47,815 nucleotides of DNA from positions 26,037 to 73,851 of the forward strand of contig JASEFT010000002.1 in the NCBI GenBank assembly GCA_030018475.1. The letters are read 5' to 3'. Origin of the DNA: Thermoplasmatota archaeon (lineage in GTDB: Archaea; Thermoplasmatota; JASEFT01). Positions 1 through 47,815 of this stretch are shown here, piece after piece. Below the pieces are notes generated by a model. The model was given only the letters and a program-made list of their open reading frames with translations, was not told the DNA's origin and did no database searches. Position 1 is the first letter of the stretch, and each line of letters starts with the position of its first letter. The position numbers and the translations under genes are program-made.

Positions 1-352
1 CGGAGCCTTTCACAGAGATCACATAGCCTGCTTGCTCTAGCTGTTTTAAAACATGTCTTATAATAGCTCTGCTGCCTTTTCTAGCTCTATCAGGCTTAGA
101 GCCTCTATCTCTGGGGCCCCCGAAGAGAGCTGCAAGTCTCTCTACTCCAATGGAATGATGAATGTATATTTTCCTAAGAACTGCACTTGCTCTAATATAC
201 CACCAATCTAGCTGGGAAGGCGCTTTCTCACAATGCACGCCTGTCTTCATAAACCTTAACTTCTCAGGCATTTTTATATGGGCACTCTGTTTTAATTTGT
301 CAGCTAGTTTTTTTAGTAGCATATCTGGAGGCACGTCGTATACTGTAGTCAT
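1..352 (-). CDS. rps19e: 30S ribosomal protein S19e, 3' end lies outside window (N-terminal ~117 aa present)
   Basis: Manual minus-strand translation from ATG at 352..350 gives MTTVYDVPPDMLLKKLADKLKQSAHIKMPEKLRFMKTGVHCEKAPSQLDWWYIRASAVLRKIYIHHSIGVERLAALFGGPRDRGSKPDRARKGS... This matches the archaeal eS19 signature (TGVHxER..P..DWWY.R.AS.LRK.Y, G.ERL...GG). It is absent from the ORF track because it runs off the window edge. Confidence 0.75.
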   Translation of the reverse strand, partial: MTTVYDVPPDMLLKKLADKLKQSAHIKMPEKLRFMKTGVHCEKAPSQLDWWYIRASAVLRKIYIHHSIGVERLAALFGGPRDRGSKPDRARKGSRAIIRHVLKQLEQAGYVISVKGS

Positions 353-398
353 TACAGATGTAAAATAAGTAAGGGATACTTAAACTTAACGAAGATGC

Positions 399-531
399 GG
401 GAGTCCGGATTCCCACAAGCCCTAGCGTTCGCGGAAAGAGAAAAAGAAAGGGCTGATTTGAACCGGAGAACTCCTACGAGACAAGGTTCTGAGCCTTGCG
501 CCTTTTCCAAGCTTGGCTACTCCCGCAGAAG
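399..531. other. GC-rich ~130-nt patch bounded by 8-bp inverted repeat GCGGGAGT...ACTCCCGC; candidate structured ncRNA or 5' leader
   Basis: Local GC content is well above the surrounding ~35%. The terminal 8-bp perfect complement is at 399-406 and 523-530. An internal AAGG-TTCTGAG-CCTT T-arm-like hairpin is present. No clean tRNA cloverleaf could be fitted by hand. Confidence 0.2.
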
Positions 532-631
532 GAGAATATATCTTTGTGCTAATTTTATTTTCGGCAGAAAAAACAGCCCCTCAGCTCTAAATATATATAA
601 TTCAAAGCTTATTACCTATTGGTGGATCAAT

Positions 632-1165
632 ATGGAGAAGCGAAAGAAAGAAGAGGAAAAGCCTAAATTAGAGTTGGGCTTGGATTTAGGTGGTATTTTC
701 AAAGGTATAGGCGAGCTCGTAGAGCTTGCATCAAAGCTAGCTGAGGAAGGTCAGGCAGAGATAAAAAGGACTGGCGAAATTACTTTCGATAAAGCAAAAA
801 AGCTCAGAGGAATGTACGGCTTTTCAGTGAGAGTTGGTAGAGGTGGAAAACCGATAATAGATAAGTTCGGCACCTTAGCGCCGGAAGCAAGACCCAAAGA
901 GCTAAAGCCTGAGGTAAGCGAAGTCAGAGAGCCTTTGGTAGACGTGTTTGAAGAAAAAGAAGAAATTATAATAGTTGCGGAGCTACCAGGGGTTGAGGAG
1001 AAGGACATAAAAACAGAACTAAAAGAGGATATTTTGATAATTTCTGGTGAAACGAAAGATAGAAAATACTTGAAGGAAGTAGCGCTTCCGGCAAAGGTTA
1101 CAGGCGCACTAGAAAAGAGTTATAGGAATGGTGTGCTAGAGCTTAAGCTCAAGAAACAGAAATAA
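632..1165 (+). CDS. Hsp20/alpha-crystallin-domain protein (GvpH-like small heat shock protein)
   Basis: The ORF-track frame is open from 395, but 395-631 is the GC-rich patch above. ATG at 632 (MEKRKKEEEKPKLELG) is the likely start. The C-terminal alpha-crystallin core is PLVDVFEEKEEIIIVAELPGVEEKDIKTELKEDILIISGE...YRNGVLELKLKK. Confidence 0.6.
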   Translation: MEKRKKEEEKPKLELGLDLGGIFKGIGELVELASKLAEEGQAEIKRTGEITFDKAKKLRGMYGFSVRVGRGGKPIIDKFGTLAPEARPKELKPEVSEVREPLVDVFEEKEEIIIVAELPGVEEKDIKTELKEDILIISGETKDRKYLKEVALPAKVTGALEKSYRNGVLELKLKKQK

Positions 1166-1168
1166 AAA

Positions 1169-1687
1169 ATGCATAACCGAAATTACGAAGCGCGAAAATT
1201 AGAATACGAGCGCAGGAAGAAGGCGCGCAAAGAAATACTGGAAGCTAGGAAGGCAGTTTATGAGCAAAGGAAAGTTGTAAGTAGGATAGGAGCAGTGAGA
1301 GGTATATCTATCTCACCAATAGGTAGAAGAGTAGTTGGAAGGCGTGTAGCAACTCGCATAATGCCACATGAAGTGCTAAAGCCTGAGCTTGAAGAGAGGC
1401 CGCCTTTAGTAGATGTGATCAATGAGAACAGCTATTTGAGAATCGCCGTCCAGCTCTCAGATATCGCCATACCTCACGATATCACTGTGGATGAAATTAC
1501 AGAAATCTCTTTTAAGCACGGCGTGCTCGAGATAAGGCTAAGAAAGCGGAAAGAGAAACTAACTAAAGAAGAGAAAGAAGAGCTTGCAAAGGAAGGAGGG
1601 GAGGAGATAACTGCAGAGATAAATAAAAAAGTGCTTCTAATGTTGAGAAAGCGCAAAAGAGAAGAAAAGGAAAAGTTTATGATATAG
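1169..1687 (+). CDS. Hsp20-like (alpha-crystallin domain) protein with K/E-rich N- and C-terminal extensions
   Basis: The core PLVDVINENSYLRIAVQLSDIAIPHDITVDEITEISFKHGVLEIRLRK parallels the preceding gene. It starts 4 nt after the upstream stop. Confidence 0.55.
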   Translation: MHNRNYEARKLEYERRKKARKEILEARKAVYEQRKVVSRIGAVRGISISPIGRRVVGRRVATRIMPHEVLKPELEERPPLVDVINENSYLRIAVQLSDIAIPHDITVDEITEISFKHGVLEIRLRKRKEKLTKEEKEELAKEGGEEITAEINKKVLLMLRKRKREEKEKFMI

Positions 1688-1709
1688 TTATTACAAATAT
1701 AAATATAAG

Positions 1710-2165
1710 GTGAGTCTAATGAAGGTTTGTGTTAAGCCAGGCTGTAGTTATATATTAAAAGAAAAAAGCTTGAGAAAGTATACTCAGCCTTTTAAAAAGC
1801 TTTTTTCTAAGGGATTTAGAGCTCTGTGCATTACAAACCGCAAGCCTGAGGAGCTTAAAAAGAAGTATGAACTTAGTATAGAAGTTTTCAGGCTGAACGA
1901 TAAGAACAGTAAAAAGCCAGCTGAAATAATAGATAGAATAGAAAAATTCTCACAGTCTACAAAAAAGGGCATTGTGCTTTTTGAAGGTATAGATAAAATT
2001 ATAAAAAATAACGATTTTTTAAATACTTTAACAGTTCTAGAAAGCATTAACGATACAATTATGAGCAGCAATTCCAGTCTTATTTTAGCAGTAGATACTT
2101 CCAAATTTAACAAGAAAGAGCTTGCTTTCTTGGAAAGGAACTTGGAGCCTATTCTTGCACTATAA
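1710..2165 (+). CDS. DUF835-like archaeal protein (paralog 1 of 3)
   Basis: Shares the pattern ...SY(I/L)IKEKK...(F/Y)..L...G(F/Y)RALC(I/V)TR...(L/I)(F/L)EG(I/L)(D/E)YLI..NDF...L....L.E.......L(I/L)L.VDP..L..KELA(F/L)LERNLE with ORFs 2172..2669 and 4809..5495. The family assignment is from memory of Pfam DUF835. Confidence 0.5.
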   Translation: MSLMKVCVKPGCSYILKEKSLRKYTQPFKKLFSKGFRALCITNRKPEELKKKYELSIEVFRLNDKNSKKPAEIIDRIEKFSQSTKKGIVLFEGIDKIIKNNDFLNTLTVLESINDTIMSSNSSLILAVDTSKFNKKELAFLERNLEPILAL

Positions 2166-2171
2166 ACTCAT

Positions 2172-2669
2172 ATGGAAAAGGATATTTTAAAAACGCTAGT
2201 AAAAGGTAACAGCTATTTAATAAAAGAGAAAAAGCCTGACAAAACATTCGAGCTTTTTAAGTTATTAATTAAAAATAAAATAGAGCCTTTCTGCATTGCC
2301 AGATTGCATCCTAAACATATCAAGTGGAAGTATAAAATAAAAGTAAAAAGTCTATGGCTTAGTAAAAAAGAATATAATTACTGCCTATCACCAACAGATT
2401 TAGGTGTGCTTGTTTCTACAGCTGAGAATTTTATTAAAAGTGCAAAAAATGGTGTGCTGTTAATTGAAGGGTTAGAATATCTCATTTTGAATAATGATTT
2501 CACCAAAGTTCTAAGAGCTGTAGCGGATCTAATTGAAAGCGTTATGGAAAGTAACTGCAGAATACTGTTGCCAATAGACCCTGACACATTAGATAGTAAA
2601 GAGCTGGCACTGCTTGAAAGAAATCTAGTGGTAATAGAAACTGAGGAAGAGGAAGAAAAGCTCCTATAA
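2172..2669 (+). CDS. DUF835-like archaeal protein (paralog 2)
   Basis: Paralog of 1710..2165, e.g. GNSYLIKEKKPDK...LLIEGLEYLILNNDFTKVLRAV...LALLERNLVVIE. Confidence 0.5.
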   Translation: MEKDILKTLVKGNSYLIKEKKPDKTFELFKLLIKNKIEPFCIARLHPKHIKWKYKIKVKSLWLSKKEYNYCLSPTDLGVLVSTAENFIKSAKNGVLLIEGLEYLILNNDFTKVLRAVADLIESVMESNCRILLPIDPDTLDSKELALLERNLVVIETEEEEEKLL

Positions 2670-3068
2670 CGAGAAGATATAGCCTTTGAAATCTATAGCG
2701 TCTTTTTTAAGTATCTCTATCTGTTTGCCGTATTCTGCTCTTTCCCTTTCACTCATATGCTTTTTGGCAATTTCTGCTACCCTCTCAATAACCTCTAACT
2801 TGGGCAGTAGTTTTTCAGCTTTCTCTACAGGCAGCTTGTGCTTTATAGCCAAGTCGCCCGCGACAGCTACTCTTAACCCCACGCTCTCCAAATACAGCAG
2901 AGCGTTTATTCTTATCAAGTCTTTTAGAGCTATCAGAATATCTTTCAAAAGCTCAGTTTCGTTACTCGACAATTTTTCATCACCGGAATAAAGAATACTT
3001 ATAAGAGCTGATAGATTTTGCTGTCCTAAAATTATAAATAGCGGTAAAGCTATGCTGTGAAAAAGCAT
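2664..3068 (-). CDS. hypothetical protein
   Basis: 134-aa ORF with no recognised motif. Its stop overlaps the convergent gene by a few nt. Confidence 0.35.
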   Translation of the reverse strand: MLFHSIALPLFIILGQQNLSALISILYSGDEKLSSNETELLKDILIALKDLIRINALLYLESVGLRVAVAGDLAIKHKLPVEKAEKLLPKLEVIERVAEIAKKHMSERERAEYGKQIEILKKDAIDFKGYIFSL

Positions 3069-3297
3069 GAGTGTGACAAAAGAGTTAAAGCAGAGCTTAG
3101 AATCTGTTGTACTAGAAATTTTAGAAACTCAGTCAATGTGCGGATATGACATTATAAAAGTACTGTTTCAGCGCTACGGGCTTTTTATATCTCCAGGCAG
3201 AATCTATCCTCTACTGAGCTATCTAGAAGGGCTAGGCATCTTGAAATCAGAGATTGGTGGCAGAAGATCTAAAGTTTATTATTTAGCTAGAAAATAA
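3067..3297 (+). CDS. PadR-family winged-helix transcription regulator (small)
   Basis: LESVVLEILETQSMCGYDIIKVLFQRYGLFISPGRIYPLLSYLEGLGILKSE...RRSKVYYL matches the PadR wHTH pattern (hhh.hL....hGY.I........h....G.lYP.L..LE..G.l.....). The same module is fused to KaiC-like domains at 5895 and 31746. Confidence 0.6.
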   Translation: MSVTKELKQSLESVVLEILETQSMCGYDIIKVLFQRYGLFISPGRIYPLLSYLEGLGILKSEIGGRRSKVYYLARK

Positions 3298-3298
3298 A

Positions 3299-3952
3299 TC
3301 AAATCAATGTTTTAGCTATCACTTTCATTATTTCTACTATCAGTACTTTAAGCCGCTCATCTTCTAAATATTCAATTTCAAAATCCTTGGGCAATTCCTG
3401 CTCAACACGATGCACTGCGCCTATAAAAAGAATTCCCAACTCATTTTCAGCTAAAGTTTTAATTATATTTCTAGCTATATACTTATCTCTTTCCTTCAGT
3501 AATAAATCTTTTCTCTTTTTATAAGCAAGTCTTGCTTCTAAAGCTTCTCGAGCGCTCTTTGCCAAAAGAATCGCTTTTATATATTTATACTCCTCTTTTA
3601 AAAGCTCAAAACTTTCAGTTTTCATAATTCTAGCGCCTCGATCGATGAGCTTTAGCAAAATTTGATGGTTTTTACTGCCTTTGCTCGCTATCTCTTCTAT
3701 CGTTTTCACACCAATAGCGCCATTAATTACCTGACCATCTTGATAGAGTTTCACTTTGCTAATATCAATATCTTTAGTTTTTTCTAAAACTAATTTCTCA
3801 ACTAAATTCCAAAATTCAAGTAAGTTCTTTTTATGCCTGCTCCATGTCTCTACTCCGACAAGCCTTTCAGACACCTTCTCTAACATCTCTCTCACAGTGC
3901 CCATCTCCGCAGCAGTATGAAAAATAGGAATTATCAGAAGTTTTCTAGCCAT
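3299..3952 (-). CDS. hypothetical protein
   Basis: 217-aa ORF, K/E-rich, no recognised motif. Confidence 0.4.
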   Translation of the reverse strand: MARKLLIIPIFHTAAEMGTVREMLEKVSERLVGVETWSRHKKNLLEFWNLVEKLVLEKTKDIDISKVKLYQDGQVINGAIGVKTIEEIASKGSKNHQILLKLIDRGARIMKTESFELLKEEYKYIKAILLAKSAREALEARLAYKKRKDLLLKERDKYIARNIIKTLAENELGILFIGAVHRVEQELPKDFEIEYLEDERLKVLIVEIMKVIAKTLI

Positions 3953-4049
3953 TTCTTGTAATGAAAAGGGTTGTAAAGACTTAAATTTCGCTCTAAAAAG
4001 CCTAAAAGAAAAGCTTTATTTCCAACGAGTAACTTTACTTATATCAAAA

Positions 4050-4736
4050 ATGCTTAGAGACGCTGTTAAAGGATTAGATAGGTTGTTTGAAAAAGATATA
4101 CCTGAGGGGTTTATAATTCTAATTACAGGCACACCTGGCACACTCAAGTCAGGTTTTGTTCATCAAGTACTTAGTAACCATTTAGCGAGAGCGAAAAAAT
4201 TCGGTGTTTACGCTACACTTGAAGAGCCTAAAGAGAGCCATTTGCGTAATATGCGCTCTTTAGGTATAAAGAAAGTTGAGGGCTTAGAAATTTTCGATTA
4301 TTCTGATATCCGCAAAGAGTGGAAAGCAGAAGAAGAAACTTTAGATATGGTGAAAATAACTGAGGATATTATTGGTTTTTATAAAGAGAAGAAAGGCGAA
4401 GATTTTACTTGCTTTGCTCTAGATTCCCTTAACGCGCTCTACTCACTTGTAAAATCAACGAACCTAAGAAGCGACAGCTATCATTTCTTTACAGCGCTAA
4501 GAGAAAGTGGACTTACTTCTTTCATCACTCTAGAACTGCCAAAAGAGCCTGGCGAATACGCTCCAGAGTATTTTTTAGTAGACGGCGTTATTGAAGTCGG
4601 TGTTATTGAGACTAGAGAAGATGTTACTAGATATGTACAGATAAAGAAGATGCGCGCTGTAAAGCATTCTATGAAGAAACATCAGTTAGTAGTTGAAGAA
4701 GATGGCTTAGCAGTTTTAGGGCCTGTTTACGAGTAG
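4050..4736 (+). CDS. KaiC/RecA-superfamily ATPase-like protein with deviant P-loop (GTPGTLKSG)
   Basis: FIILITGTPGTLKSGFVHQVL lies at the KaiC Walker-A position but reads GxxGxxKS rather than GxxxxGK[ST]. Downstream hydrophobic strands are typical of the RecA fold (CFALDSLNALY). Paralogous to the N-domains of 5895 and 31746. Confidence 0.5.
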   Translation: MLRDAVKGLDRLFEKDIPEGFIILITGTPGTLKSGFVHQVLSNHLARAKKFGVYATLEEPKESHLRNMRSLGIKKVEGLEIFDYSDIRKEWKAEEETLDMVKITEDIIGFYKEKKGEDFTCFALDSLNALYSLVKSTNLRSDSYHFFTALRESGLTSFITLELPKEPGEYAPEYFLVDGVIEVGVIETREDVTRYVQIKKMRAVKHSMKKHQLVVEEDGLAVLGPVYE

Positions 4737-4808
4737 CTGGTATATAAAGTTTTATTTATTCTTAAACGCAATTTACCTATTGATCGGAGAACGTTAGAAA
4801 AAAGACTC

Positions 4809-5495
4809 ATGGCTGAAATTTACGAAGACAAGCGCTGGGAACTGAAGCAAGGCGATAAAATATACCCTCATTTAACAACAGAAATATTGCAGAGATGGGT
4901 TGTAGAAGGAGTTGTTAGCGATGATGATCTTGTTAGAGAGGAGGGCGCACCACATTGGGAGAAGTTGAATGAGCTCAAAGAGTTCAAATTTCTGCTCTGG
5001 GCAAGAGAAAAAGAAGCTAAAGTACTGCAAAATATAGAGGAAGGTCATAGCTATATTATAAAAGAGAAAAAGCCTAGAAGAATTTTTGAAATATTGCAAA
5101 ATTTTGTATCTTTGGGCTATAGAGCGCTTTGTGTTACAAGAATCTATTATGAAGAAATCAGAGAAAAATACAAGCTTGGAAAAACAGACATTTTCTGGCT
5201 GAGTAAAGAAGAGCGCGAGAACTGTCTTAGCCCTACAGATTTGGGAAGGTTAGCGCATACAATTATAGAGTTCTTTAAACATACAAAAGATAGTATTTGT
5301 GCACTCGAAGGCTTAGAATATCTAATCACTCATAACGATTTCGAGAAGGTTTTAAGGCTTGTTGATGACCTTTCAGAGAAAACAGCTCTTAGCAAATCAA
5401 GACTTATCCTATCAGTAACTCCTGAAACGCTTGAGGAGAAACAACTTGCACTGCTAGAAAGAAATTTAGAATCTATAGAAGTAGAAGAGGAATAA
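4809..5495 (+). CDS. DUF835-like protein (paralog 3) with N-terminal GYF-like/DUF4339-like domain
   Basis: The C-terminal ~150 aa align with 1710 and 2172 (EGHSYIIKEKKPRR...ALEGLEYLITHNDFEKVLRLV...LALLERNLE). The N-terminal W...G...YP.....L..W...G.V..D.LV...G...W..L..L resembles small GYF-like domains. Confidence 0.5.
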   Translation: MAEIYEDKRWELKQGDKIYPHLTTEILQRWVVEGVVSDDDLVREEGAPHWEKLNELKEFKFLLWAREKEAKVLQNIEEGHSYIIKEKKPRRIFEILQNFVSLGYRALCVTRIYYEEIREKYKLGKTDIFWLSKEERENCLSPTDLGRLAHTIIEFFKHTKDSICALEGLEYLITHNDFEKVLRLVDDLSEKTALSKSRLILSVTPETLEEKQLALLERNLESIEVEEE

Positions 5496-5748
5496 AAACT
5501 CATCTAGAAAATAGAAAAATTTGCAATCAGATTTACCTACAATACTCAGAGAATAGAGGGATCTAAATTAACTTTAAGAGAAACTGCTGAGCTACAATAC
5601 ATCCATTCACAGATGGAAACGGAAGAATTTCGAGACTAATAATGAATATGCAAAACAAGAGATATTTAAAAGGAGTAAAGTTTCGAGCTCTGAAAGAAAT
5701 AGAGGTAATTGCTAAAACTTAGTATTTTGAAATTTAAAACAAATTTCG

Positions 5749-5763
5749 TATCGAATTTCGATA
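5749..5763. promoter_or_regulatory. 15-bp inverted repeat TATCGAA-T-TTCGATA (candidate operator, copy 1)
   Basis: Perfect 7-bp arms. Lies 130 bp upstream of the KaiC-like/PadR gene at 5895. Half-sites TATCGAA at 5874-5880 and TACCGATACCG at 5831-5843 are nearby. Confidence 0.4.
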
Positions 5764-5894
5764 TCAATCTAGAAGCACAAAATCCTTTTAGTACTACAAA
5801 ATTTTAAGTATTCCTAAGTCATTTCCGTAAGTTACCGATACCGTTTTAACGCAAATTACTAATAAAAAAATGGTATCGAAGAAGAGGGGAGAGA

Positions 5895-6911
5895 ATGAGA
5901 GAAATGGAAGAGGATCGAATCTCGTTATTGGCTGATAACAATATTTTGTTTCTCAACAAGCTTAAAAAAGGCGAAACTCTTTTGTTTCTATACGGTCAAA
6001 AAACTGAGAAGCATGAGCTTTTTAAAACATTCATAAAAAACGGCCTTGAAAATAATGAGTTCTGTCTCTATGCAAGTACAGAGAGCAACAAATGGCATCC
6101 CGAGTACTGTTTTAAAGAATGGATTGAAAAAGGTCGTCTCACTATCCTCAACCTCGAAAGAATAGGGAAAAGTGCTATGGCTGAGCTTGATAAAGAATTT
6201 AGAAATCTCTGTAGCGCAGCTATGAGTGGGAGCGAAAGCTGCAGATTACTTGCTGATTTCGCATCACTAATAAATAGGAGAAATATAGGATATGTGAAAG
6301 ACTTCGAGGAAAGCGTAATCAGAAAGTGCCAATATTCTCTTTCCACAAGATGGACTTCTACAAAATACAAATATAAAATTCCTACACGAAAGAACTTTCC
6401 GCTGAAAGCGATAACAGCTTTCATGCTAGGCTCTCTTGACGAGTACAATCTCAATCAACTTATATACCTCCATAATTATATATTAATTTCGGCTGATAAC
6501 GGCTCTATAGTGCTAACAGAAAACGCAAAATTGCCTGGCGATGAGAGCAGTATTACTGTCGTGCCTCAAGCAACTTTGGAAGAGTTTGTTAAGAACAATC
6601 TTGAAATTATTGTTTTGAGCATGCTCTCCGAGAAAGCACTCTGCGGCTACGATATTATAAAAGGAATAGCGCAAAAATATTATACTTTTTTGAGTCAAGG
6701 CACTGTTTATCCGTTACTCTATTCTTTGCAAGAGCGCGGCATTCTGAGCGTTGAGGCAAAGCAGAAATCGAAGCTTTACTCTCCAACCGAGAAGGGCATA
6801 GAAATAATAGAAAAGAAGCTTGATGATTTTATAAAAGCGCAAGAATATACGTTGGGCTCGCTAAAGCTAAAGAGGTGTGCTACTGCTGGGAGGATTACGA
6901 ATAAGCCTTAA
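5895..6911 (+). CDS. KaiC-like (P-loop-degenerate) domain fused to C-terminal PadR-type winged helix; candidate gvp regulator
   Basis: The N-domain LLFLYGQKTEKHELFKTF...CLYASTESN shows KaiC/RecA-like topology without GK[ST]. The C-terminus NLEIIVLSMLSEKALCGYDIIKGIAQKYYTFLSQGTVYPLLYSLQERGILS is a PadR wHTH. Confidence 0.55.
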   Translation: MREMEEDRISLLADNNILFLNKLKKGETLLFLYGQKTEKHELFKTFIKNGLENNEFCLYASTESNKWHPEYCFKEWIEKGRLTILNLERIGKSAMAELDKEFRNLCSAAMSGSESCRLLADFASLINRRNIGYVKDFEESVIRKCQYSLSTRWTSTKYKYKIPTRKNFPLKAITAFMLGSLDEYNLNQLIYLHNYILISADNGSIVLTENAKLPGDESSITVVPQATLEEFVKNNLEIIVLSMLSEKALCGYDIIKGIAQKYYTFLSQGTVYPLLYSLQERGILSVEAKQKSKLYSPTEKGIEIIEKKLDDFIKAQEYTLGSLKLKRCATAGRITNKP

Positions 6912-7183
6912 TCAGCAAACTTCCCGGAATTGAAATTTTTGTTAAAATCTTAGAGTAGCGATCAAAATATTTATATTTTCGAATTCCAAAACAAATTTCG
7001 AGTTTAGTTTAGATATAAATTTTAAGAAATAAGGTATATATTCTAAGATAAACTAAGGGATAATCGCACAGAAGCAAAGTTCTCTTGGAAGAGGATAAAT
7101 TTTTCGTTACGATGAAAAAACCTCTCCCCTAGCTCTCCTCTTTCAAGAGAGCTCATGCAAGTGCAGGAGGCGGAGAAGGAGAA

Positions 7184-7408
7184 ATGGTAACACAAAGCCC
7201 GGACGTATCAAGTCTAGCAGAAGTATTGGATAGAATACTAGACAAAGGCATCGTTGTAGACGCATGGGCAAGAATCAGTTTGGTAGGCATTGAGCTACTG
7301 ACGATAGAGGCAAGAGTTGTTGTAGCAAGTGTAGATACATTCTTGCACTATGCAGAAGAGATTACAAAGATAGAGCAAGCAGCTATCGGCGCACCTGCAA
7401 CTGCTTAG
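7184..7408 (+). CDS. gvpA: gas vesicle structural protein GvpA (copy 1)
   Basis: [69 protein letters not shown] is the canonical GvpA core. An SD-like AGGAGGCGGAGAAGGAGAA lies upstream. Confidence 0.95.
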
Positions 7409-7423
7409 ACGAAAAAATCCTTT

Positions 7424-7446
7424 TCTCCCGATTTTTTTTAGGGAGA
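7424..7446 (+). terminator. hairpin TCTCCC-(GATTTTTTTTA)-GGGAGA with T8 tract downstream of gvpA1
   Basis: The stem is 7424-7429/7441-7446 and the T8 run is 7432-7439. Oligo-T is the usual archaeal termination signal, so this suggests a partial terminator between the two gvpA copies. Confidence 0.35.
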
Positions 7447-7537
7447 CGCAAGGGGTTTAGGTAAGTAAGAAGATAAAAATAGTTGGCAGGGTAGGAGCTA
7501 TCTGGCTCCGCCCTTTGAATGGAGGTGAAGAAGAAGA

Positions 7538-7762
7538 ATGGTAACACAATCACCAGACGTATCAAGCCTCGCAGAAGTGCTCGACAGAATACTTGACAAA
7601 GGCATCGTTGTAGACGCATGGGTAAGAATCAGCTTGGTAGGCATTGAGCTACTAACGATAGAGGCAAGAGTTGTTGTAGCAAGTGTAGATACATTCTTGC
7701 ACTATGCAGAAGAGATTACAAAGATAGAGCAAGCAGCTATCGGCGCACCTGCAACTGCTTAA
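7538..7762 (+). CDS. gvpA: gas vesicle structural protein GvpA (copy 2, A28V variant)
   Basis: The 74-aa protein is identical to copy 1 except WARISL to WVRISL. The 5' third differs at synonymous sites, while the 3' ~165 nt are nearly identical to copy 1. Confidence 0.95.
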
Positions 7763-7764
7763 AC

Positions 7765-7786
7765 CTCCTCGGAGCATAAAAGGAGG
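7765..7786 (+). promoter_or_regulatory. hairpin pairing CCTCC (7765-7769) with the Shine-Dalgarno GGAGG (7782-7786) of the downstream GvpC-like gene
   Basis: The 12-nt loop lies immediately after the gvpA2 stop. It could occlude the SD of ORF 7795. Confidence 0.3.
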
Positions 7787-7794
7787 TAGAGAAA

Positions 7795-8469
7795 ATGCCG
7801 GAAACAGTAGAAGAACTAACAACGACTTATTCGCGAGCTGAACTAGACGAAATGGCAGAAGAGCTAGGCTTGGTTCCAGAAGACTACCCTAATAAAGCCG
7901 CAATAGCAAAGGCTATTATTGCAGCAAGAAAAGCCAAACCGCCTGCTGTTAAAATACCCCCGAAAGTAGGCAAGAAAGGCGTGTACGCAAAGATAAAGGC
8001 CGCAGAAAAGTTCACTGCAAAAATGGACGCAGACGTAAAGGCACAAATTGGAGAAAACGTAGAAGCAGTCAAAAAGATAGAAACTGGTATTAGGGAAGTC
8101 GGGGGAAAGATAGAAGAAAAAGTTGATGACATTCAGTCAGCTGTAGACACACAGATAAAAGAGAACCAAGCTAAGGTTGCAGAGATAGGCAAAGATATCA
8201 AAGCACAGCAAAGGGAGAACATAGCGGCAGTCAAAAAGATAGAGACTGGCATAAGTGAAGTAACAAAGGCGAACGAAGCAAAAGTCAAGCAAATCCAGGC
8301 AGACATAGGAAAGCTGGTTAAGGAAAATCTAAGCGCAGTCAAAAAGATCAGTGAAGGTATAAAAGAGCAAGCAAGAGAAAACAAAGAGGCAGTTGAAGCG
8401 TTCGAACCAAAGGTTAGGGAATTGCAGACTGCTAACAAGAAATACGTAGACGACTTCTACTATGGCTGA
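7795..8469 (+). CDS. GvpC-like repeat protein (amphipathic coiled-coil repeats; SAP/Rho-N-like N-terminal motif; C-terminal KKYVDDFYYG)
   Basis: It occupies the gvpC position of the A-C-N-O order. There are three repeats of EN(V/I/L)xAVKKI(E/S)(T/E)GI.E. The N-terminus SRAELDEMAEELGLVPEDYPNKAAIAKAIIAA resembles SAP/Rho_N helix-hairpin motifs. An SD AGGAGGT sits 7 nt upstream. Confidence 0.5.
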   Translation: MPETVEELTTTYSRAELDEMAEELGLVPEDYPNKAAIAKAIIAARKAKPPAVKIPPKVGKKGVYAKIKAAEKFTAKMDADVKAQIGENVEAVKKIETGIREVGGKIEEKVDDIQSAVDTQIKENQAKVAEIGKDIKAQQRENIAAVKKIETGISEVTKANEAKVKQIQADIGKLVKENLSAVKKISEGIKEQARENKEAVEAFEPKVRELQTANKKYVDDFYYG

Positions 8470-8500
8470 GCCATAGTATCTCTTTTTTTATTTTATTTTC
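8459..8500 (+). terminator. intrinsic-terminator-like hairpin ACTATGGC-TGA-GCCATAGT followed by T-rich tract
   Basis: Perfect 8-bp stem at 8459-8477 spanning the stop codon, then TCTCTTTTTTTATTTTATTTT. Confidence 0.5.
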
Positions 8501-8523
8501 GGAAAAAAAGAAAAGGGTTTAGA

Positions 8524-8685
8524 ATGACGACTATTGAAGAGATCAAAGCTGGGATTCTGGAAAAAGGTATCGAAAGAGAGATAGGAATCAAAAAAATACG
8601 AGCTGAGCTACAAAAGAAGAGAAAAGAAATAGAAGAAGGCAGAAAGAGATATAGAGCTAAATTTTGTCTAAAAACTAAAAAATAA
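8524..8685 (+). CDS. small K/E-rich ORF (53 aa), unannotated in track
   Basis: MTTIEEIKAGILEKGIEREIGIKKIRAELQKKRKEIEEGRKRYRAKFCLKTKK. It lies between the terminator and the gvpN promoter and contains a half-site GGTATCGAAAG. It is below the 60-aa track cutoff. Confidence 0.2.
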   Translation: MTTIEEIKAGILEKGIEREIGIKKIRAELQKKRKEIEEGRKRYRAKFCLKTKK

Positions 8686-8703
8686 TTTTTATTCCGATTT
8701 ATG

Positions 8704-8733
8704 TATCGAAATTCGAAACGAAAAGTTATAAAT
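8704..8733 (+). promoter_or_regulatory. gvpN1 promoter: inverted repeat TATCGAA-A-TTCGAAA (8704-8718) abutting purine-rich BRE-like CGAAAAG and TATA-like TTATAAAT (8726-8733)
   Basis: The TATA box is ~35-40 nt upstream of the ATG at 8769. The palindrome (one mismatch) directly flanks the BRE/TATA, which suggests an operator. Confidence 0.45.
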
Positions 8734-8768
8734 ACCCTACTACTTAACCTTATTTCGAAGGTGATTAA

Positions 8769-9779
8769 ATGGGATATGTAAGCATACATCAAAGGAAAGT
8801 GAGAGGTGCATCGGTTCATGACACTCTCGAAACAAAAAGAACCGAAGAGGCAATTAGGGAACAGGAAGTGGAACGCCCTAAACTTGATAGAGAAGTTGTT
8901 GAGGCGACTTATCTAACTCCAGAAGTTGAGAACTTTGTCGAAACACCCCAAGTAAAAAAGATCGAGAGCAGGATAGAACTTTGGCTCAAGATCGGCTACC
9001 CAGTTCACATAATTGGGCCGACAGGTTGCGGGAAGACAACTATAGCGATGCATGTAGCAAGTAAGTTAGGAAGACCAGTTGTGTGGCTAAATGGAGATGA
9101 ATACGTGACAACAACAGATTTTATTGGCGGCTATTCTCAAGTAGAGGTTGAAAGCTTGAGGGACAAATTTATCCATAACGTGTTCAAAAACAAGGATATA
9201 CTAAAAGCAGACTGGGTGGATAACCCACTAACACTTGCATGCAAATACGGCTATACTTTGGTTTACAACGAGTTCTCCAGGACAAGACCAGAAGCAAATA
9301 ACATCTTGTTGTCTGTTTTGGAGGAAGGCATACTAGAACTGCCGACAAAGTTCGGTGAGGAAAGATATGTGCGTGTACATCCAGATTTTAATATGATAGT
9401 GACAAGCAACTCGGTTGAGTACGCAGGTGTGCATCGCCCGCAGGATGCGCTGCTAGACAGGATGATAGGCATATATATGGACTTTTATGATTTCGATACT
9501 GAGGTAGAAATAGTCAAAGCACATACGGGTATAGCAACAAAAGAGGCGAGAAAGGTAGTAAGTGTTGTTAGGAAGCTACGGGAGAAACTAGAAGAAGCAG
9601 AGAAACCTGGTACAAGAGCAGGTATAATGATTGCATATGGGTTACAGGGGCTAGATGGCTATAACAAAGAAGATTTTGAACAGCTTTGTATTGATGCATT
9701 AGCAACGAAAGCAAAAGGGCAGAAAGATTTGGATAAAAAGATCAAATTGGTAAAAGAGGTGGTTAAAGAAATATTTTAG
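8769..9779 (+). CDS. gvpN: GvpN AAA+ ATPase (copy 1)
   Basis: Walker A IIGPTGCGKTT, Walker B hydrophobic-LVYNEF, sensor region SNSVEYAGVHRPQDALLDRM. Position is after gvpA-A-C as in haloarchaeal gvpACNO. 336 aa. Confidence 0.9.
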   Translation: MGYVSIHQRKVRGASVHDTLETKRTEEAIREQEVERPKLDREVVEATYLTPEVENFVETPQVKKIESRIELWLKIGYPVHIIGPTGCGKTTIAMHVASKLGRPVVWLNGDEYVTTTDFIGGYSQVEVESLRDKFIHNVFKNKDILKADWVDNPLTLACKYGYTLVYNEFSRTRPEANNILLSVLEEGILELPTKFGEERYVRVHPDFNMIVTSNSVEYAGVHRPQDALLDRMIGIYMDFYDFDTEVEIVKAHTGIATKEARKVVSVVRKLREKLEEAEKPGTRAGIMIAYGLQGLDGYNKEDFEQLCIDALATKAKGQKDLDKKIKLVKEVVKEIF

Positions 9780-9790
9780 GAGGTAAAAAT

Positions 9791-10168
9791 ATGGCCGAGG
9801 AAAAAAGAGTTGAAGCTGTAATTAAGGAGGCAAAAATTAGGAAGATAGTCGATCTGTGGAGTCACAAACCAAGAGGATTGCAGTTTAATGATACAGATGC
9901 TCTGATAGTGACTGCAGAAACCGAGGCTGGAAAGATAATAAATGAAACGTTCTACTTCTGTCTAAAACCAGATGGAACGTTTAATATAGATACTGTAAGC
10001 AAGAATGGCAGCCATGTGAGGAGACAAAGACTTGCTAGTTTCCTAACACACTACAAGATCACAGACACACCAAAAAGCTACAATATAAAGGAAGGAGTAG
10101 AAAAATGGAAGGGGAAAAAGATAGAAATTGTCCCATACAAAGATGAGGGATATATCTATATTCCATAG
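9791..10168 (+). CDS. hypothetical gvp-associated protein (paralog of 21825..22421)
   Basis: The C-terminus RRQRLASFLTHYKITDTPKSYNIKEGVEKWKGKKIEIVPYKDEGYIYIP parallels RRKRLESFLKHYKITDKIEGYSIPERMKEWKKKKVKVVTYKGQDQIFIP of ORF 21825. SD AGGAGGT upstream. Confidence 0.5.
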   Translation: MAEEKRVEAVIKEAKIRKIVDLWSHKPRGLQFNDTDALIVTAETEAGKIINETFYFCLKPDGTFNIDTVSKNGSHVRRQRLASFLTHYKITDTPKSYNIKEGVEKWKGKKIEIVPYKDEGYIYIP

Positions 10169-10179
10169 GAGGTAATAAA

Positions 10180-10449
10180 ATGGTAACAGCAGAAATTAGT
10201 AAAATAGGAAAACAAAGCCTCTCCACAATAGGGAGTCTTTTAAACAAAAAACCTGAAAGCGTGGTAAGCGTTAGCAAAGAAGGAAAGGAATGGAAAGTCC
10301 TCGCTGAGGTATTGGAAAGAAGGGCGGTGCCTGATACGCAGGACATTCTTGGGAGATATGAGATGCGCTTGAATGAAGAAGGCGAGCTCTTGGGCTACAA
10401 GCAGGTAATGACAAGGAGGAGAGCGGATCTAATAGTAGAAGAAGAGTAG
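10180..10449 (+). CDS. gvpO: GvpO-like protein
   Basis: The 89-aa sequence VSVSKEGKEWKVLAEVLERRAVPDTQDILGRYEMRLNEEGELLGYKQVMTRRRADL fits my recollection of the GvpO family pattern (W.V..EVVER..VPDT.D.L..YE..LD..GEL.GY.R..RY.R). Position follows gvpN as in gvpACNO. SD GGAGGT upstream. Confidence 0.5.
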   Translation: MVTAEISKIGKQSLSTIGSLLNKKPESVVSVSKEGKEWKVLAEVLERRAVPDTQDILGRYEMRLNEEGELLGYKQVMTRRRADLIVEEE

Positions 10450-10484
10450 ATAAATATTAGAATAACTGAGAAGAGGTGAATGTA

Positions 10485-10613
10485 ATGGGAAAAGAAAGGC
10501 CGATAACAAAGTATGACCTGAGGGTTGCAAAAAGTAAGCGTCATCTAGATGCGCAGTCAAAAAGATGGAGTGCAAAGTATCAAAGAAGACCCAGGATTTG
10601 CAGAGGAGAGTAG
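10485..10613 (+). CDS. small basic ORF (42 aa), unannotated in track
   Basis: MGKERPITKYDLRVAKSKRHLDAQSKRWSAKYQRRPRICRGE with SD-like GAGAAGAGGTGAA upstream. Its stop abuts the next ORF start. Speculative. Confidence 0.2.
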   Translation: MGKERPITKYDLRVAKSKRHLDAQSKRWSAKYQRRPRICRGE

Positions 10614-10880
10614 GTGACAAATATGCCATCAGTTAAAGAATACACAAAACGGCTTGAGAAAGCAATTAAAGAAATAGGAGCAGGTATTGAAGAAAAATCT
10701 AAAATAATAGACAAAGGAGTCAAGGAAATACAGGCAGGAATGGAAGAAACATCCAGGCGTGTAGAGAGAGGAGTCAAGGAAATACAGGCAGGGATGGATG
10801 AAACCGCTAAAAGAGTTGAAAAAGGCGTTGAGGAATTGCAAACTGATAAGAAGAAGTTTACAAAAGCGTTCTGGGGCTAG
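10614..10880 (+). CDS. short coiled-coil repeat protein with C-terminal KKFTKAFWG motif (GvpC-like/phasin-like family member)
   Basis: Repeats KGVKEIQAGMEETSRRVE / RGVKEIQAGMDETAKRVE / KGVEELQ. The track start is GTG at 10614; ATG at 10623 (MPSVKEY) is an alternative. The C-terminal motif is shared with 7795 and 26940. Confidence 0.45.
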   Translation: MTNMPSVKEYTKRLEKAIKEIGAGIEEKSKIIDKGVKEIQAGMEETSRRVERGVKEIQAGMDETAKRVEKGVEELQTDKKKFTKAFWG

Positions 10881-10893
10881 ATAAGTAAAATAA

Positions 10894-11931
10894 ATGGGGG
10901 TAATAGGAATGTATGAAAAAGATAGATATGATATAACAGGAAGAAAAACAAGAGGCGGAGTAAGATACCATAAAACCATGGAAGAAAAAGAAATGGAAAG
11001 AAGAGAAGCAGAACTCAAGGCTATGCAGCTTGAGAAAACCAGGCAAGAAATTGAGGAGCAATTTCTAACGCCTAAGGCAGAGGTATTCGTTGAAACCGAA
11101 GAAATCAAAGACCTGGAAGAAAGAGTAAAAACTTGGATCGGCCTCGGCTATCCAGTTCACATAATAGGACCAACAGGTTGCGGGAAGACTATGTTAGCAG
11201 TCCACGTAGCGAGTCAGCGTGGAAGACCAGTAGTATGGCTGAATGGTGATGAGGAGATGACAACAACACACCTTGTTGGTGGATACGGACAATACTTGGA
11301 GGAGCACTATCATGACAGATTCATTCATAATGTCTATAAAAGCAGAGAAATGGTTGAACCTGGTTGGGTAGATAATCCATTGACAATTGCATGCAAATAT
11401 GGCTATACATTAATCTATAATGAGTTTTCCAGAGCTAAACCAGAGGCAAATAATGTTTTACTTTCTGTGTTAGAGGAAAAAATACTTGAACTGCCAACAA
11501 AGTTCGGTGAGGAAAGATATATCAAAGTACATCCGGACTTTGCTGCAATACTAACCAGCAACTCAATAGAATACGCAGGGGTACACGCCCCGCAGGATGC
11601 ATTGCTAGACAGAATGATAGCTTTGCATATGGGCTATTACAGTTTCGATACCGAGGTAGAGATCGTCAAAGCCCAAACAGGCATACCTGAGAAGGAAGCA
11701 AAAAAAGTAGTAAAGGTGGTGAGAGCAATAAGAGACAAGCTTCCAGAGGCAGAGAAGCCAGGGTCGAGAGCGTGTATACAGGTTGCTCAAGGACTGCAAG
11801 CGTGGAACGGTTACAGTAAGAAAAACTTCGAAAAAGTATGCATTGATGTGCTTGGATGCAAGATGAAAGGGCTAGACGAGTTATCTAAGATGGAGAAACT
11901 GATAAAAGAAGCGCTTGACAAGCTCACATAA
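10894..11931 (+). CDS. gvpN: GvpN AAA+ ATPase (copy 2)
   Basis: Walker A IIGPTGCGKTM. Clearly paralogous to 8769..9779 over its whole length (GLGYPVHIIGPTGCGKT...PVVWLNGDE...DNPLT.ACKYGYTL.YNEFSR.KPEANN.LLSVLEE.ILELPTKFGEERY..VHPDF). 345 aa. Confidence 0.9.
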   Translation: MGVIGMYEKDRYDITGRKTRGGVRYHKTMEEKEMERREAELKAMQLEKTRQEIEEQFLTPKAEVFVETEEIKDLEERVKTWIGLGYPVHIIGPTGCGKTMLAVHVASQRGRPVVWLNGDEEMTTTHLVGGYGQYLEEHYHDRFIHNVYKSREMVEPGWVDNPLTIACKYGYTLIYNEFSRAKPEANNVLLSVLEEKILELPTKFGEERYIKVHPDFAAILTSNSIEYAGVHAPQDALLDRMIALHMGYYSFDTEVEIVKAQTGIPEKEAKKVVKVVRAIRDKLPEAEKPGSRACIQVAQGLQAWNGYSKKNFEKVCIDVLGCKMKGLDELSKMEKLIKEALDKLT

Positions 11932-11962
11932 CAAACTGTTGTTCTAACAGGCTTATAGGACG

Positions 11963-12778
11963 GTGAAGATGAAGGACGAGGTGGAAAGACGTAAAGAGAA
12001 AAGGGAAAAGATAAGAGCAAATAAGAGAAAACAGAGAGAACTTGTAGAAGCTCATCAGGAAAAAATTAGAGAAGAAATCAAACCATACCTCACGAGAAGG
12101 AAGAGGGCGCACGATTTAAAAGTAGAGGAATTGCAAAAAGATATAAAAGAAAAAGGCAGAGTGCAAAAGGAAGAGGCTAGAGAAAAAGTAAAAAAGCAGC
12201 AGGAAAGGCAGAAAGCAAAAGTAGAGGCTCAGAAAGAGAAGATAAGACTGCAGCAGATTAAGCAAAGAGAAACTGTAGCAGCGCAAATGGAAAAACAGCA
12301 AGCAAGGCTTAAACCAATAATTGAAAGAAATAGGGAAATAGTAGAAGACAGAAAACTCACTAGTAGATTAGATGAGATAAGAAGAGGAAGATTCCTTTTT
12401 ACTTATTCAACCATGCCATCAAAAAAGTTTGCAGACTCAACAACCTATTCTCCAAAGCATTCAACAGTACCAGATCCTGAGTTTAGAGAAAAAACAACTT
12501 ACTCACCAAAGTACACAACTGTACCAGATCCAAAATTTGCAGAAAAAACAAATTTCTCGCCCAAATTCAAGACAGTACCAAAACTGGAGTTTGCGGAGAA
12601 AACAACTTATTCACCCAAGCACTCAACTGTGCCTAAGCCGGAATTTGCAGAGAAGACAACACATTCAACAGTGCCGAGCATAGATTTTGCGCACTCTACA
12701 CACTACTCGATCGTAGAGTTTGAGAGAGTAGCTGATGATAAGGTAAAAACTGAGAAAGAGCGAAAATGGATGGAATAA
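11963..12778 (+). CDS. K/E/R-rich coiled-coil protein with C-terminal 18-aa tandem repeats (TTYSPKHSTVPDPEFxEK x4-5)
   Basis: The N-terminal ~150 aa are almost entirely K/E/R/Q (charged single alpha-helix or coiled-coil type). The C-terminal repeats are TTYSPKHSTVPDPEFREK / TTYSPKYTTVPDPKFAEK / TNFSPKFKTVPKLEFAEK / TTYSPKHSTVPKPEFAEK / TTHSTVPSIDFAHS. A DNA tandem repeat lies at ~12440-12700. Confidence 0.5.
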   Translation: MKMKDEVERRKEKREKIRANKRKQRELVEAHQEKIREEIKPYLTRRKRAHDLKVEELQKDIKEKGRVQKEEAREKVKKQQERQKAKVEAQKEKIRLQQIKQRETVAAQMEKQQARLKPIIERNREIVEDRKLTSRLDEIRRGRFLFTYSTMPSKKFADSTTYSPKHSTVPDPEFREKTTYSPKYTTVPDPKFAEKTNFSPKFKTVPKLEFAEKTTYSPKHSTVPKPEFAEKTTHSTVPSIDFAHSTHYSIVEFERVADDKVKTEKERKWME

Positions 12779-12779
12779 G

Positions 12780-13202
12780 ATGACAGTACTTGACCCAACA
12801 AGAGGTAAAAAGAAAGGCTCTAAAATAATGCCTGAGATGGAAAGATTGATTAGGCAGCAGGAACGCATAAAAAAGCAGACTGAAAGACTTGCAGCGCAAA
12901 AACTAAAAGGATTGCACGGGCGAGCAGAACTCACTGCTTCAAAATTGACACGTGGCGAGCTAGCGCGAAAGCTAGCGGAACAGAAAAGGCTTAATGCACA
13001 GGATAAAAGGATTCTAAAACAGTACGAGGCTGAGAGAGAAAGAGCGCTTGCTGCGAGGCTACGAGGAGAGGCAGTGACTGGGATAGATTTAACAGAAAGG
13101 GCAAAGGTTTCAAGAGAGCTTAGATGGACTGGAAAATGGAAGAGAAGAAAGGCAAAAATGGATGCCGTAGCAAGAAAATATGTGATTAAAGCAGAAAAAT
13201 AA
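12780..13202 (+). CDS. basic R/K-rich helical protein (possible GvpI-like)
   Basis: 140 aa, strongly basic (RQQERIKKQTERLAAQKLKG...). The start is 1 nt after the upstream stop. The GvpI analogy rests only on basic composition. Confidence 0.4.
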   Translation: MTVLDPTRGKKKGSKIMPEMERLIRQQERIKKQTERLAAQKLKGLHGRAELTASKLTRGELARKLAEQKRLNAQDKRILKQYEAERERALAARLRGEAVTGIDLTERAKVSRELRWTGKWKRRKAKMDAVARKYVIKAEK

Positions 13203-13223
13203 AATTTAAAGGAGGTGGAAAAA

Positions 13224-13361
13224 ATGGTGAGTATTAGCCCCGGGATGAAAACTTACGGCGATTTGGGTAGAAAGCTCGATGCCAGAAAACCCTTGCTAGA
13301 ATCAAAAATGAGGGCAAGAATAGAAAAGTCAAAGTTAAAATGGCAAAGGAGAATTAGATAA
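13224..13361 (+). CDS. small basic ORF (45 aa) with strong SD, unannotated in track
   Basis: MVSISPGMKTYGDLGRKLDARKPLLESKMRARIEKSKLKWQRRIR. AAAGGAGGTGG lies 6 nt upstream of the ATG. Confidence 0.3.
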   Translation: MVSISPGMKTYGDLGRKLDARKPLLESKMRARIEKSKLKWQRRIR

Positions 13362-13380
13362 GTTCCAATAAGTGATTTAA

Positions 13381-13689
13381 ATGGATCAAGCAAAATACGA
13401 ACGGATAAAGGCAGCACATTTAGCAAGAGATAGGCTGAAGAGACAAAAGAAGATAGGTCGCTCTGGGTATCTAGCTAGAAAAATTGCAGCAAGAAGAAAA
13501 TATTTCAAACAGAAAAGAAAAGCACTTGATAGAAATTTTGAGGGAAAAAAGCAAGCGAGAGTAGGTAGAGAACATGGTAAATGGAACAGGAAATCAGCTA
13601 AATGGCTGAGCAAGGGCGCAAAATGGACTGGCAAATGGGAGCATAGAGCTGCAAAATTTAGTGCTAGAATGGAAAAACTGTTTGGCTAG
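13381..13689 (+). CDS. basic K/R-rich protein with repeated KW/GKW motifs
   Basis: The 102-aa sequence ...GREHGKWNRKSAKWLSKGAKWTGKWEHRAAKF has a composition like haloarchaeal GvpI. Compositional analogy only. Confidence 0.4.
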   Translation: MDQAKYERIKAAHLARDRLKRQKKIGRSGYLARKIAARRKYFKQKRKALDRNFEGKKQARVGREHGKWNRKSAKWLSKGAKWTGKWEHRAAKFSARMEKLFG

Positions 13690-13744
13690 AGGCGTCTAGT
13701 GTTTCTCAAAAGCTACTAGGAGAGCGAAGAGGCTACCTAAAAGA

Positions 13745-13759
13745 TATCGAAATTCGATA
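13745..13759. promoter_or_regulatory. 15-bp inverted repeat TATCGAA-A-TTCGATA (candidate operator, copy 3)
   Basis: Perfect 7-bp arms, 21 nt upstream of the ATG of the GvpJ/M-like gene at 13780. It overlaps the position where a TATA box would sit if the transcript is leaderless. Confidence 0.4.
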
Positions 13760-13779
13760 CGAACTTGGATATTGGATAA

Positions 13780-14175
13780 ATGGTAAATGTAAGACCTGCA
13801 AGTGAAGGCTTAAAAGAAGTTTTGGATAGGATACTAGATAAAGGAATTGTTATTGATTTGAATGCAAGAGCCTGCCTTAGCGATTTTGAGCTTTTAGGCA
13901 TAAACGCAATTGTTATTTTGAGCTCGTTCAAAACAGCTGCAAAGATCGGCATGGATTTTCCAGAGGGGACGAAAATGGATACTCCTGCATGGAAGGATTT
14001 ACTGTCAAAGCAGCCATGCCCGCTCTGCGGCAAGGAGTCGAGAACAAAAGAATTAAAAGAAGAAGGCTGCCCTTGGTGCGGCTGGAATTACAGACCTAAG
14101 TATAAAGAAGATAAGAAAACTTTCGAAAAAGAGCGAAAATATAGGTATGGGAAGGGAGGGAAATGGAGGAAATAG
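13780..14175 (+). CDS. GvpA-family (GvpJ/M-like) protein with C-terminal CxxC...CPWCGW zinc ribbon
   Basis: GvpA core [48 protein letters not shown], then CPLCGKESRTKELKEEGCPWCGWNY. Confidence 0.8.
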   Translation: MVNVRPASEGLKEVLDRILDKGIVIDLNARACLSDFELLGINAIVILSSFKTAAKIGMDFPEGTKMDTPAWKDLLSKQPCPLCGKESRTKELKEEGCPWCGWNYRPKYKEDKKTFEKERKYRYGKGGKWRK

Positions 14176-14549
14176 AAATATTAAGACCGGAAATAGAAAC
14201 TGAGGATACTGGCTTGGCAGGTGCAATTGACAGAATTCTAGATAAAGGTTTAGTGCTCAATGCAGATATTACAGTATCGGTTGCTGGTACTGAGTTATTG
14301 GGCATAAAAATAAGAGCTGCGCTCGCTAGTTTCGAAACTGCCGCAAAATATGGCTTAGAATTTCCATCTGGAACGAACATAAACACTGCAGCCTGGAAAG
14401 AGGCAACAATAGAGAAAGATACTTGTCCGCAGTGTGGTAAAAGATCATCTATAGAGGAATTGTTAAACGAGAGCTGTCCTTGGTGCGGCTGGGTATCTGC
14501 AAAGGCAAAAGTAGCAGTAAAACAAAAAGTAAAAGTGTTACAAAAGTGA
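14163..14549 (+). CDS. GvpA-family (GvpJ/M-like) protein with C-terminal CPQCG...CPWCGW zinc ribbon (paralog of preceding gene)
   Basis: LAGAIDRILDKGLVLNADITVSVAGTELLGIKIRAALASFETAAKYG, then CPQCGKRSSIEELLNESCPWCGWVS. Overlaps the upstream gene by 13 nt. Confidence 0.8.
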   Translation: MEEIEILRPEIETEDTGLAGAIDRILDKGLVLNADITVSVAGTELLGIKIRAALASFETAAKYGLEFPSGTNINTAAWKEATIEKDTCPQCGKRSSIEELLNESCPWCGWVSAKAKVAVKQKVKVLQK

Positions 14550-14556
14550 AACAAAA

Positions 14557-15357
14557 ATGGTTGATAACTCGTTCAAAAGGCTTGCTGAGTTCTTACCTTC
14601 AGATAAAAAAATTGCTGTTCTTAATGAGCTTTTAACTGTTTATGACGAAAGTGAGTTAGCGAAACTGCTTAAGTGCGATCCTCCTCTTATCAAGAAATGG
14701 TTGAGAAAAGCTCCGAGCAATAAATACATGCCCAAAATACTAGGGCTTGCTTTTTTCCGCTCCCCAAATATAGGTGATATACTTAAAGAAACGTTAACTG
14801 AGTTTGATTCTTTAGCTAAGTTGCTCGGCATAAAAGATGTAACTAGCAAGTTGGGCATTTTTATGAAGGAATTAGATGAAAGGAGCAGGGAAATAGTCTG
14901 GTATCTACTGAGAAACGGTCATGCAAATATTCGCGAGCTTGCAGAGATAACTAACGCAAAGACAGATAATGAAGTTCTTGTTAGGGTGAGAGAGCTTATA
15001 AACCCAAAATCAAAAGAACTCTTCGGTAAAGAAATAATGAAATTCGAAGAAGCTAAAATTAATTCTGTAACAGGTGAAAAAATTCTATTTTCATGGTGGC
15101 TGACTGAGAATATTCTACCTCTGGAGAGAGCCCCAACACTACTTGACGTATTTGATGAAAATTCTCGGATTAAAATAGTAGCAGAACTGCCGAGAGTTAA
15201 AGAAGATGATATAAAAATAGATATTGCACACCAGATCCTTACTATTTCAACTAATGGATATCAAAAAACAATCCCCCTATTTTGTAAGGTAAAGAAGATT
15301 GAAAAAACCTACAGGAATGGGATACTGGAGCTGAAGCTAGAAAAAGCTATGGAATGA
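14557..15357 (+). CDS. HTH-like N-terminal region fused to Hsp20/alpha-crystallin domain (GvpH-like)
   Basis: The C-terminus LLDVFDENSRIKIVAELPRVKEDDIKIDIAHQILTISTNGYQKTIPLFCKVKKIEKTYRNGILELKLEKA is an alpha-crystallin core. The N-terminal IVWYLLRNGHANIRELAEITNAKTDNEVLVRVRELI looks like a helix-turn-helix. Confidence 0.6.
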   Translation: MVDNSFKRLAEFLPSDKKIAVLNELLTVYDESELAKLLKCDPPLIKKWLRKAPSNKYMPKILGLAFFRSPNIGDILKETLTEFDSLAKLLGIKDVTSKLGIFMKELDERSREIVWYLLRNGHANIRELAEITNAKTDNEVLVRVRELINPKSKELFGKEIMKFEEAKINSVTGEKILFSWWLTENILPLERAPTLLDVFDENSRIKIVAELPRVKEDDIKIDIAHQILTISTNGYQKTIPLFCKVKKIEKTYRNGILELKLEKAME

Positions 15358-15366
15358 TAAAAAAAA

Positions 15367-15945
15367 ATGGCAGAAGAGAAAGAAGAAGATTACAAAAAAA
15401 GAATAAAAGAGCTTGAAGCCAGAATAAAAGCGCTCGAAAAGGAAAGAGAAAAGCCTAAAGAAGAAGAGCCTAGTATTGTAGAAGGTGTTGTTTCTCAATT
15501 TATACCTGGCTTGAGCGGTATTATTAAGAGCTTAGAAAAGAGCTCCCCTGAATTTAGAAAGCGCATTGCAGAGACTGATGCCAAAATCAAGCATAGATTA
15601 GAGACTGGCTGGACAAGCAAGCCTAAAGTGGAGTATGGTGTCACTGTGCGCGAGCTTGTACCTGAGAAGAGGGAAAAAATAGAAATAAAGCCGAAGGAAG
15701 TAAAAGCTCCTACTCTCGAGCGTGAGCCAATTGTCGATGTTTTTGAAACTGAAAAATATATTTCTGTAATTGCAGAACTGCCTGGTGTTGAGGAAAGAGA
15801 AATAAAAACGAAACTTACTGAAGACGGGCTTGAAATTTCTGCGGGTAGATATAAAAAAATTATCAAGCTCCCTTCTAAGCCAAAAGCGATTGGTGAGAAA
15901 ACATACAAGCACGGCATCTTAGAGCTTAAAATAGATAAAAAATGA
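15367..15945 (+). CDS. Hsp20/alpha-crystallin-domain protein (GvpH-like)
   Basis: PIVDVFETEKYISVIAELPGVEEREIKTKLTEDGLEISAG...YKHGILELKIDKK. Coiled-coil K/E N-terminus. Confidence 0.6.
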   Translation: MAEEKEEDYKKRIKELEARIKALEKEREKPKEEEPSIVEGVVSQFIPGLSGIIKSLEKSSPEFRKRIAETDAKIKHRLETGWTSKPKVEYGVTVRELVPEKREKIEIKPKEVKAPTLEREPIVDVFETEKYISVIAELPGVEEREIKTKLTEDGLEISAGRYKKIIKLPSKPKAIGEKTYKHGILELKIDKK

Positions 15946-16027
15946 CAGAAGCCTTTCTTTCTTTTTAGAAAAAAGAAAGAAATCCTTCAGGGAAAGAAAG
16001 AAAAATAAGCCTAAAAATAGGATATAA

Positions 16028-16348
16028 ATGACTATTAATATTGACGAGAACAATCTAAAGCAAGGCTTGCTTGGCTTGGTAGTAGCGCTAGTCGAAGTAA
16101 TACAGGAAACGCTAGAAAGGCAAGCGCTTAGAAGAATGGAATCAGGAAGATTGACAGAAGAAGAAATTGAGCGACTAGGAAATGCATTAATGGAACTTGA
16201 TGAAGCGCTTGAGCACATAAAAAAAGAAAATAAAATTGAAGAAGCAGTAAAATCAGTGAGAAGCGGTCTTGATAATATAGCACACGAGCTCGTAAACAAA
16301 ATGGTCAATCCAGAGAAGTGGAAAGAGGAAGTTGAGGCAAATGCCTGA
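16028..16348 (+). CDS. gvpK: gas vesicle protein GvpK
   Basis: LLGLVVALVEVIQETLERQALRRMESGRLTEEEIERLGNALMELDEALEHI matches the conserved GvpK core (GL..LV..VVELL...E..A.RRMESG.L...EIERLG). Confidence 0.8.
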   Translation: MTINIDENNLKQGLLGLVVALVEVIQETLERQALRRMESGRLTEEEIERLGNALMELDEALEHIKKENKIEEAVKSVRSGLDNIAHELVNKMVNPEKWKEEVEANA

Positions 16349-17171
16349 AGAAGAGGTGGTAGTTGAAAAAGAGGCACTAGAAGCTCAGGAGGCTAGATAT
16401 CTTTATTGTATAATTAACTCTAGCGCTACCTCAGACTTTGGTGATATGGGGATAGAGGACAGCAAAGTTTACACTATACCTTGTAAAGACATTGCTGCAG
16501 TTGTGCATAAATGCGCTCCTAAGCCTTACAAATCAAAAGACGAGAATCTGGTGAAAGAATGGATTTTAGCGCATCAATATATTATTGACGAAGCCATGAA
16601 AAAATTTGGTACGCCAATACCTTTCACTTTTGATACTATAATTAAAGGTGATGATGACAAAGTAAAAGAGTGGCTAGCTGAAGATTACCCAACGCTTAAA
16701 GCCAAACTGGAAAAAGTCAAAGATAAAGCAGAATACACTGTTCAAATATTTTGTGAGCCTAATATTATTCTTAAAGAAATTGAGGCCCAAAACGAAGCTC
16801 TGAAGAAATTAAAAGAAGAGATCAAAACAAAGCCTAAAGGCATCGCTTATATGCTCAGCCAGAAATTAGAAAGAATGCAAAAAGAAGAGCTGATAAAGCT
16901 TGAGAATAATTATGTTAAAGATTTTTACGAGCAGCTAAAGAGCCTCGTTGACGAATGTATAGCAGAGCCTACAAACAAGCCAGTGCCTGAAAAATGGAAA
17001 GCTCAAAAGCTAATTTTAAATTTGGCTTGTCTAGTACATAAGGATAAAGTTGAGAAGCTTGGAGAAGAGTTAGGGAAGATTAATAAAACCCAAAAATTCA
17101 AGGTGAGGTTTACAGGTCCTTGGGCACCTTTCTCATTTGTCGGCAAAGAGCTTGGGGAGAAGAAAACTTGA
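16332..17171 (+). CDS. gas vesicle protein GvpF/L family
   Basis: The N-terminus YLYCIINSSATSDFGDMGIEDSKVYTIPCKDIAAVVH plus internal ILAHQYIIDEAMKKFGTPIPFTFDTII and the C-terminal [10 protein letters not shown] are typical GvpF/L. Overlaps gvpK by 17 nt. Confidence 0.75.
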   Translation: MRQMPEEEVVVEKEALEAQEARYLYCIINSSATSDFGDMGIEDSKVYTIPCKDIAAVVHKCAPKPYKSKDENLVKEWILAHQYIIDEAMKKFGTPIPFTFDTIIKGDDDKVKEWLAEDYPTLKAKLEKVKDKAEYTVQIFCEPNIILKEIEAQNEALKKLKEEIKTKPKGIAYMLSQKLERMQKEELIKLENNYVKDFYEQLKSLVDECIAEPTNKPVPEKWKAQKLILNLACLVHKDKVEKLGEELGKINKTQKFKVRFTGPWAPFSFVGKELGEKKT

Positions 17172-18160
17172 AAAAGGGTATATACATCTACGGAATAATT
17201 GAAGAGAACGGGAACAAAAGTTTCGGGCAAATTGGAATGGATAAGAGCGAAGTATATACTATTCCCTATCAAACTCTTGCTGCTGTCGTTAGCAACGTGC
17301 CTGCTATGGTATATCAACTTACTCCCGAAAATGCAAGGGCCCATGAGAACGTTATCAGAAAAGTTATGGAAGAGCGCTCAGTTATTCCTATGAGTTTCGG
17401 TACGGTCGCGAGCAATGGCAGCCAAGTTGAAAAGATTTTGAGTATTGGTTACAAGGTATTCAAATCCATGCTTGAAAGGATAGAAAATAAGATCCAAATA
17501 GATGTAAAGGTGCTGTGGGATAAAGATAAAATATACCTTGACATTTTGCGCGAAAACGAAAATATCAAAAGGTTAACTAGGAAAGCAGATAAGTCCCAAG
17601 AGGATAAAATAGAGCTTGGCAAGCTTGTCAACCAAGCGTTAGCTGAGAAAAGAGAATTTTATATTGGTGAGATAAAAAATGTTTTAGCCAATTTTTCAGA
17701 GCCGCCAAAAGAAAACAAGCTTACCGATGAAAGAATGATTTTGAACTTGGCTTATTTGGTTGATAAAACAAGAGAACAAGAATTTTATGACAGGGTAAAT
17801 GAGAAAGAGAGAAGTTATGAAGGCAAACTCCAGATAATCGCAGTGGGCCCCCTGCCTGCTTATAATTTTACTAAACTAGAATTAAAAAAGCTAGATTTTA
17901 AATTGATAGACAGTGCAAGAAAAATACTAGGGCTAAATGAAGAAATAACCAATGAAGAGCTTGAAGAAGCGCATCGAAAGCTTGCATATAGATATCATCC
18001 AGATAGAAATCCAAACGATGTGGCTTCAGAGCAGCAGTTCAAAAAAATTGAGAAAGCCTATATGATACTTGCTAGGTATTCCAAAAATTATCCTGCTGGA
18101 AAAATCTCGCTCAAGAAAGAAGATGTTGATAAAACCATTCTGATCCTGGAAAAAGAGTGA
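17120..18160 (+). CDS. GvpF/L-family protein fused to C-terminal DnaJ (J) domain
   Basis: GvpF/L core [39 protein letters not shown]...VGPLPAYNF. The C-terminal 70 aa [52 protein letters not shown] carry the HPD J-domain signature. An in-frame TTG at 17168, overlapping the upstream TGA, is an alternative start. Confidence 0.75.
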
Positions 18161-18165
18161 AAAAA

Positions 18166-20064
18166 ATGAGCAAGATCATAGGTATAGACCTGGGGACGAG
18201 TAATTCTGCAGCTGCCGTAATTGTAAATGGTAGTGTAAAAATAATACCTAGCGCGGAAGGTCTTGCTCTGCATGGTAAAATGTTCCCTTCAGTTATTACT
18301 TTTCTGGAAGAGGGGAAGGTAATAGTAGGAAAGGATGCAAAAAAATTAATGGCTCCTGGGCGCACGATAACAAACATCAAAAGAAAGATGGGTACTGATT
18401 ATAAAATAAAAATCGGTAAGAAATGGTATATCCCACAAGAGCTCTCAGCGCTTATTTTAAAGAAGATAAAAAAAGATGCAGAATTATATCTTAATGAATC
18501 TATAAAGAAAGCAGTTATTACTTGCCCTGCATATTTTAACGATAATCAAAGAACTGCAACGAGAGATGCAGGTGTTATCGCAGGCTTAGATGTTGTGCGC
18601 ATTATAAACGAGCCTACTGCAGCAGCTTTAGCTTACGGGCTAGATAAAACTAAAAGAAAATTGAATATCGCAGTTTTGGATTTAGGTGGTGGCACTTTCG
18701 ATGTTACTATTCTAGAAATGTGCAATTCTGTGTTTAGAGTTATAGCTACCTCCGGCGATACTCAGCTTGGCGGAATAGATATGGATAATAAAATTCTAGA
18801 TTATCTGGTTGATAAGTTAAGAGGAGAAGCGCTTGATTTAAAAGCCGAAAATCTCATGCAGGTATTAAGAAACGAGGCAGAAAAGGCAAAAATAAACCTA
18901 TCTTCTAAACTTTCAACAACCATAAATTTGCCTTTTACTAATGTAAATATAAATCTAACGAGGACTAAACTAGAAGAGCTGATTGAAGATGTAATTTCAA
19001 GAATGGATAAACCATTAGAGCAAGCATTGGCAGACTCGAATTTAGCTCCTAAAGATATCGATAAAATAATTCTGGTAGGCGGGCCTACAAAAATGCCGGT
19101 TATTAGAAAAAAGGTAAAAGAATTTTTCGGTAGAGTTCCTGAGCGCGGTATAGATCCTATGCACTGTGTTGCTGCAGGCGCTGCTATCCAAGGGAGCGTG
19201 CTTTCCGGTGAACTTGGTAATATTGCGCTCCTTGACGTTACACCGCTCTCATTAGGTATAGAGACTTCAGGCACTGTGTTCACAAGATTAATACACAGAA
19301 ATACTACTATCCCAGTAGAAGAGAGCAGAGTATTTACAACTGCACAGGATTTTCAGTCTGTAGTGCCAATCCATGTATTGCAAGGTGAAAGAGCGCTTGC
19401 GCACGACAATATAACTTTAGGCGTGTTTAATCTAACTGGAATAAAGCCTGCACCTAGACACGAGCCCATGATTGAAGTTACTTTCAGTATAGATGCTAAT
19501 GGCATATTACACGTCTCTGCAGAAGATTTGGAAACCGGTAAAAAGCAAGCAATCGAAATAACAGAATCGACAAGATTGCCTAAAGAAGAGATAAGCAGAA
19601 TGATCAACGAGGCAGCAGTGTTTGCAGAGCTGGATAAAAGAAAGGAAAATGAGATAAAGCTTCGCACTAGAGCAGAAGCGCTTATCTACGAGCTGGGCCA
19701 AGTAATAAAAAAAGAAAAGCTCCCTATTGACGAGAAAAGGAATATTACAACGCTTGTTAAAGAATTAAAGCACGCGCTAAGAGTTAATAATAATGAGCAA
19801 GTGAAGAGCGCTACTGAGGAATTGAATAAATTAGTAGATAGAATAGCATTAAGAAACAGAGCTGCTAACCGAGCAAACGCATTAATATCTTCGGCAAACA
19901 AAATGATTACAGAAATTAAAATTCCCAAAGCCGAAAAAGTGGCTATTGAGGAAATGATTGTGAAATTAAAAGAAGCGTTAAAGAATGATAACACTAAAGA
20001 AATCGAAAAGCAGATCGGTGAGCTGACTGAAGAATTGACTATATTAGAGGTAGATTATAAATGA
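18166..20064 (+). CDS. Hsp70/DnaK-family chaperone (divergent, gvp-cluster-embedded)
   Basis: [65 protein letters not shown] and [16 protein letters not shown] are canonical Hsp70 NBD motifs. The track start is GTG at 18157, overlapping the upstream stop; ATG at 18166 gives the canonical [11 protein letters not shown]. 632-635 aa. Confidence 0.9.
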
Positions 20065-20438
20065 AAAAAAGATCAATATTTCAAAAAGCTGTAGACGACT
20101 GGTTTAAAGGAAAGGCGATTCAGGAATTTATTAAGGCAAGGTGTAGAGGAAGAGCATTTGATGCAGTTCAAAATCTTGCGAGAAGAATTTCGGAAGGTGC
20201 CGAGGAATATAGAAAAAGAATAATGGAAGGAGCGGTCAGGTACAGAAGAAAAGTTAAAACATCAGCTTCCAGAGCTAAAGGATGTGACCTTTGTATAGGA
20301 GTAGAGAAGCTGACAAATGTAGCAAGATACGAGTTGATAGGTGAACCGAAAGCAGAGTATATCCCTAAATATTTGTGTGAGTTTCATTACCAACATGGAA
20401 TATATAAAGACAATTATTGTTATAGAAAGATTAAATGA
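20061..20438 (+). CDS. hypothetical Cys-containing protein, translationally coupled to Hsp70 (ATGA overlap)
   Basis: 125 aa with CRGRAF, GCDLCIG, CEFHY and YCY. Possible metal-binding. No family recognised. Confidence 0.4.
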
Positions 20439-20459
20439 TGTTAAAAAGAGGTAATAAAA

Positions 20460-20864
20460 ATGAAAACGAGACCGCCAATAGTTAGAACGTTAGATGCGCA
20501 TTTATATTCGCAGATAGCAGGCGAGTTGCGCAAGAGGCTACCAGGGAAGGTAATTATAGAGATTGATAGAGGAATGGATATGAAGGGAAAAAGTGTAGTT
20601 ACCTTACGATGTAGACATCCCGAAATAGCTAAAAAGACAATTGCAGAAGTGCTTGGTGAAGAATATATTGAGCCTGAGATAGGCGAGGATTTGCCGCAAC
20701 CTAGGCAATGGTGGCAGCGCTCTATTGATTCATGTATGGGCGGGGGAAGAGCTAGAGACGCTGGCGATCTAAGGAAGAGCATGTATATGTATGCAAAAAA
20801 ATTTCAAGCTGATACTGCAAAAGTTAGAGAAAGGATATATAAGAAAAAGAGAGAAATGAGATGA
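20460..20864 (+). CDS. hypothetical protein (shares a ~60-aa domain with next ORF)
   Basis: KVIIEIDRGMDMKGKSVVTLRCRHPEIAKKTIAEVLGEE parallels HVRVDIERTMSEKGEKIVEIWSMYPEIVKSAIEKVSGK of 20865..21086. Confidence 0.4.
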   Translation: MKTRPPIVRTLDAHLYSQIAGELRKRLPGKVIIEIDRGMDMKGKSVVTLRCRHPEIAKKTIAEVLGEEYIEPEIGEDLPQPRQWWQRSIDSCMGGGRARDAGDLRKSMYMYAKKFQADTAKVRERIYKKKREMR

Positions 20865-21086
20865 GTGAAGGGGAGCAAAATGACAAGAAAAGGGGTATTA
20901 GTTTGTAAGTTGCCTGATCATGTGTACAGAGCAAAGATTGGTGCAATAAGATCTCAATTCTCTCAGCATGTGAGAGTAGACATTGAGAGAACGATGAGTG
21001 AAAAAGGAGAGAAAATAGTCGAGATATGGAGTATGTATCCAGAGATAGTAAAGAGTGCGATTGAAAAGGTGTCAGGAAAGAGGTGA
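20865..21086 (+). CDS. hypothetical small protein (paralogous domain to 20460..20864)
   Basis: See previous entry. 73 aa, starts 1 nt after the upstream stop. Confidence 0.35.
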   Translation: MKGSKMTRKGVLVCKLPDHVYRAKIGAIRSQFSQHVRVDIERTMSEKGEKIVEIWSMYPEIVKSAIEKVSGKR

Positions 21087-21091
21087 AATAG

Positions 21092-21514
21092 ATGGTAGAT
21101 ATAAGTCCTCTAGAAGAGAGGGGAAAGGCTGAGCAGCAGAGAATAAAAGTACAAGCCAAAAGAGCCGAGGATAGAGCCAAACGCTCTGAAAAAAGAAGAA
21201 TTGCAGCAGAAAAATTACGAGAAAAGGCTGAGAAGTGGCGTAAAGAGATAGAGAAAAGAGAAGAAAATAGAATGGCGGCAGCAGAAAAATGGCGAGCAGA
21301 AGCAGAAAAGTGGCGACAAAAAACAGAAAGAGAACGTGAAGAAAGGGCGAGAGCCAGTGAGAAATGGAGAGCCGATGCGCAAAGAAGACATGAAGAGCGA
21401 GAAAGAAGGCATAGGGAGAGAAGAGAAGCTGCAGAAAAAAGAGAGGCAGAAGCAAGAAGGAAATCAGAGGAGCGAGGAACAGCCTATTTATCTCGTTCAA
21501 TGAGTCGTTGGTAG
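21092..21514 (+). CDS. highly charged E/R/K-rich repeat protein (AEKWR repeats)
   Basis: RIAAEKLREKAEKWRKEIEKREENRMAAAEKWRAEAEKWRQKTEREREERARASEKWRADAQRR is a periodic EKWR motif. Likely a single alpha-helix or coiled coil. Confidence 0.4.
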   Translation: MVDISPLEERGKAEQQRIKVQAKRAEDRAKRSEKRRIAAEKLREKAEKWRKEIEKREENRMAAAEKWRAEAEKWRQKTEREREERARASEKWRADAQRRHEERERRHRERREAAEKREAEARRKSEERGTAYLSRSMSRW

Positions 21515-21656
21515 GTGAGCCGGATGGTTACCTATGAAAAAGAAGAGGGAGCTATGGTGTCGCTATCTAAATGTAGCTAGAGGTGCGATTGAAAGAGCAT
21601 TAAAAATTAGAGGTATTGCGGACGATCTTGTTGAACATGATTAAGAGGCGAAATAA

Positions 21657-21740
21657 ATGGTAAACATAAGACCTAACAGAGGGCTGGAATGGAGCGCTTA
21701 AAGAAGAGGTTAGAAGATCGCAAGGAGCAGTGCAAGAAAT
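21657..21740 (+). pseudogene. degraded remnant of a GvpA-family (J/M-like) gene start
   Basis: ATGGTAAACATAAGACCTAAC encodes MVNIRPN, against MVNVRPA of ORF 13780. The following GCGCTTAAAGAAGAGGTTAGAAGATCG resembles GGCTTAAAAGAAGTTTTGGATAGG (LKEVLDR) of 13780 but is frameshifted, with a stop after 14 codons. Confidence 0.25.
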
Positions 21741-21824
21741 GATAGAAAGCAGTTTCGAACCTCGAAGCACAAAGCTCAATACTGTTCAGCCTTTATATGA
21801 AATAGGAAAAAAACAAAAAGGGGA

Positions 21825-22421
21825 GTGAAGTATATGGCAGAGTTATATAAGCCGAAATTAACACCAAAAAGGAGCCCAAAAGAAATTAAAGAAAGATTTA
21901 GGAAGGAGAAAAAGCGACATGCAGAAGCTCTAGAACGATTAAGAGAAGCAAGAAAAATCGAGCTAGAAAAGGTAGATGCTACAATTGAAGATGCGATACT
22001 TTATACCGACACATCTTGGTTTGTTGAAAATTTCGATAACTGCTATGAAATAAAGGATTTATGGGCAACGAGACCTAAACTTTATGGTGATACCGATGTG
22101 ATAGCTGTAACTTTAAAACCATCCGAGGGTAAGCCGATAACAGATATATTCCCAGTTGTGCTGAGATTTGACGGCACATTAGAACCCAATGCTACATCTA
22201 GAAGGTCGCGCATTAGAAGGAAAAGGCTTGAAAGTTTTCTAAAACACTATAAAATAACCGACAAAATAGAAGGTTATAGTATACCTGAAAGAATGAAAGA
22301 ATGGAAAAAGAAAAAAGTAAAAGTAGTTACCTACAAGGGACAGGATCAAATCTTTATCCCTAACCATCTAGTTAGATATCGTATGCCCAAAATGCCTGAA
22401 AAAATCAAAGAGGTGAAATAA
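21825..22421 (+). CDS. hypothetical gvp-associated protein (paralog of 9791..10168, with longer N-terminus)
   Basis: See 9791..10168. 198 aa. Confidence 0.5.
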   Translation: MKYMAELYKPKLTPKRSPKEIKERFRKEKKRHAEALERLREARKIELEKVDATIEDAILYTDTSWFVENFDNCYEIKDLWATRPKLYGDTDVIAVTLKPSEGKPITDIFPVVLRFDGTLEPNATSRRSRIRRKRLESFLKHYKITDKIEGYSIPERMKEWKKKKVKVVTYKGQDQIFIPNHLVRYRMPKMPEKIKEVK

Positions 22422-22568
22422 ATGGTGAAATATAAATATATAGGAAAACCTGAAAAATGCCCTGCGTGTGGCGAACCTGTAAAAAATCCAGACCTCAACT
22501 ATTGTTTGAAATGTGGTGAGATGTTCTGGAGCAAGGGGTTCACACGAAGAACTAAATTAATTAGATAA
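22422..22568 (+). CDS. small zinc-ribbon protein (48 aa), unannotated in track
   Basis: MVKYKYIGKPEKCPACGEPVKNPDLNYCLKCGEMFWSKGFTRRTKLIR has two CxxCG pairs. SD AGGTGA lies 6 nt upstream and the ATG directly abuts the upstream stop. Confidence 0.45.
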   Translation: MVKYKYIGKPEKCPACGEPVKNPDLNYCLKCGEMFWSKGFTRRTKLIR

Positions 22569-22577
22569 GGTACTAAA

Positions 22578-23156
22578 ATGAAGCCTACAAAAGATCTAGA
22601 ATGCACGCTTGTAGATGTGTTAGACAGAATTCTAGATAAAGGCATTATTCTTAATGCAGATGTTATTATCCACGTTGCAGGTGTGCCGCTGATCGGTATA
22701 AATTTAAGAGCTGCGCTCGCAGGTATAGAAACAATGCTTGATTACGGTATGATGGAAGCCTGGGATGCAAGTATAAGAAGCTGGTATGCAAAGGGGTATG
22801 CTGATAAAATAGCTGTGCCGTTGCAAGAAAACGAAAAAATTATACTCAAAACCTACGGCTCTTATTATAACGATGGCGGTATTTACTCTGCATGGCAGCA
22901 TGGCTATCTCTATCTTACAAACAAAAGATTATTTTTGTTTAGGAAAGAGCCTGCTAGAATGTTGTTTGAGACAGAGCTATTGAAAATAAGAAGTCTAGAG
23001 ATAAGTGAGAAAAACTATTTGGGAAAAAGCAGAGAAAATCTTTGCTTGTTATTAGAAAACAATAAAATTGCAATGCTTTATTCAGAGAACATAGAGGAAT
23101 TAAAGACTGCGATTAACAAACAAATAGAAATGCTACTAGCTGCAATAGAGCAATAG
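22578..23156 (+). CDS. GvpA-family N-terminal domain fused to C-terminal bacterial-PH (bPH/GRAM-like) domain
   Basis: The N-terminus [47 protein letters not shown] is a GvpA/J/M core. The C-terminus GYLYLTNKRLFLFRKEP...LLKIRSLEISEK matches the bPH_2-type motif (G.LyLTN.Rlif). Confidence 0.7.
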   Translation: MKPTKDLECTLVDVLDRILDKGIILNADVIIHVAGVPLIGINLRAALAGIETMLDYGMMEAWDASIRSWYAKGYADKIAVPLQENEKIILKTYGSYYNDGGIYSAWQHGYLYLTNKRLFLFRKEPARMLFETELLKIRSLEISEKNYLGKSRENLCLLLENNKIAMLYSENIEELKTAINKQIEMLLAAIEQ

Positions 23157-23246
23157 TGTGCCCATAAGCTCAACTTCGCAAAGCCAACAGAAATCTATAC
23201 TTAGGCACGGCTGCATAAGTTATCAAAAATAATAAGATCCCGGCAA

Positions 23247-23567
23247 TTACTTTTCCAAAATCGTTTTTATCTTCTCGCCGAGCTCGCCACTCAATTCTTT
23301 CACTTCTATTACAGGAATAGTAACGGTTGTAGGACTCCTACTAAAAGTTTGTTTTGCAGGGTCTACAAGTTTCCAAGTGCGCTCTCTTGTATCGTATTCT
23401 ATATAAGGCGCTTTCTCTTTAGGACCATCTTTGGCTATTGCAATGTAAATGCTATCGCCTATATGCGCAAGCCCGAAATATACATCTTTATGTCTGTGGA
23501 CAGTCGTAGGTATGGGTGCAGCGCATATAGCAAGTAAAGATCCAAATGTAGTTTCTTCAATTATCAT
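23247..23567 (-). CDS. hypothetical protein
   Basis: 106-aa ORF at the convergent end of the minus-strand gvp block. No motif recognised. Confidence 0.35.
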   Translation of the reverse strand: MIIEETTFGSLLAICAAPIPTTVHRHKDVYFGLAHIGDSIYIAIAKDGPKEKAPYIEYDTRERTWKLVDPAKQTFSRSPTTVTIPVIEVKELSGELGEKIKTILEK

Positions 23568-23577
23568 TTAAGCACAA

Positions 23578-23937
23578 TTATTTTTTAGGCCTTTCCTTTA
23601 GCTTTCTTTTCTTCTTTTGGATTAATTCTTTATAAGCATCGTTAAGCTCTTTTAGCTGTCTAAAATGTTCTGATAAGATGCAGAGATACAGACCTTCTTT
23701 ACCTTTGAGCGGAAAAGGTCTATAGCCTGGAATGCTACCTCTGCCAATGATCTTTATGGCTTTAAGAGGTTTTAGTTTCTTGTATTCTTTGCACGCTTCA
23801 TTAACTTTCTGGAGTTTTTCAGCATGCTTTACAGATATAAAGAAATACAATCCTTTTTGTCTTCTAATTGGGAAAGGTTGCTCGCCACCCCTCTTACCGA
23901 TGATTTCGATCTTCCCCAGCGCTCCCACTTTCGCCAT
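23578..23937 (-). CDS. protein composed of two tandem copies of a ~45-aa novel domain (standalone paralog of the N-terminus of GvpF/L 30263..31753)
   Basis: IIGKRGGEQPFPIRRQKGLYFFISVKHAEKLQKVNEACKEY and IIGRGSIPGYRPFPLKGKEGLYLCILSEHFRQLKELNDAYKEL. Compare IIGKRSGEEPFSVSGQRGLYLYIRTEDFDKLSKINKLCKSL and IIGRGSFPGYRPFLVKGQEGSWLCILAEHFRQLKELNSAY in ORF 30263. Confidence 0.5.
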   Translation of the reverse strand: MAKVGALGKIEIIGKRGGEQPFPIRRQKGLYFFISVKHAEKLQKVNEACKEYKKLKPLKAIKIIGRGSIPGYRPFPLKGKEGLYLCILSEHFRQLKELNDAYKELIQKKKRKLKERPKK

Positions 23938-24059
23938 CCTATCACCGTCCTATTATATGCTTAGCTCTTATTATATCTTTTCCTTGAGCTATGCTTAAAC
24001 TCTGCAACACGGATTTTCAATGCAAAACTCCTCAAGAATGACTTCGATTGCAGAGTTTA

Positions 24060-26306
<2,247 letters not shown>

Positions 26307-26312
26307 TTATTT

Positions 26313-26612
26313 TCATTGAAAGTAATCAAGAAACGATTGAAAAAAATTATCTCTACCTAAGATATTAAGGCTTGCGGTATATTCTTCTGAAAATGCTATC
26401 TTTGATGTAAACTTATAGTCTTCTACCCTGATTTCAACTTTATTATCCAGTTGTCTAGCGACTTCGAATTTGAAGATAGAAACACTAGAGCCTGAATCTA
26501 CTAATGCAAAAAACTCTTTTTCGATACCCTTATTAATCAGTGTTACTTGGATTATTGGGAAGTGTTTTCCTCTGATAACCAGATAAGGATATTCTATCAT
26601 AAAATATACCAT
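26313..26612 (-). CDS. putative retropepsin-like aspartic protease fold protein
   Basis: 99 aa with ALVDSGSS (D-S/T-G-A/S active-site-like) in an N-terminal beta-rich region. Weak call. Confidence 0.3.
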   Translation of the reverse strand: MVYFMIEYPYLVIRGKHFPIIQVTLINKGIEKEFFALVDSGSSVSIFKFEVARQLDNKVEIRVEDYKFTSKIAFSEEYTASLNILGRDNFFQSFLDYFQ

Positions 26613-26809
26613 TCCTCATCCTTCCTCGGGACTAAAAAGGAGGCTGCTCTAATAGATGGATAGTTCTTTTTACAAACTTCCGCAGCCTTATCTAAAAGTT
26701 TATCGGATGCCAATATCCCTTCTTTCACATTTATAGCTATCCATTTTCCGGAGTGCTTTTCGATTTCTTTTCCATGTTTAGAGATCCATTCCAACTCTTC
26801 TCTACCCAT
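26597..26809 (-). CDS. hypothetical small protein, overlaps downstream partner by 16 nt
   Basis: 70 aa, MGREELEWISKHGKEIEKHSGKWIAI.... It forms a two-gene operon with 26313..26612. Confidence 0.35.
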   Translation of the reverse strand: MGREELEWISKHGKEIEKHSGKWIAINVKEGILASDKLLDKAAEVCKKNYPSIRAASFLVPRKDEEWYIL

Positions 26810-26939
26810 ATAATCACCTATTACTCTCTATATAATTATAATAGTGACTGTTTATAAATATATCGTTGAGTAGAGTCTTAGTTAGTAAACTTACGTTCAG
26901 TCAATCTTGACTATATCTGCCGGGCTCAAAAAAAATCGC

Positions 26940-27326
26940 TTACCCGTAAAATTTTTTAGTATATTTCTCTTTTACTTCTTCAAGCTCTTTAATTGCTTTT
27001 TCTAAAGCTACTTTTTTATCGCTGAGCTTGGCTTGCAGTGCTTTGATCTCAGGTATGAGCTCTTCCTTTTTCTCTGGCGCTTTAGCCTTTAGCTCTCTCA
27101 TACTAGAAGTTATTTCCTGCACTTCTTTTAGCGCTTTCTCCAAAGGCTCCTTTTTCTGGATGAGCTCAACTTCCATTTCTTTAACAGCCTTCAATTTTTC
27201 TTCTACGCTCTCAATACCTGTGATTGGTTTTGTAGTAGTTTTCTCTTTAAATTCTTTGAGCGCTGCTTCAAGCTCGTCTTTTTTCTTTTTTAGCTCTTCT
27301 TCTAACTTTTCTACAGCTTCAGCCAT
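26940..27326 (-). CDS. coiled-coil protein with C-terminal KEKYTKKFYG motif (same family as 7795 and 10614 C-termini)
   Basis: 128 aa, K/E/L heptad-like throughout. The C-terminus matches KK[YF]x(2,3)F[YW]G. Confidence 0.5.
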   Translation of the reverse strand: MAEAVEKLEEELKKKKDELEAALKEFKEKTTTKPITGIESVEEKLKAVKEMEVELIQKKEPLEKALKEVQEITSSMRELKAKAPEKKEELIPEIKALQAKLSDKKVALEKAIKELEEVKEKYTKKFYG

Positions 27327-27346
27327 TTTTTTTCACCCCTTTTCTT

Positions 27347-27523
27347 TTATTTTTTCTTTCTTCTCTTTGCAAGCGCAAGCTCTTTAGACCTATCTTTTAC
27401 CGTGGAATACCTCGTACCTGGACTCCTTGCTGTTGAATACAAAACAGAATATGTTGTTCCACTGCCCTTAACGCTACTTAACACTTTGTATTTTTTTGTT
27501 TTTTTCTTCTTTTCCTTTGCCAT
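27347..27523 (-). CDS. small lysine-rich ORF (58 aa) with strong SD, unannotated in track
   Basis: Minus-strand AAGGAGGGATAAAAAATGG. The translation MAKEKKKKTKKYKVLSSVKGSGTTYSVLYSTARSPGTRYSTVKDRSKELALAKRRKKK contains T-Y-S motifs like the TTYSPK repeats of ORF 11963. Confidence 0.35.
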   Translation of the reverse strand: MAKEKKKKTKKYKVLSSVKGSGTTYSVLYSTARSPGTRYSTVKDRSKELALAKRRKKK

Positions 27524-27571
27524 TTTTTATCCCTCCTTACTCAATTCGAGCTCATTTCTTCTTTCTTCTCC

Positions 27572-29533
27572 TCAGTCATATAATCCAGCTCCATACATAA
27601 CCTGAGCAAATTCTAGAAGCCCATCTACAGACCTAACCTCGTGTGGAAACAGAGGCATTTCAGTTATTGTAAAATTTGAAAATTTATTGTAGATATCTTT
27701 GACATAATCTAGCTCTCTTTCTGCTCGTGAGGCACAGAAACTGCAGCTGCTAAGGGGTGTGACTTTATTAATAACGATCTTATGCACAGGTATCTCAAGC
27801 TCCCGAAGCCTTTTAACTACGCGCTCTGTTTCAACAATACCCAGCTTCTCAGGAACTGTAACAACAACAAACTCAGTTCTACTCTCATCTTTTAAGAGAG
27901 AGATTAGGTTTTTAACAAGTTTCTTCTTGGTGAGCACGAGTTTCATACAATTGTAAAGAGAAACTATTTTTCGGTATTTCATCATGGTTTTGATAAGAGC
28001 GCTGAGCCAGTCCATAACTATCGCTGGAAGCTCGAGTAACTTTAACAAATGCCCGGAAGGAGCTGTATCTAAGATGAAAATATCGTATCTGCCTTCTTCA
28101 ATGAAGTCCATAATTTTAGTCAGGGCCATAAGCTCGTCTAAACCAGGTGGCGAGAGCTCTAGAGTTCTATCGAACATTTTTCTATCAAATGGCAAGTCTA
28201 TACCTGCACCACCAGTGATGAACCCTTCGAATATTTCGTCGATCTCTTTCTTATATGTTTGCTTAAATTCGTTTAATGCCTCGTCTGCATCCATTGCTAC
28301 AGCATACAGGTTTTCCTTTATCTGCAGCGGCTCTGTACCTATCAGCAAATCAAAACTCCTGCCTAGTGCCTGTGCTGGGTCGGTAGAAAAAATCAATATT
28401 TTCTTGTCAGGCAGCATTTTAGCAAGCTGTAGCGCGGTTGCAGCTGCTACGGTTGTTTTCCCTAACCCTCCTTTACCACCAAAGAGGTATAACTTGCGAG
28501 TACCATCAAACTTAATTTTCGGTCCGGGGGTTGGTGATATTTGTTCAGGTCCGTATCTCTTGATTAACTCATACTTGTATGATTTTCCAGAAAGAACTTC
28601 GCCGAACTTCTCGAGATTGCTTAACCCTTTAACTTCGTATGGTAACAAAGGGCTTTCGAGAATGTTGTGATTCGGGAATAAATTCTTGAGCTGCTCAATA
28701 TATTTTTTCTGCTTTTCAGCTCTAGATCTGCAAAAATCACATTCAGTAGATTGGTTAACTAGATTAACGATGATATTCTTTACGTTAATTTTATTCTTCT
28801 CGATGGTCTCGAGAAGTAATTTAGTCTCCTCCACACCCATTGATTCAGGTATTGTTACAGGCACAAATTCTGTCTTTCTAGGATCTGAGAAAAACGCTCT
28901 TATATTTTTCACATCTCTTATTTGCTGCTCTAAAAACCAATCCATTTCATCTTTTGGTAACTTTTTCCGTGCAAAGGTAGATCTTATATATCTGTGTTTA
29001 GCTTGCATTATACCTAAAATCTCAGCAAAGTCTTCTAACAGTTTGGGTAGGGAGAAGAAGCGCATCAAATGCCCTGTCGCTGCGGTATCTATTATGAAGA
29101 CATCGTAGGTATTCTCTTCTTTCATAAAATCTATGAGTTTCCGTACAGCCATGAGCTCGTCCATGCCTGGTATCGAAAGCTCGAAAAATCTTTCTAGATC
29201 TTGTGTATCGAGATAAGTGCCCCTATCTACTATGGTTTTAATGTATAGCTCGTTTTTTTTCTTGTATTCCCTTACAAGTTCTTCGGTATTTACTTCTAAA
29301 CCCCAGAGATTTTCATTAAGTTTAGTAATACTGCCACCGATCGTGCATTCGAATATATCTGAGAGTGAATGGGCAGGGTTTATCGAGACAAGCAAGGTTT
29401 TTCGGGCTTGTTTTGCTGTCAGTAGCGCTACCGCTGCAGCACATGTAGTTTTACCTACGCCACCTTTCCCGCCAAAAAATATGAGCTTTAAGTCTTTATC
29501 GCATAAAAAACTAGGTAATTCTTTAGTAATCAT
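27572..29533 (-). CDS. ArsA/GET3-family tandem (duplicated) P-loop ATPase
   Basis: Two halves each have GGKGGVGKTT/GGKGGLGKTT P-loops and DTAATGHLMRF / DTAPSGHLLKL switch-II signatures, plus CxxC pairs (ECDFC, SCSFC). 653 aa. Confidence 0.9.
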   Translation of the reverse strand: MITKELPSFLCDKDLKLIFFGGKGGVGKTTCAAAVALLTAKQARKTLLVSINPAHSLSDIFECTIGGSITKLNENLWGLEVNTEELVREYKKKNELYIKTIVDRGTYLDTQDLERFFELSIPGMDELMAVRKLIDFMKEENTYDVFIIDTAATGHLMRFFSLPKLLEDFAEILGIMQAKHRYIRSTFARKKLPKDEMDWFLEQQIRDVKNIRAFFSDPRKTEFVPVTIPESMGVEETKLLLETIEKNKINVKNIIVNLVNQSTECDFCRSRAEKQKKYIEQLKNLFPNHNILESPLLPYEVKGLSNLEKFGEVLSGKSYKYELIKRYGPEQISPTPGPKIKFDGTRKLYLFGGKGGLGKTTVAAATALQLAKMLPDKKILIFSTDPAQALGRSFDLLIGTEPLQIKENLYAVAMDADEALNEFKQTYKKEIDEIFEGFITGGAGIDLPFDRKMFDRTLELSPPGLDELMALTKIMDFIEEGRYDIFILDTAPSGHLLKLLELPAIVMDWLSALIKTMMKYRKIVSLYNCMKLVLTKKKLVKNLISLLKDESRTEFVVVTVPEKLGIVETERVVKRLRELEIPVHKIVINKVTPLSSCSFCASRAERELDYVKDIYNKFSNFTITEMPLFPHEVRSVDGLLEFAQVMYGAGLYD

Positions 29534-29567
29534 TTAGTGTGATTCCCCTTTCTCTTCACTGCTTTTC

Positions 29568-29852
29568 TCATCCTAAAATATCCATTCTTTTATTAAGATT
29601 CATACTGTTTACGCGGTTGGCTATTTTTAAGTTATGATTGAGCACATTGTTCCTTCTCTCATACTCTTCTTTAGAAATCTCGCCAAACTCATATAGGAGC
29701 CTGTTTTCTTTTAGCTGGTCGTTAATCTTATCAGGATTGTACACTTCTTGCAGTGTATGGTCTCTTATCTGCTCTACCAGCCAGATCATATCAAACGGTG
29801 GTATTGATATTCCGAGCATACGCAGAAATGCATCGTCTACAAAAAACGGCAT
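29568..29852 (-). CDS. gvpG: gas vesicle protein GvpG-like
   Basis: MPFFVDDAFLRMLGISIPPFDMIWLVEQIRDHTLQEVYNPDKINDQLKENRLLYEFGEISKEEYERR matches the GvpG pattern (L..L...A.E.YD...I...L.EL...YE.GEISEEEY...E..L). Confidence 0.6.
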   Translation of the reverse strand: MPFFVDDAFLRMLGISIPPFDMIWLVEQIRDHTLQEVYNPDKINDQLKENRLLYEFGEISKEEYERRNNVLNHNLKIANRVNSMNLNKRMDILG

Positions 29853-29860
29853 TTTTTAGT

Positions 29861-30262
29861 TCACCTCCTTATCCTATATCTTGGTTTTTTACCTTTTTTA
29901 GTCCCTTTCTTTTTTAATTGCAGGGCGCGATCAAACTCATCTATAATTTCGGACCTTCTTCTCTCATATTTTTCTTTTGTTATTTTACCAGATTCGTAAA
30001 GTGTCTTAATTTCTTTAAGAGGCTTTTCTAAAGACTTAGTAATTTCAAGTCTTTTCGAGAGCTCAGAGTTTATTTTCTCATAATCTTCTTTAGTTATCTC
30101 CTCTGCCTCATAAAGCAACTTGTTTTCTTCAAGCGCAGCTTTGATTTTTTCAGGATCGTAAACTTCTAAATAAGCAAGATCTCGTATTTTTTTAAGTATT
30201 TGAGTAGAGAGCTCGGTAGTAGGTTCGATAAGAAGCTTGTATGCTAGATATGAGAAGACCAT
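29861..30262 (-). CDS. GvpG-like protein (second copy, with duplicated YE-GxITKExYE motif)
   Basis: LAYLEVYDPEKIKAALEENKLLYEAEEITKEDYEKINSEL and LYESGKITKEKYERRRSEI. Confidence 0.5.
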   Translation of the reverse strand: MVFSYLAYKLLIEPTTELSTQILKKIRDLAYLEVYDPEKIKAALEENKLLYEAEEITKEDYEKINSELSKRLEITKSLEKPLKEIKTLYESGKITKEKYERRRSEIIDEFDRALQLKKKGTKKGKKPRYRIRR

Positions 30263-31753
30263 TTAGCTCACCTCTTTTCTTCCGACTTCTATACCTTTTG
30301 CACCGATCTTGACGCATACAAAACTATAGGGCGGCCAGGGCCCGGAATATTTAAGTATCAGATCCTTATATCTTTCGCTTAGTTGCCCAATTTCTTTAGA
30401 GAAGTCTTTTATTTTATGCTTGGGGACTAGGTAAGAGGCGTTTAGAATCAGCCTATCGCTAAACAATCTGCCTCTGACCGCTTCCGCAGCTTTTTTAGTG
30501 AGTGTATTGAAAATTTTTTCTCCCTCATTCTTAAGCTTTATCTTCTTCTTATCATCTAAAGATTTCACGGCCTGCTTAGGCACGATAGCTTTTACGCCCA
30601 GTTCGACTTTGTTATCTATCAATTTTGTACATTCTTTTAGAGCCTTATAGGCTTTTTTTATTAACACCCTTAGGATTTTCGGATTCTTGAAAACCTGTCC
30701 AAACGCAGCAGGAACTATAGAATACTTTTCTAACACTTTTCTTACAACTCCTTCGTGCGTTCTGGAATATTCTTCGGTCACAGAATAGTCTTTCACAGGC
30801 GTATCGCTAACAACTGCTGCTAAATCTTTGTAATTAATTGTATAGACCCTGCTTCCATCGCCTATTCCAATATTTCCAAACCTTATTTCTTTTTCAGGTG
30901 CAGGTATTATGCCGTAGAGATATTTACCTTCCGGGACTTTTAGTTTGAGTTTTCTTTCAGCTTCTGATTTAGCATAGCTTGCGAGCTCTACAGCTTTTGG
31001 TATTAGTTTGATAGTTTTATCATATTTTGCAGCACTAAATACTTTCTTTATTTCAGCGAACGATTTCTCCACTTCTTGCATTATCTCAGGAACATATTTT
31101 AGCGCTTTTGCTTCCCTAGCTTCTTCAACTGCTTTTCTCAGACTTGTCAATGCATTCTTTGCCTTTTTCCTCTTTTCTTCTACTTTCTTCTTCCGTACCT
31201 CTTCCAGTTTAAGCTTCCTTTCTTCTTCAAGCCTTCTTTCTTCCTCTAATTTCTTCTTCCGCTCAGCTTCTCTCTTCTTTCTCGCTCTTTCAAGTTTTTT
31301 CTTCCTTTCTTCCTCAAGTAATCTTTTCTCCTCTAATTTTTTTCTAAGCTCAGCTTCGCGCCTCTTTCTCTCGGCTTCCTTCCTTCTCTCCTCCACTTCC
31401 AAAACCCTGCGGTATGCAGAATTGAGCTCTTTTAACTGCCTAAAATGCTCTGCAAGAATACAAAGCCAAGAGCCCTCTTGGCCTTTAACCAAAAAAGGTC
31501 TATAGCCTGGAAAAGAGCCTCTACCGATAATCTTTACACTCTCAAGAGTTTTGCCAGCGAGTTCAGGTAAAGACTTGCACAGCTTGTTTATTTTGCTCAG
31601 TTTATCAAAATCTTCAGTTCTAATATAGAGATAGAGACCTCTCTGTCCACTTACTGAAAAAGGTTCTTCTCCACTTCTCTTACCAATAATTTCAAGCTTT
31701 TCAAGAGGCTTTAATTTTATCCTAGCCATTCCCTCACCAGTTGCTTTACTCAA
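30263..31753 (-). CDS. GvpF/L-family protein with N-terminal tandem novel domain and E/R/K-rich coiled-coil linker
   Basis: The C-terminal 250 aa are GvpF/L (YLYGIIPAPEKEIRFGNIGIGDGSRVYTINYKDLAAVVSD...YSGPWPPYSF). The N-terminal 115 aa are the duplicated domain shared with ORF 23578. The middle ~90 aa are an ERK repeat. Confidence 0.7.
   Translation of the reverse strand: MSKATGEGMARIKLKPLEKLEIIGKRSGEEPFSVSGQRGLYLYIRTEDFDKLSKINKLCKSLPELAGKTLESVKIIGRGSFPGYRPFLVKGQEGSWLCILAEHFRQLKELNSAYRRVLEVEERRKEAERKRREAELRKKLEEKRLLEEERKKKLERARKKREAERKKKLEEERRLEEERKLKLEEVRKKKVEEKRKKAKNALTSLRKAVEEAREAKALKYVPEIMQEVEKSFAEIKKVFSAAKYDKTIKLIPKAVELASYAKSEAERKLKLKVPEGKYLYGIIPAPEKEIRFGNIGIGDGSRVYTINYKDLAAVVSDTPVKDYSVTEEYSRTHEGVVRKVLEKYSIVPAAFGQVFKNPKILRVLIKKAYKALKECTKLIDNKVELGVKAIVPKQAVKSLDDKKKIKLKNEGEKIFNTLTKKAAEAVRGRLFSDRLILNASYLVPKHKIKDFSKEIGQLSERYKDLILKYSGPWPPYSFVCVKIGAKGIEVGRKEVS
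31195..31400. repeat. ~105-bp imperfect tandem duplication within the E/R/K linker-coding region of ORF 30263..31753
   Basis: Two consecutive ~35-codon units encode LEEKRLLEEERKKKLERARKKREAERKKK and LEEERRLEEERKLKLEEVRKKKVEEKRKK. Confidence 0.4.
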
Positions 31754-32561
31754 CTGTCTTTCTATTCAGCTCTACAGACTGCAAAAACTTACTCAAAAAC
31801 TTGCTGGCTTGCACATGCTCGTTAAGTATACCTCTTATTTTAGGCTCTGCACCTTTTGGAGGTTTGTAGAGCTTTGTTTTAACTTTATACTCGCATTTCA
31901 GCAAGCCTTTTTCTTCTAGCGAATGGAGCAGGGGATAAATTGTGCCAGGGCTTAGCAAGATGTTAAATTCTTTATGCACAGTCTTTATTATATCTGTACC
32001 GCACATAGGCTTGTTAAGTATTAATGCTAGGACGATAGTCTCAAGCTCGTTTTTAACAAATCTCTCTATAAACTCGTCTGAGATATTTGACTTGTCAAGC
32101 GTTTCCGAAGAAAGAACAGTGATATCGCTAGCTGTAAGCATGAGTTTGTCATGGCATTCCACTAACTCTTTTATAATCTTAGGGTCGAGCTTAGAGGCGT
32201 CATAGGTGCATAACATAAGCTGGTTTTTGCCTGCTCTCGCAAGACTCTTCTCTATTTTCAAATGCTCCTCTTTATCTATGGAGCCTGCATCTACGAGAAT
32301 TCTCAGTTTGTCGTTAAAGTTAATTCTACCAAGCCCACTAGGCTTGATAATAGAAATATCGAAATTCAATCCTTTAAGCTCTTGAGATACTGCATCAGGT
32401 TCGTCATTAGTTATATAAACTACCTTTTCATCTTTAGCTGCAGAGCCTATGAAAGGCGCATGAATTGCATATTTGTTCACATCAGGTGTATACAAATGCA
32501 AAGTATGCTTTGCTATAGCAGAAAGAATTGTATTTATCGCCGATATTTTGCCTTCTTCCAT
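31746..32561 (-). CDS. KaiC-like (P-loop-degenerate) domain fused to C-terminal PadR-type winged helix; candidate gvp regulator (paralog of 5895..6911)
   Basis: C-terminus NELETIVLALILNKPMCGTDIIKTVHKEFNILLSPGTIYPLLHSLEEKGLLKCEYK. The N-domain has RecA-like strand/helix alternation without GK[ST]. Confidence 0.55.
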   Translation of the reverse strand: MEEGKISAINTILSAIAKHTLHLYTPDVNKYAIHAPFIGSAAKDEKVVYITNDEPDAVSQELKGLNFDISIIKPSGLGRINFNDKLRILVDAGSIDKEEHLKIEKSLARAGKNQLMLCTYDASKLDPKIIKELVECHDKLMLTASDITVLSSETLDKSNISDEFIERFVKNELETIVLALILNKPMCGTDIIKTVHKEFNILLSPGTIYPLLHSLEEKGLLKCEYKVKTKLYKPPKGAEPKIRGILNEHVQASKFLSKFLQSVELNRKTVE

Positions 32562-32613
32562 TTATAATCACTTCTATTTTTGTTGCATAAGTTAATTTCT
32601 ATATATAGATTTC

Positions 32614-33822
32614 GTGTCGAGTTCCGATACACAGTTTGACAACTTGATGGCGAAATCGCTACGCTTATATATTATCAAAAGAAATTTTCTTTTTGTGAGA
32701 ATAGCGCAAGTAACGCCTTATTTTTATCCTCATATTGGAGGAGTAGAATCGCGCGTAATTAATACTTCAAAATATCTTGTTAAAAAAGGCCATGACGTTA
32801 CTGTGTTCACATCGCTACTTCCCAATACAAAAGAATATGACTTTTATGAGGGTATTGAGATAAGGAGAGTAAAGCCGTTATTTACAATTTACAAAACTCC
32901 AATAACGCCTAAACTTACTAAGATTATTAAAGATTTTGATTTGGTGGATGCGCACACTCCGCCACCTTTGCAAGCTTATTATGCAGCGGTAGCTTGTAAA
33001 TTACAAAAAATACCTCTTGTACTAACATATCATTGTGATCCTGAAATTCCATCCTTGATTGGTAAATTGATAGTTAGTATTTACAATATCACATTAGGGC
33101 AGTACACAATGAATGTAGCAAGTAGAATAATTGTTACAACCTCTGGCTATGCCGCAACCTCCAGAACTCTTTGGAAGAGCTCAGTTACTGTCATGCCTAC
33201 GCCTGTGGACACTAACATTTTCAAGCCCGACTTAAATTCAGGTATAGCTATTAGGAAGCGCTATAACCTAAATAACAACGATTTTGTTGTGCTTTTTGTA
33301 GGTCGACTTGTAGCACATAAAGGCTTGGAGTATTTGATAAGCTCAGCCAAACATACAAATGCAAAATATCTTATTGTCGGTACTGGCGAGCTTAAGGCAA
33401 AAATAGAGAAGCAGGTAGCAATTGAAAACTTAAAGAGCAAAATAATTTTAGCAGGCAGAGCAGATGAAAATGCGCTGCCAGGTTATTACAATGCCTGCGA
33501 TGTTCTAGTACTACCATCAACATCAAGACTTGAGGCTATGGGACTTGTGGTTTTAGAGGCGCTTGCCTGCGCTAAGCCAGTGATTGTCTCGGACATTCCA
33601 GGCGTTAAAGAGACGGTAGTAGATGGTAAAGACGGCTTTTATGTAGAGCCTATGAGCGGAAAAGCGCTTGCTGATAAAATTAACTATCTTGCAGAGCATA
33701 TAGAGCTTTGTAAAGAGTTTGGTAAGTATGGCAGAGAGAAAATTGTTCAAGAACTAACTTGGGATAAGGTAATTGATAAAATTGAAAGAGTATATTTAGG
33801 GGCAGTAGAAAATGCAAGATAA
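32614..33822 (+). CDS. GT4-family glycosyltransferase
   Basis: RIAQVTPYFYPHIGGVE is a typical GT4 N-terminus. E..G.vvLEALACAKPVIVSD contains the GT4 EX7E-region. The probable true start is downstream: ATG at 32644, or GTG at 32695 giving VRIAQV. Confidence 0.8.
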   Translation: MSSSDTQFDNLMAKSLRLYIIKRNFLFVRIAQVTPYFYPHIGGVESRVINTSKYLVKKGHDVTVFTSLLPNTKEYDFYEGIEIRRVKPLFTIYKTPITPKLTKIIKDFDLVDAHTPPPLQAYYAAVACKLQKIPLVLTYHCDPEIPSLIGKLIVSIYNITLGQYTMNVASRIIVTTSGYAATSRTLWKSSVTVMPTPVDTNIFKPDLNSGIAIRKRYNLNNNDFVVLFVGRLVAHKGLEYLISSAKHTNAKYLIVGTGELKAKIEKQVAIENLKSKIILAGRADENALPGYYNACDVLVLPSTSRLEAMGLVVLEALACAKPVIVSDIPGVKETVVDGKDGFYVEPMSGKALADKINYLAEHIELCKEFGKYGREKIVQELTWDKVIDKIERVYLGAVENAR

Positions 33823-34372
33823 AAAAGGCATTGCCAGGCTGATAGAGTTCTTTATGGTTTTTACAATATTTATTATAATAATTGGTGGCTTTTATGCAAT
33901 AGTTAATATCTACAGACCTGCGATTATGAGCTATCTAGAAGAAGATACTATGAGGCTTGTAGAGCTTTTAATTAGCCAGCCTGGGTTCTATACTGATACT
34001 GCAATCGATAATTGGGAAGATTATGGGTATGAGGAGATAATTAATGCCGAGAATAAAAGTATTGGGCTGGCAATAAATTCTACAGTAAGAGTAGACAATC
34101 AAACTTACGGTATTTTACACTGGGGCAAAATTCATAAACTTATAAATAATACTACTGAAGAGTGGTATGAATGTGTGAGGTCTGTGCTAAAGCTAAAAGA
34201 GGGAGGCTATCACCTAAACATTACTTTTACTAATCTTACAACTAACGAGAAATATTATTTCGGCAATGAGAGCGCTGGTAAATATGGCTTTTGCTGGAAA
34301 AGAATAACAGTTGTATACAATGGAAATTATATTCCTTTCGCTATTGAGGTACGGTTAGCTAAGCGCCAGTAA
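33812..34372 (+). CDS. N-terminally anchored secreted glycoprotein, possible class III (type IV pilin-like) signal peptide
   Basis: MQDKKG-IARLIEFFMVFTIFIIIIGG is a short basic N-terminus, then G, then a hydrophobic stretch with E at +6. Multiple N-x-S/T sequons. Confidence 0.4.
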   Translation: MQDKKGIARLIEFFMVFTIFIIIIGGFYAIVNIYRPAIMSYLEEDTMRLVELLISQPGFYTDTAIDNWEDYGYEEIINAENKSIGLAINSTVRVDNQTYGILHWGKIHKLINNTTEEWYECVRSVLKLKEGGYHLNITFTNLTTNEKYYFGNESAGKYGFCWKRITVVYNGNYIPFAIEVRLAKRQ

Positions 34373-34375
34373 ATT

Positions 34376-37300
34376 TTACTCTTTAAAAACTGCGCCGCAC
34401 TTAGGGCATTTCTTAGCAGTTATTGGTACAAAAGCGCCGCATTCAGAGCATTTAGCAAGCTCTTCTTCTTTAGCTTCTTCAAATTCGACTCCGCAGAAAA
34501 CGCATTTTCGTAGTGAAGATGGTATTTTTTTACTGCATTCGCTGCATTCTGTGAACTCTTCCTTCTTGAGCTTTGCTTTCAAAATTACTAAATAAGCTTT
34601 GAGTTTCTTTCTCATTACGAAGCATATTGCAATAACGATTACTACGATTACTATCGCAACAATTACTGGGAGGATATCAAAAGGTTTTGGAGGGGGCGCT
34701 AGAACTACCAGCGATTTTTCAGTAATAGCTTGCAAGTTAAAGTGGGGGTCAGTTACAGAAACTGCTATCCCATAATTACCACCGGTCCCGGGTGCAGCAA
34801 TTTCCTTCTCGTATTTGCCATTAGCATCTGTATTTGTAGAATAAGTTATATGGTCTATAGTGATAGTAACTAGTGCATTTGCCACTCCAGGCTTCGTACT
34901 GAGATTATATCTAACAGTGCCTGACATAATTAACAATCCACCAGCCTCTATAATTTCGGTACTCAGCTTAGCTGTTAGTTCTAGTGCTGTAGGCACAACT
35001 ACAATTTGCTGATAATCCTTCTTAAGCTCAGTATTGTTTTCTAAACTGAAGTATTGGTAAAAGCTTTCATTCCCATAGCTCAGATTAAGAATATAGTTCT
35101 TTGTATGTATAACTCCTTTAGCTGTAAGTTCTTCAGCAAGTAGTCGTACAAGCGCTATTCCGTTCTCGTCAGTCCTGTTCATGCCTAGAATCTGGATATA
35201 GCTCTCTTTCTCTCTAGAATAAATTCTAATCTCTGCATCTGGTATCCCGCTACCTAATTTATCTATAAAATTAACTTTAAGCCACCAGTATCTATAGAGA
35301 GTTGCATTTCCTAAAACCTCTGCAGGCGCTGTAACATTTATAAGTTCTATAATACCATGCTCAAATACTAGTTTCGATGCTAAACTTGTGTTCTGAATTC
35401 TAGATTTCTGAGCTTGCAAACTAATTGAAGGTGAGTTAAGAACTGAGTTTTCTATGTAAATGGAATTTGCGTTTACTAATATATTCTTGCTTGCGAAGTT
35501 AGTACTTTCAGTTACTAGCTCGTCACAAGTAATATTTAAAGATCCGTTGAATAAGCTTCCGGTTGAAAAAATATTTGTAGAGCCTTTTGTAATGACATTT
35601 AAATTCAAAGTTGAGTTTGTAACAGATAAATTACCATCATATACATGCATACACAATTGATAATTGCTCTTTATTGTACTGTTGTGTAAAACAATTCCAG
35701 CACCTTGTAGCGCTATCATTTCGTTTTCCCAGTCAAAAGTTTGAGGAATAGTCAAAGTGGAGTTAGAAATTAATAAATTGCAGCCTCTTATTACAATATT
35801 GCTAGGCCATAGATAGTCATGCTCTATAGTTCTATCTGATTCTAAAACAAGGTCGCCTCGTTTAGCAGAATAAATTAACAAACTTGTAGTAAGCTCGTTG
35901 TTAGTAAGTATTCGTTCGCTCGGTGTGCAGTTAGTTAATTTTACAGTCACATTTACTTTACCATAAATATTAGAAGTATTAAAAGAGCTGCTTATATTCG
36001 CTGTGGTGTTTGCAGAGATATAAAAAGAGCTTTTCGCCAGCAATGTATTATCAACATAAAATTCTGCTTCATAGCTGGCGCTTGTTTCACCTAAATTGCC
36101 AATTGTACCAAAAATAGTTATAATATCATTTTCTATAGGATAGCAATCTGAAAAACTAATACTCTCAATGTACAAATCAGGTCTTGATAGCACAATAACA
36201 TGGACCCATGCGATATTATTTCCTTCGTCAAGTTCCGGTGTTCTATTCAGCTCATCTACAATCGCTGTAATATTATGAACTTCGCTAGGAACAGTTGCGG
36301 TTGCAGTCCAATCAATATAGAGTTCTACCGCTCCATTAGTAGGTATATGAGCAATGTCTTCTTCGTGAAATAATTCTCCGTTATCTAGAAGTTTTAGATT
36401 CACACTATAGCCTGACGTTGTGCCGAAATTATTTACCTTTACATTAATTTTTATAACTTCACCTTCTATAAGCGGTTCAGCTGTAGCAAGCTTTGTAATA
36501 GTAAAGTCGGGCACAAGCTCTTCAAAACTTATAACAACGAGCTCAGTATTGTGCTCAGCTTCAATTAGTGGGAAATATTTAAAGCTTGCATTCCTTAGTT
36601 TGCTGTAAGTTTGATACCGCGCTGTGATATTATAATTACCAACAAATTCTGAGTTAGGCCATTTTGACGGTAGCATTAAATCGCTAAGTAGCGGTATGGT
36701 TGCTTTACCAGCGAGAGTGCGATTGTAATTACTCAAGTCTCTACCTAGATATTGCAGAATAACAGCAGGAGGCGGAGTTACAAGAGTAGCATTACTCTCT
36801 ATAATAAGTTCTACATTATCTATAGACATTCCAGGCAGGTCAGTAGTTCTAATTTCAAGCCATTTATAGAATAGTATTTGAGAAGTGCTGTCTGATATAA
36901 ATGGCGGGTTGCCTTTATAAGGTATACCGCCAGTCTCAGAAGAATCCACTGTAACGTTATAAAGATAGACTTTTGAATTAAATTTAGCTCTTAAAACGTT
37001 ATGAGTCAAACTTGCATCTATAAAATAAGTCTCAGGCGTTGTTTCTTGTACATTGCCGGTAGGATCTGTATCACCAACTCTAAAGTCTAAATCCATATAT
37101 GTATTAATTGCGTGGAGCGTAGAATTTGTCAGAGATATATCATTTTCATAAGAAAATACCAGCTTTACACTATGGAAAGTTACATTGCTTTTAGTATCAT
37201 TTTCCAAATCGTTGTTTTCAAACTTTACTCTGATCCTTTCGAGCTCTCCTATTGTGCGTATACCGCTAGTGAACAGTTCATAACTCTCAGTTGCAGTCTT

Positions 37301-38104
37301 ATTCTTAGGCTCAATTGTAGTGTTTACATACTCTATACCATCTTTAGACCATAACACTGAGCTCGTACCGTTATACCATTCCTCCCCAGTGTAAGTTACC
37401 TGTAATACAACGGCACTCAAATACTGCGTGACAATATTTATTCCTGACGGTGAAAACTCGAAACTATCGTTATCTCCAGGCTGAAATGTGCGATTTGAAG
37501 GTATAGAAGTAAATGCTTGCTCCCCAAGAAAAGCTTCATAGTAATGCTCTATTTTAGAATCCGCAATAGTAATATTTGAGTTGGTAAAAGTCAAAAATGG
37601 GCAATCGTTATTATCGTCAATATCAAGTCCTGTGCCGCTAGGGTCTAAGTTTGTAAATTTTGAATTGTATATTTCTACAGCACAATTTTCAAACCAAATA
37701 CTACCAGGAAAAGCAATAGTAGAATTTCTAATACTCACAGTAGTATTTCTAAGAGTAACGTTAAGTTTCAGCAGTGGGCAAAACTGGTATTTTCCAGAAG
37801 TTAATGTAGAGTGTTCTATTATAAATTTGCTACTATTATCAAACGAGATATAATAACGTTTAGTAAAGCTATCTTGAACCATTTCAAGAGTCGCATCTCT
37901 AAGTATCAACGTGCTGTTAGAAGCAGTGATATTGCCGTGCTGTCTGAAAGCTACTGATGCAATAGTTCTGGTCTCGTTTACCAGAATTATATCAACCTTG
38001 CTCTCTTCAAATTCTTCCGATTCGTTACTATGCAGCGCGAAAATCGAGTTTAAGCACAAAGCCAGCGCTATAGCTATTATCAAACCGAGCAATAGTTTTT
38101 TCAC
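34376..38104 (-). CDS. large (1242 aa) cell-surface glycoprotein: signal peptide, parallel-beta-helix-like repeats, C-terminal TM anchor and cytoplasmic double zinc ribbon
   Basis: N-terminus MKKLLLGLIIAIALALCLNSIFA. Dozens of N-x-S/T sequons. N/S/T-rich beta repeats (e.g. VNANSIYIENSVLNSPSISLQAQKSRIQNTSL). TM segment ILPVIVAIVIVVIVIAICFV, then CSECSKK...CVFCG...CSECG...CPKCG. Confidence 0.7.
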   Translation of the reverse strand: MKKLLLGLIIAIALALCLNSIFALHSNESEEFEESKVDIILVNETRTIASVAFRQHGNITASNSTLILRDATLEMVQDSFTKRYYISFDNSSKFIIEHSTLTSGKYQFCPLLKLNVTLRNTTVSIRNSTIAFPGSIWFENCAVEIYNSKFTNLDPSGTGLDIDDNNDCPFLTFTNSNITIADSKIEHYYEAFLGEQAFTSIPSNRTFQPGDNDSFEFSPSGINIVTQYLSAVVLQVTYTGEEWYNGTSSVLWSKDGIEYVNTTIEPKNKTATESYELFTSGIRTIGELERIRVKFENNDLENDTKSNVTFHSVKLVFSYENDISLTNSTLHAINTYMDLDFRVGDTDPTGNVQETTPETYFIDASLTHNVLRAKFNSKVYLYNVTVDSSETGGIPYKGNPPFISDSTSQILFYKWLEIRTTDLPGMSIDNVELIIESNATLVTPPPAVILQYLGRDLSNYNRTLAGKATIPLLSDLMLPSKWPNSEFVGNYNITARYQTYSKLRNASFKYFPLIEAEHNTELVVISFEELVPDFTITKLATAEPLIEGEVIKINVKVNNFGTTSGYSVNLKLLDNGELFHEEDIAHIPTNGAVELYIDWTATATVPSEVHNITAIVDELNRTPELDEGNNIAWVHVIVLSRPDLYIESISFSDCYPIENDIITIFGTIGNLGETSASYEAEFYVDNTLLAKSSFYISANTTANISSSFNTSNIYGKVNVTVKLTNCTPSERILTNNELTTSLLIYSAKRGDLVLESDRTIEHDYLWPSNIVIRGCNLLISNSTLTIPQTFDWENEMIALQGAGIVLHNSTIKSNYQLCMHVYDGNLSVTNSTLNLNVITKGSTNIFSTGSLFNGSLNITCDELVTESTNFASKNILVNANSIYIENSVLNSPSISLQAQKSRIQNTSLASKLVFEHGIIELINVTAPAEVLGNATLYRYWWLKVNFIDKLGSGIPDAEIRIYSREKESYIQILGMNRTDENGIALVRLLAEELTAKGVIHTKNYILNLSYGNESFYQYFSLENNTELKKDYQQIVVVPTALELTAKLSTEIIEAGGLLIMSGTVRYNLSTKPGVANALVTITIDHITYSTNTDANGKYEKEIAAPGTGGNYGIAVSVTDPHFNLQAITEKSLVVLAPPPKPFDILPVIVAIVIVVIVIAICFVMRKKLKAYLVILKAKLKKEEFTECSECSKKIPSSLRKCVFCGVEFEEAKEEELAKCSECGAFVPITAKKCPKCGAVFKE

Positions 38105-38290
38105 CGACTCACCATCTTTGAATAAGGTTTAATACTATAAATAATTAACTTTAATTATATTTTCCTCATTTGAATTTGCGTGTTATAACTATGAAAACAT
38201 AAATAAGTTTGGTATCTAAAATACTTTTTCTGCCTCTCTCCAGATTAAATTTAAGTGCTTAGAAACTGTTTATGAAAAAACGTAGAAAAA

Positions 38291-38953
38291 ATGTTAACAA
38301 AGAAGCAGCTTGCTAGAATGATAGATCATACGAATTTAAAGCCGTTCGCTACAAGTGAGGATATAAAAAAGCTTTGCAGCGAAGCTAAGAAATACGATTT
38401 TGCAACTGTATGCGTTAACCCATACTGGGTAAGTTTAGTATCAGAACTTTTACTTGGTACTGATATTAAAGTATGCACAGTTGTAGGCTTTCCTTTAGGA
38501 GCGAATACTCTTGAAGTAAAATTATTTGAAGCGAAAGATGCTTGCAGAAACGGCTCGCAGGAAATAGATGTGGTAATGAACATAGGTGCTTTGAAAGATA
38601 AGAATTACGAGCTTGTAAAACGAGAAATTTTTAAGATAGCGGAAGAAGTTGGTAAAGTACCTGTGAAAGTAATAATTGAATGCTGCTATTTAAGTGAAGA
38701 GGAGAAAGTCAAAGCTTGCGAGCTTGCAAAAGAAGCTGGCGCTAGATTTGTAAAAACCTCTACAGGCTTTGGAGTTAGTGGCGCAAACGTTGAGGATGTA
38801 GCGCTGATAAGAAGAGTGGTTGGCGAGAATTTTGGTATAAAAGCTGCTGGGGGTATAAAAACTGCAGAGCAAGCTTTGAAGTTGATAGAAGCTGGCGCTA
38901 CTAGAATAGGTGCGAGTGCAAGTGTAGAAATAATAGAAGGGCTGAAAGAATGA
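38291..38953 (+). CDS. deoC: deoxyribose-phosphate aldolase
   Basis: ARMIDHTNLKP (substrate-binding start), VCVNPYWV and FVKTSTGF (Schiff-base lysine motif). 220 aa. Confidence 0.85.
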   Translation: MLTKKQLARMIDHTNLKPFATSEDIKKLCSEAKKYDFATVCVNPYWVSLVSELLLGTDIKVCTVVGFPLGANTLEVKLFEAKDACRNGSQEIDVVMNIGALKDKNYELVKREIFKIAEEVGKVPVKVIIECCYLSEEEKVKACELAKEAGARFVKTSTGFGVSGANVEDVALIRRVVGENFGIKAAGGIKTAEQALKLIEAGATRIGASASVEIIEGLKE

Positions 38954-40317
38954 AGCTTTTTGGCACCGCAGGTATAAGAGGCTTAACTAACATAGAAATC
39001 ACACCACAATTCGCACTCGATTTAGGCTCTGCCTACGCTTGCTTCTTAAACAACAAAGGTAAAGTTGCAATTGCACGCGATAATAGGTACGGTGCTTTAG
39101 CCATCCAACATGCTTTTATCGCAGGATTGCTGAGTAATGGCATTGATGTAGAAGATTGCGGTATTGTACCTACGCCTACATTAGCATGTTACATTGCAAA
39201 TTCAAGCTCAGAAGGTGGAGCTATAATCACAGGCTCTCATTTAGCTTACAACAGAATAGGAATTATATTTTTTCATAGTAACGGCGCTTGCCTTTCTAGC
39301 ATGATGGAAGAAGAATTTGAAAAGAAATATAGTGAAAGAGTATGGGAAAAGAAAAGAGCGGAGCCTGAATCCATTGGAAAATTAACTCAAAATGCTACAG
39401 CCCAATTCATACATCGTGATATTGCACTGAGTGGCATAGATTCAAAAGCTCAAGCTAAAATTGCATCAAAAAAATTTCGTGTGCTTCTAGACCCATGCAA
39501 TGGCACCGCATGCCAATTCTTTGCAAGCGTTATTAGAGATTTAGGATGCGAGGTTATTGAAATCAATTCAGAGCAATCGCCTATACCTTCAAGAGCTCCT
39601 GAGCCTAAGCCTGAAAATTTGAGAGAGACAGCAAGAAATGTAATGAGTAACGATTGCGACTTAGGATTTGCTTTAGATACAGATGGAGATAGAGTTGTAG
39701 TTATAGCTCATAACGGCGAGATTATTCCTAACGATAATATCGCAACGCTTTTGGCGGAGCAAATTTTCAGTAAAGAAAAAGGTATTTGCGTTACTCCTAT
39801 CAACGCTTCTATGCTGATTGAGTGGCTAACTGCTAAATATAATTCAAAAGTAGAATATTGCAGAGTAGGAGCACCTGCTATTGCGGAAAAAATTTTATCA
39901 GTGGGAGCAAGCTTCGGCTACGAAGAGACAGGTAAATATTTCTTCTCACCTATGCTATGGCCTGACGCTCTATTAGCTATATTAAAAATTCTTGCTATAA
40001 TAGCTGACCGCGAGAGCTTAACGCAACTGCTCAAAAAATTTCCAAAATTCTATCAAAAGAAGCAGGCTATAGAATGTGAGGAATTTAAAAAAACCAAGGT
40101 TATGGAAAAAGTAGATAAAACTTGGAACGATAGCGGAGTAGTTAAAACTATAAAAGTTGACGGTATAAAAAAATTCTATGAAAATTCATGGCTTTTAATA
40201 AGGGCAAGCGGTACAGAGCCTTTGATAAGAATATTTTCAGAGGCGCAAGAGCCGAGAAGGGCTGAAGAGCTGCTGAGACTTGGAATTGAGCTTGTTAGTA
40301 AAGCTACGAGCGACTGA
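38950..40317 (+). CDS. phosphoglucomutase/phosphomannomutase-family protein (archaeal phosphopentomutase-type)
   Basis: MKLFGTAGIRG N-terminus. GSHLAYN (phosphoserine loop TASHNP-like variant), DTDGDR metal-binding loop and the C-terminal GTEPLIRIF motif. 455 aa. Overlaps the deoC stop (ATGA). Confidence 0.8.
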   Translation: MKLFGTAGIRGLTNIEITPQFALDLGSAYACFLNNKGKVAIARDNRYGALAIQHAFIAGLLSNGIDVEDCGIVPTPTLACYIANSSSEGGAIITGSHLAYNRIGIIFFHSNGACLSSMMEEEFEKKYSERVWEKKRAEPESIGKLTQNATAQFIHRDIALSGIDSKAQAKIASKKFRVLLDPCNGTACQFFASVIRDLGCEVIEINSEQSPIPSRAPEPKPENLRETARNVMSNDCDLGFALDTDGDRVVVIAHNGEIIPNDNIATLLAEQIFSKEKGICVTPINASMLIEWLTAKYNSKVEYCRVGAPAIAEKILSVGASFGYEETGKYFFSPMLWPDALLAILKILAIIADRESLTQLLKKFPKFYQKKQAIECEEFKKTKVMEKVDKTWNDSGVVKTIKVDGIKKFYENSWLLIRASGTEPLIRIFSEAQEPRRAEELLRLGIELVSKATSD

Positions 40318-40319
40318 AT

Positions 40320-41063
40320 ATGGAGTATCATATAGGACTTGCTAAAGGGGAAGTTGCAAATTATATATTACTTTGCGGAGCGCCTGAGAGGGCTGAAAGA
40401 ACTTCTAAATTATTTGATAAAGTTAAAATAGAGCGAAGGAACAGAGAATTTTTGACTTTTACAGGCATTTATAAAAAAATACCGATTACGGTAATGTCTA
40501 CAGGCATAGGACCTGATAATACAGAAATTGCAGTTATTGAAATTTGCCAAATCACAAAAAAACCTACTTTTATAAGAATCGGCAGCTGCGGCGCATTACA
40601 AAAAAACATTGCGCTCGGCGAGCTTGTAATATCGACAGGTGCAGTAAGATTGGAAAATACTTCTTTGTTCTTTGTTCCTGAAGGATATCCTGCAGTTGCT
40701 CACTATGAAATAGTTAATGCACTTGCTGAGGCTGCAAAAACGTTTCGCTATCCTTATCATATAGGTTTAACAGCAACCGCTTGCGGCTTCTACGGAGCGC
40801 AGGCACGAAAGGTTGGGGGCTTTCCATTACGATTTCCTAACCTTGTAAAAGAGCTAAGCGCTCTCAAAGTCCTGAATTTTGAAATGGAAAGTTCTGTGCT
40901 CTTCACACTTGCAAGTATTCGCAACTTAAGAGCAGGCGCTGTTTGCGCAGTCTATGCTCAGAGGATAAAAAACGAATTTATTAATGATAAAGCGAAAGAG
41001 GAAGCAGAATTAAGGTGCATAAAAACAGGCTTGAAGGCTGTAGAGCTACTTTATAAAAGATGA
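40320..41063 (+). CDS. PNP/UDP family-1 nucleoside phosphorylase (uridine phosphorylase-like)
   Basis: 247 aa. YHIGL...ANYILLCGAPERAE...IRIGSCGAL...EMES has Udp/DeoD family-1 topology and motifs. Confidence 0.75.
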   Translation: MEYHIGLAKGEVANYILLCGAPERAERTSKLFDKVKIERRNREFLTFTGIYKKIPITVMSTGIGPDNTEIAVIEICQITKKPTFIRIGSCGALQKNIALGELVISTGAVRLENTSLFFVPEGYPAVAHYEIVNALAEAAKTFRYPYHIGLTATACGFYGAQARKVGGFPLRFPNLVKELSALKVLNFEMESSVLFTLASIRNLRAGAVCAVYAQRIKNEFINDKAKEEAELRCIKTGLKAVELLYKR

Positions 41064-41455
41064 AAAAAGAGTATAAAAAATTAATTCAAGAAGCGAAAGA
41101 GGCTTTAAAGAATGCTTACGCGCCTTATTCTAAGTTCAGAGTGGGTGCTGCGGTATTAACAAAAAAAGGTAATATTTATAGAGGTTGCAATGTAGAAAAC
41201 TCAAGTTATGCTCTAACTATATGCGCAGAGCGCAATGCACTAGCAAACGCAATAGCTAACGGAGAAAGAGATTTAGAAGCAATTGCAATAGTTGCGGAAG
41301 GAAAAAAGTTAAGAACGCCGTGCGGCGCGTGCAGACAAGCTATAATAGAATTTAGTAAAGATGTTCTTGTAATAATTGGCAATTTAAAAGGTAAAAAAGA
41401 AGTTAGAAGTATCAAAGAGCTTTTGCCAATGCCGTTTTCGACAGCCGAAAAATAA
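41060..41455 (+). CDS. cdd: cytidine deaminase (homotetrameric type)
   Basis: CAERNA and PCGACRQ zinc-ligand motifs. 131 aa. Confidence 0.85.
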   Translation: MKKEYKKLIQEAKEALKNAYAPYSKFRVGAAVLTKKGNIYRGCNVENSSYALTICAERNALANAIANGERDLEAIAIVAEGKKLRTPCGACRQAIIEFSKDVLVIIGNLKGKKEVRSIKELLPMPFSTAEK

Positions 41456-41475
41456 TTATCTATCTTAACAGATTT

Positions 41476-42855
41476 ATGTTGGGTAGGAAAATGCACGACG
41501 TTATAGTAATAGGTGGCGGGCCAGCAGGGCTTTTTGCAGCTTACGAATTAGTGGGAAAAAACAAAAAAATCTTGATTATAGAAAAAGGTAAGGAAGCTAA
41601 GAAGCGCATATGCCCTATGAAAGAGACAGGTAAATGCATTTCATGCGTGCCCTGCGATATTATGTGCGGCGTTGGTGGCGCAGGTACTTTCTCAGACGGT
41701 ATTCTAAACTTAAGACCTGACGTTGGCGGCAATTTAGTAAATTTAACTAAAGAGGAAACTCTTGCTTGGGAACTTGTAAATTACATAGATAAAACATTTT
41801 TAAAGTTCGGAGCGCCTAAAGTGCTGTACGGCACTAATGAAAATAAAATACTAGAGTTAAGGAAGAAATGCGCATCTGTAGGTATTAATTTTATAGATAT
41901 CAAGCAGCGCCATATAGGTAGCGATCTCGCACCTTTTGTAATTGATAGATTTACTAAATATTTAGTAAAGAAAGGAGTGAAGTTTTCCACCAATACTGAA
42001 GTTACAGATTTAATTATAAAGGGCAATAAATGTTACGGAGTAAGAGTTAAGAACAAAGAGATAGAAGCTAAGAATGTAATTGCTGCGCCAGGCAGGGTCG
42101 GAGTTGATTGGTTTGAAAAAATAATTAGTAAATATAAGATCAATGCAAAATACGGCCCTATAGATGTTGGTATAAGGGTAGAAGTTCCTGCTATAATTAT
42201 GGAGCATATAATTGCAATTAACAAAGATCCTAAATTCCATATAAGAACTACAAGCTACGATGACTTTGTAAGAACTTTCTGTACTAACGCAAATGGATTT
42301 GTAGTTAAAGAAAGTTACGATAGCTTTGTCGGCGTTAATGGCCACTCACTAAAGAGTGCAAAATCACAAAATACTAACTTTGCGTTTTTAGTTAGAATAG
42401 AGCTTACGGAGCCTGTAGAAAACACTACTGAGTACGGTAGGAGCATAGCTAAACTGGCAACTACAATTGGTGGTGGAAAGCCTATTATTCAGAGAATTGG
42501 CGATTTGAGGAGGGACAGGCGATCTACGTGGGATAGACTGCGAAGAAATCCTTTGAAAAACACGCTTACAGATGTCACTCCTGGCGATATTTCTACTGCT
42601 CTACCGCATAGAGTAGTGACTAATCTTATTGAAGGGTTAGAGAAACTCAATGAGGTAATACCTGGTGTAGCTGCAGACTCTACTTTGCTCTACGCACCTG
42701 AGATTAAATATTATGCAATGGAAGTGCAAGTTAATGAGCGGTTGGAAACTAATATTAAAAATTTATTTGTTGCTGGCGATGGCGCTGGATTGAGCAGGGA
42801 TATAATCAATGCAAGTGCTACAGGCATACTTGCTGCAAGAGGGATACTTGAATGA
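41476..42855 (+). CDS. FAD-dependent oxidoreductase (uncharacterised NAD(FAD)-dehydrogenase family)
   Basis: N-terminal Rossmann VIVIGGGPAGLFAAYEL and C-terminal FVAGDGAG. 459 aa. Confidence 0.65.
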   Translation: MLGRKMHDVIVIGGGPAGLFAAYELVGKNKKILIIEKGKEAKKRICPMKETGKCISCVPCDIMCGVGGAGTFSDGILNLRPDVGGNLVNLTKEETLAWELVNYIDKTFLKFGAPKVLYGTNENKILELRKKCASVGINFIDIKQRHIGSDLAPFVIDRFTKYLVKKGVKFSTNTEVTDLIIKGNKCYGVRVKNKEIEAKNVIAAPGRVGVDWFEKIISKYKINAKYGPIDVGIRVEVPAIIMEHIIAINKDPKFHIRTTSYDDFVRTFCTNANGFVVKESYDSFVGVNGHSLKSAKSQNTNFAFLVRIELTEPVENTTEYGRSIAKLATTIGGGKPIIQRIGDLRRDRRSTWDRLRRNPLKNTLTDVTPGDISTALPHRVVTNLIEGLEKLNEVIPGVAADSTLLYAPEIKYYAMEVQVNERLETNIKNLFVAGDGAGLSRDIINASATGILAARGILE

Positions 42856-43595
42856 TCGGCGTAATTGGTGGTACAGGGCTATACAGGGCACTTAAATGTA
42901 TTGATACCAAAAGAGAGCTTACTGCGCGCACGCCTTACGGTATTTGCGAATATGTTGAAGGCAAGATAAACAATGATAATATAATTTTTATAGCTAGACA
43001 TACACAAAAAAAATATCCACCTCATAAAATAAATCACAGGTCAAATATATTTTTAATGAAAAAATTAGGAATAAATAAAATAATTTCTGTTTCTGCAGTA
43101 GGCAGTTTAAGAGCTAAATATAAAGTTGGTAGTTTTGCGCTTCCAGAGCAGTTAATTGATTTTACCAAGCAAACATGGACTTTTAATGATAGGGAAGCGA
43201 AGCATGCTAATTTTGCAGTACCTTTCTGTAAAAAATTAAGTAACATTTTAGAGCTTGCAGCTAATGAGCTCAATTTAGAAGCTCATTCCGGAGGTACTTA
43301 TATATGTTTTGCAGGGCCTCAATTCGAGACCAAAGCGGAGTTGAAAATGGCTAGATTGCTTGGCGCTGATTTTGTAGGTATGACTATTGCCCCAGAGGCT
43401 AAACTTGCACGTGAACTAGCAATATGCTATCAACCTATTGTAGTAATAACAAACAAATGCAATGGAAAAGCAAGTCATGAGGAAGCTATTAAAGTAGTTG
43501 AGAAGCTAGAAAATAAGCTGAATAGCTTTGTCGAGCATGCTGTAATAAAAATTAGCGAAAGTAAACTGAGCTGCAACGATTGCAGGCCTTGGTAA
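42852..43595 (+). CDS. mtnP: 5'-methylthioadenosine/purine nucleoside phosphorylase (PNP family 2)
   Basis: MIGVIGGTGLY N-terminus, NHRSNIF and MTIAPEAKLARE motifs. 247 aa. Confidence 0.75.
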   Translation: MIGVIGGTGLYRALKCIDTKRELTARTPYGICEYVEGKINNDNIIFIARHTQKKYPPHKINHRSNIFLMKKLGINKIISVSAVGSLRAKYKVGSFALPEQLIDFTKQTWTFNDREAKHANFAVPFCKKLSNILELAANELNLEAHSGGTYICFAGPQFETKAELKMARLLGADFVGMTIAPEAKLARELAICYQPIVVITNKCNGKASHEEAIKVVEKLENKLNSFVEHAVIKISESKLSCNDCRPW

Positions 43596-43599
43596 CGAG

Positions 43600-44379
43600 C
43601 TATTCGCAATACTTGTTTTCATAAATCCCTTTAGTTAAATTGAGTTTCACCATCTCAGTTTTGCGCTCCTCACGAATATTAACTACAGTTAAAATTACAG
43701 AAACGCCATCTTTCTCTTCCACAATATCCAAAATATTAAAAGTGTATCCGAAATGAGCTCTTGTGCGATTACATGAAAAAGTACCTGCGTTTATTAATAA
43801 CGATTTATGCACTCTCGTTGCGTAAGGTACATGGCGATGGCCCATCAGCACAATTGGAATCGCGCTCTTCAAAATTATATCTAGAGTTTCGCCTGCATCT
43901 TCAATTATGTTTTTCTCTCTGCCCGAGTTAGGTACAGGTGTTAAATGATGATGAAAGCCCACAATTACTATTTTATTTTTATTATTCTTAACTGCTTGAT
44001 TAATAATTTCATGCCTTCTTCTTCCTAATCTTCCACTATCCGTATCAGGCTCTGAAGAAGCTAGCCCGACGAGCACAATCTTACCAAAGCTCTTTACGAA
44101 ATCAACTTCACCGAAATATTCTGGAAATAGTTTATAGCCTAAATTGCGCTCGTCATGATTGCCGGGCACTATTACAAGCTTACCTTCTAAAAGCTCTAAC
44201 TGCTGCTTCGCAAAATCGTAATCTGATAGCAAGCCATCGATAGTCAAATCGCCTGAAACAAAAATAAAATCTTTTTCTAGCTTGTTCAGAATTTTGATAC
44301 CTTTTTCGTAGACCCTCTCGTTGAAGTCAACGCCTTTACCGAAATGCAAATCTGAGATATGTGCAATACGCATTTTCAC
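43600..44379 (-). CDS. calcineurin-like metallophosphoesterase
   Basis: IAHISDLHFG, GDLT, GNHD and GHRH motifs. 259 aa. Confidence 0.8.
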   Translation of the reverse strand: MKMRIAHISDLHFGKGVDFNERVYEKGIKILNKLEKDFIFVSGDLTIDGLLSDYDFAKQQLELLEGKLVIVPGNHDERNLGYKLFPEYFGEVDFVKSFGKIVLVGLASSEPDTDSGRLGRRRHEIINQAVKNNKNKIVIVGFHHHLTPVPNSGREKNIIEDAGETLDIILKSAIPIVLMGHRHVPYATRVHKSLLINAGTFSCNRTRAHFGYTFNILDIVEEKDGVSVILTVVNIREERKTEMVKLNLTKGIYENKYCE

Positions 44380-44987
44380 ATCAACTTCTTGATTTCTTTT
44401 ATACCCTCAGCAGCAAGCTCTTCTACCGACTTTGTAGCATCTAATTTTTTATAGCGCTTTTCTCTGGCGGCAAATTCAAAATAAAGCTCTTGCACTTGTT
44501 TTAAGAACTTTACTCTTTCAAATTTCGACTTCATTCTGAATTTGATTCTAGCAAGCGCTAGCTCAGGCTCAATAACAAGTAATAAGGTCAGGTCAGGCAC
44601 TATAGTAAGCGGTCTCTGAACACTCTTCAGCCACTCAACAGAATCGATACCCTTCTCAGCTAATATTTTTCTTAACTGCACACCTTGATATGCATAGCTT
44701 GAATCATTGTACCTATCGCAGAGCACAATTTTTTTCTCAGAAAGCCATCTTCTGATTTTAGCGACTAAATTAGCATGGTCTGCTGTGAAAAGCAAAGCTT
44801 CTGAGCAGGGATAAACATTAGACTCGGTAGCTCTTCTTACCGCCTTGCCGAGCCATGTGTTCGTAGGCTCAGATACAAGCACTACAGCTAAATTCTCTTT
44901 CTTAAGCTTTTTATAGACTTCTTTTGCAAGCGTTGTTTTTCCAGAAGCATCTATACCTTCGAAAGTTATAAGTTTGCCTTTTACCAT
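44376..44987 (-). CDS. tmk: thymidylate kinase
   Basis: KLITFEGIDASGKTT P-loop and DRY motif (CDRYNDSSYAYQG). The ORF-track start at 45098 would add 37 non-conserved residues, so ATG at 44987 (MVKGKLITFEG) was chosen. Confidence 0.8.
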   Translation of the reverse strand: MVKGKLITFEGIDASGKTTLAKEVYKKLKKENLAVVLVSEPTNTWLGKAVRRATESNVYPCSEALLFTADHANLVAKIRRWLSEKKIVLCDRYNDSSYAYQGVQLRKILAEKGIDSVEWLKSVQRPLTIVPDLTLLLVIEPELALARIKFRMKSKFERVKFLKQVQELYFEFAAREKRYKKLDATKSVEELAAEGIKEIKKLM

Positions 44988-45036
44988 TTTTACTATTTGA
45001 TAAAGAGTTGAGAATATAAAATAATTTACGATAGCA

Positions 45037-47061
45037 ATGTTTGGAAATAAAGTAGGCTCAATTATAATATTACTTCTAATATGTTTAATCTCTTCCAATA
45101 CTACTTCTTGGGTTTATACACAAGAGGATTTGCCTTCTATAGATTTATCTTCTACTGATAAATTAATTGCGAACTTTAACTATACTGCAGGAAGGTTTGA
45201 AACTGATTACTCTCACCAGCAACTACTTGGAATAATAGCATTACTGAGCGTGGCAAATAATACTAAAGATTATAGTTATTTAGAGTTGGCAGAAAAAGTT
45301 TGGTATTATTGCGAGAATTTTTACGATGGCCATAATAGAGCCTATAGGTATAATATTTCAAACTATACTTTTTACATTATAGATAATAGCTATGGTATTT
45401 TAGCCAATTTAGAGCTTTACAGAATCGTTGGGAAAATCAAATATTTAGAAAGAGCAAAAAATATAGGTAACTTTATTCTCAATAATCAGCCCAGTGACTA
45501 TTTCAATGCCTCTAATTTAAATTCTAGTATTGATTTAAATACTCAAGCATTAGCTTCTATAGCGCTTCTTGAATTATACAAAGAGACTAAAACTCAAAGC
45601 TATCTTGCTGCGCTTAAAGCTCTTAACGCAACTAAAAGAGATTATTTCAAGCATAAAGGCTATAGGACAGAGCTCAATAATACCTCAGTTTACTATGGAG
45701 AGCATAATGCTAAACTTGCAGTTGCTAATGCAAAAGCTTACGAGCTAACAAACATAACTGAGTTTAAAATTTTAGCATTGGATATTGTAGATTTTTTAAT
45801 TAGTAACTTAACATTTGCGCAAGCTAGAGGATTCTTGCTTGCTTATGCAGGTATTGAAAAAAACGGTTCTTTTGAGCTAAAACCTTATTTTGCATCTTCA
45901 GAAACGCAGCTTTGGTTCTGTATAGCACTATCATCGCTTTATAAACTTACAAATAATAATTCTTATTCTGATTATGCTAAAAGCGTTATTTTAGCTACTT
46001 TACTGCCCTACGAGCAATACTATCTTAGATTTTGGGATTTCGAAAATGGTGGGTATCTTGATCTAAATTCTAATTTTATTGCTGTGCTACTTACAAGGAG
46101 CGAATATAAAACAGATCCTAAAGATGCTTATACAGCAATGTCTCTGATTCTACCAAAAAGCAAATTTTGTAGCTATTACTCAGGTTATTATTCTACTTAC
46201 GGTATTTTTAATTTCACTATACTCTCGGAATCGAATATCAATAAAGTAATAGTAGAAGATGTGAGCAAGCTAGGCGCCTACCCGATTAAGCTTTATTATC
46301 AGAGTTTCTCACCGACCGTTTTCGATTCTAAAGGCATGGCTATAGAATGTATTCTAGAAAATAAATATCTCATTTTCAATGCGAACTTAAGCTCTGGGTA
46401 CAATAATTTTACTCTCTACACATCTATACCACTATTGTTTTTAAATGCTTCTATGAATGCTACTTTTGCAAGCATAAATTTTATAGCTTTTAATCATGAT
46501 ATTTTTCTAAATCAGACTATAATCTCATTTGAAGCCACAAATATTGGTTTGAAAAAATTAGTCTGTGATAATAAAAGTCTGGAGTTTGAATATAACTATT
46601 CTACAAGCGTTCTAGCTATTTCAAATATCACTTTTACCGGTAATTCAACTTTAATTCTAGAGTATGAAGACAAAGAAAAGCCTAGAATAGCGAATTTATC
46701 ATTTAGTGCCCATAAAGTTGAAAAAGGCATAGATATTTATGTGATTTGCGAAGTTACTGATAACAACGTTTTGGAAAATGTTATAATTTACTATAATGAC
46801 GCTTCAGGCTGGCAATCCAAGAGCATGCTTTACGTTGGCGAGAGCAAATATCAAGCCTATTTAGGGAGCTTTGAAAATAGTGTGGGGGTTTATGTTGAAG
46901 CAGGCGACATTTCTGGTAACAGAGCTACAACTGAGATAGTATATTTACATGCTGAGCCACAAAAAGAACCTCAAATTTTATATTTAATTGTCTTGTGCAT
47001 TGTAATTATTTTTGTAATTGCAGTAATAGCAATGAGAAGTAAGCGTGCGAAGGTTAAATAA
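45037..47061 (+). CDS. membrane-anchored extracellular glycoprotein (N-terminal signal/TM, C-terminal TM anchor), function unknown
   Basis: N-terminus MFGNKVGSIIILLLICLISS. More than 30 N-x-S/T sequons. C-terminal TM ILYLIVLCIVIIFVIAVIAM plus basic tail. Possible alpha/alpha-toroid region (aromatic-rich repeats). Confidence 0.55.
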   Translation: MFGNKVGSIIILLLICLISSNTTSWVYTQEDLPSIDLSSTDKLIANFNYTAGRFETDYSHQQLLGIIALLSVANNTKDYSYLELAEKVWYYCENFYDGHNRAYRYNISNYTFYIIDNSYGILANLELYRIVGKIKYLERAKNIGNFILNNQPSDYFNASNLNSSIDLNTQALASIALLELYKETKTQSYLAALKALNATKRDYFKHKGYRTELNNTSVYYGEHNAKLAVANAKAYELTNITEFKILALDIVDFLISNLTFAQARGFLLAYAGIEKNGSFELKPYFASSETQLWFCIALSSLYKLTNNNSYSDYAKSVILATLLPYEQYYLRFWDFENGGYLDLNSNFIAVLLTRSEYKTDPKDAYTAMSLILPKSKFCSYYSGYYSTYGIFNFTILSESNINKVIVEDVSKLGAYPIKLYYQSFSPTVFDSKGMAIECILENKYLIFNANLSSGYNNFTLYTSIPLLFLNASMNATFASINFIAFNHDIFLNQTIISFEATNIGLKKLVCDNKSLEFEYNYSTSVLAISNITFTGNSTLILEYEDKEKPRIANLSFSAHKVEKGIDIYVICEVTDNNVLENVIIYYNDASGWQSKSMLYVGESKYQAYLGSFENSVGVYVEAGDISGNRATTEIVYLHAEPQKEPQILYLIVLCIVIIFVIAVIAMRSKRAKVK

Positions 47062-47128
47062 TATTCTAAACTGATTCACTGTTTGACAAGAAAGCCCCTT
47101 CGGGGAAATTTAGATAGCTCCAGCTAAT

Positions 47129-47815
47129 CTAAATGTAGTTCCAATCTTCTATTTTCTCACCAAAATTAATATCTGGTGGTGGATGACCTGACATATACCA
47201 GATAACCTCCATTTTTGAACCACATTTAGGGCATCTAAATCTCCAAATCTTATCAAAATCAAAAAGCTTCGTTTGGGCTATAGTTGACTGTTGAAGAGCT
47301 TTTTTAAAGATTCTCTTATCTCTTCGATTGTAAGCACCGTAATACCTAATTAGTCTAAATTGCCTTTCAGGGATATGTTGAATTATCGCTTTTATGAACT
47401 CATCTACACTCATTGTCTTATAATGTATTTCTCCACCATTATCTCTCCACCAAAACGTTACTTCTTTTCCATCATATCTGCATATCCTGCTATTTGCTAC
47501 TGCAGGATGTCTTATATATCTACCAACATATTTTGATATCTCTCTTCTCGATTCTATTCTAGATTCTTTGGGGAGCCATACATAGAAGCCATCATAAGTC
47601 TTAAACAAACTGTTGATAAGCTTAGCATATTCTCTTGTTTTTGGTAACGCTTTCTTAAATCTTGTTAGAACTTGATACTGCCAAGTCTTCCGCATAGCTC
47701 TTGCAGGATAAAATTTCCTTGGATAAAAGTTCACTTTACTATCAAACCCACCTTCTGTAACAAGCACGTGGACATGTGGTTTAAATTCCAAATCTCTACC
47801 AAATGGGTGTAATAT
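47129..47815 (-). mobile_element. IS91-like HUH (Y2) rolling-circle transposase gene, N-terminus outside window
   Basis: HUH motif PHVHVLVTEGG. Paired catalytic tyrosines RYYGAYNRR (Y-x3-Y). C-terminal CPKCG zinc motif. The reading frame is open to the window edge. Confidence 0.5.

Follow-up and report, generated by a model that had tools for sequence, protein, structure and literature searches.

Passages of Castillo and Saier (2010; PMC2963123) describe two-domain ArsA homologues in bacterial gas vesicle (gvp) operons (their Clusters 4 and 6), with examples from cyanobacteria, Chlorobi, Bacteroidetes, Geobacter and Acidobacteria, and there the authors proposed that the ArsA homologue serves to 'energize' a step of gas vesicle (GV) biogenesis. 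The cyanobacterial ArsA homologues are reported to co-evolve with gvp genes (PMC5464585), and in our literature search these two studies were the only ones to make the ArsA-gvp link; the search returned no experimental test of it and no paper joining 'gas vesicle' with 'Get3'. A tandem arrangement of two ATPase halves is also found in the Get3 protein ArsA1 of Chlamydomonas, which is reported to target tail-anchored proteins (PMC11170914).

The gene described here is an archaeal member of the gvp-linked group and lies in a 47,815-nt stretch of DNA from the metagenome-assembled genome (MAG) of a Thermoplasmatota archaeon, a stretch referred to below as the window, within the following co-directional array of genes.

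31746..32561, minus strand: MEDS-PadR regulator, the first gene of the minus-strand array; the same gene is in the same place in the homologous loci L001, L003 and L167
30263..31753, minus strand: GvpF/L-family protein with an N-terminal repeat domain (Pfam GvpL_GvpF, E 6e-40), which heads a GvpF/L-GvpG-GvpG-ArsA module
29861..30262, minus strand: second GvpG paralog with a SHOCT-like tail (Pfam GvpG, E 1e-17)
29568..29852, minus strand: GvpG directly upstream of the tandem ATPase, with a 34-nt gap (Pfam GvpG, E 1e-14)
27572..29533, minus strand: tandem (pseudo-dimeric) Get3/ArsA-family ATPase, 653 aa, ATG start
27347..27523, minus strand: uncalled 58-aa basic ORF directly downstream of the tandem ATPase, with the ribosome-binding site GGAGGG ahead of it
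26940..27326, minus strand: 128-aa coiled-coil protein downstream of the tandem ATPase (the 'FYG' gene, ending in ...KKFYG)
24060..26282, minus strand: CDC48-family double-ring AAA+ ATPase, co-directional and 1.3 kb downstream (TIGR01243, 1066 bits)

A sequence-only reading of this DNA had placed the ATPase gene in the minus-strand gvp array, with two GvpG genes on one side and the FYG coiled-coil gene on the other, and both the position and the neighbors are borne out by the profile matches. The order GvpG-then-ArsA is kept in L001, L003 and L167, the 58-aa basic ORF is conserved in L001 (E 5e-14) and L167, and the L001 ortholog of the FYG gene lies directly upstream of CDC48. The cluster also encodes several chaperones, namely Hsp70, a GvpL-DnaJ fusion, an Hsp20-like protein and CDC48. 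A search for hydrophobic C-terminal segments among the proteins of the gvp region found no C-terminal transmembrane tail and no tail-anchored protein, and the most hydrophobic 17-residue windows in the cluster are in the GvpA-type domains and GvpK (mean Kyte-Doolittle ∼1.8-2.0).

The product of the gene is identical over its full length (100%) to an NCBI protein named 'ArsA family ATPase [Candidatus Thermoplasmatota archaeon]'. Pfam ArsA_ATPase (PF02374) matches the 653-aa protein in two stretches (E 3e-146, 486.8 bits vs a cut-off of 24.3), and the NCBIfam profile TIGR00345 (GET3_arsA_TRC40) gives it 454.5 bits vs a cut-off of 135, which places it in the Get3/TRC40/ArsA superfamily. Two homologous halves, 37% identical to each other (domain bounds at residues 2-329 and 335-652), are connected by a linker (residues 328-335) that is modeled with low confidence. 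That two ATPase halves are fused here, and that a deviant Walker A, a switch II and a CxxC pair recur in both, had been recognized in the sequence-only reading, and the alignments agree on every motif.

28544..29533, minus strand: N-terminal half, residues 1-330; 30% identical to yeast Get3 and 33-34% to M. thermautotrophicus Get3
29444..29473, minus strand: deviant Walker A of the N-half, GGKGGVGKTT, residues 21-30
29378..29380, minus strand: Asn52 of the N-half (in SINPAHS), which aligns with Asp57, the catalytic residue in yeast Get3
29069..29089, minus strand: switch II of the N-half, DTAATGH, residues 149-155
28877..29068, minus strand: post-switch-II helical subdomain of the N-half, residues 156-219, of Get3-like length, hydrophobic and Met-poor
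28730..28741, minus strand: CDFC of the N-half, residues 265-268, which aligns with Cys285/Cys288, the zinc ligands in yeast Get3
27572..28528, minus strand: C-terminal half, residues 336-653
28451..28480, minus strand: deviant Walker A of the C-half, GGKGGLGKTT, residues 352-361
28379..28381, minus strand: Asp385 of the C-half (in STDPAQALG), the catalytic Asp being kept
28049..28069, minus strand: switch II of the C-half, DTAPSGH, residues 489-495
27881..28048, minus strand: post-switch-II helical subdomain of the C-half, residues 496-551
27734..27745, minus strand: CSFC of the C-half, residues 597-600, the second CxxC pair, in the place equivalent to that of the N-half

The signature lysines Lys23 and Lys354 are invariant in all 116 homologs aligned, and the CxxC of both halves is kept in at least 114 of them (the CSFC cysteines in 114-115 of 116). 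The position of Asn52, by comparison, is Asp in 106/116 and Asn in only the 10 closest relatives. This is a natural 'D57N'-type change that probably leaves the nucleotide site of the N-half degenerate, and because Asn sits at the catalytic Asp position, this site is probably unable to hydrolyze ATP.

Both halves are much closer to the Get3 of archaea and eukaryotes than to ArsA, also as regards the CxxC and the length of the helical subdomain. By sequence, the top PDB entries are Chlamydomonas ArsA1, Giardia Get3 and the archaeal Get3 structures 3zq6 and 3ug6 (E 1e-48 to 1e-67), with E. coli ArsA at E 1e-27 only, and the mean identity of the halves is 34% to archaeal Get3 vs 26-28% to the halves of true ArsA. 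The helical subdomain after switch II spans 63 and 56 residues in the two halves vs 68 in Get3 and 44 in true ArsA, and its hydrophobic fraction is 0.45-0.48 vs 0.35 in ArsA; that of the C-half is ∼7 residues shorter than that of the N-half, an asymmetry kept across the family. In an AF2 model (pLDDT 85, pTM 0.83) there are long helices at residues 153-188, 196-215, 493-519 and 527-548, and each half superposes on Get3, including Get3 with bound tail-anchor helices (TM 0.82-0.86, 30-36% identity). The groove region is not Met-rich, with 3% Met in the gvp-linked halves vs 8.5% in archaeal and Asgard Get3, and client binding by the tandem ATPase may thus differ from that of Get3.

The identity of an arsenite-pump ArsA was considered and rejected. 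The protein falls below the curated ArsA equivalog cut-offs (201 bits vs 650 for TIGR04291, and 286 vs 800 for the haloarchaeal NF041417). In an alignment that used Klebsiella ArsA from an arsRDABC operon as the reference, the glycines of PGMDE and PGLDE (the Get3 motif PGxDE) occupy the positions of the metalloid-binding Cys113 and Cys422 (E. coli numbering), and a helical insert stands where ArsA has its Cys172 loop. As the sequence-only reading had remarked of arsD, arsB and arsR, ars genes are missing nearby: no ArsB, Acr3, ArsR, ArsC or ArsD domain and no second ArsA-like ORF were found among the scanned ORFs of the window, and the gene calls of the homologous loci L001, L003, L004 and L167 list no arsD, arsB/ACR3 or arsR. 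The true ArsA of Klebsiella and Halorubrum, on the other hand, are found in arsRDABC or arsD-arsA-ACR3 contexts.

The linkage of the tandem ATPase to gvp genes is conserved across phyla. Relatives with 27-68% identity are present in gvp clusters of many archaeal and bacterial phyla, and the homologs at 62, 60, 48, and 44% identity share the GvpF/L-GvpG-ArsA module. In a genome scan, two or more Gvp families flank the gene at 33 of 47 tandem loci from several phyla, and 13 of the 28 gvp loci of at least 9 kb that were seeded independently on GvpA contain an ArsA-like gene; both figures, which hold among the matches listed, are samples and not censuses. Co-occurrence with gvp clusters had been proposed as a check in the sequence-only reading. 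The nearest recognized upstream neighbor is GvpF/L or GvpG at 37 of 64 gvp-linked loci, and the nearest downstream one is a GvpA-family gene at 19 and CDC48 at 14 (also among the matches listed). About half of the sampled gvp clusters are without an ArsA-like gene (among the matches listed), and they include those of L088 and L092, two very close relatives in which GvpJ comes right after GvpG, so the gene is dispensable in principle. To our knowledge, the well-studied gvp clusters of Halobacterium, Priestia (Bacillus) megaterium and Serratia have no such gene either. In several cyanobacteria the same tandem clade adjoins CDC48 with no gvp gene within 10 kb, and the one cyanobacterial member examined for it (L038) is without the CxxC.

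In a neighbor-joining tree of the separated halves, N-halves and C-halves form two mirrored groups that include the bacterial gvp-linked proteins, and the C-half is closer to the matching half of the window ATPase in 42 of 45 proteins and the N-half in 29 of 45. The tree suggests one ancestral fusion, separate from that of ArsA, which we put forward as a suggestion because the deep nodes are poorly supported (bootstrap of 16% for the N-half/C-half split and 26% for the true ArsA clade). Shallow clades have high values, with 90% for the gvp-linked single-domain proteins, 100% for the cyanobacterial proteins, 100% for the split pairs, and 98% for the N-half of the window ATPase together with L001 and L003.

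The longer homologs P0118 and P0085 have N-terminal extensions built of a repeated domain of ∼100 aa, and the resemblance of this repeat to GvpO is sub-threshold (Pfam E 0.07 and hhalign E 0.056 in a Rosetta-stone search).

We propose that the tandem ATPase serves hydrophobic Gvp proteins as an ATP-driven holdase of the Get3 type and is an accessory factor dedicated to GV formation, an assignment in which our confidence is somewhat better than even. Membership of the family, the rejection of a pump function and the link to gvp genes come directly from the data; the client, the zinc site, hydrolysis at one site and the hand-off steps are inferred. That the cluster encodes no tail-anchored protein counts against the proposal. 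What is a homodimer in Get3 would be one polypeptide here, and the two CxxC pairs would probably bind a single zinc ion between them where the halves meet. With ATP bound and the clamp closed, the helical subdomains of both halves would build a hydrophobic groove in which a hydrophobic, aggregation-prone stretch of a Gvp protein is shielded. Candidate clients are members of the GvpA/J/M family or GvpG, by way of its hydrophobic N-terminus; the gene for GvpG adjoins that of the ATPase. Hydrolysis would open the clamp and free the client at the growing vesicle, probably onto GvpF/L-GvpG; in the archaeal subclade, with Asn in place of the catalytic Asp of the N-half, the intact site of the C-half alone would hydrolyze ATP. 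The CDC48 unfoldase, which we suspect to be a functional partner of the tandem ATPase, may form part of the same proteostasis network as Hsp70, the GvpL-DnaJ fusion and the Hsp20-like protein. Gas vesicles are bounded by no lipid membrane, and no Get1/2-like receptor is known for them, which also counts against a Get3-type reading.

More tentatively, the ATPase and the CDC48 of the cluster could together constitute a membrane-free 'GET-like' delivery and extraction pathway for the wall of a proteinaceous organelle, in which GvpA-family subunits or GvpG are held in the groove and fed into, or retrieved from, the GV shell. We consider such a pathway possible but doubtful; if it is true, this would be the first Get3-family chaperone with clients other than membrane proteins, and it would supply a missing mechanistic step of GV assembly in roughly half of the sampled gvp clusters (among the matches listed).

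The protein might instead be a nucleotide-dependent switch or scaffold resembling MinD and ParA, in which closure upon ATP binding times, nucleates or positions GV assembly, for example by recruiting GvpF/L-GvpG, and no unfolded client is held. The deviant Walker A with its signature lysine is typical of dimer-switch ATPases, the degenerate N-half site (Asn52) would suit a slow switch, and at most loci the gene comes after GvpF/L or GvpG (37/64, among the matches listed). Pfam CbiA, ParA and AAA_31 do match, but weakly, and models of the CbiA, ParA and MinD type score 36-66 bits vs 487 and 454 for the ArsA/Get3 models. The long hydrophobic helical subdomain that is kept here is one that MinD and ParA are without. 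The C-terminus, moreover, is the terminal helix of the Get3 fold in the model, with no membrane- or DNA-binding element of the MinD/ParA type and no amphipathic membrane-targeting helix beyond it, and we regard a pure switch as unlikely.

The proximity of CDC48 might reflect a role in quality control or recycling instead of primary assembly, in which CDC48 would extract GvpA-type subunits from collapsed or mis-assembled vesicles and the Get3-like protein would capture them for re-use or degradation, in parallel with the eukaryotic Msp1-to-GET hand-off. Many gvp/ArsA loci have CDC48 in their flank, in all single-domain lineages as the immediate neighbor, and in the cyanobacteria mentioned above ArsA and CDC48 stay paired with no gvp gene close by. 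The two genes also co-occur in the GvpA-seeded loci (both in 11, ArsA alone in 2, CDC48 alone in 6 and neither in 9, among the matches listed; Fisher p = 0.024), a statistic that has no phylogenetic correction and is built on incomplete contigs and related lineages. Disaggregation chaperones are induced by GV collapse in Dolichospermum (bioRxiv 10.64898/2026.05.31.729101), but ArsA and CDC48 are not mentioned among the induced genes, and CDC48 is ∼7 kb distant in Acidobacteria-type clusters. On balance, recycling as the main function of the protein strikes us as rather improbable.

That the gene encodes an ordinary housekeeping Get3 for tail-anchored membrane proteins, merely sited in a gvp cluster, would be consistent with its Get3-like motifs and fold and with the tail-anchor targeting by the tandem Get3 of Chlamydomonas, but it is very unlikely. 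Canonical Get3 of the single-domain type, archaeal and Asgard, fall into a clade of their own, where 0/11 loci (among the matches listed) have a gvp context, the gvp linkage of the tandem family recurs in many phyla, the groove is without the Met-richness of a generalist Get3, and the gene is present or absent among near-identical clusters. Finally, an arsenite/antimonite pump ATPase or a decayed remnant of an ars operon, as could be read from the tandem A1-A2 architecture, the 'ArsA family' annotation and the ArsA structures that are the top full-length Foldseek matches (TMq 0.69, 21% identity), is effectively refuted by the equivalog scores, the lower identity to ArsA halves than to Get3, the glycines and missing loop in place of the ligand cysteines, the absence of an ars context and the gvp linkage across phyla. 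Of the two readings between which the sequence-only reading had not chosen, therefore, the unrelated arsenic-resistance remnant falls, while a role in handling Gvp proteins fits the sequence, fold and context.

A Get3-type clamp is a concrete and testable candidate for an unexplained step, namely how the very hydrophobic GvpA-type proteins are kept soluble and inserted into the growing GV, and it is encoded in about half of the sampled gvp clusters, mostly beside GvpF/L-GvpG and often with CDC48 close by (among the matches listed). As far as we know, heterologous GV constructs such as acoustic reporter genes omit the tandem ATPase gene, and the Get3-like and CDC48 genes could be added to them. 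Such constructs are reported to cause proteotoxic stress (PMC12848028). The assignment also corrects a recurrent mis-annotation by which gvp-linked ATPase genes are tallied as arsenic-resistance genes in genome and metagenome surveys, an example being Nodularia nsp15480, directly after the gvp genes (PMC3610870).

Among proteins of known structure, the ArsA of E. coli R773 (1F48) and Leptospirillum (9NBW) have the tandem A1-A2 fold and a similar switch II (DTAPTGH) in common with the window ATPase and give the best full-length overlap, in the closed state (TMq 0.69-0.70, 20-21% identity), and they top the full-length Foldseek search because they are the only two-domain chains available. They differ in having no CxxC, a helical subdomain shorter by ∼20 residues, an ars operon context and the Cys113/Cys172/Cys422 site that is absent here. 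The mycobacterial BagA/BagB (Rv3679/Rv3680, 6BS3) are a Get3-like heterodimer of the same fold, and their arrangement is resembled by the split two-gene pairs L066, L073, L075, L079, L081 and L083 of the genome scan, but BagA/BagB form a clade apart from the window ATPase, with no gvp context, and the latter scores 102 and 130 bits vs the BagA and BagB NCBIfam cut-offs of 400 and 521. The tandem pseudo-dimeric Get3 of Chlamydomonas reinhardtii, ArsA1 (5ZME/5ZMF), gives the strongest sequence match in the PDB (E 3e-67), and its two halves are fused in the same way; it is, however, a eukaryotic, chloroplast-directed tail-anchor targeting factor, its halves have no CxxC where the window ATPase has one (sequence alignment), and the poor whole-chain superposition (RMSD 16 Å) is probably due to a difference in conformation.

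Each half of the window ATPase is 33-36% identical to archaeal Get3 (M. thermautotrophicus 3ZQ6 and M. jannaschii 3UG6; TM 0.75-0.86), with the P-loop, the switch I PGxDE, the CxxC and the long helical subdomain in common (switch II is DTAPTGH in Get3), but archaeal Get3 is a single-domain homodimer with a Met-rich groove and no gvp context, whereas the window protein is fused and asymmetric. It is closest in setting to the gvp-linked homologues described in the passages of Castillo and Saier (2010), in being about 640 aa with two domains and in lying inside a gvp cluster, among gvpF/L, G, J, K, M, N, O and hsp20, with no arsR, arsB or other ars gene. The ArsA-gvp association has hence been known in bacteria since 2010, and the window ATPase is an archaeal addition to it (Thermoplasmatota, with relatives in Methanocellales) that differs from the bacterial cases in those passages by the Asn at the catalytic Asp position of the N-half. 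The Get3-type reading, with a CxxC zinc motif and a client-binding subdomain, is not made in the same passages, and the new details, as read from the sequence, are the natural Asp-to-Asn change at the predicted N-half catalytic site and the methionine-poor groove.

We propose that the tandem ATPase of the ArsA/Get3 family encoded in the gas-vesicle (gvp) region is a clamp of the Get3 type, fused into one chain and devoted to making gas vesicles, which is the best-supported reading of its sequence, modeled fold and gene neighborhood. Its gene lies in an extensive gvp region with a tight, co-directional minus-strand array, in which MEDS-PadR, GvpF/L, GvpG and GvpG precede the ATPase (with gaps of 0, 8, and 34 nt from GvpF/L onward) and small ORFs and CDC48 follow it.

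Features of the gvp region (coordinates, strand, feature)
5895-20064, plus: gvp array with MEDS-PadR, two gvpA, two GvpN, GvpO, two GvpJ/M-type genes, an Hsp20-like gene, GvpK, GvpF, a GvpL-DnaJ fusion and an overlapping Hsp70 gene
5895-6911, plus: MEDS-PadR regulator heading this array
17120-18160, plus: GvpL/F protein with C-terminal DnaJ (J) domain, gene overlapping the Hsp70 gene
18157-20064, plus: full-length Hsp70 gene inside the gvp cluster
22578-23156, plus: GvpA-PH fusion (GvpA-type and PH/GRAM-like domains; Pfam Gas_vesicle E 8e-16)
23578-23937, minus: 119-aa ORF resembling a stand-alone paralog of the GvpF/L two-repeat unit
24060-26282, minus: CDC48 family double AAA+ ATPase, with two small ORFs before it and two after it at the array end
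26940-27326, minus: 128-aa coiled-coil protein, after the 58-aa ORF
27347-27523, minus: 58-aa basic, lysine-rich ORF next after the ATPase gene, with GGAGGG ahead of it
27572-29533, minus: tandem ATPase, 653 aa
29568-29852, minus: GvpG, directly ahead of the ATPase
29861-30262, minus: GvpG
30263-31753, minus: extended GvpF/L
31746-32561, minus: MEDS-PadR regulator heading the minus-strand array

Several of these neighbors recur in other gvp loci. The GvpL-DnaJ fusion gene is also present in L001, L004, and L167, with an Hsp70 gene adjoining in L001 and L167, and because the fusion overlaps or adjoins Hsp70 genes this suggests that Hsp70 is recruited to a GvpL assembly hub. GvpA-PH, whose bPH_3 and Vps36 matches in Pfam are weak, has homologs in L001, L004, L010, L013, and L057, and MEDS-PadR also stands ahead of the GvpF/L-GvpG-ArsA module in L001, L003, L087, and L167. 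By eye, the extended GvpF/L begins with two copies of a ∼55-residue repeat (IIGKRxGExPF...GLY...F..L) followed by a Lys/Glu-rich coiled coil; neither this two-repeat unit nor the similar 119-aa ORF has a match in Pfam or NCBIfam. The 58-aa ORF falls below the 60-aa threshold used to list ORFs, and its motif GSGTTYSxLYSTARSPGTxYS is kept in L001 (9475-9612, E 5e-14, an uncalled gene) and L167 (8299-8445). Three DUF835 proteins and a KaiC-like ATPase (1710-5495) lie immediately upstream of the gvp region.

The tandem ATPase is identical to the database protein 'ArsA family ATPase [Candidatus Thermoplasmatota archaeon]' and contains the Pfam ArsA_ATPase domain twice (E 3e-146), with bounds at residues 2-329 and 335-652 according to the domain model built for this analysis and 37% identity between the halves. 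All of the motifs that an earlier sequence-only reading had named for this gene are present, as read from the sequence and alignments.

Motifs of the tandem ATPase (residues, half, motif)
21-30, N-half: deviant Walker A, GGKGGVGKTT
352-361, C-half: deviant Walker A, GGKGGLGKTT
149-155, N-half: switch II, DTAATGH
489-495, C-half: switch II, DTAPSGH
265-268, N-half: CxxC pair, CDFC
597-600, C-half: CxxC pair, CSFC

The closest solved structures by sequence are the Chlamydomonas tandem Get3 ArsA1 and the Get3 proteins of Giardia, M. thermautotrophicus and M. jannaschii, and compared with these the match to E. coli ArsA is weaker by 20-40 orders of magnitude. In pairwise alignment with yeast Get3, the sequence of which was checked residue for residue against PDB 2WOJ, the N-half is 30% identical and its CDFC falls on the zinc ligands Cys285/Cys288. 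AF2 gives a confident model (pLDDT 85, pTM 0.83). Over the full chain it superposes best on closed-state ArsA (TMq 0.69-0.70, 21% identity), the only two-domain chains available for comparison being ArsA structures and Chlamydomonas ArsA1, and each half matches Get3, including Get3 bound to a tail-anchor helix, at TM 0.82-0.86 and 30-36% identity. The helical subdomain after switch II, which forms the client groove of Get3, has 63 residues in the N-halves and 56 in the C-halves of the gvp-linked family, compared with 68 in Get3 and 44 in ArsA. Its hydrophobic fraction is 0.45-0.48 (0.40 in Get3, 0.35 in ArsA), but methionine makes up only 3% of it versus 8.5% in Get3, and such a Met-poor aromatic/aliphatic groove would suit a dedicated client over a broad client range.

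The two nucleotide sites differ. The N-half reads SINPAHS, and Asn52 aligns with yeast Get3 Asp57, the residue altered by D57N in 9NS5, an ATP-bound complex; D57N is the standard hydrolysis-deficient Get3 mutant. This position is Asp in 106 and Asn in 10 of 116 homologs, the Asn carriers being the tandem ATPase itself and nine of its ten closest relatives (P0003-P0011). In the N-half nearly all of these ten relatives have DTAATGH or its variant DMAATGH, and in the C-half DPAQALGRS or DPVQALGRS together with DTAPSGH. Because Asn52 replaces Asp in the N-half and the C-half retains the catalytic Asp385, the pseudo-dimer probably has one site that only binds nucleotide and one that hydrolyzes it, and so would be asymmetric.

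We envisage that ATP binding would bring the two halves together around a zinc site that they share, that the helical subdomains would form a hydrophobic groove in this closed state and shield a hydrophobic Gvp segment, and that hydrolysis at the C-half site would free the client where assembly takes place. Within the cluster, hydrophobicity is highest in segments of the GvpA, GvpJ/M, GvpA-PH, and GvpK proteins; it is moderate at the N-terminus of GvpG, and the ATPase is linked to GvpF/L-GvpG through gene order. The Hsp70, J-domain-GvpL, Hsp20-like, and CDC48 genes that surround the ATPase gene indicate that gvp clusters encode their own proteostasis network. The handling of hydrophobic Gvp proteins offered in the sequence-only reading is supported by family, fold and conserved context, from which the role itself is predicted. 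Weak points of a Get3-type model are that gas vesicles have no membrane and that the gvp cluster encodes no tail-anchored protein. A nucleotide switch or scaffold, the first of the other roles considered, appears unlikely.

The gene neighborhood recurs outside the window. The module of PadR, GvpF/L, one or two GvpG and tandem ATPase lies inside the gvp clusters of L001 and L002 (environmental contigs, homologs 60% identical), L167 (a Methanocellales MAG, 62%) and L003 (an 'archaeon' MAG, 48%). In L004 the homolog (44%) has GvpO on one side and a GvpJ/M gene on the other, and its cluster includes CDC48, GvpL-DnaJ, Hsp20, and a second, divergent tandem copy 8.5 kb downstream (20541-22034). An ATPase-seeded scan of a genome collection returned at least 80 loci, whose six-frame ORFs were scanned with the Gvp proteins of the window. 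Co-occurrence with gvp clusters, suggested earlier as a check, was borne out: among the matches listed, 33 of 47 tandem loci have two or more Gvp families in the flank and three have one. The 11 without Gvp are seven cyanobacterial loci, two short contigs and two from a divergent Myxococcota/deltaproteobacterial branch, and the phyla listed include Chloroflexota, Acidobacteriota, Planctomycetota, Verrucomicrobiota, Gemmatimonadota, Patescibacteria, Cyanobacteria, and Altiarchaeota. Across all 64 gvp-linked loci among the matches listed, the nearest recognized upstream gene is GvpF/L or GvpG in 37, and the nearest downstream gene is GvpA-type (19), CDC48 (14) or GvpF/L (10).

In an independent GvpA-seeded sample of metagenome contigs (at least 28 loci of at least 9 kb), 13 of the 28 listed have an ArsA-like gene and 17 have CDC48. 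The gene differs even between closely related archaeal clusters with GvpA 91-94% identical to that of the window, as it is present between GvpG and GvpJ in L087 and absent from L088 and L092, which points to recent gain or loss. Because it is absent from about half of the gvp clusters sampled among the matches listed, including these near-identical ones, a further weak point of the model, its predicted role is that of an accessory or enhancing factor, not a core one.

Single-domain relatives form a separate clade (bootstrap 90%) likewise embedded in gvp clusters, in Chlorobiaceae, Bacteroidota, Pirellulales, Nitrospinota, Spirochaetales, Patescibacteria, and Dehalococcoidales. Among the matches listed CDC48 directly follows the single-domain gene throughout, except in L080 (Dehalococcoidales), where one Gvp family and no CDC48 were found nearby. 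CDC48 is a recurrent member of gvp clusters (loci L043-L056, L038 and L046), and in cyanobacteria, too, it directly follows the ArsA/Get3-like gene. Four cyanobacterial MAG loci (L024, L030, L037, L042) have the tandem gene adjoining CDC48 with no gvp gene in the 10-kb flanks; this pair, a weak point of a role dedicated to gas vesicles, has either its gvp genes elsewhere or a separate function. CDC48-coupled recycling after vesicle collapse is, in our estimate, quite unlikely. A housekeeping Get3 is highly improbable; among the loci listed, the canonical Get3 of Methanobacteriaceae, Asgard archaea and Altiarchaeales have no gvp context, nor do a Haloarcula single-domain protein and BagAB-like split pairs.

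Two further observations concern partner domains. P0118 (936 aa) and P0085 (784 aa) are tandem homologs with N-terminal extensions of a repeated ∼100-aa domain (…VGRxVKLNRANGGWxAQIEPWEEIR…) that could reflect fusion to a partner domain and resembles GvpO only below threshold (Pfam E 0.07, hhalign E 0.056). The L167 cluster encodes a 158-aa protein (11163-11639) that weakly matches PF17886 (ArsA_HSP20), the Hsp20-like domain fused to some ArsA/Get3 proteins, a hint that Get3-like proteins and Hsp20-like domains may be connected.

An arsenite pump or its remnant is excluded. The protein scores 454 bits against a cut-off of 135 for the NCBIfam GET3/ArsA/TRC40 subfamily and misses the ArsA equivalog cut-offs by far (201 vs. 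650 and 286 vs. 800 bits). When aligned by halves with two true ArsA proteins from ars operons (Klebsiella arsRDABC; Halorubrum arsD-arsA with ACR3), the positions of ArsA Cys113/Cys422 are the glycine of PGMDE/PGLDE, the Get3 switch I motif, and the Cys172-bearing loop is replaced by a longer helical insert. E. coli-type ArsA lacks CxxC, whereas the tandem ATPase has one in each half. On average the halves are 26-28% identical with true ArsA; the figure rises to 34% for archaeal and Asgard Get3 and to 36-40% for the gvp-linked single-domain relatives. The ORFs scanned elsewhere in the window contain no ArsB, ACR3, ArsR, ArsC, or ArsD domain and no second ArsA-like ORF, so the absence of ars neighbors stated previously holds there, and the arsenic-resistance remnant also considered then is rejected on these scores, missing ligand cysteines and context.

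In a bootstrapped NJ tree of 141 half-domains, the N-halves of the gvp-linked tandem proteins group together, as do their C-halves, and the two groups mirror each other in internal topology; the true ArsA halves cluster together near the split pairs. Because of this arrangement a single ancient fusion, separate from that in ArsA, is likely for the gvp-linked lineage, with low bootstrap at the deep splits (16-26%). The half-by-half identity test agrees only in part with a single fusion, as the C-half is nearer the tandem ATPase's C-half in 42 of 45 proteins and the N-half nearer its N-half in 29 of 45.

Castillo and Saier (2010; PMC2963123) place two-domain ArsA homologues of ∼640 aa in operons with gvpFGJKLMNOW and hsp20 in cyanobacteria, Chlorobi, Bacteroidetes, Geobacter, and Acidobacteria, report no ars genes there, and propose that the ATPase energizes a biogenic step. 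In a cyanobacterial co-evolution study an ArsA protein falls in the gas-vesicle cluster of co-evolving genes (PMC5464585). Our literature search found no paper pairing Get3 with gas vesicles and no experimental test of a gvp-linked ArsA-like gene. Such genes are often mis-annotated and genome papers still count them as arsenic resistance, as with Nodularia nsp15480, directly after gvp genes nsp15380-15470 (PMC3610870). The tandem ATPase is a concrete and widespread candidate for an unexplained step of gas-vesicle assembly. While the cases of Castillo and Saier are bacterial, it is a new archaeal member of that known, uncharacterized group, to which the present analysis adds its reading as a Get3-type protein, a probably degenerate site in the N-half, a groove poor in methionine, an estimate of prevalence and the recurrent partnership with CDC48.
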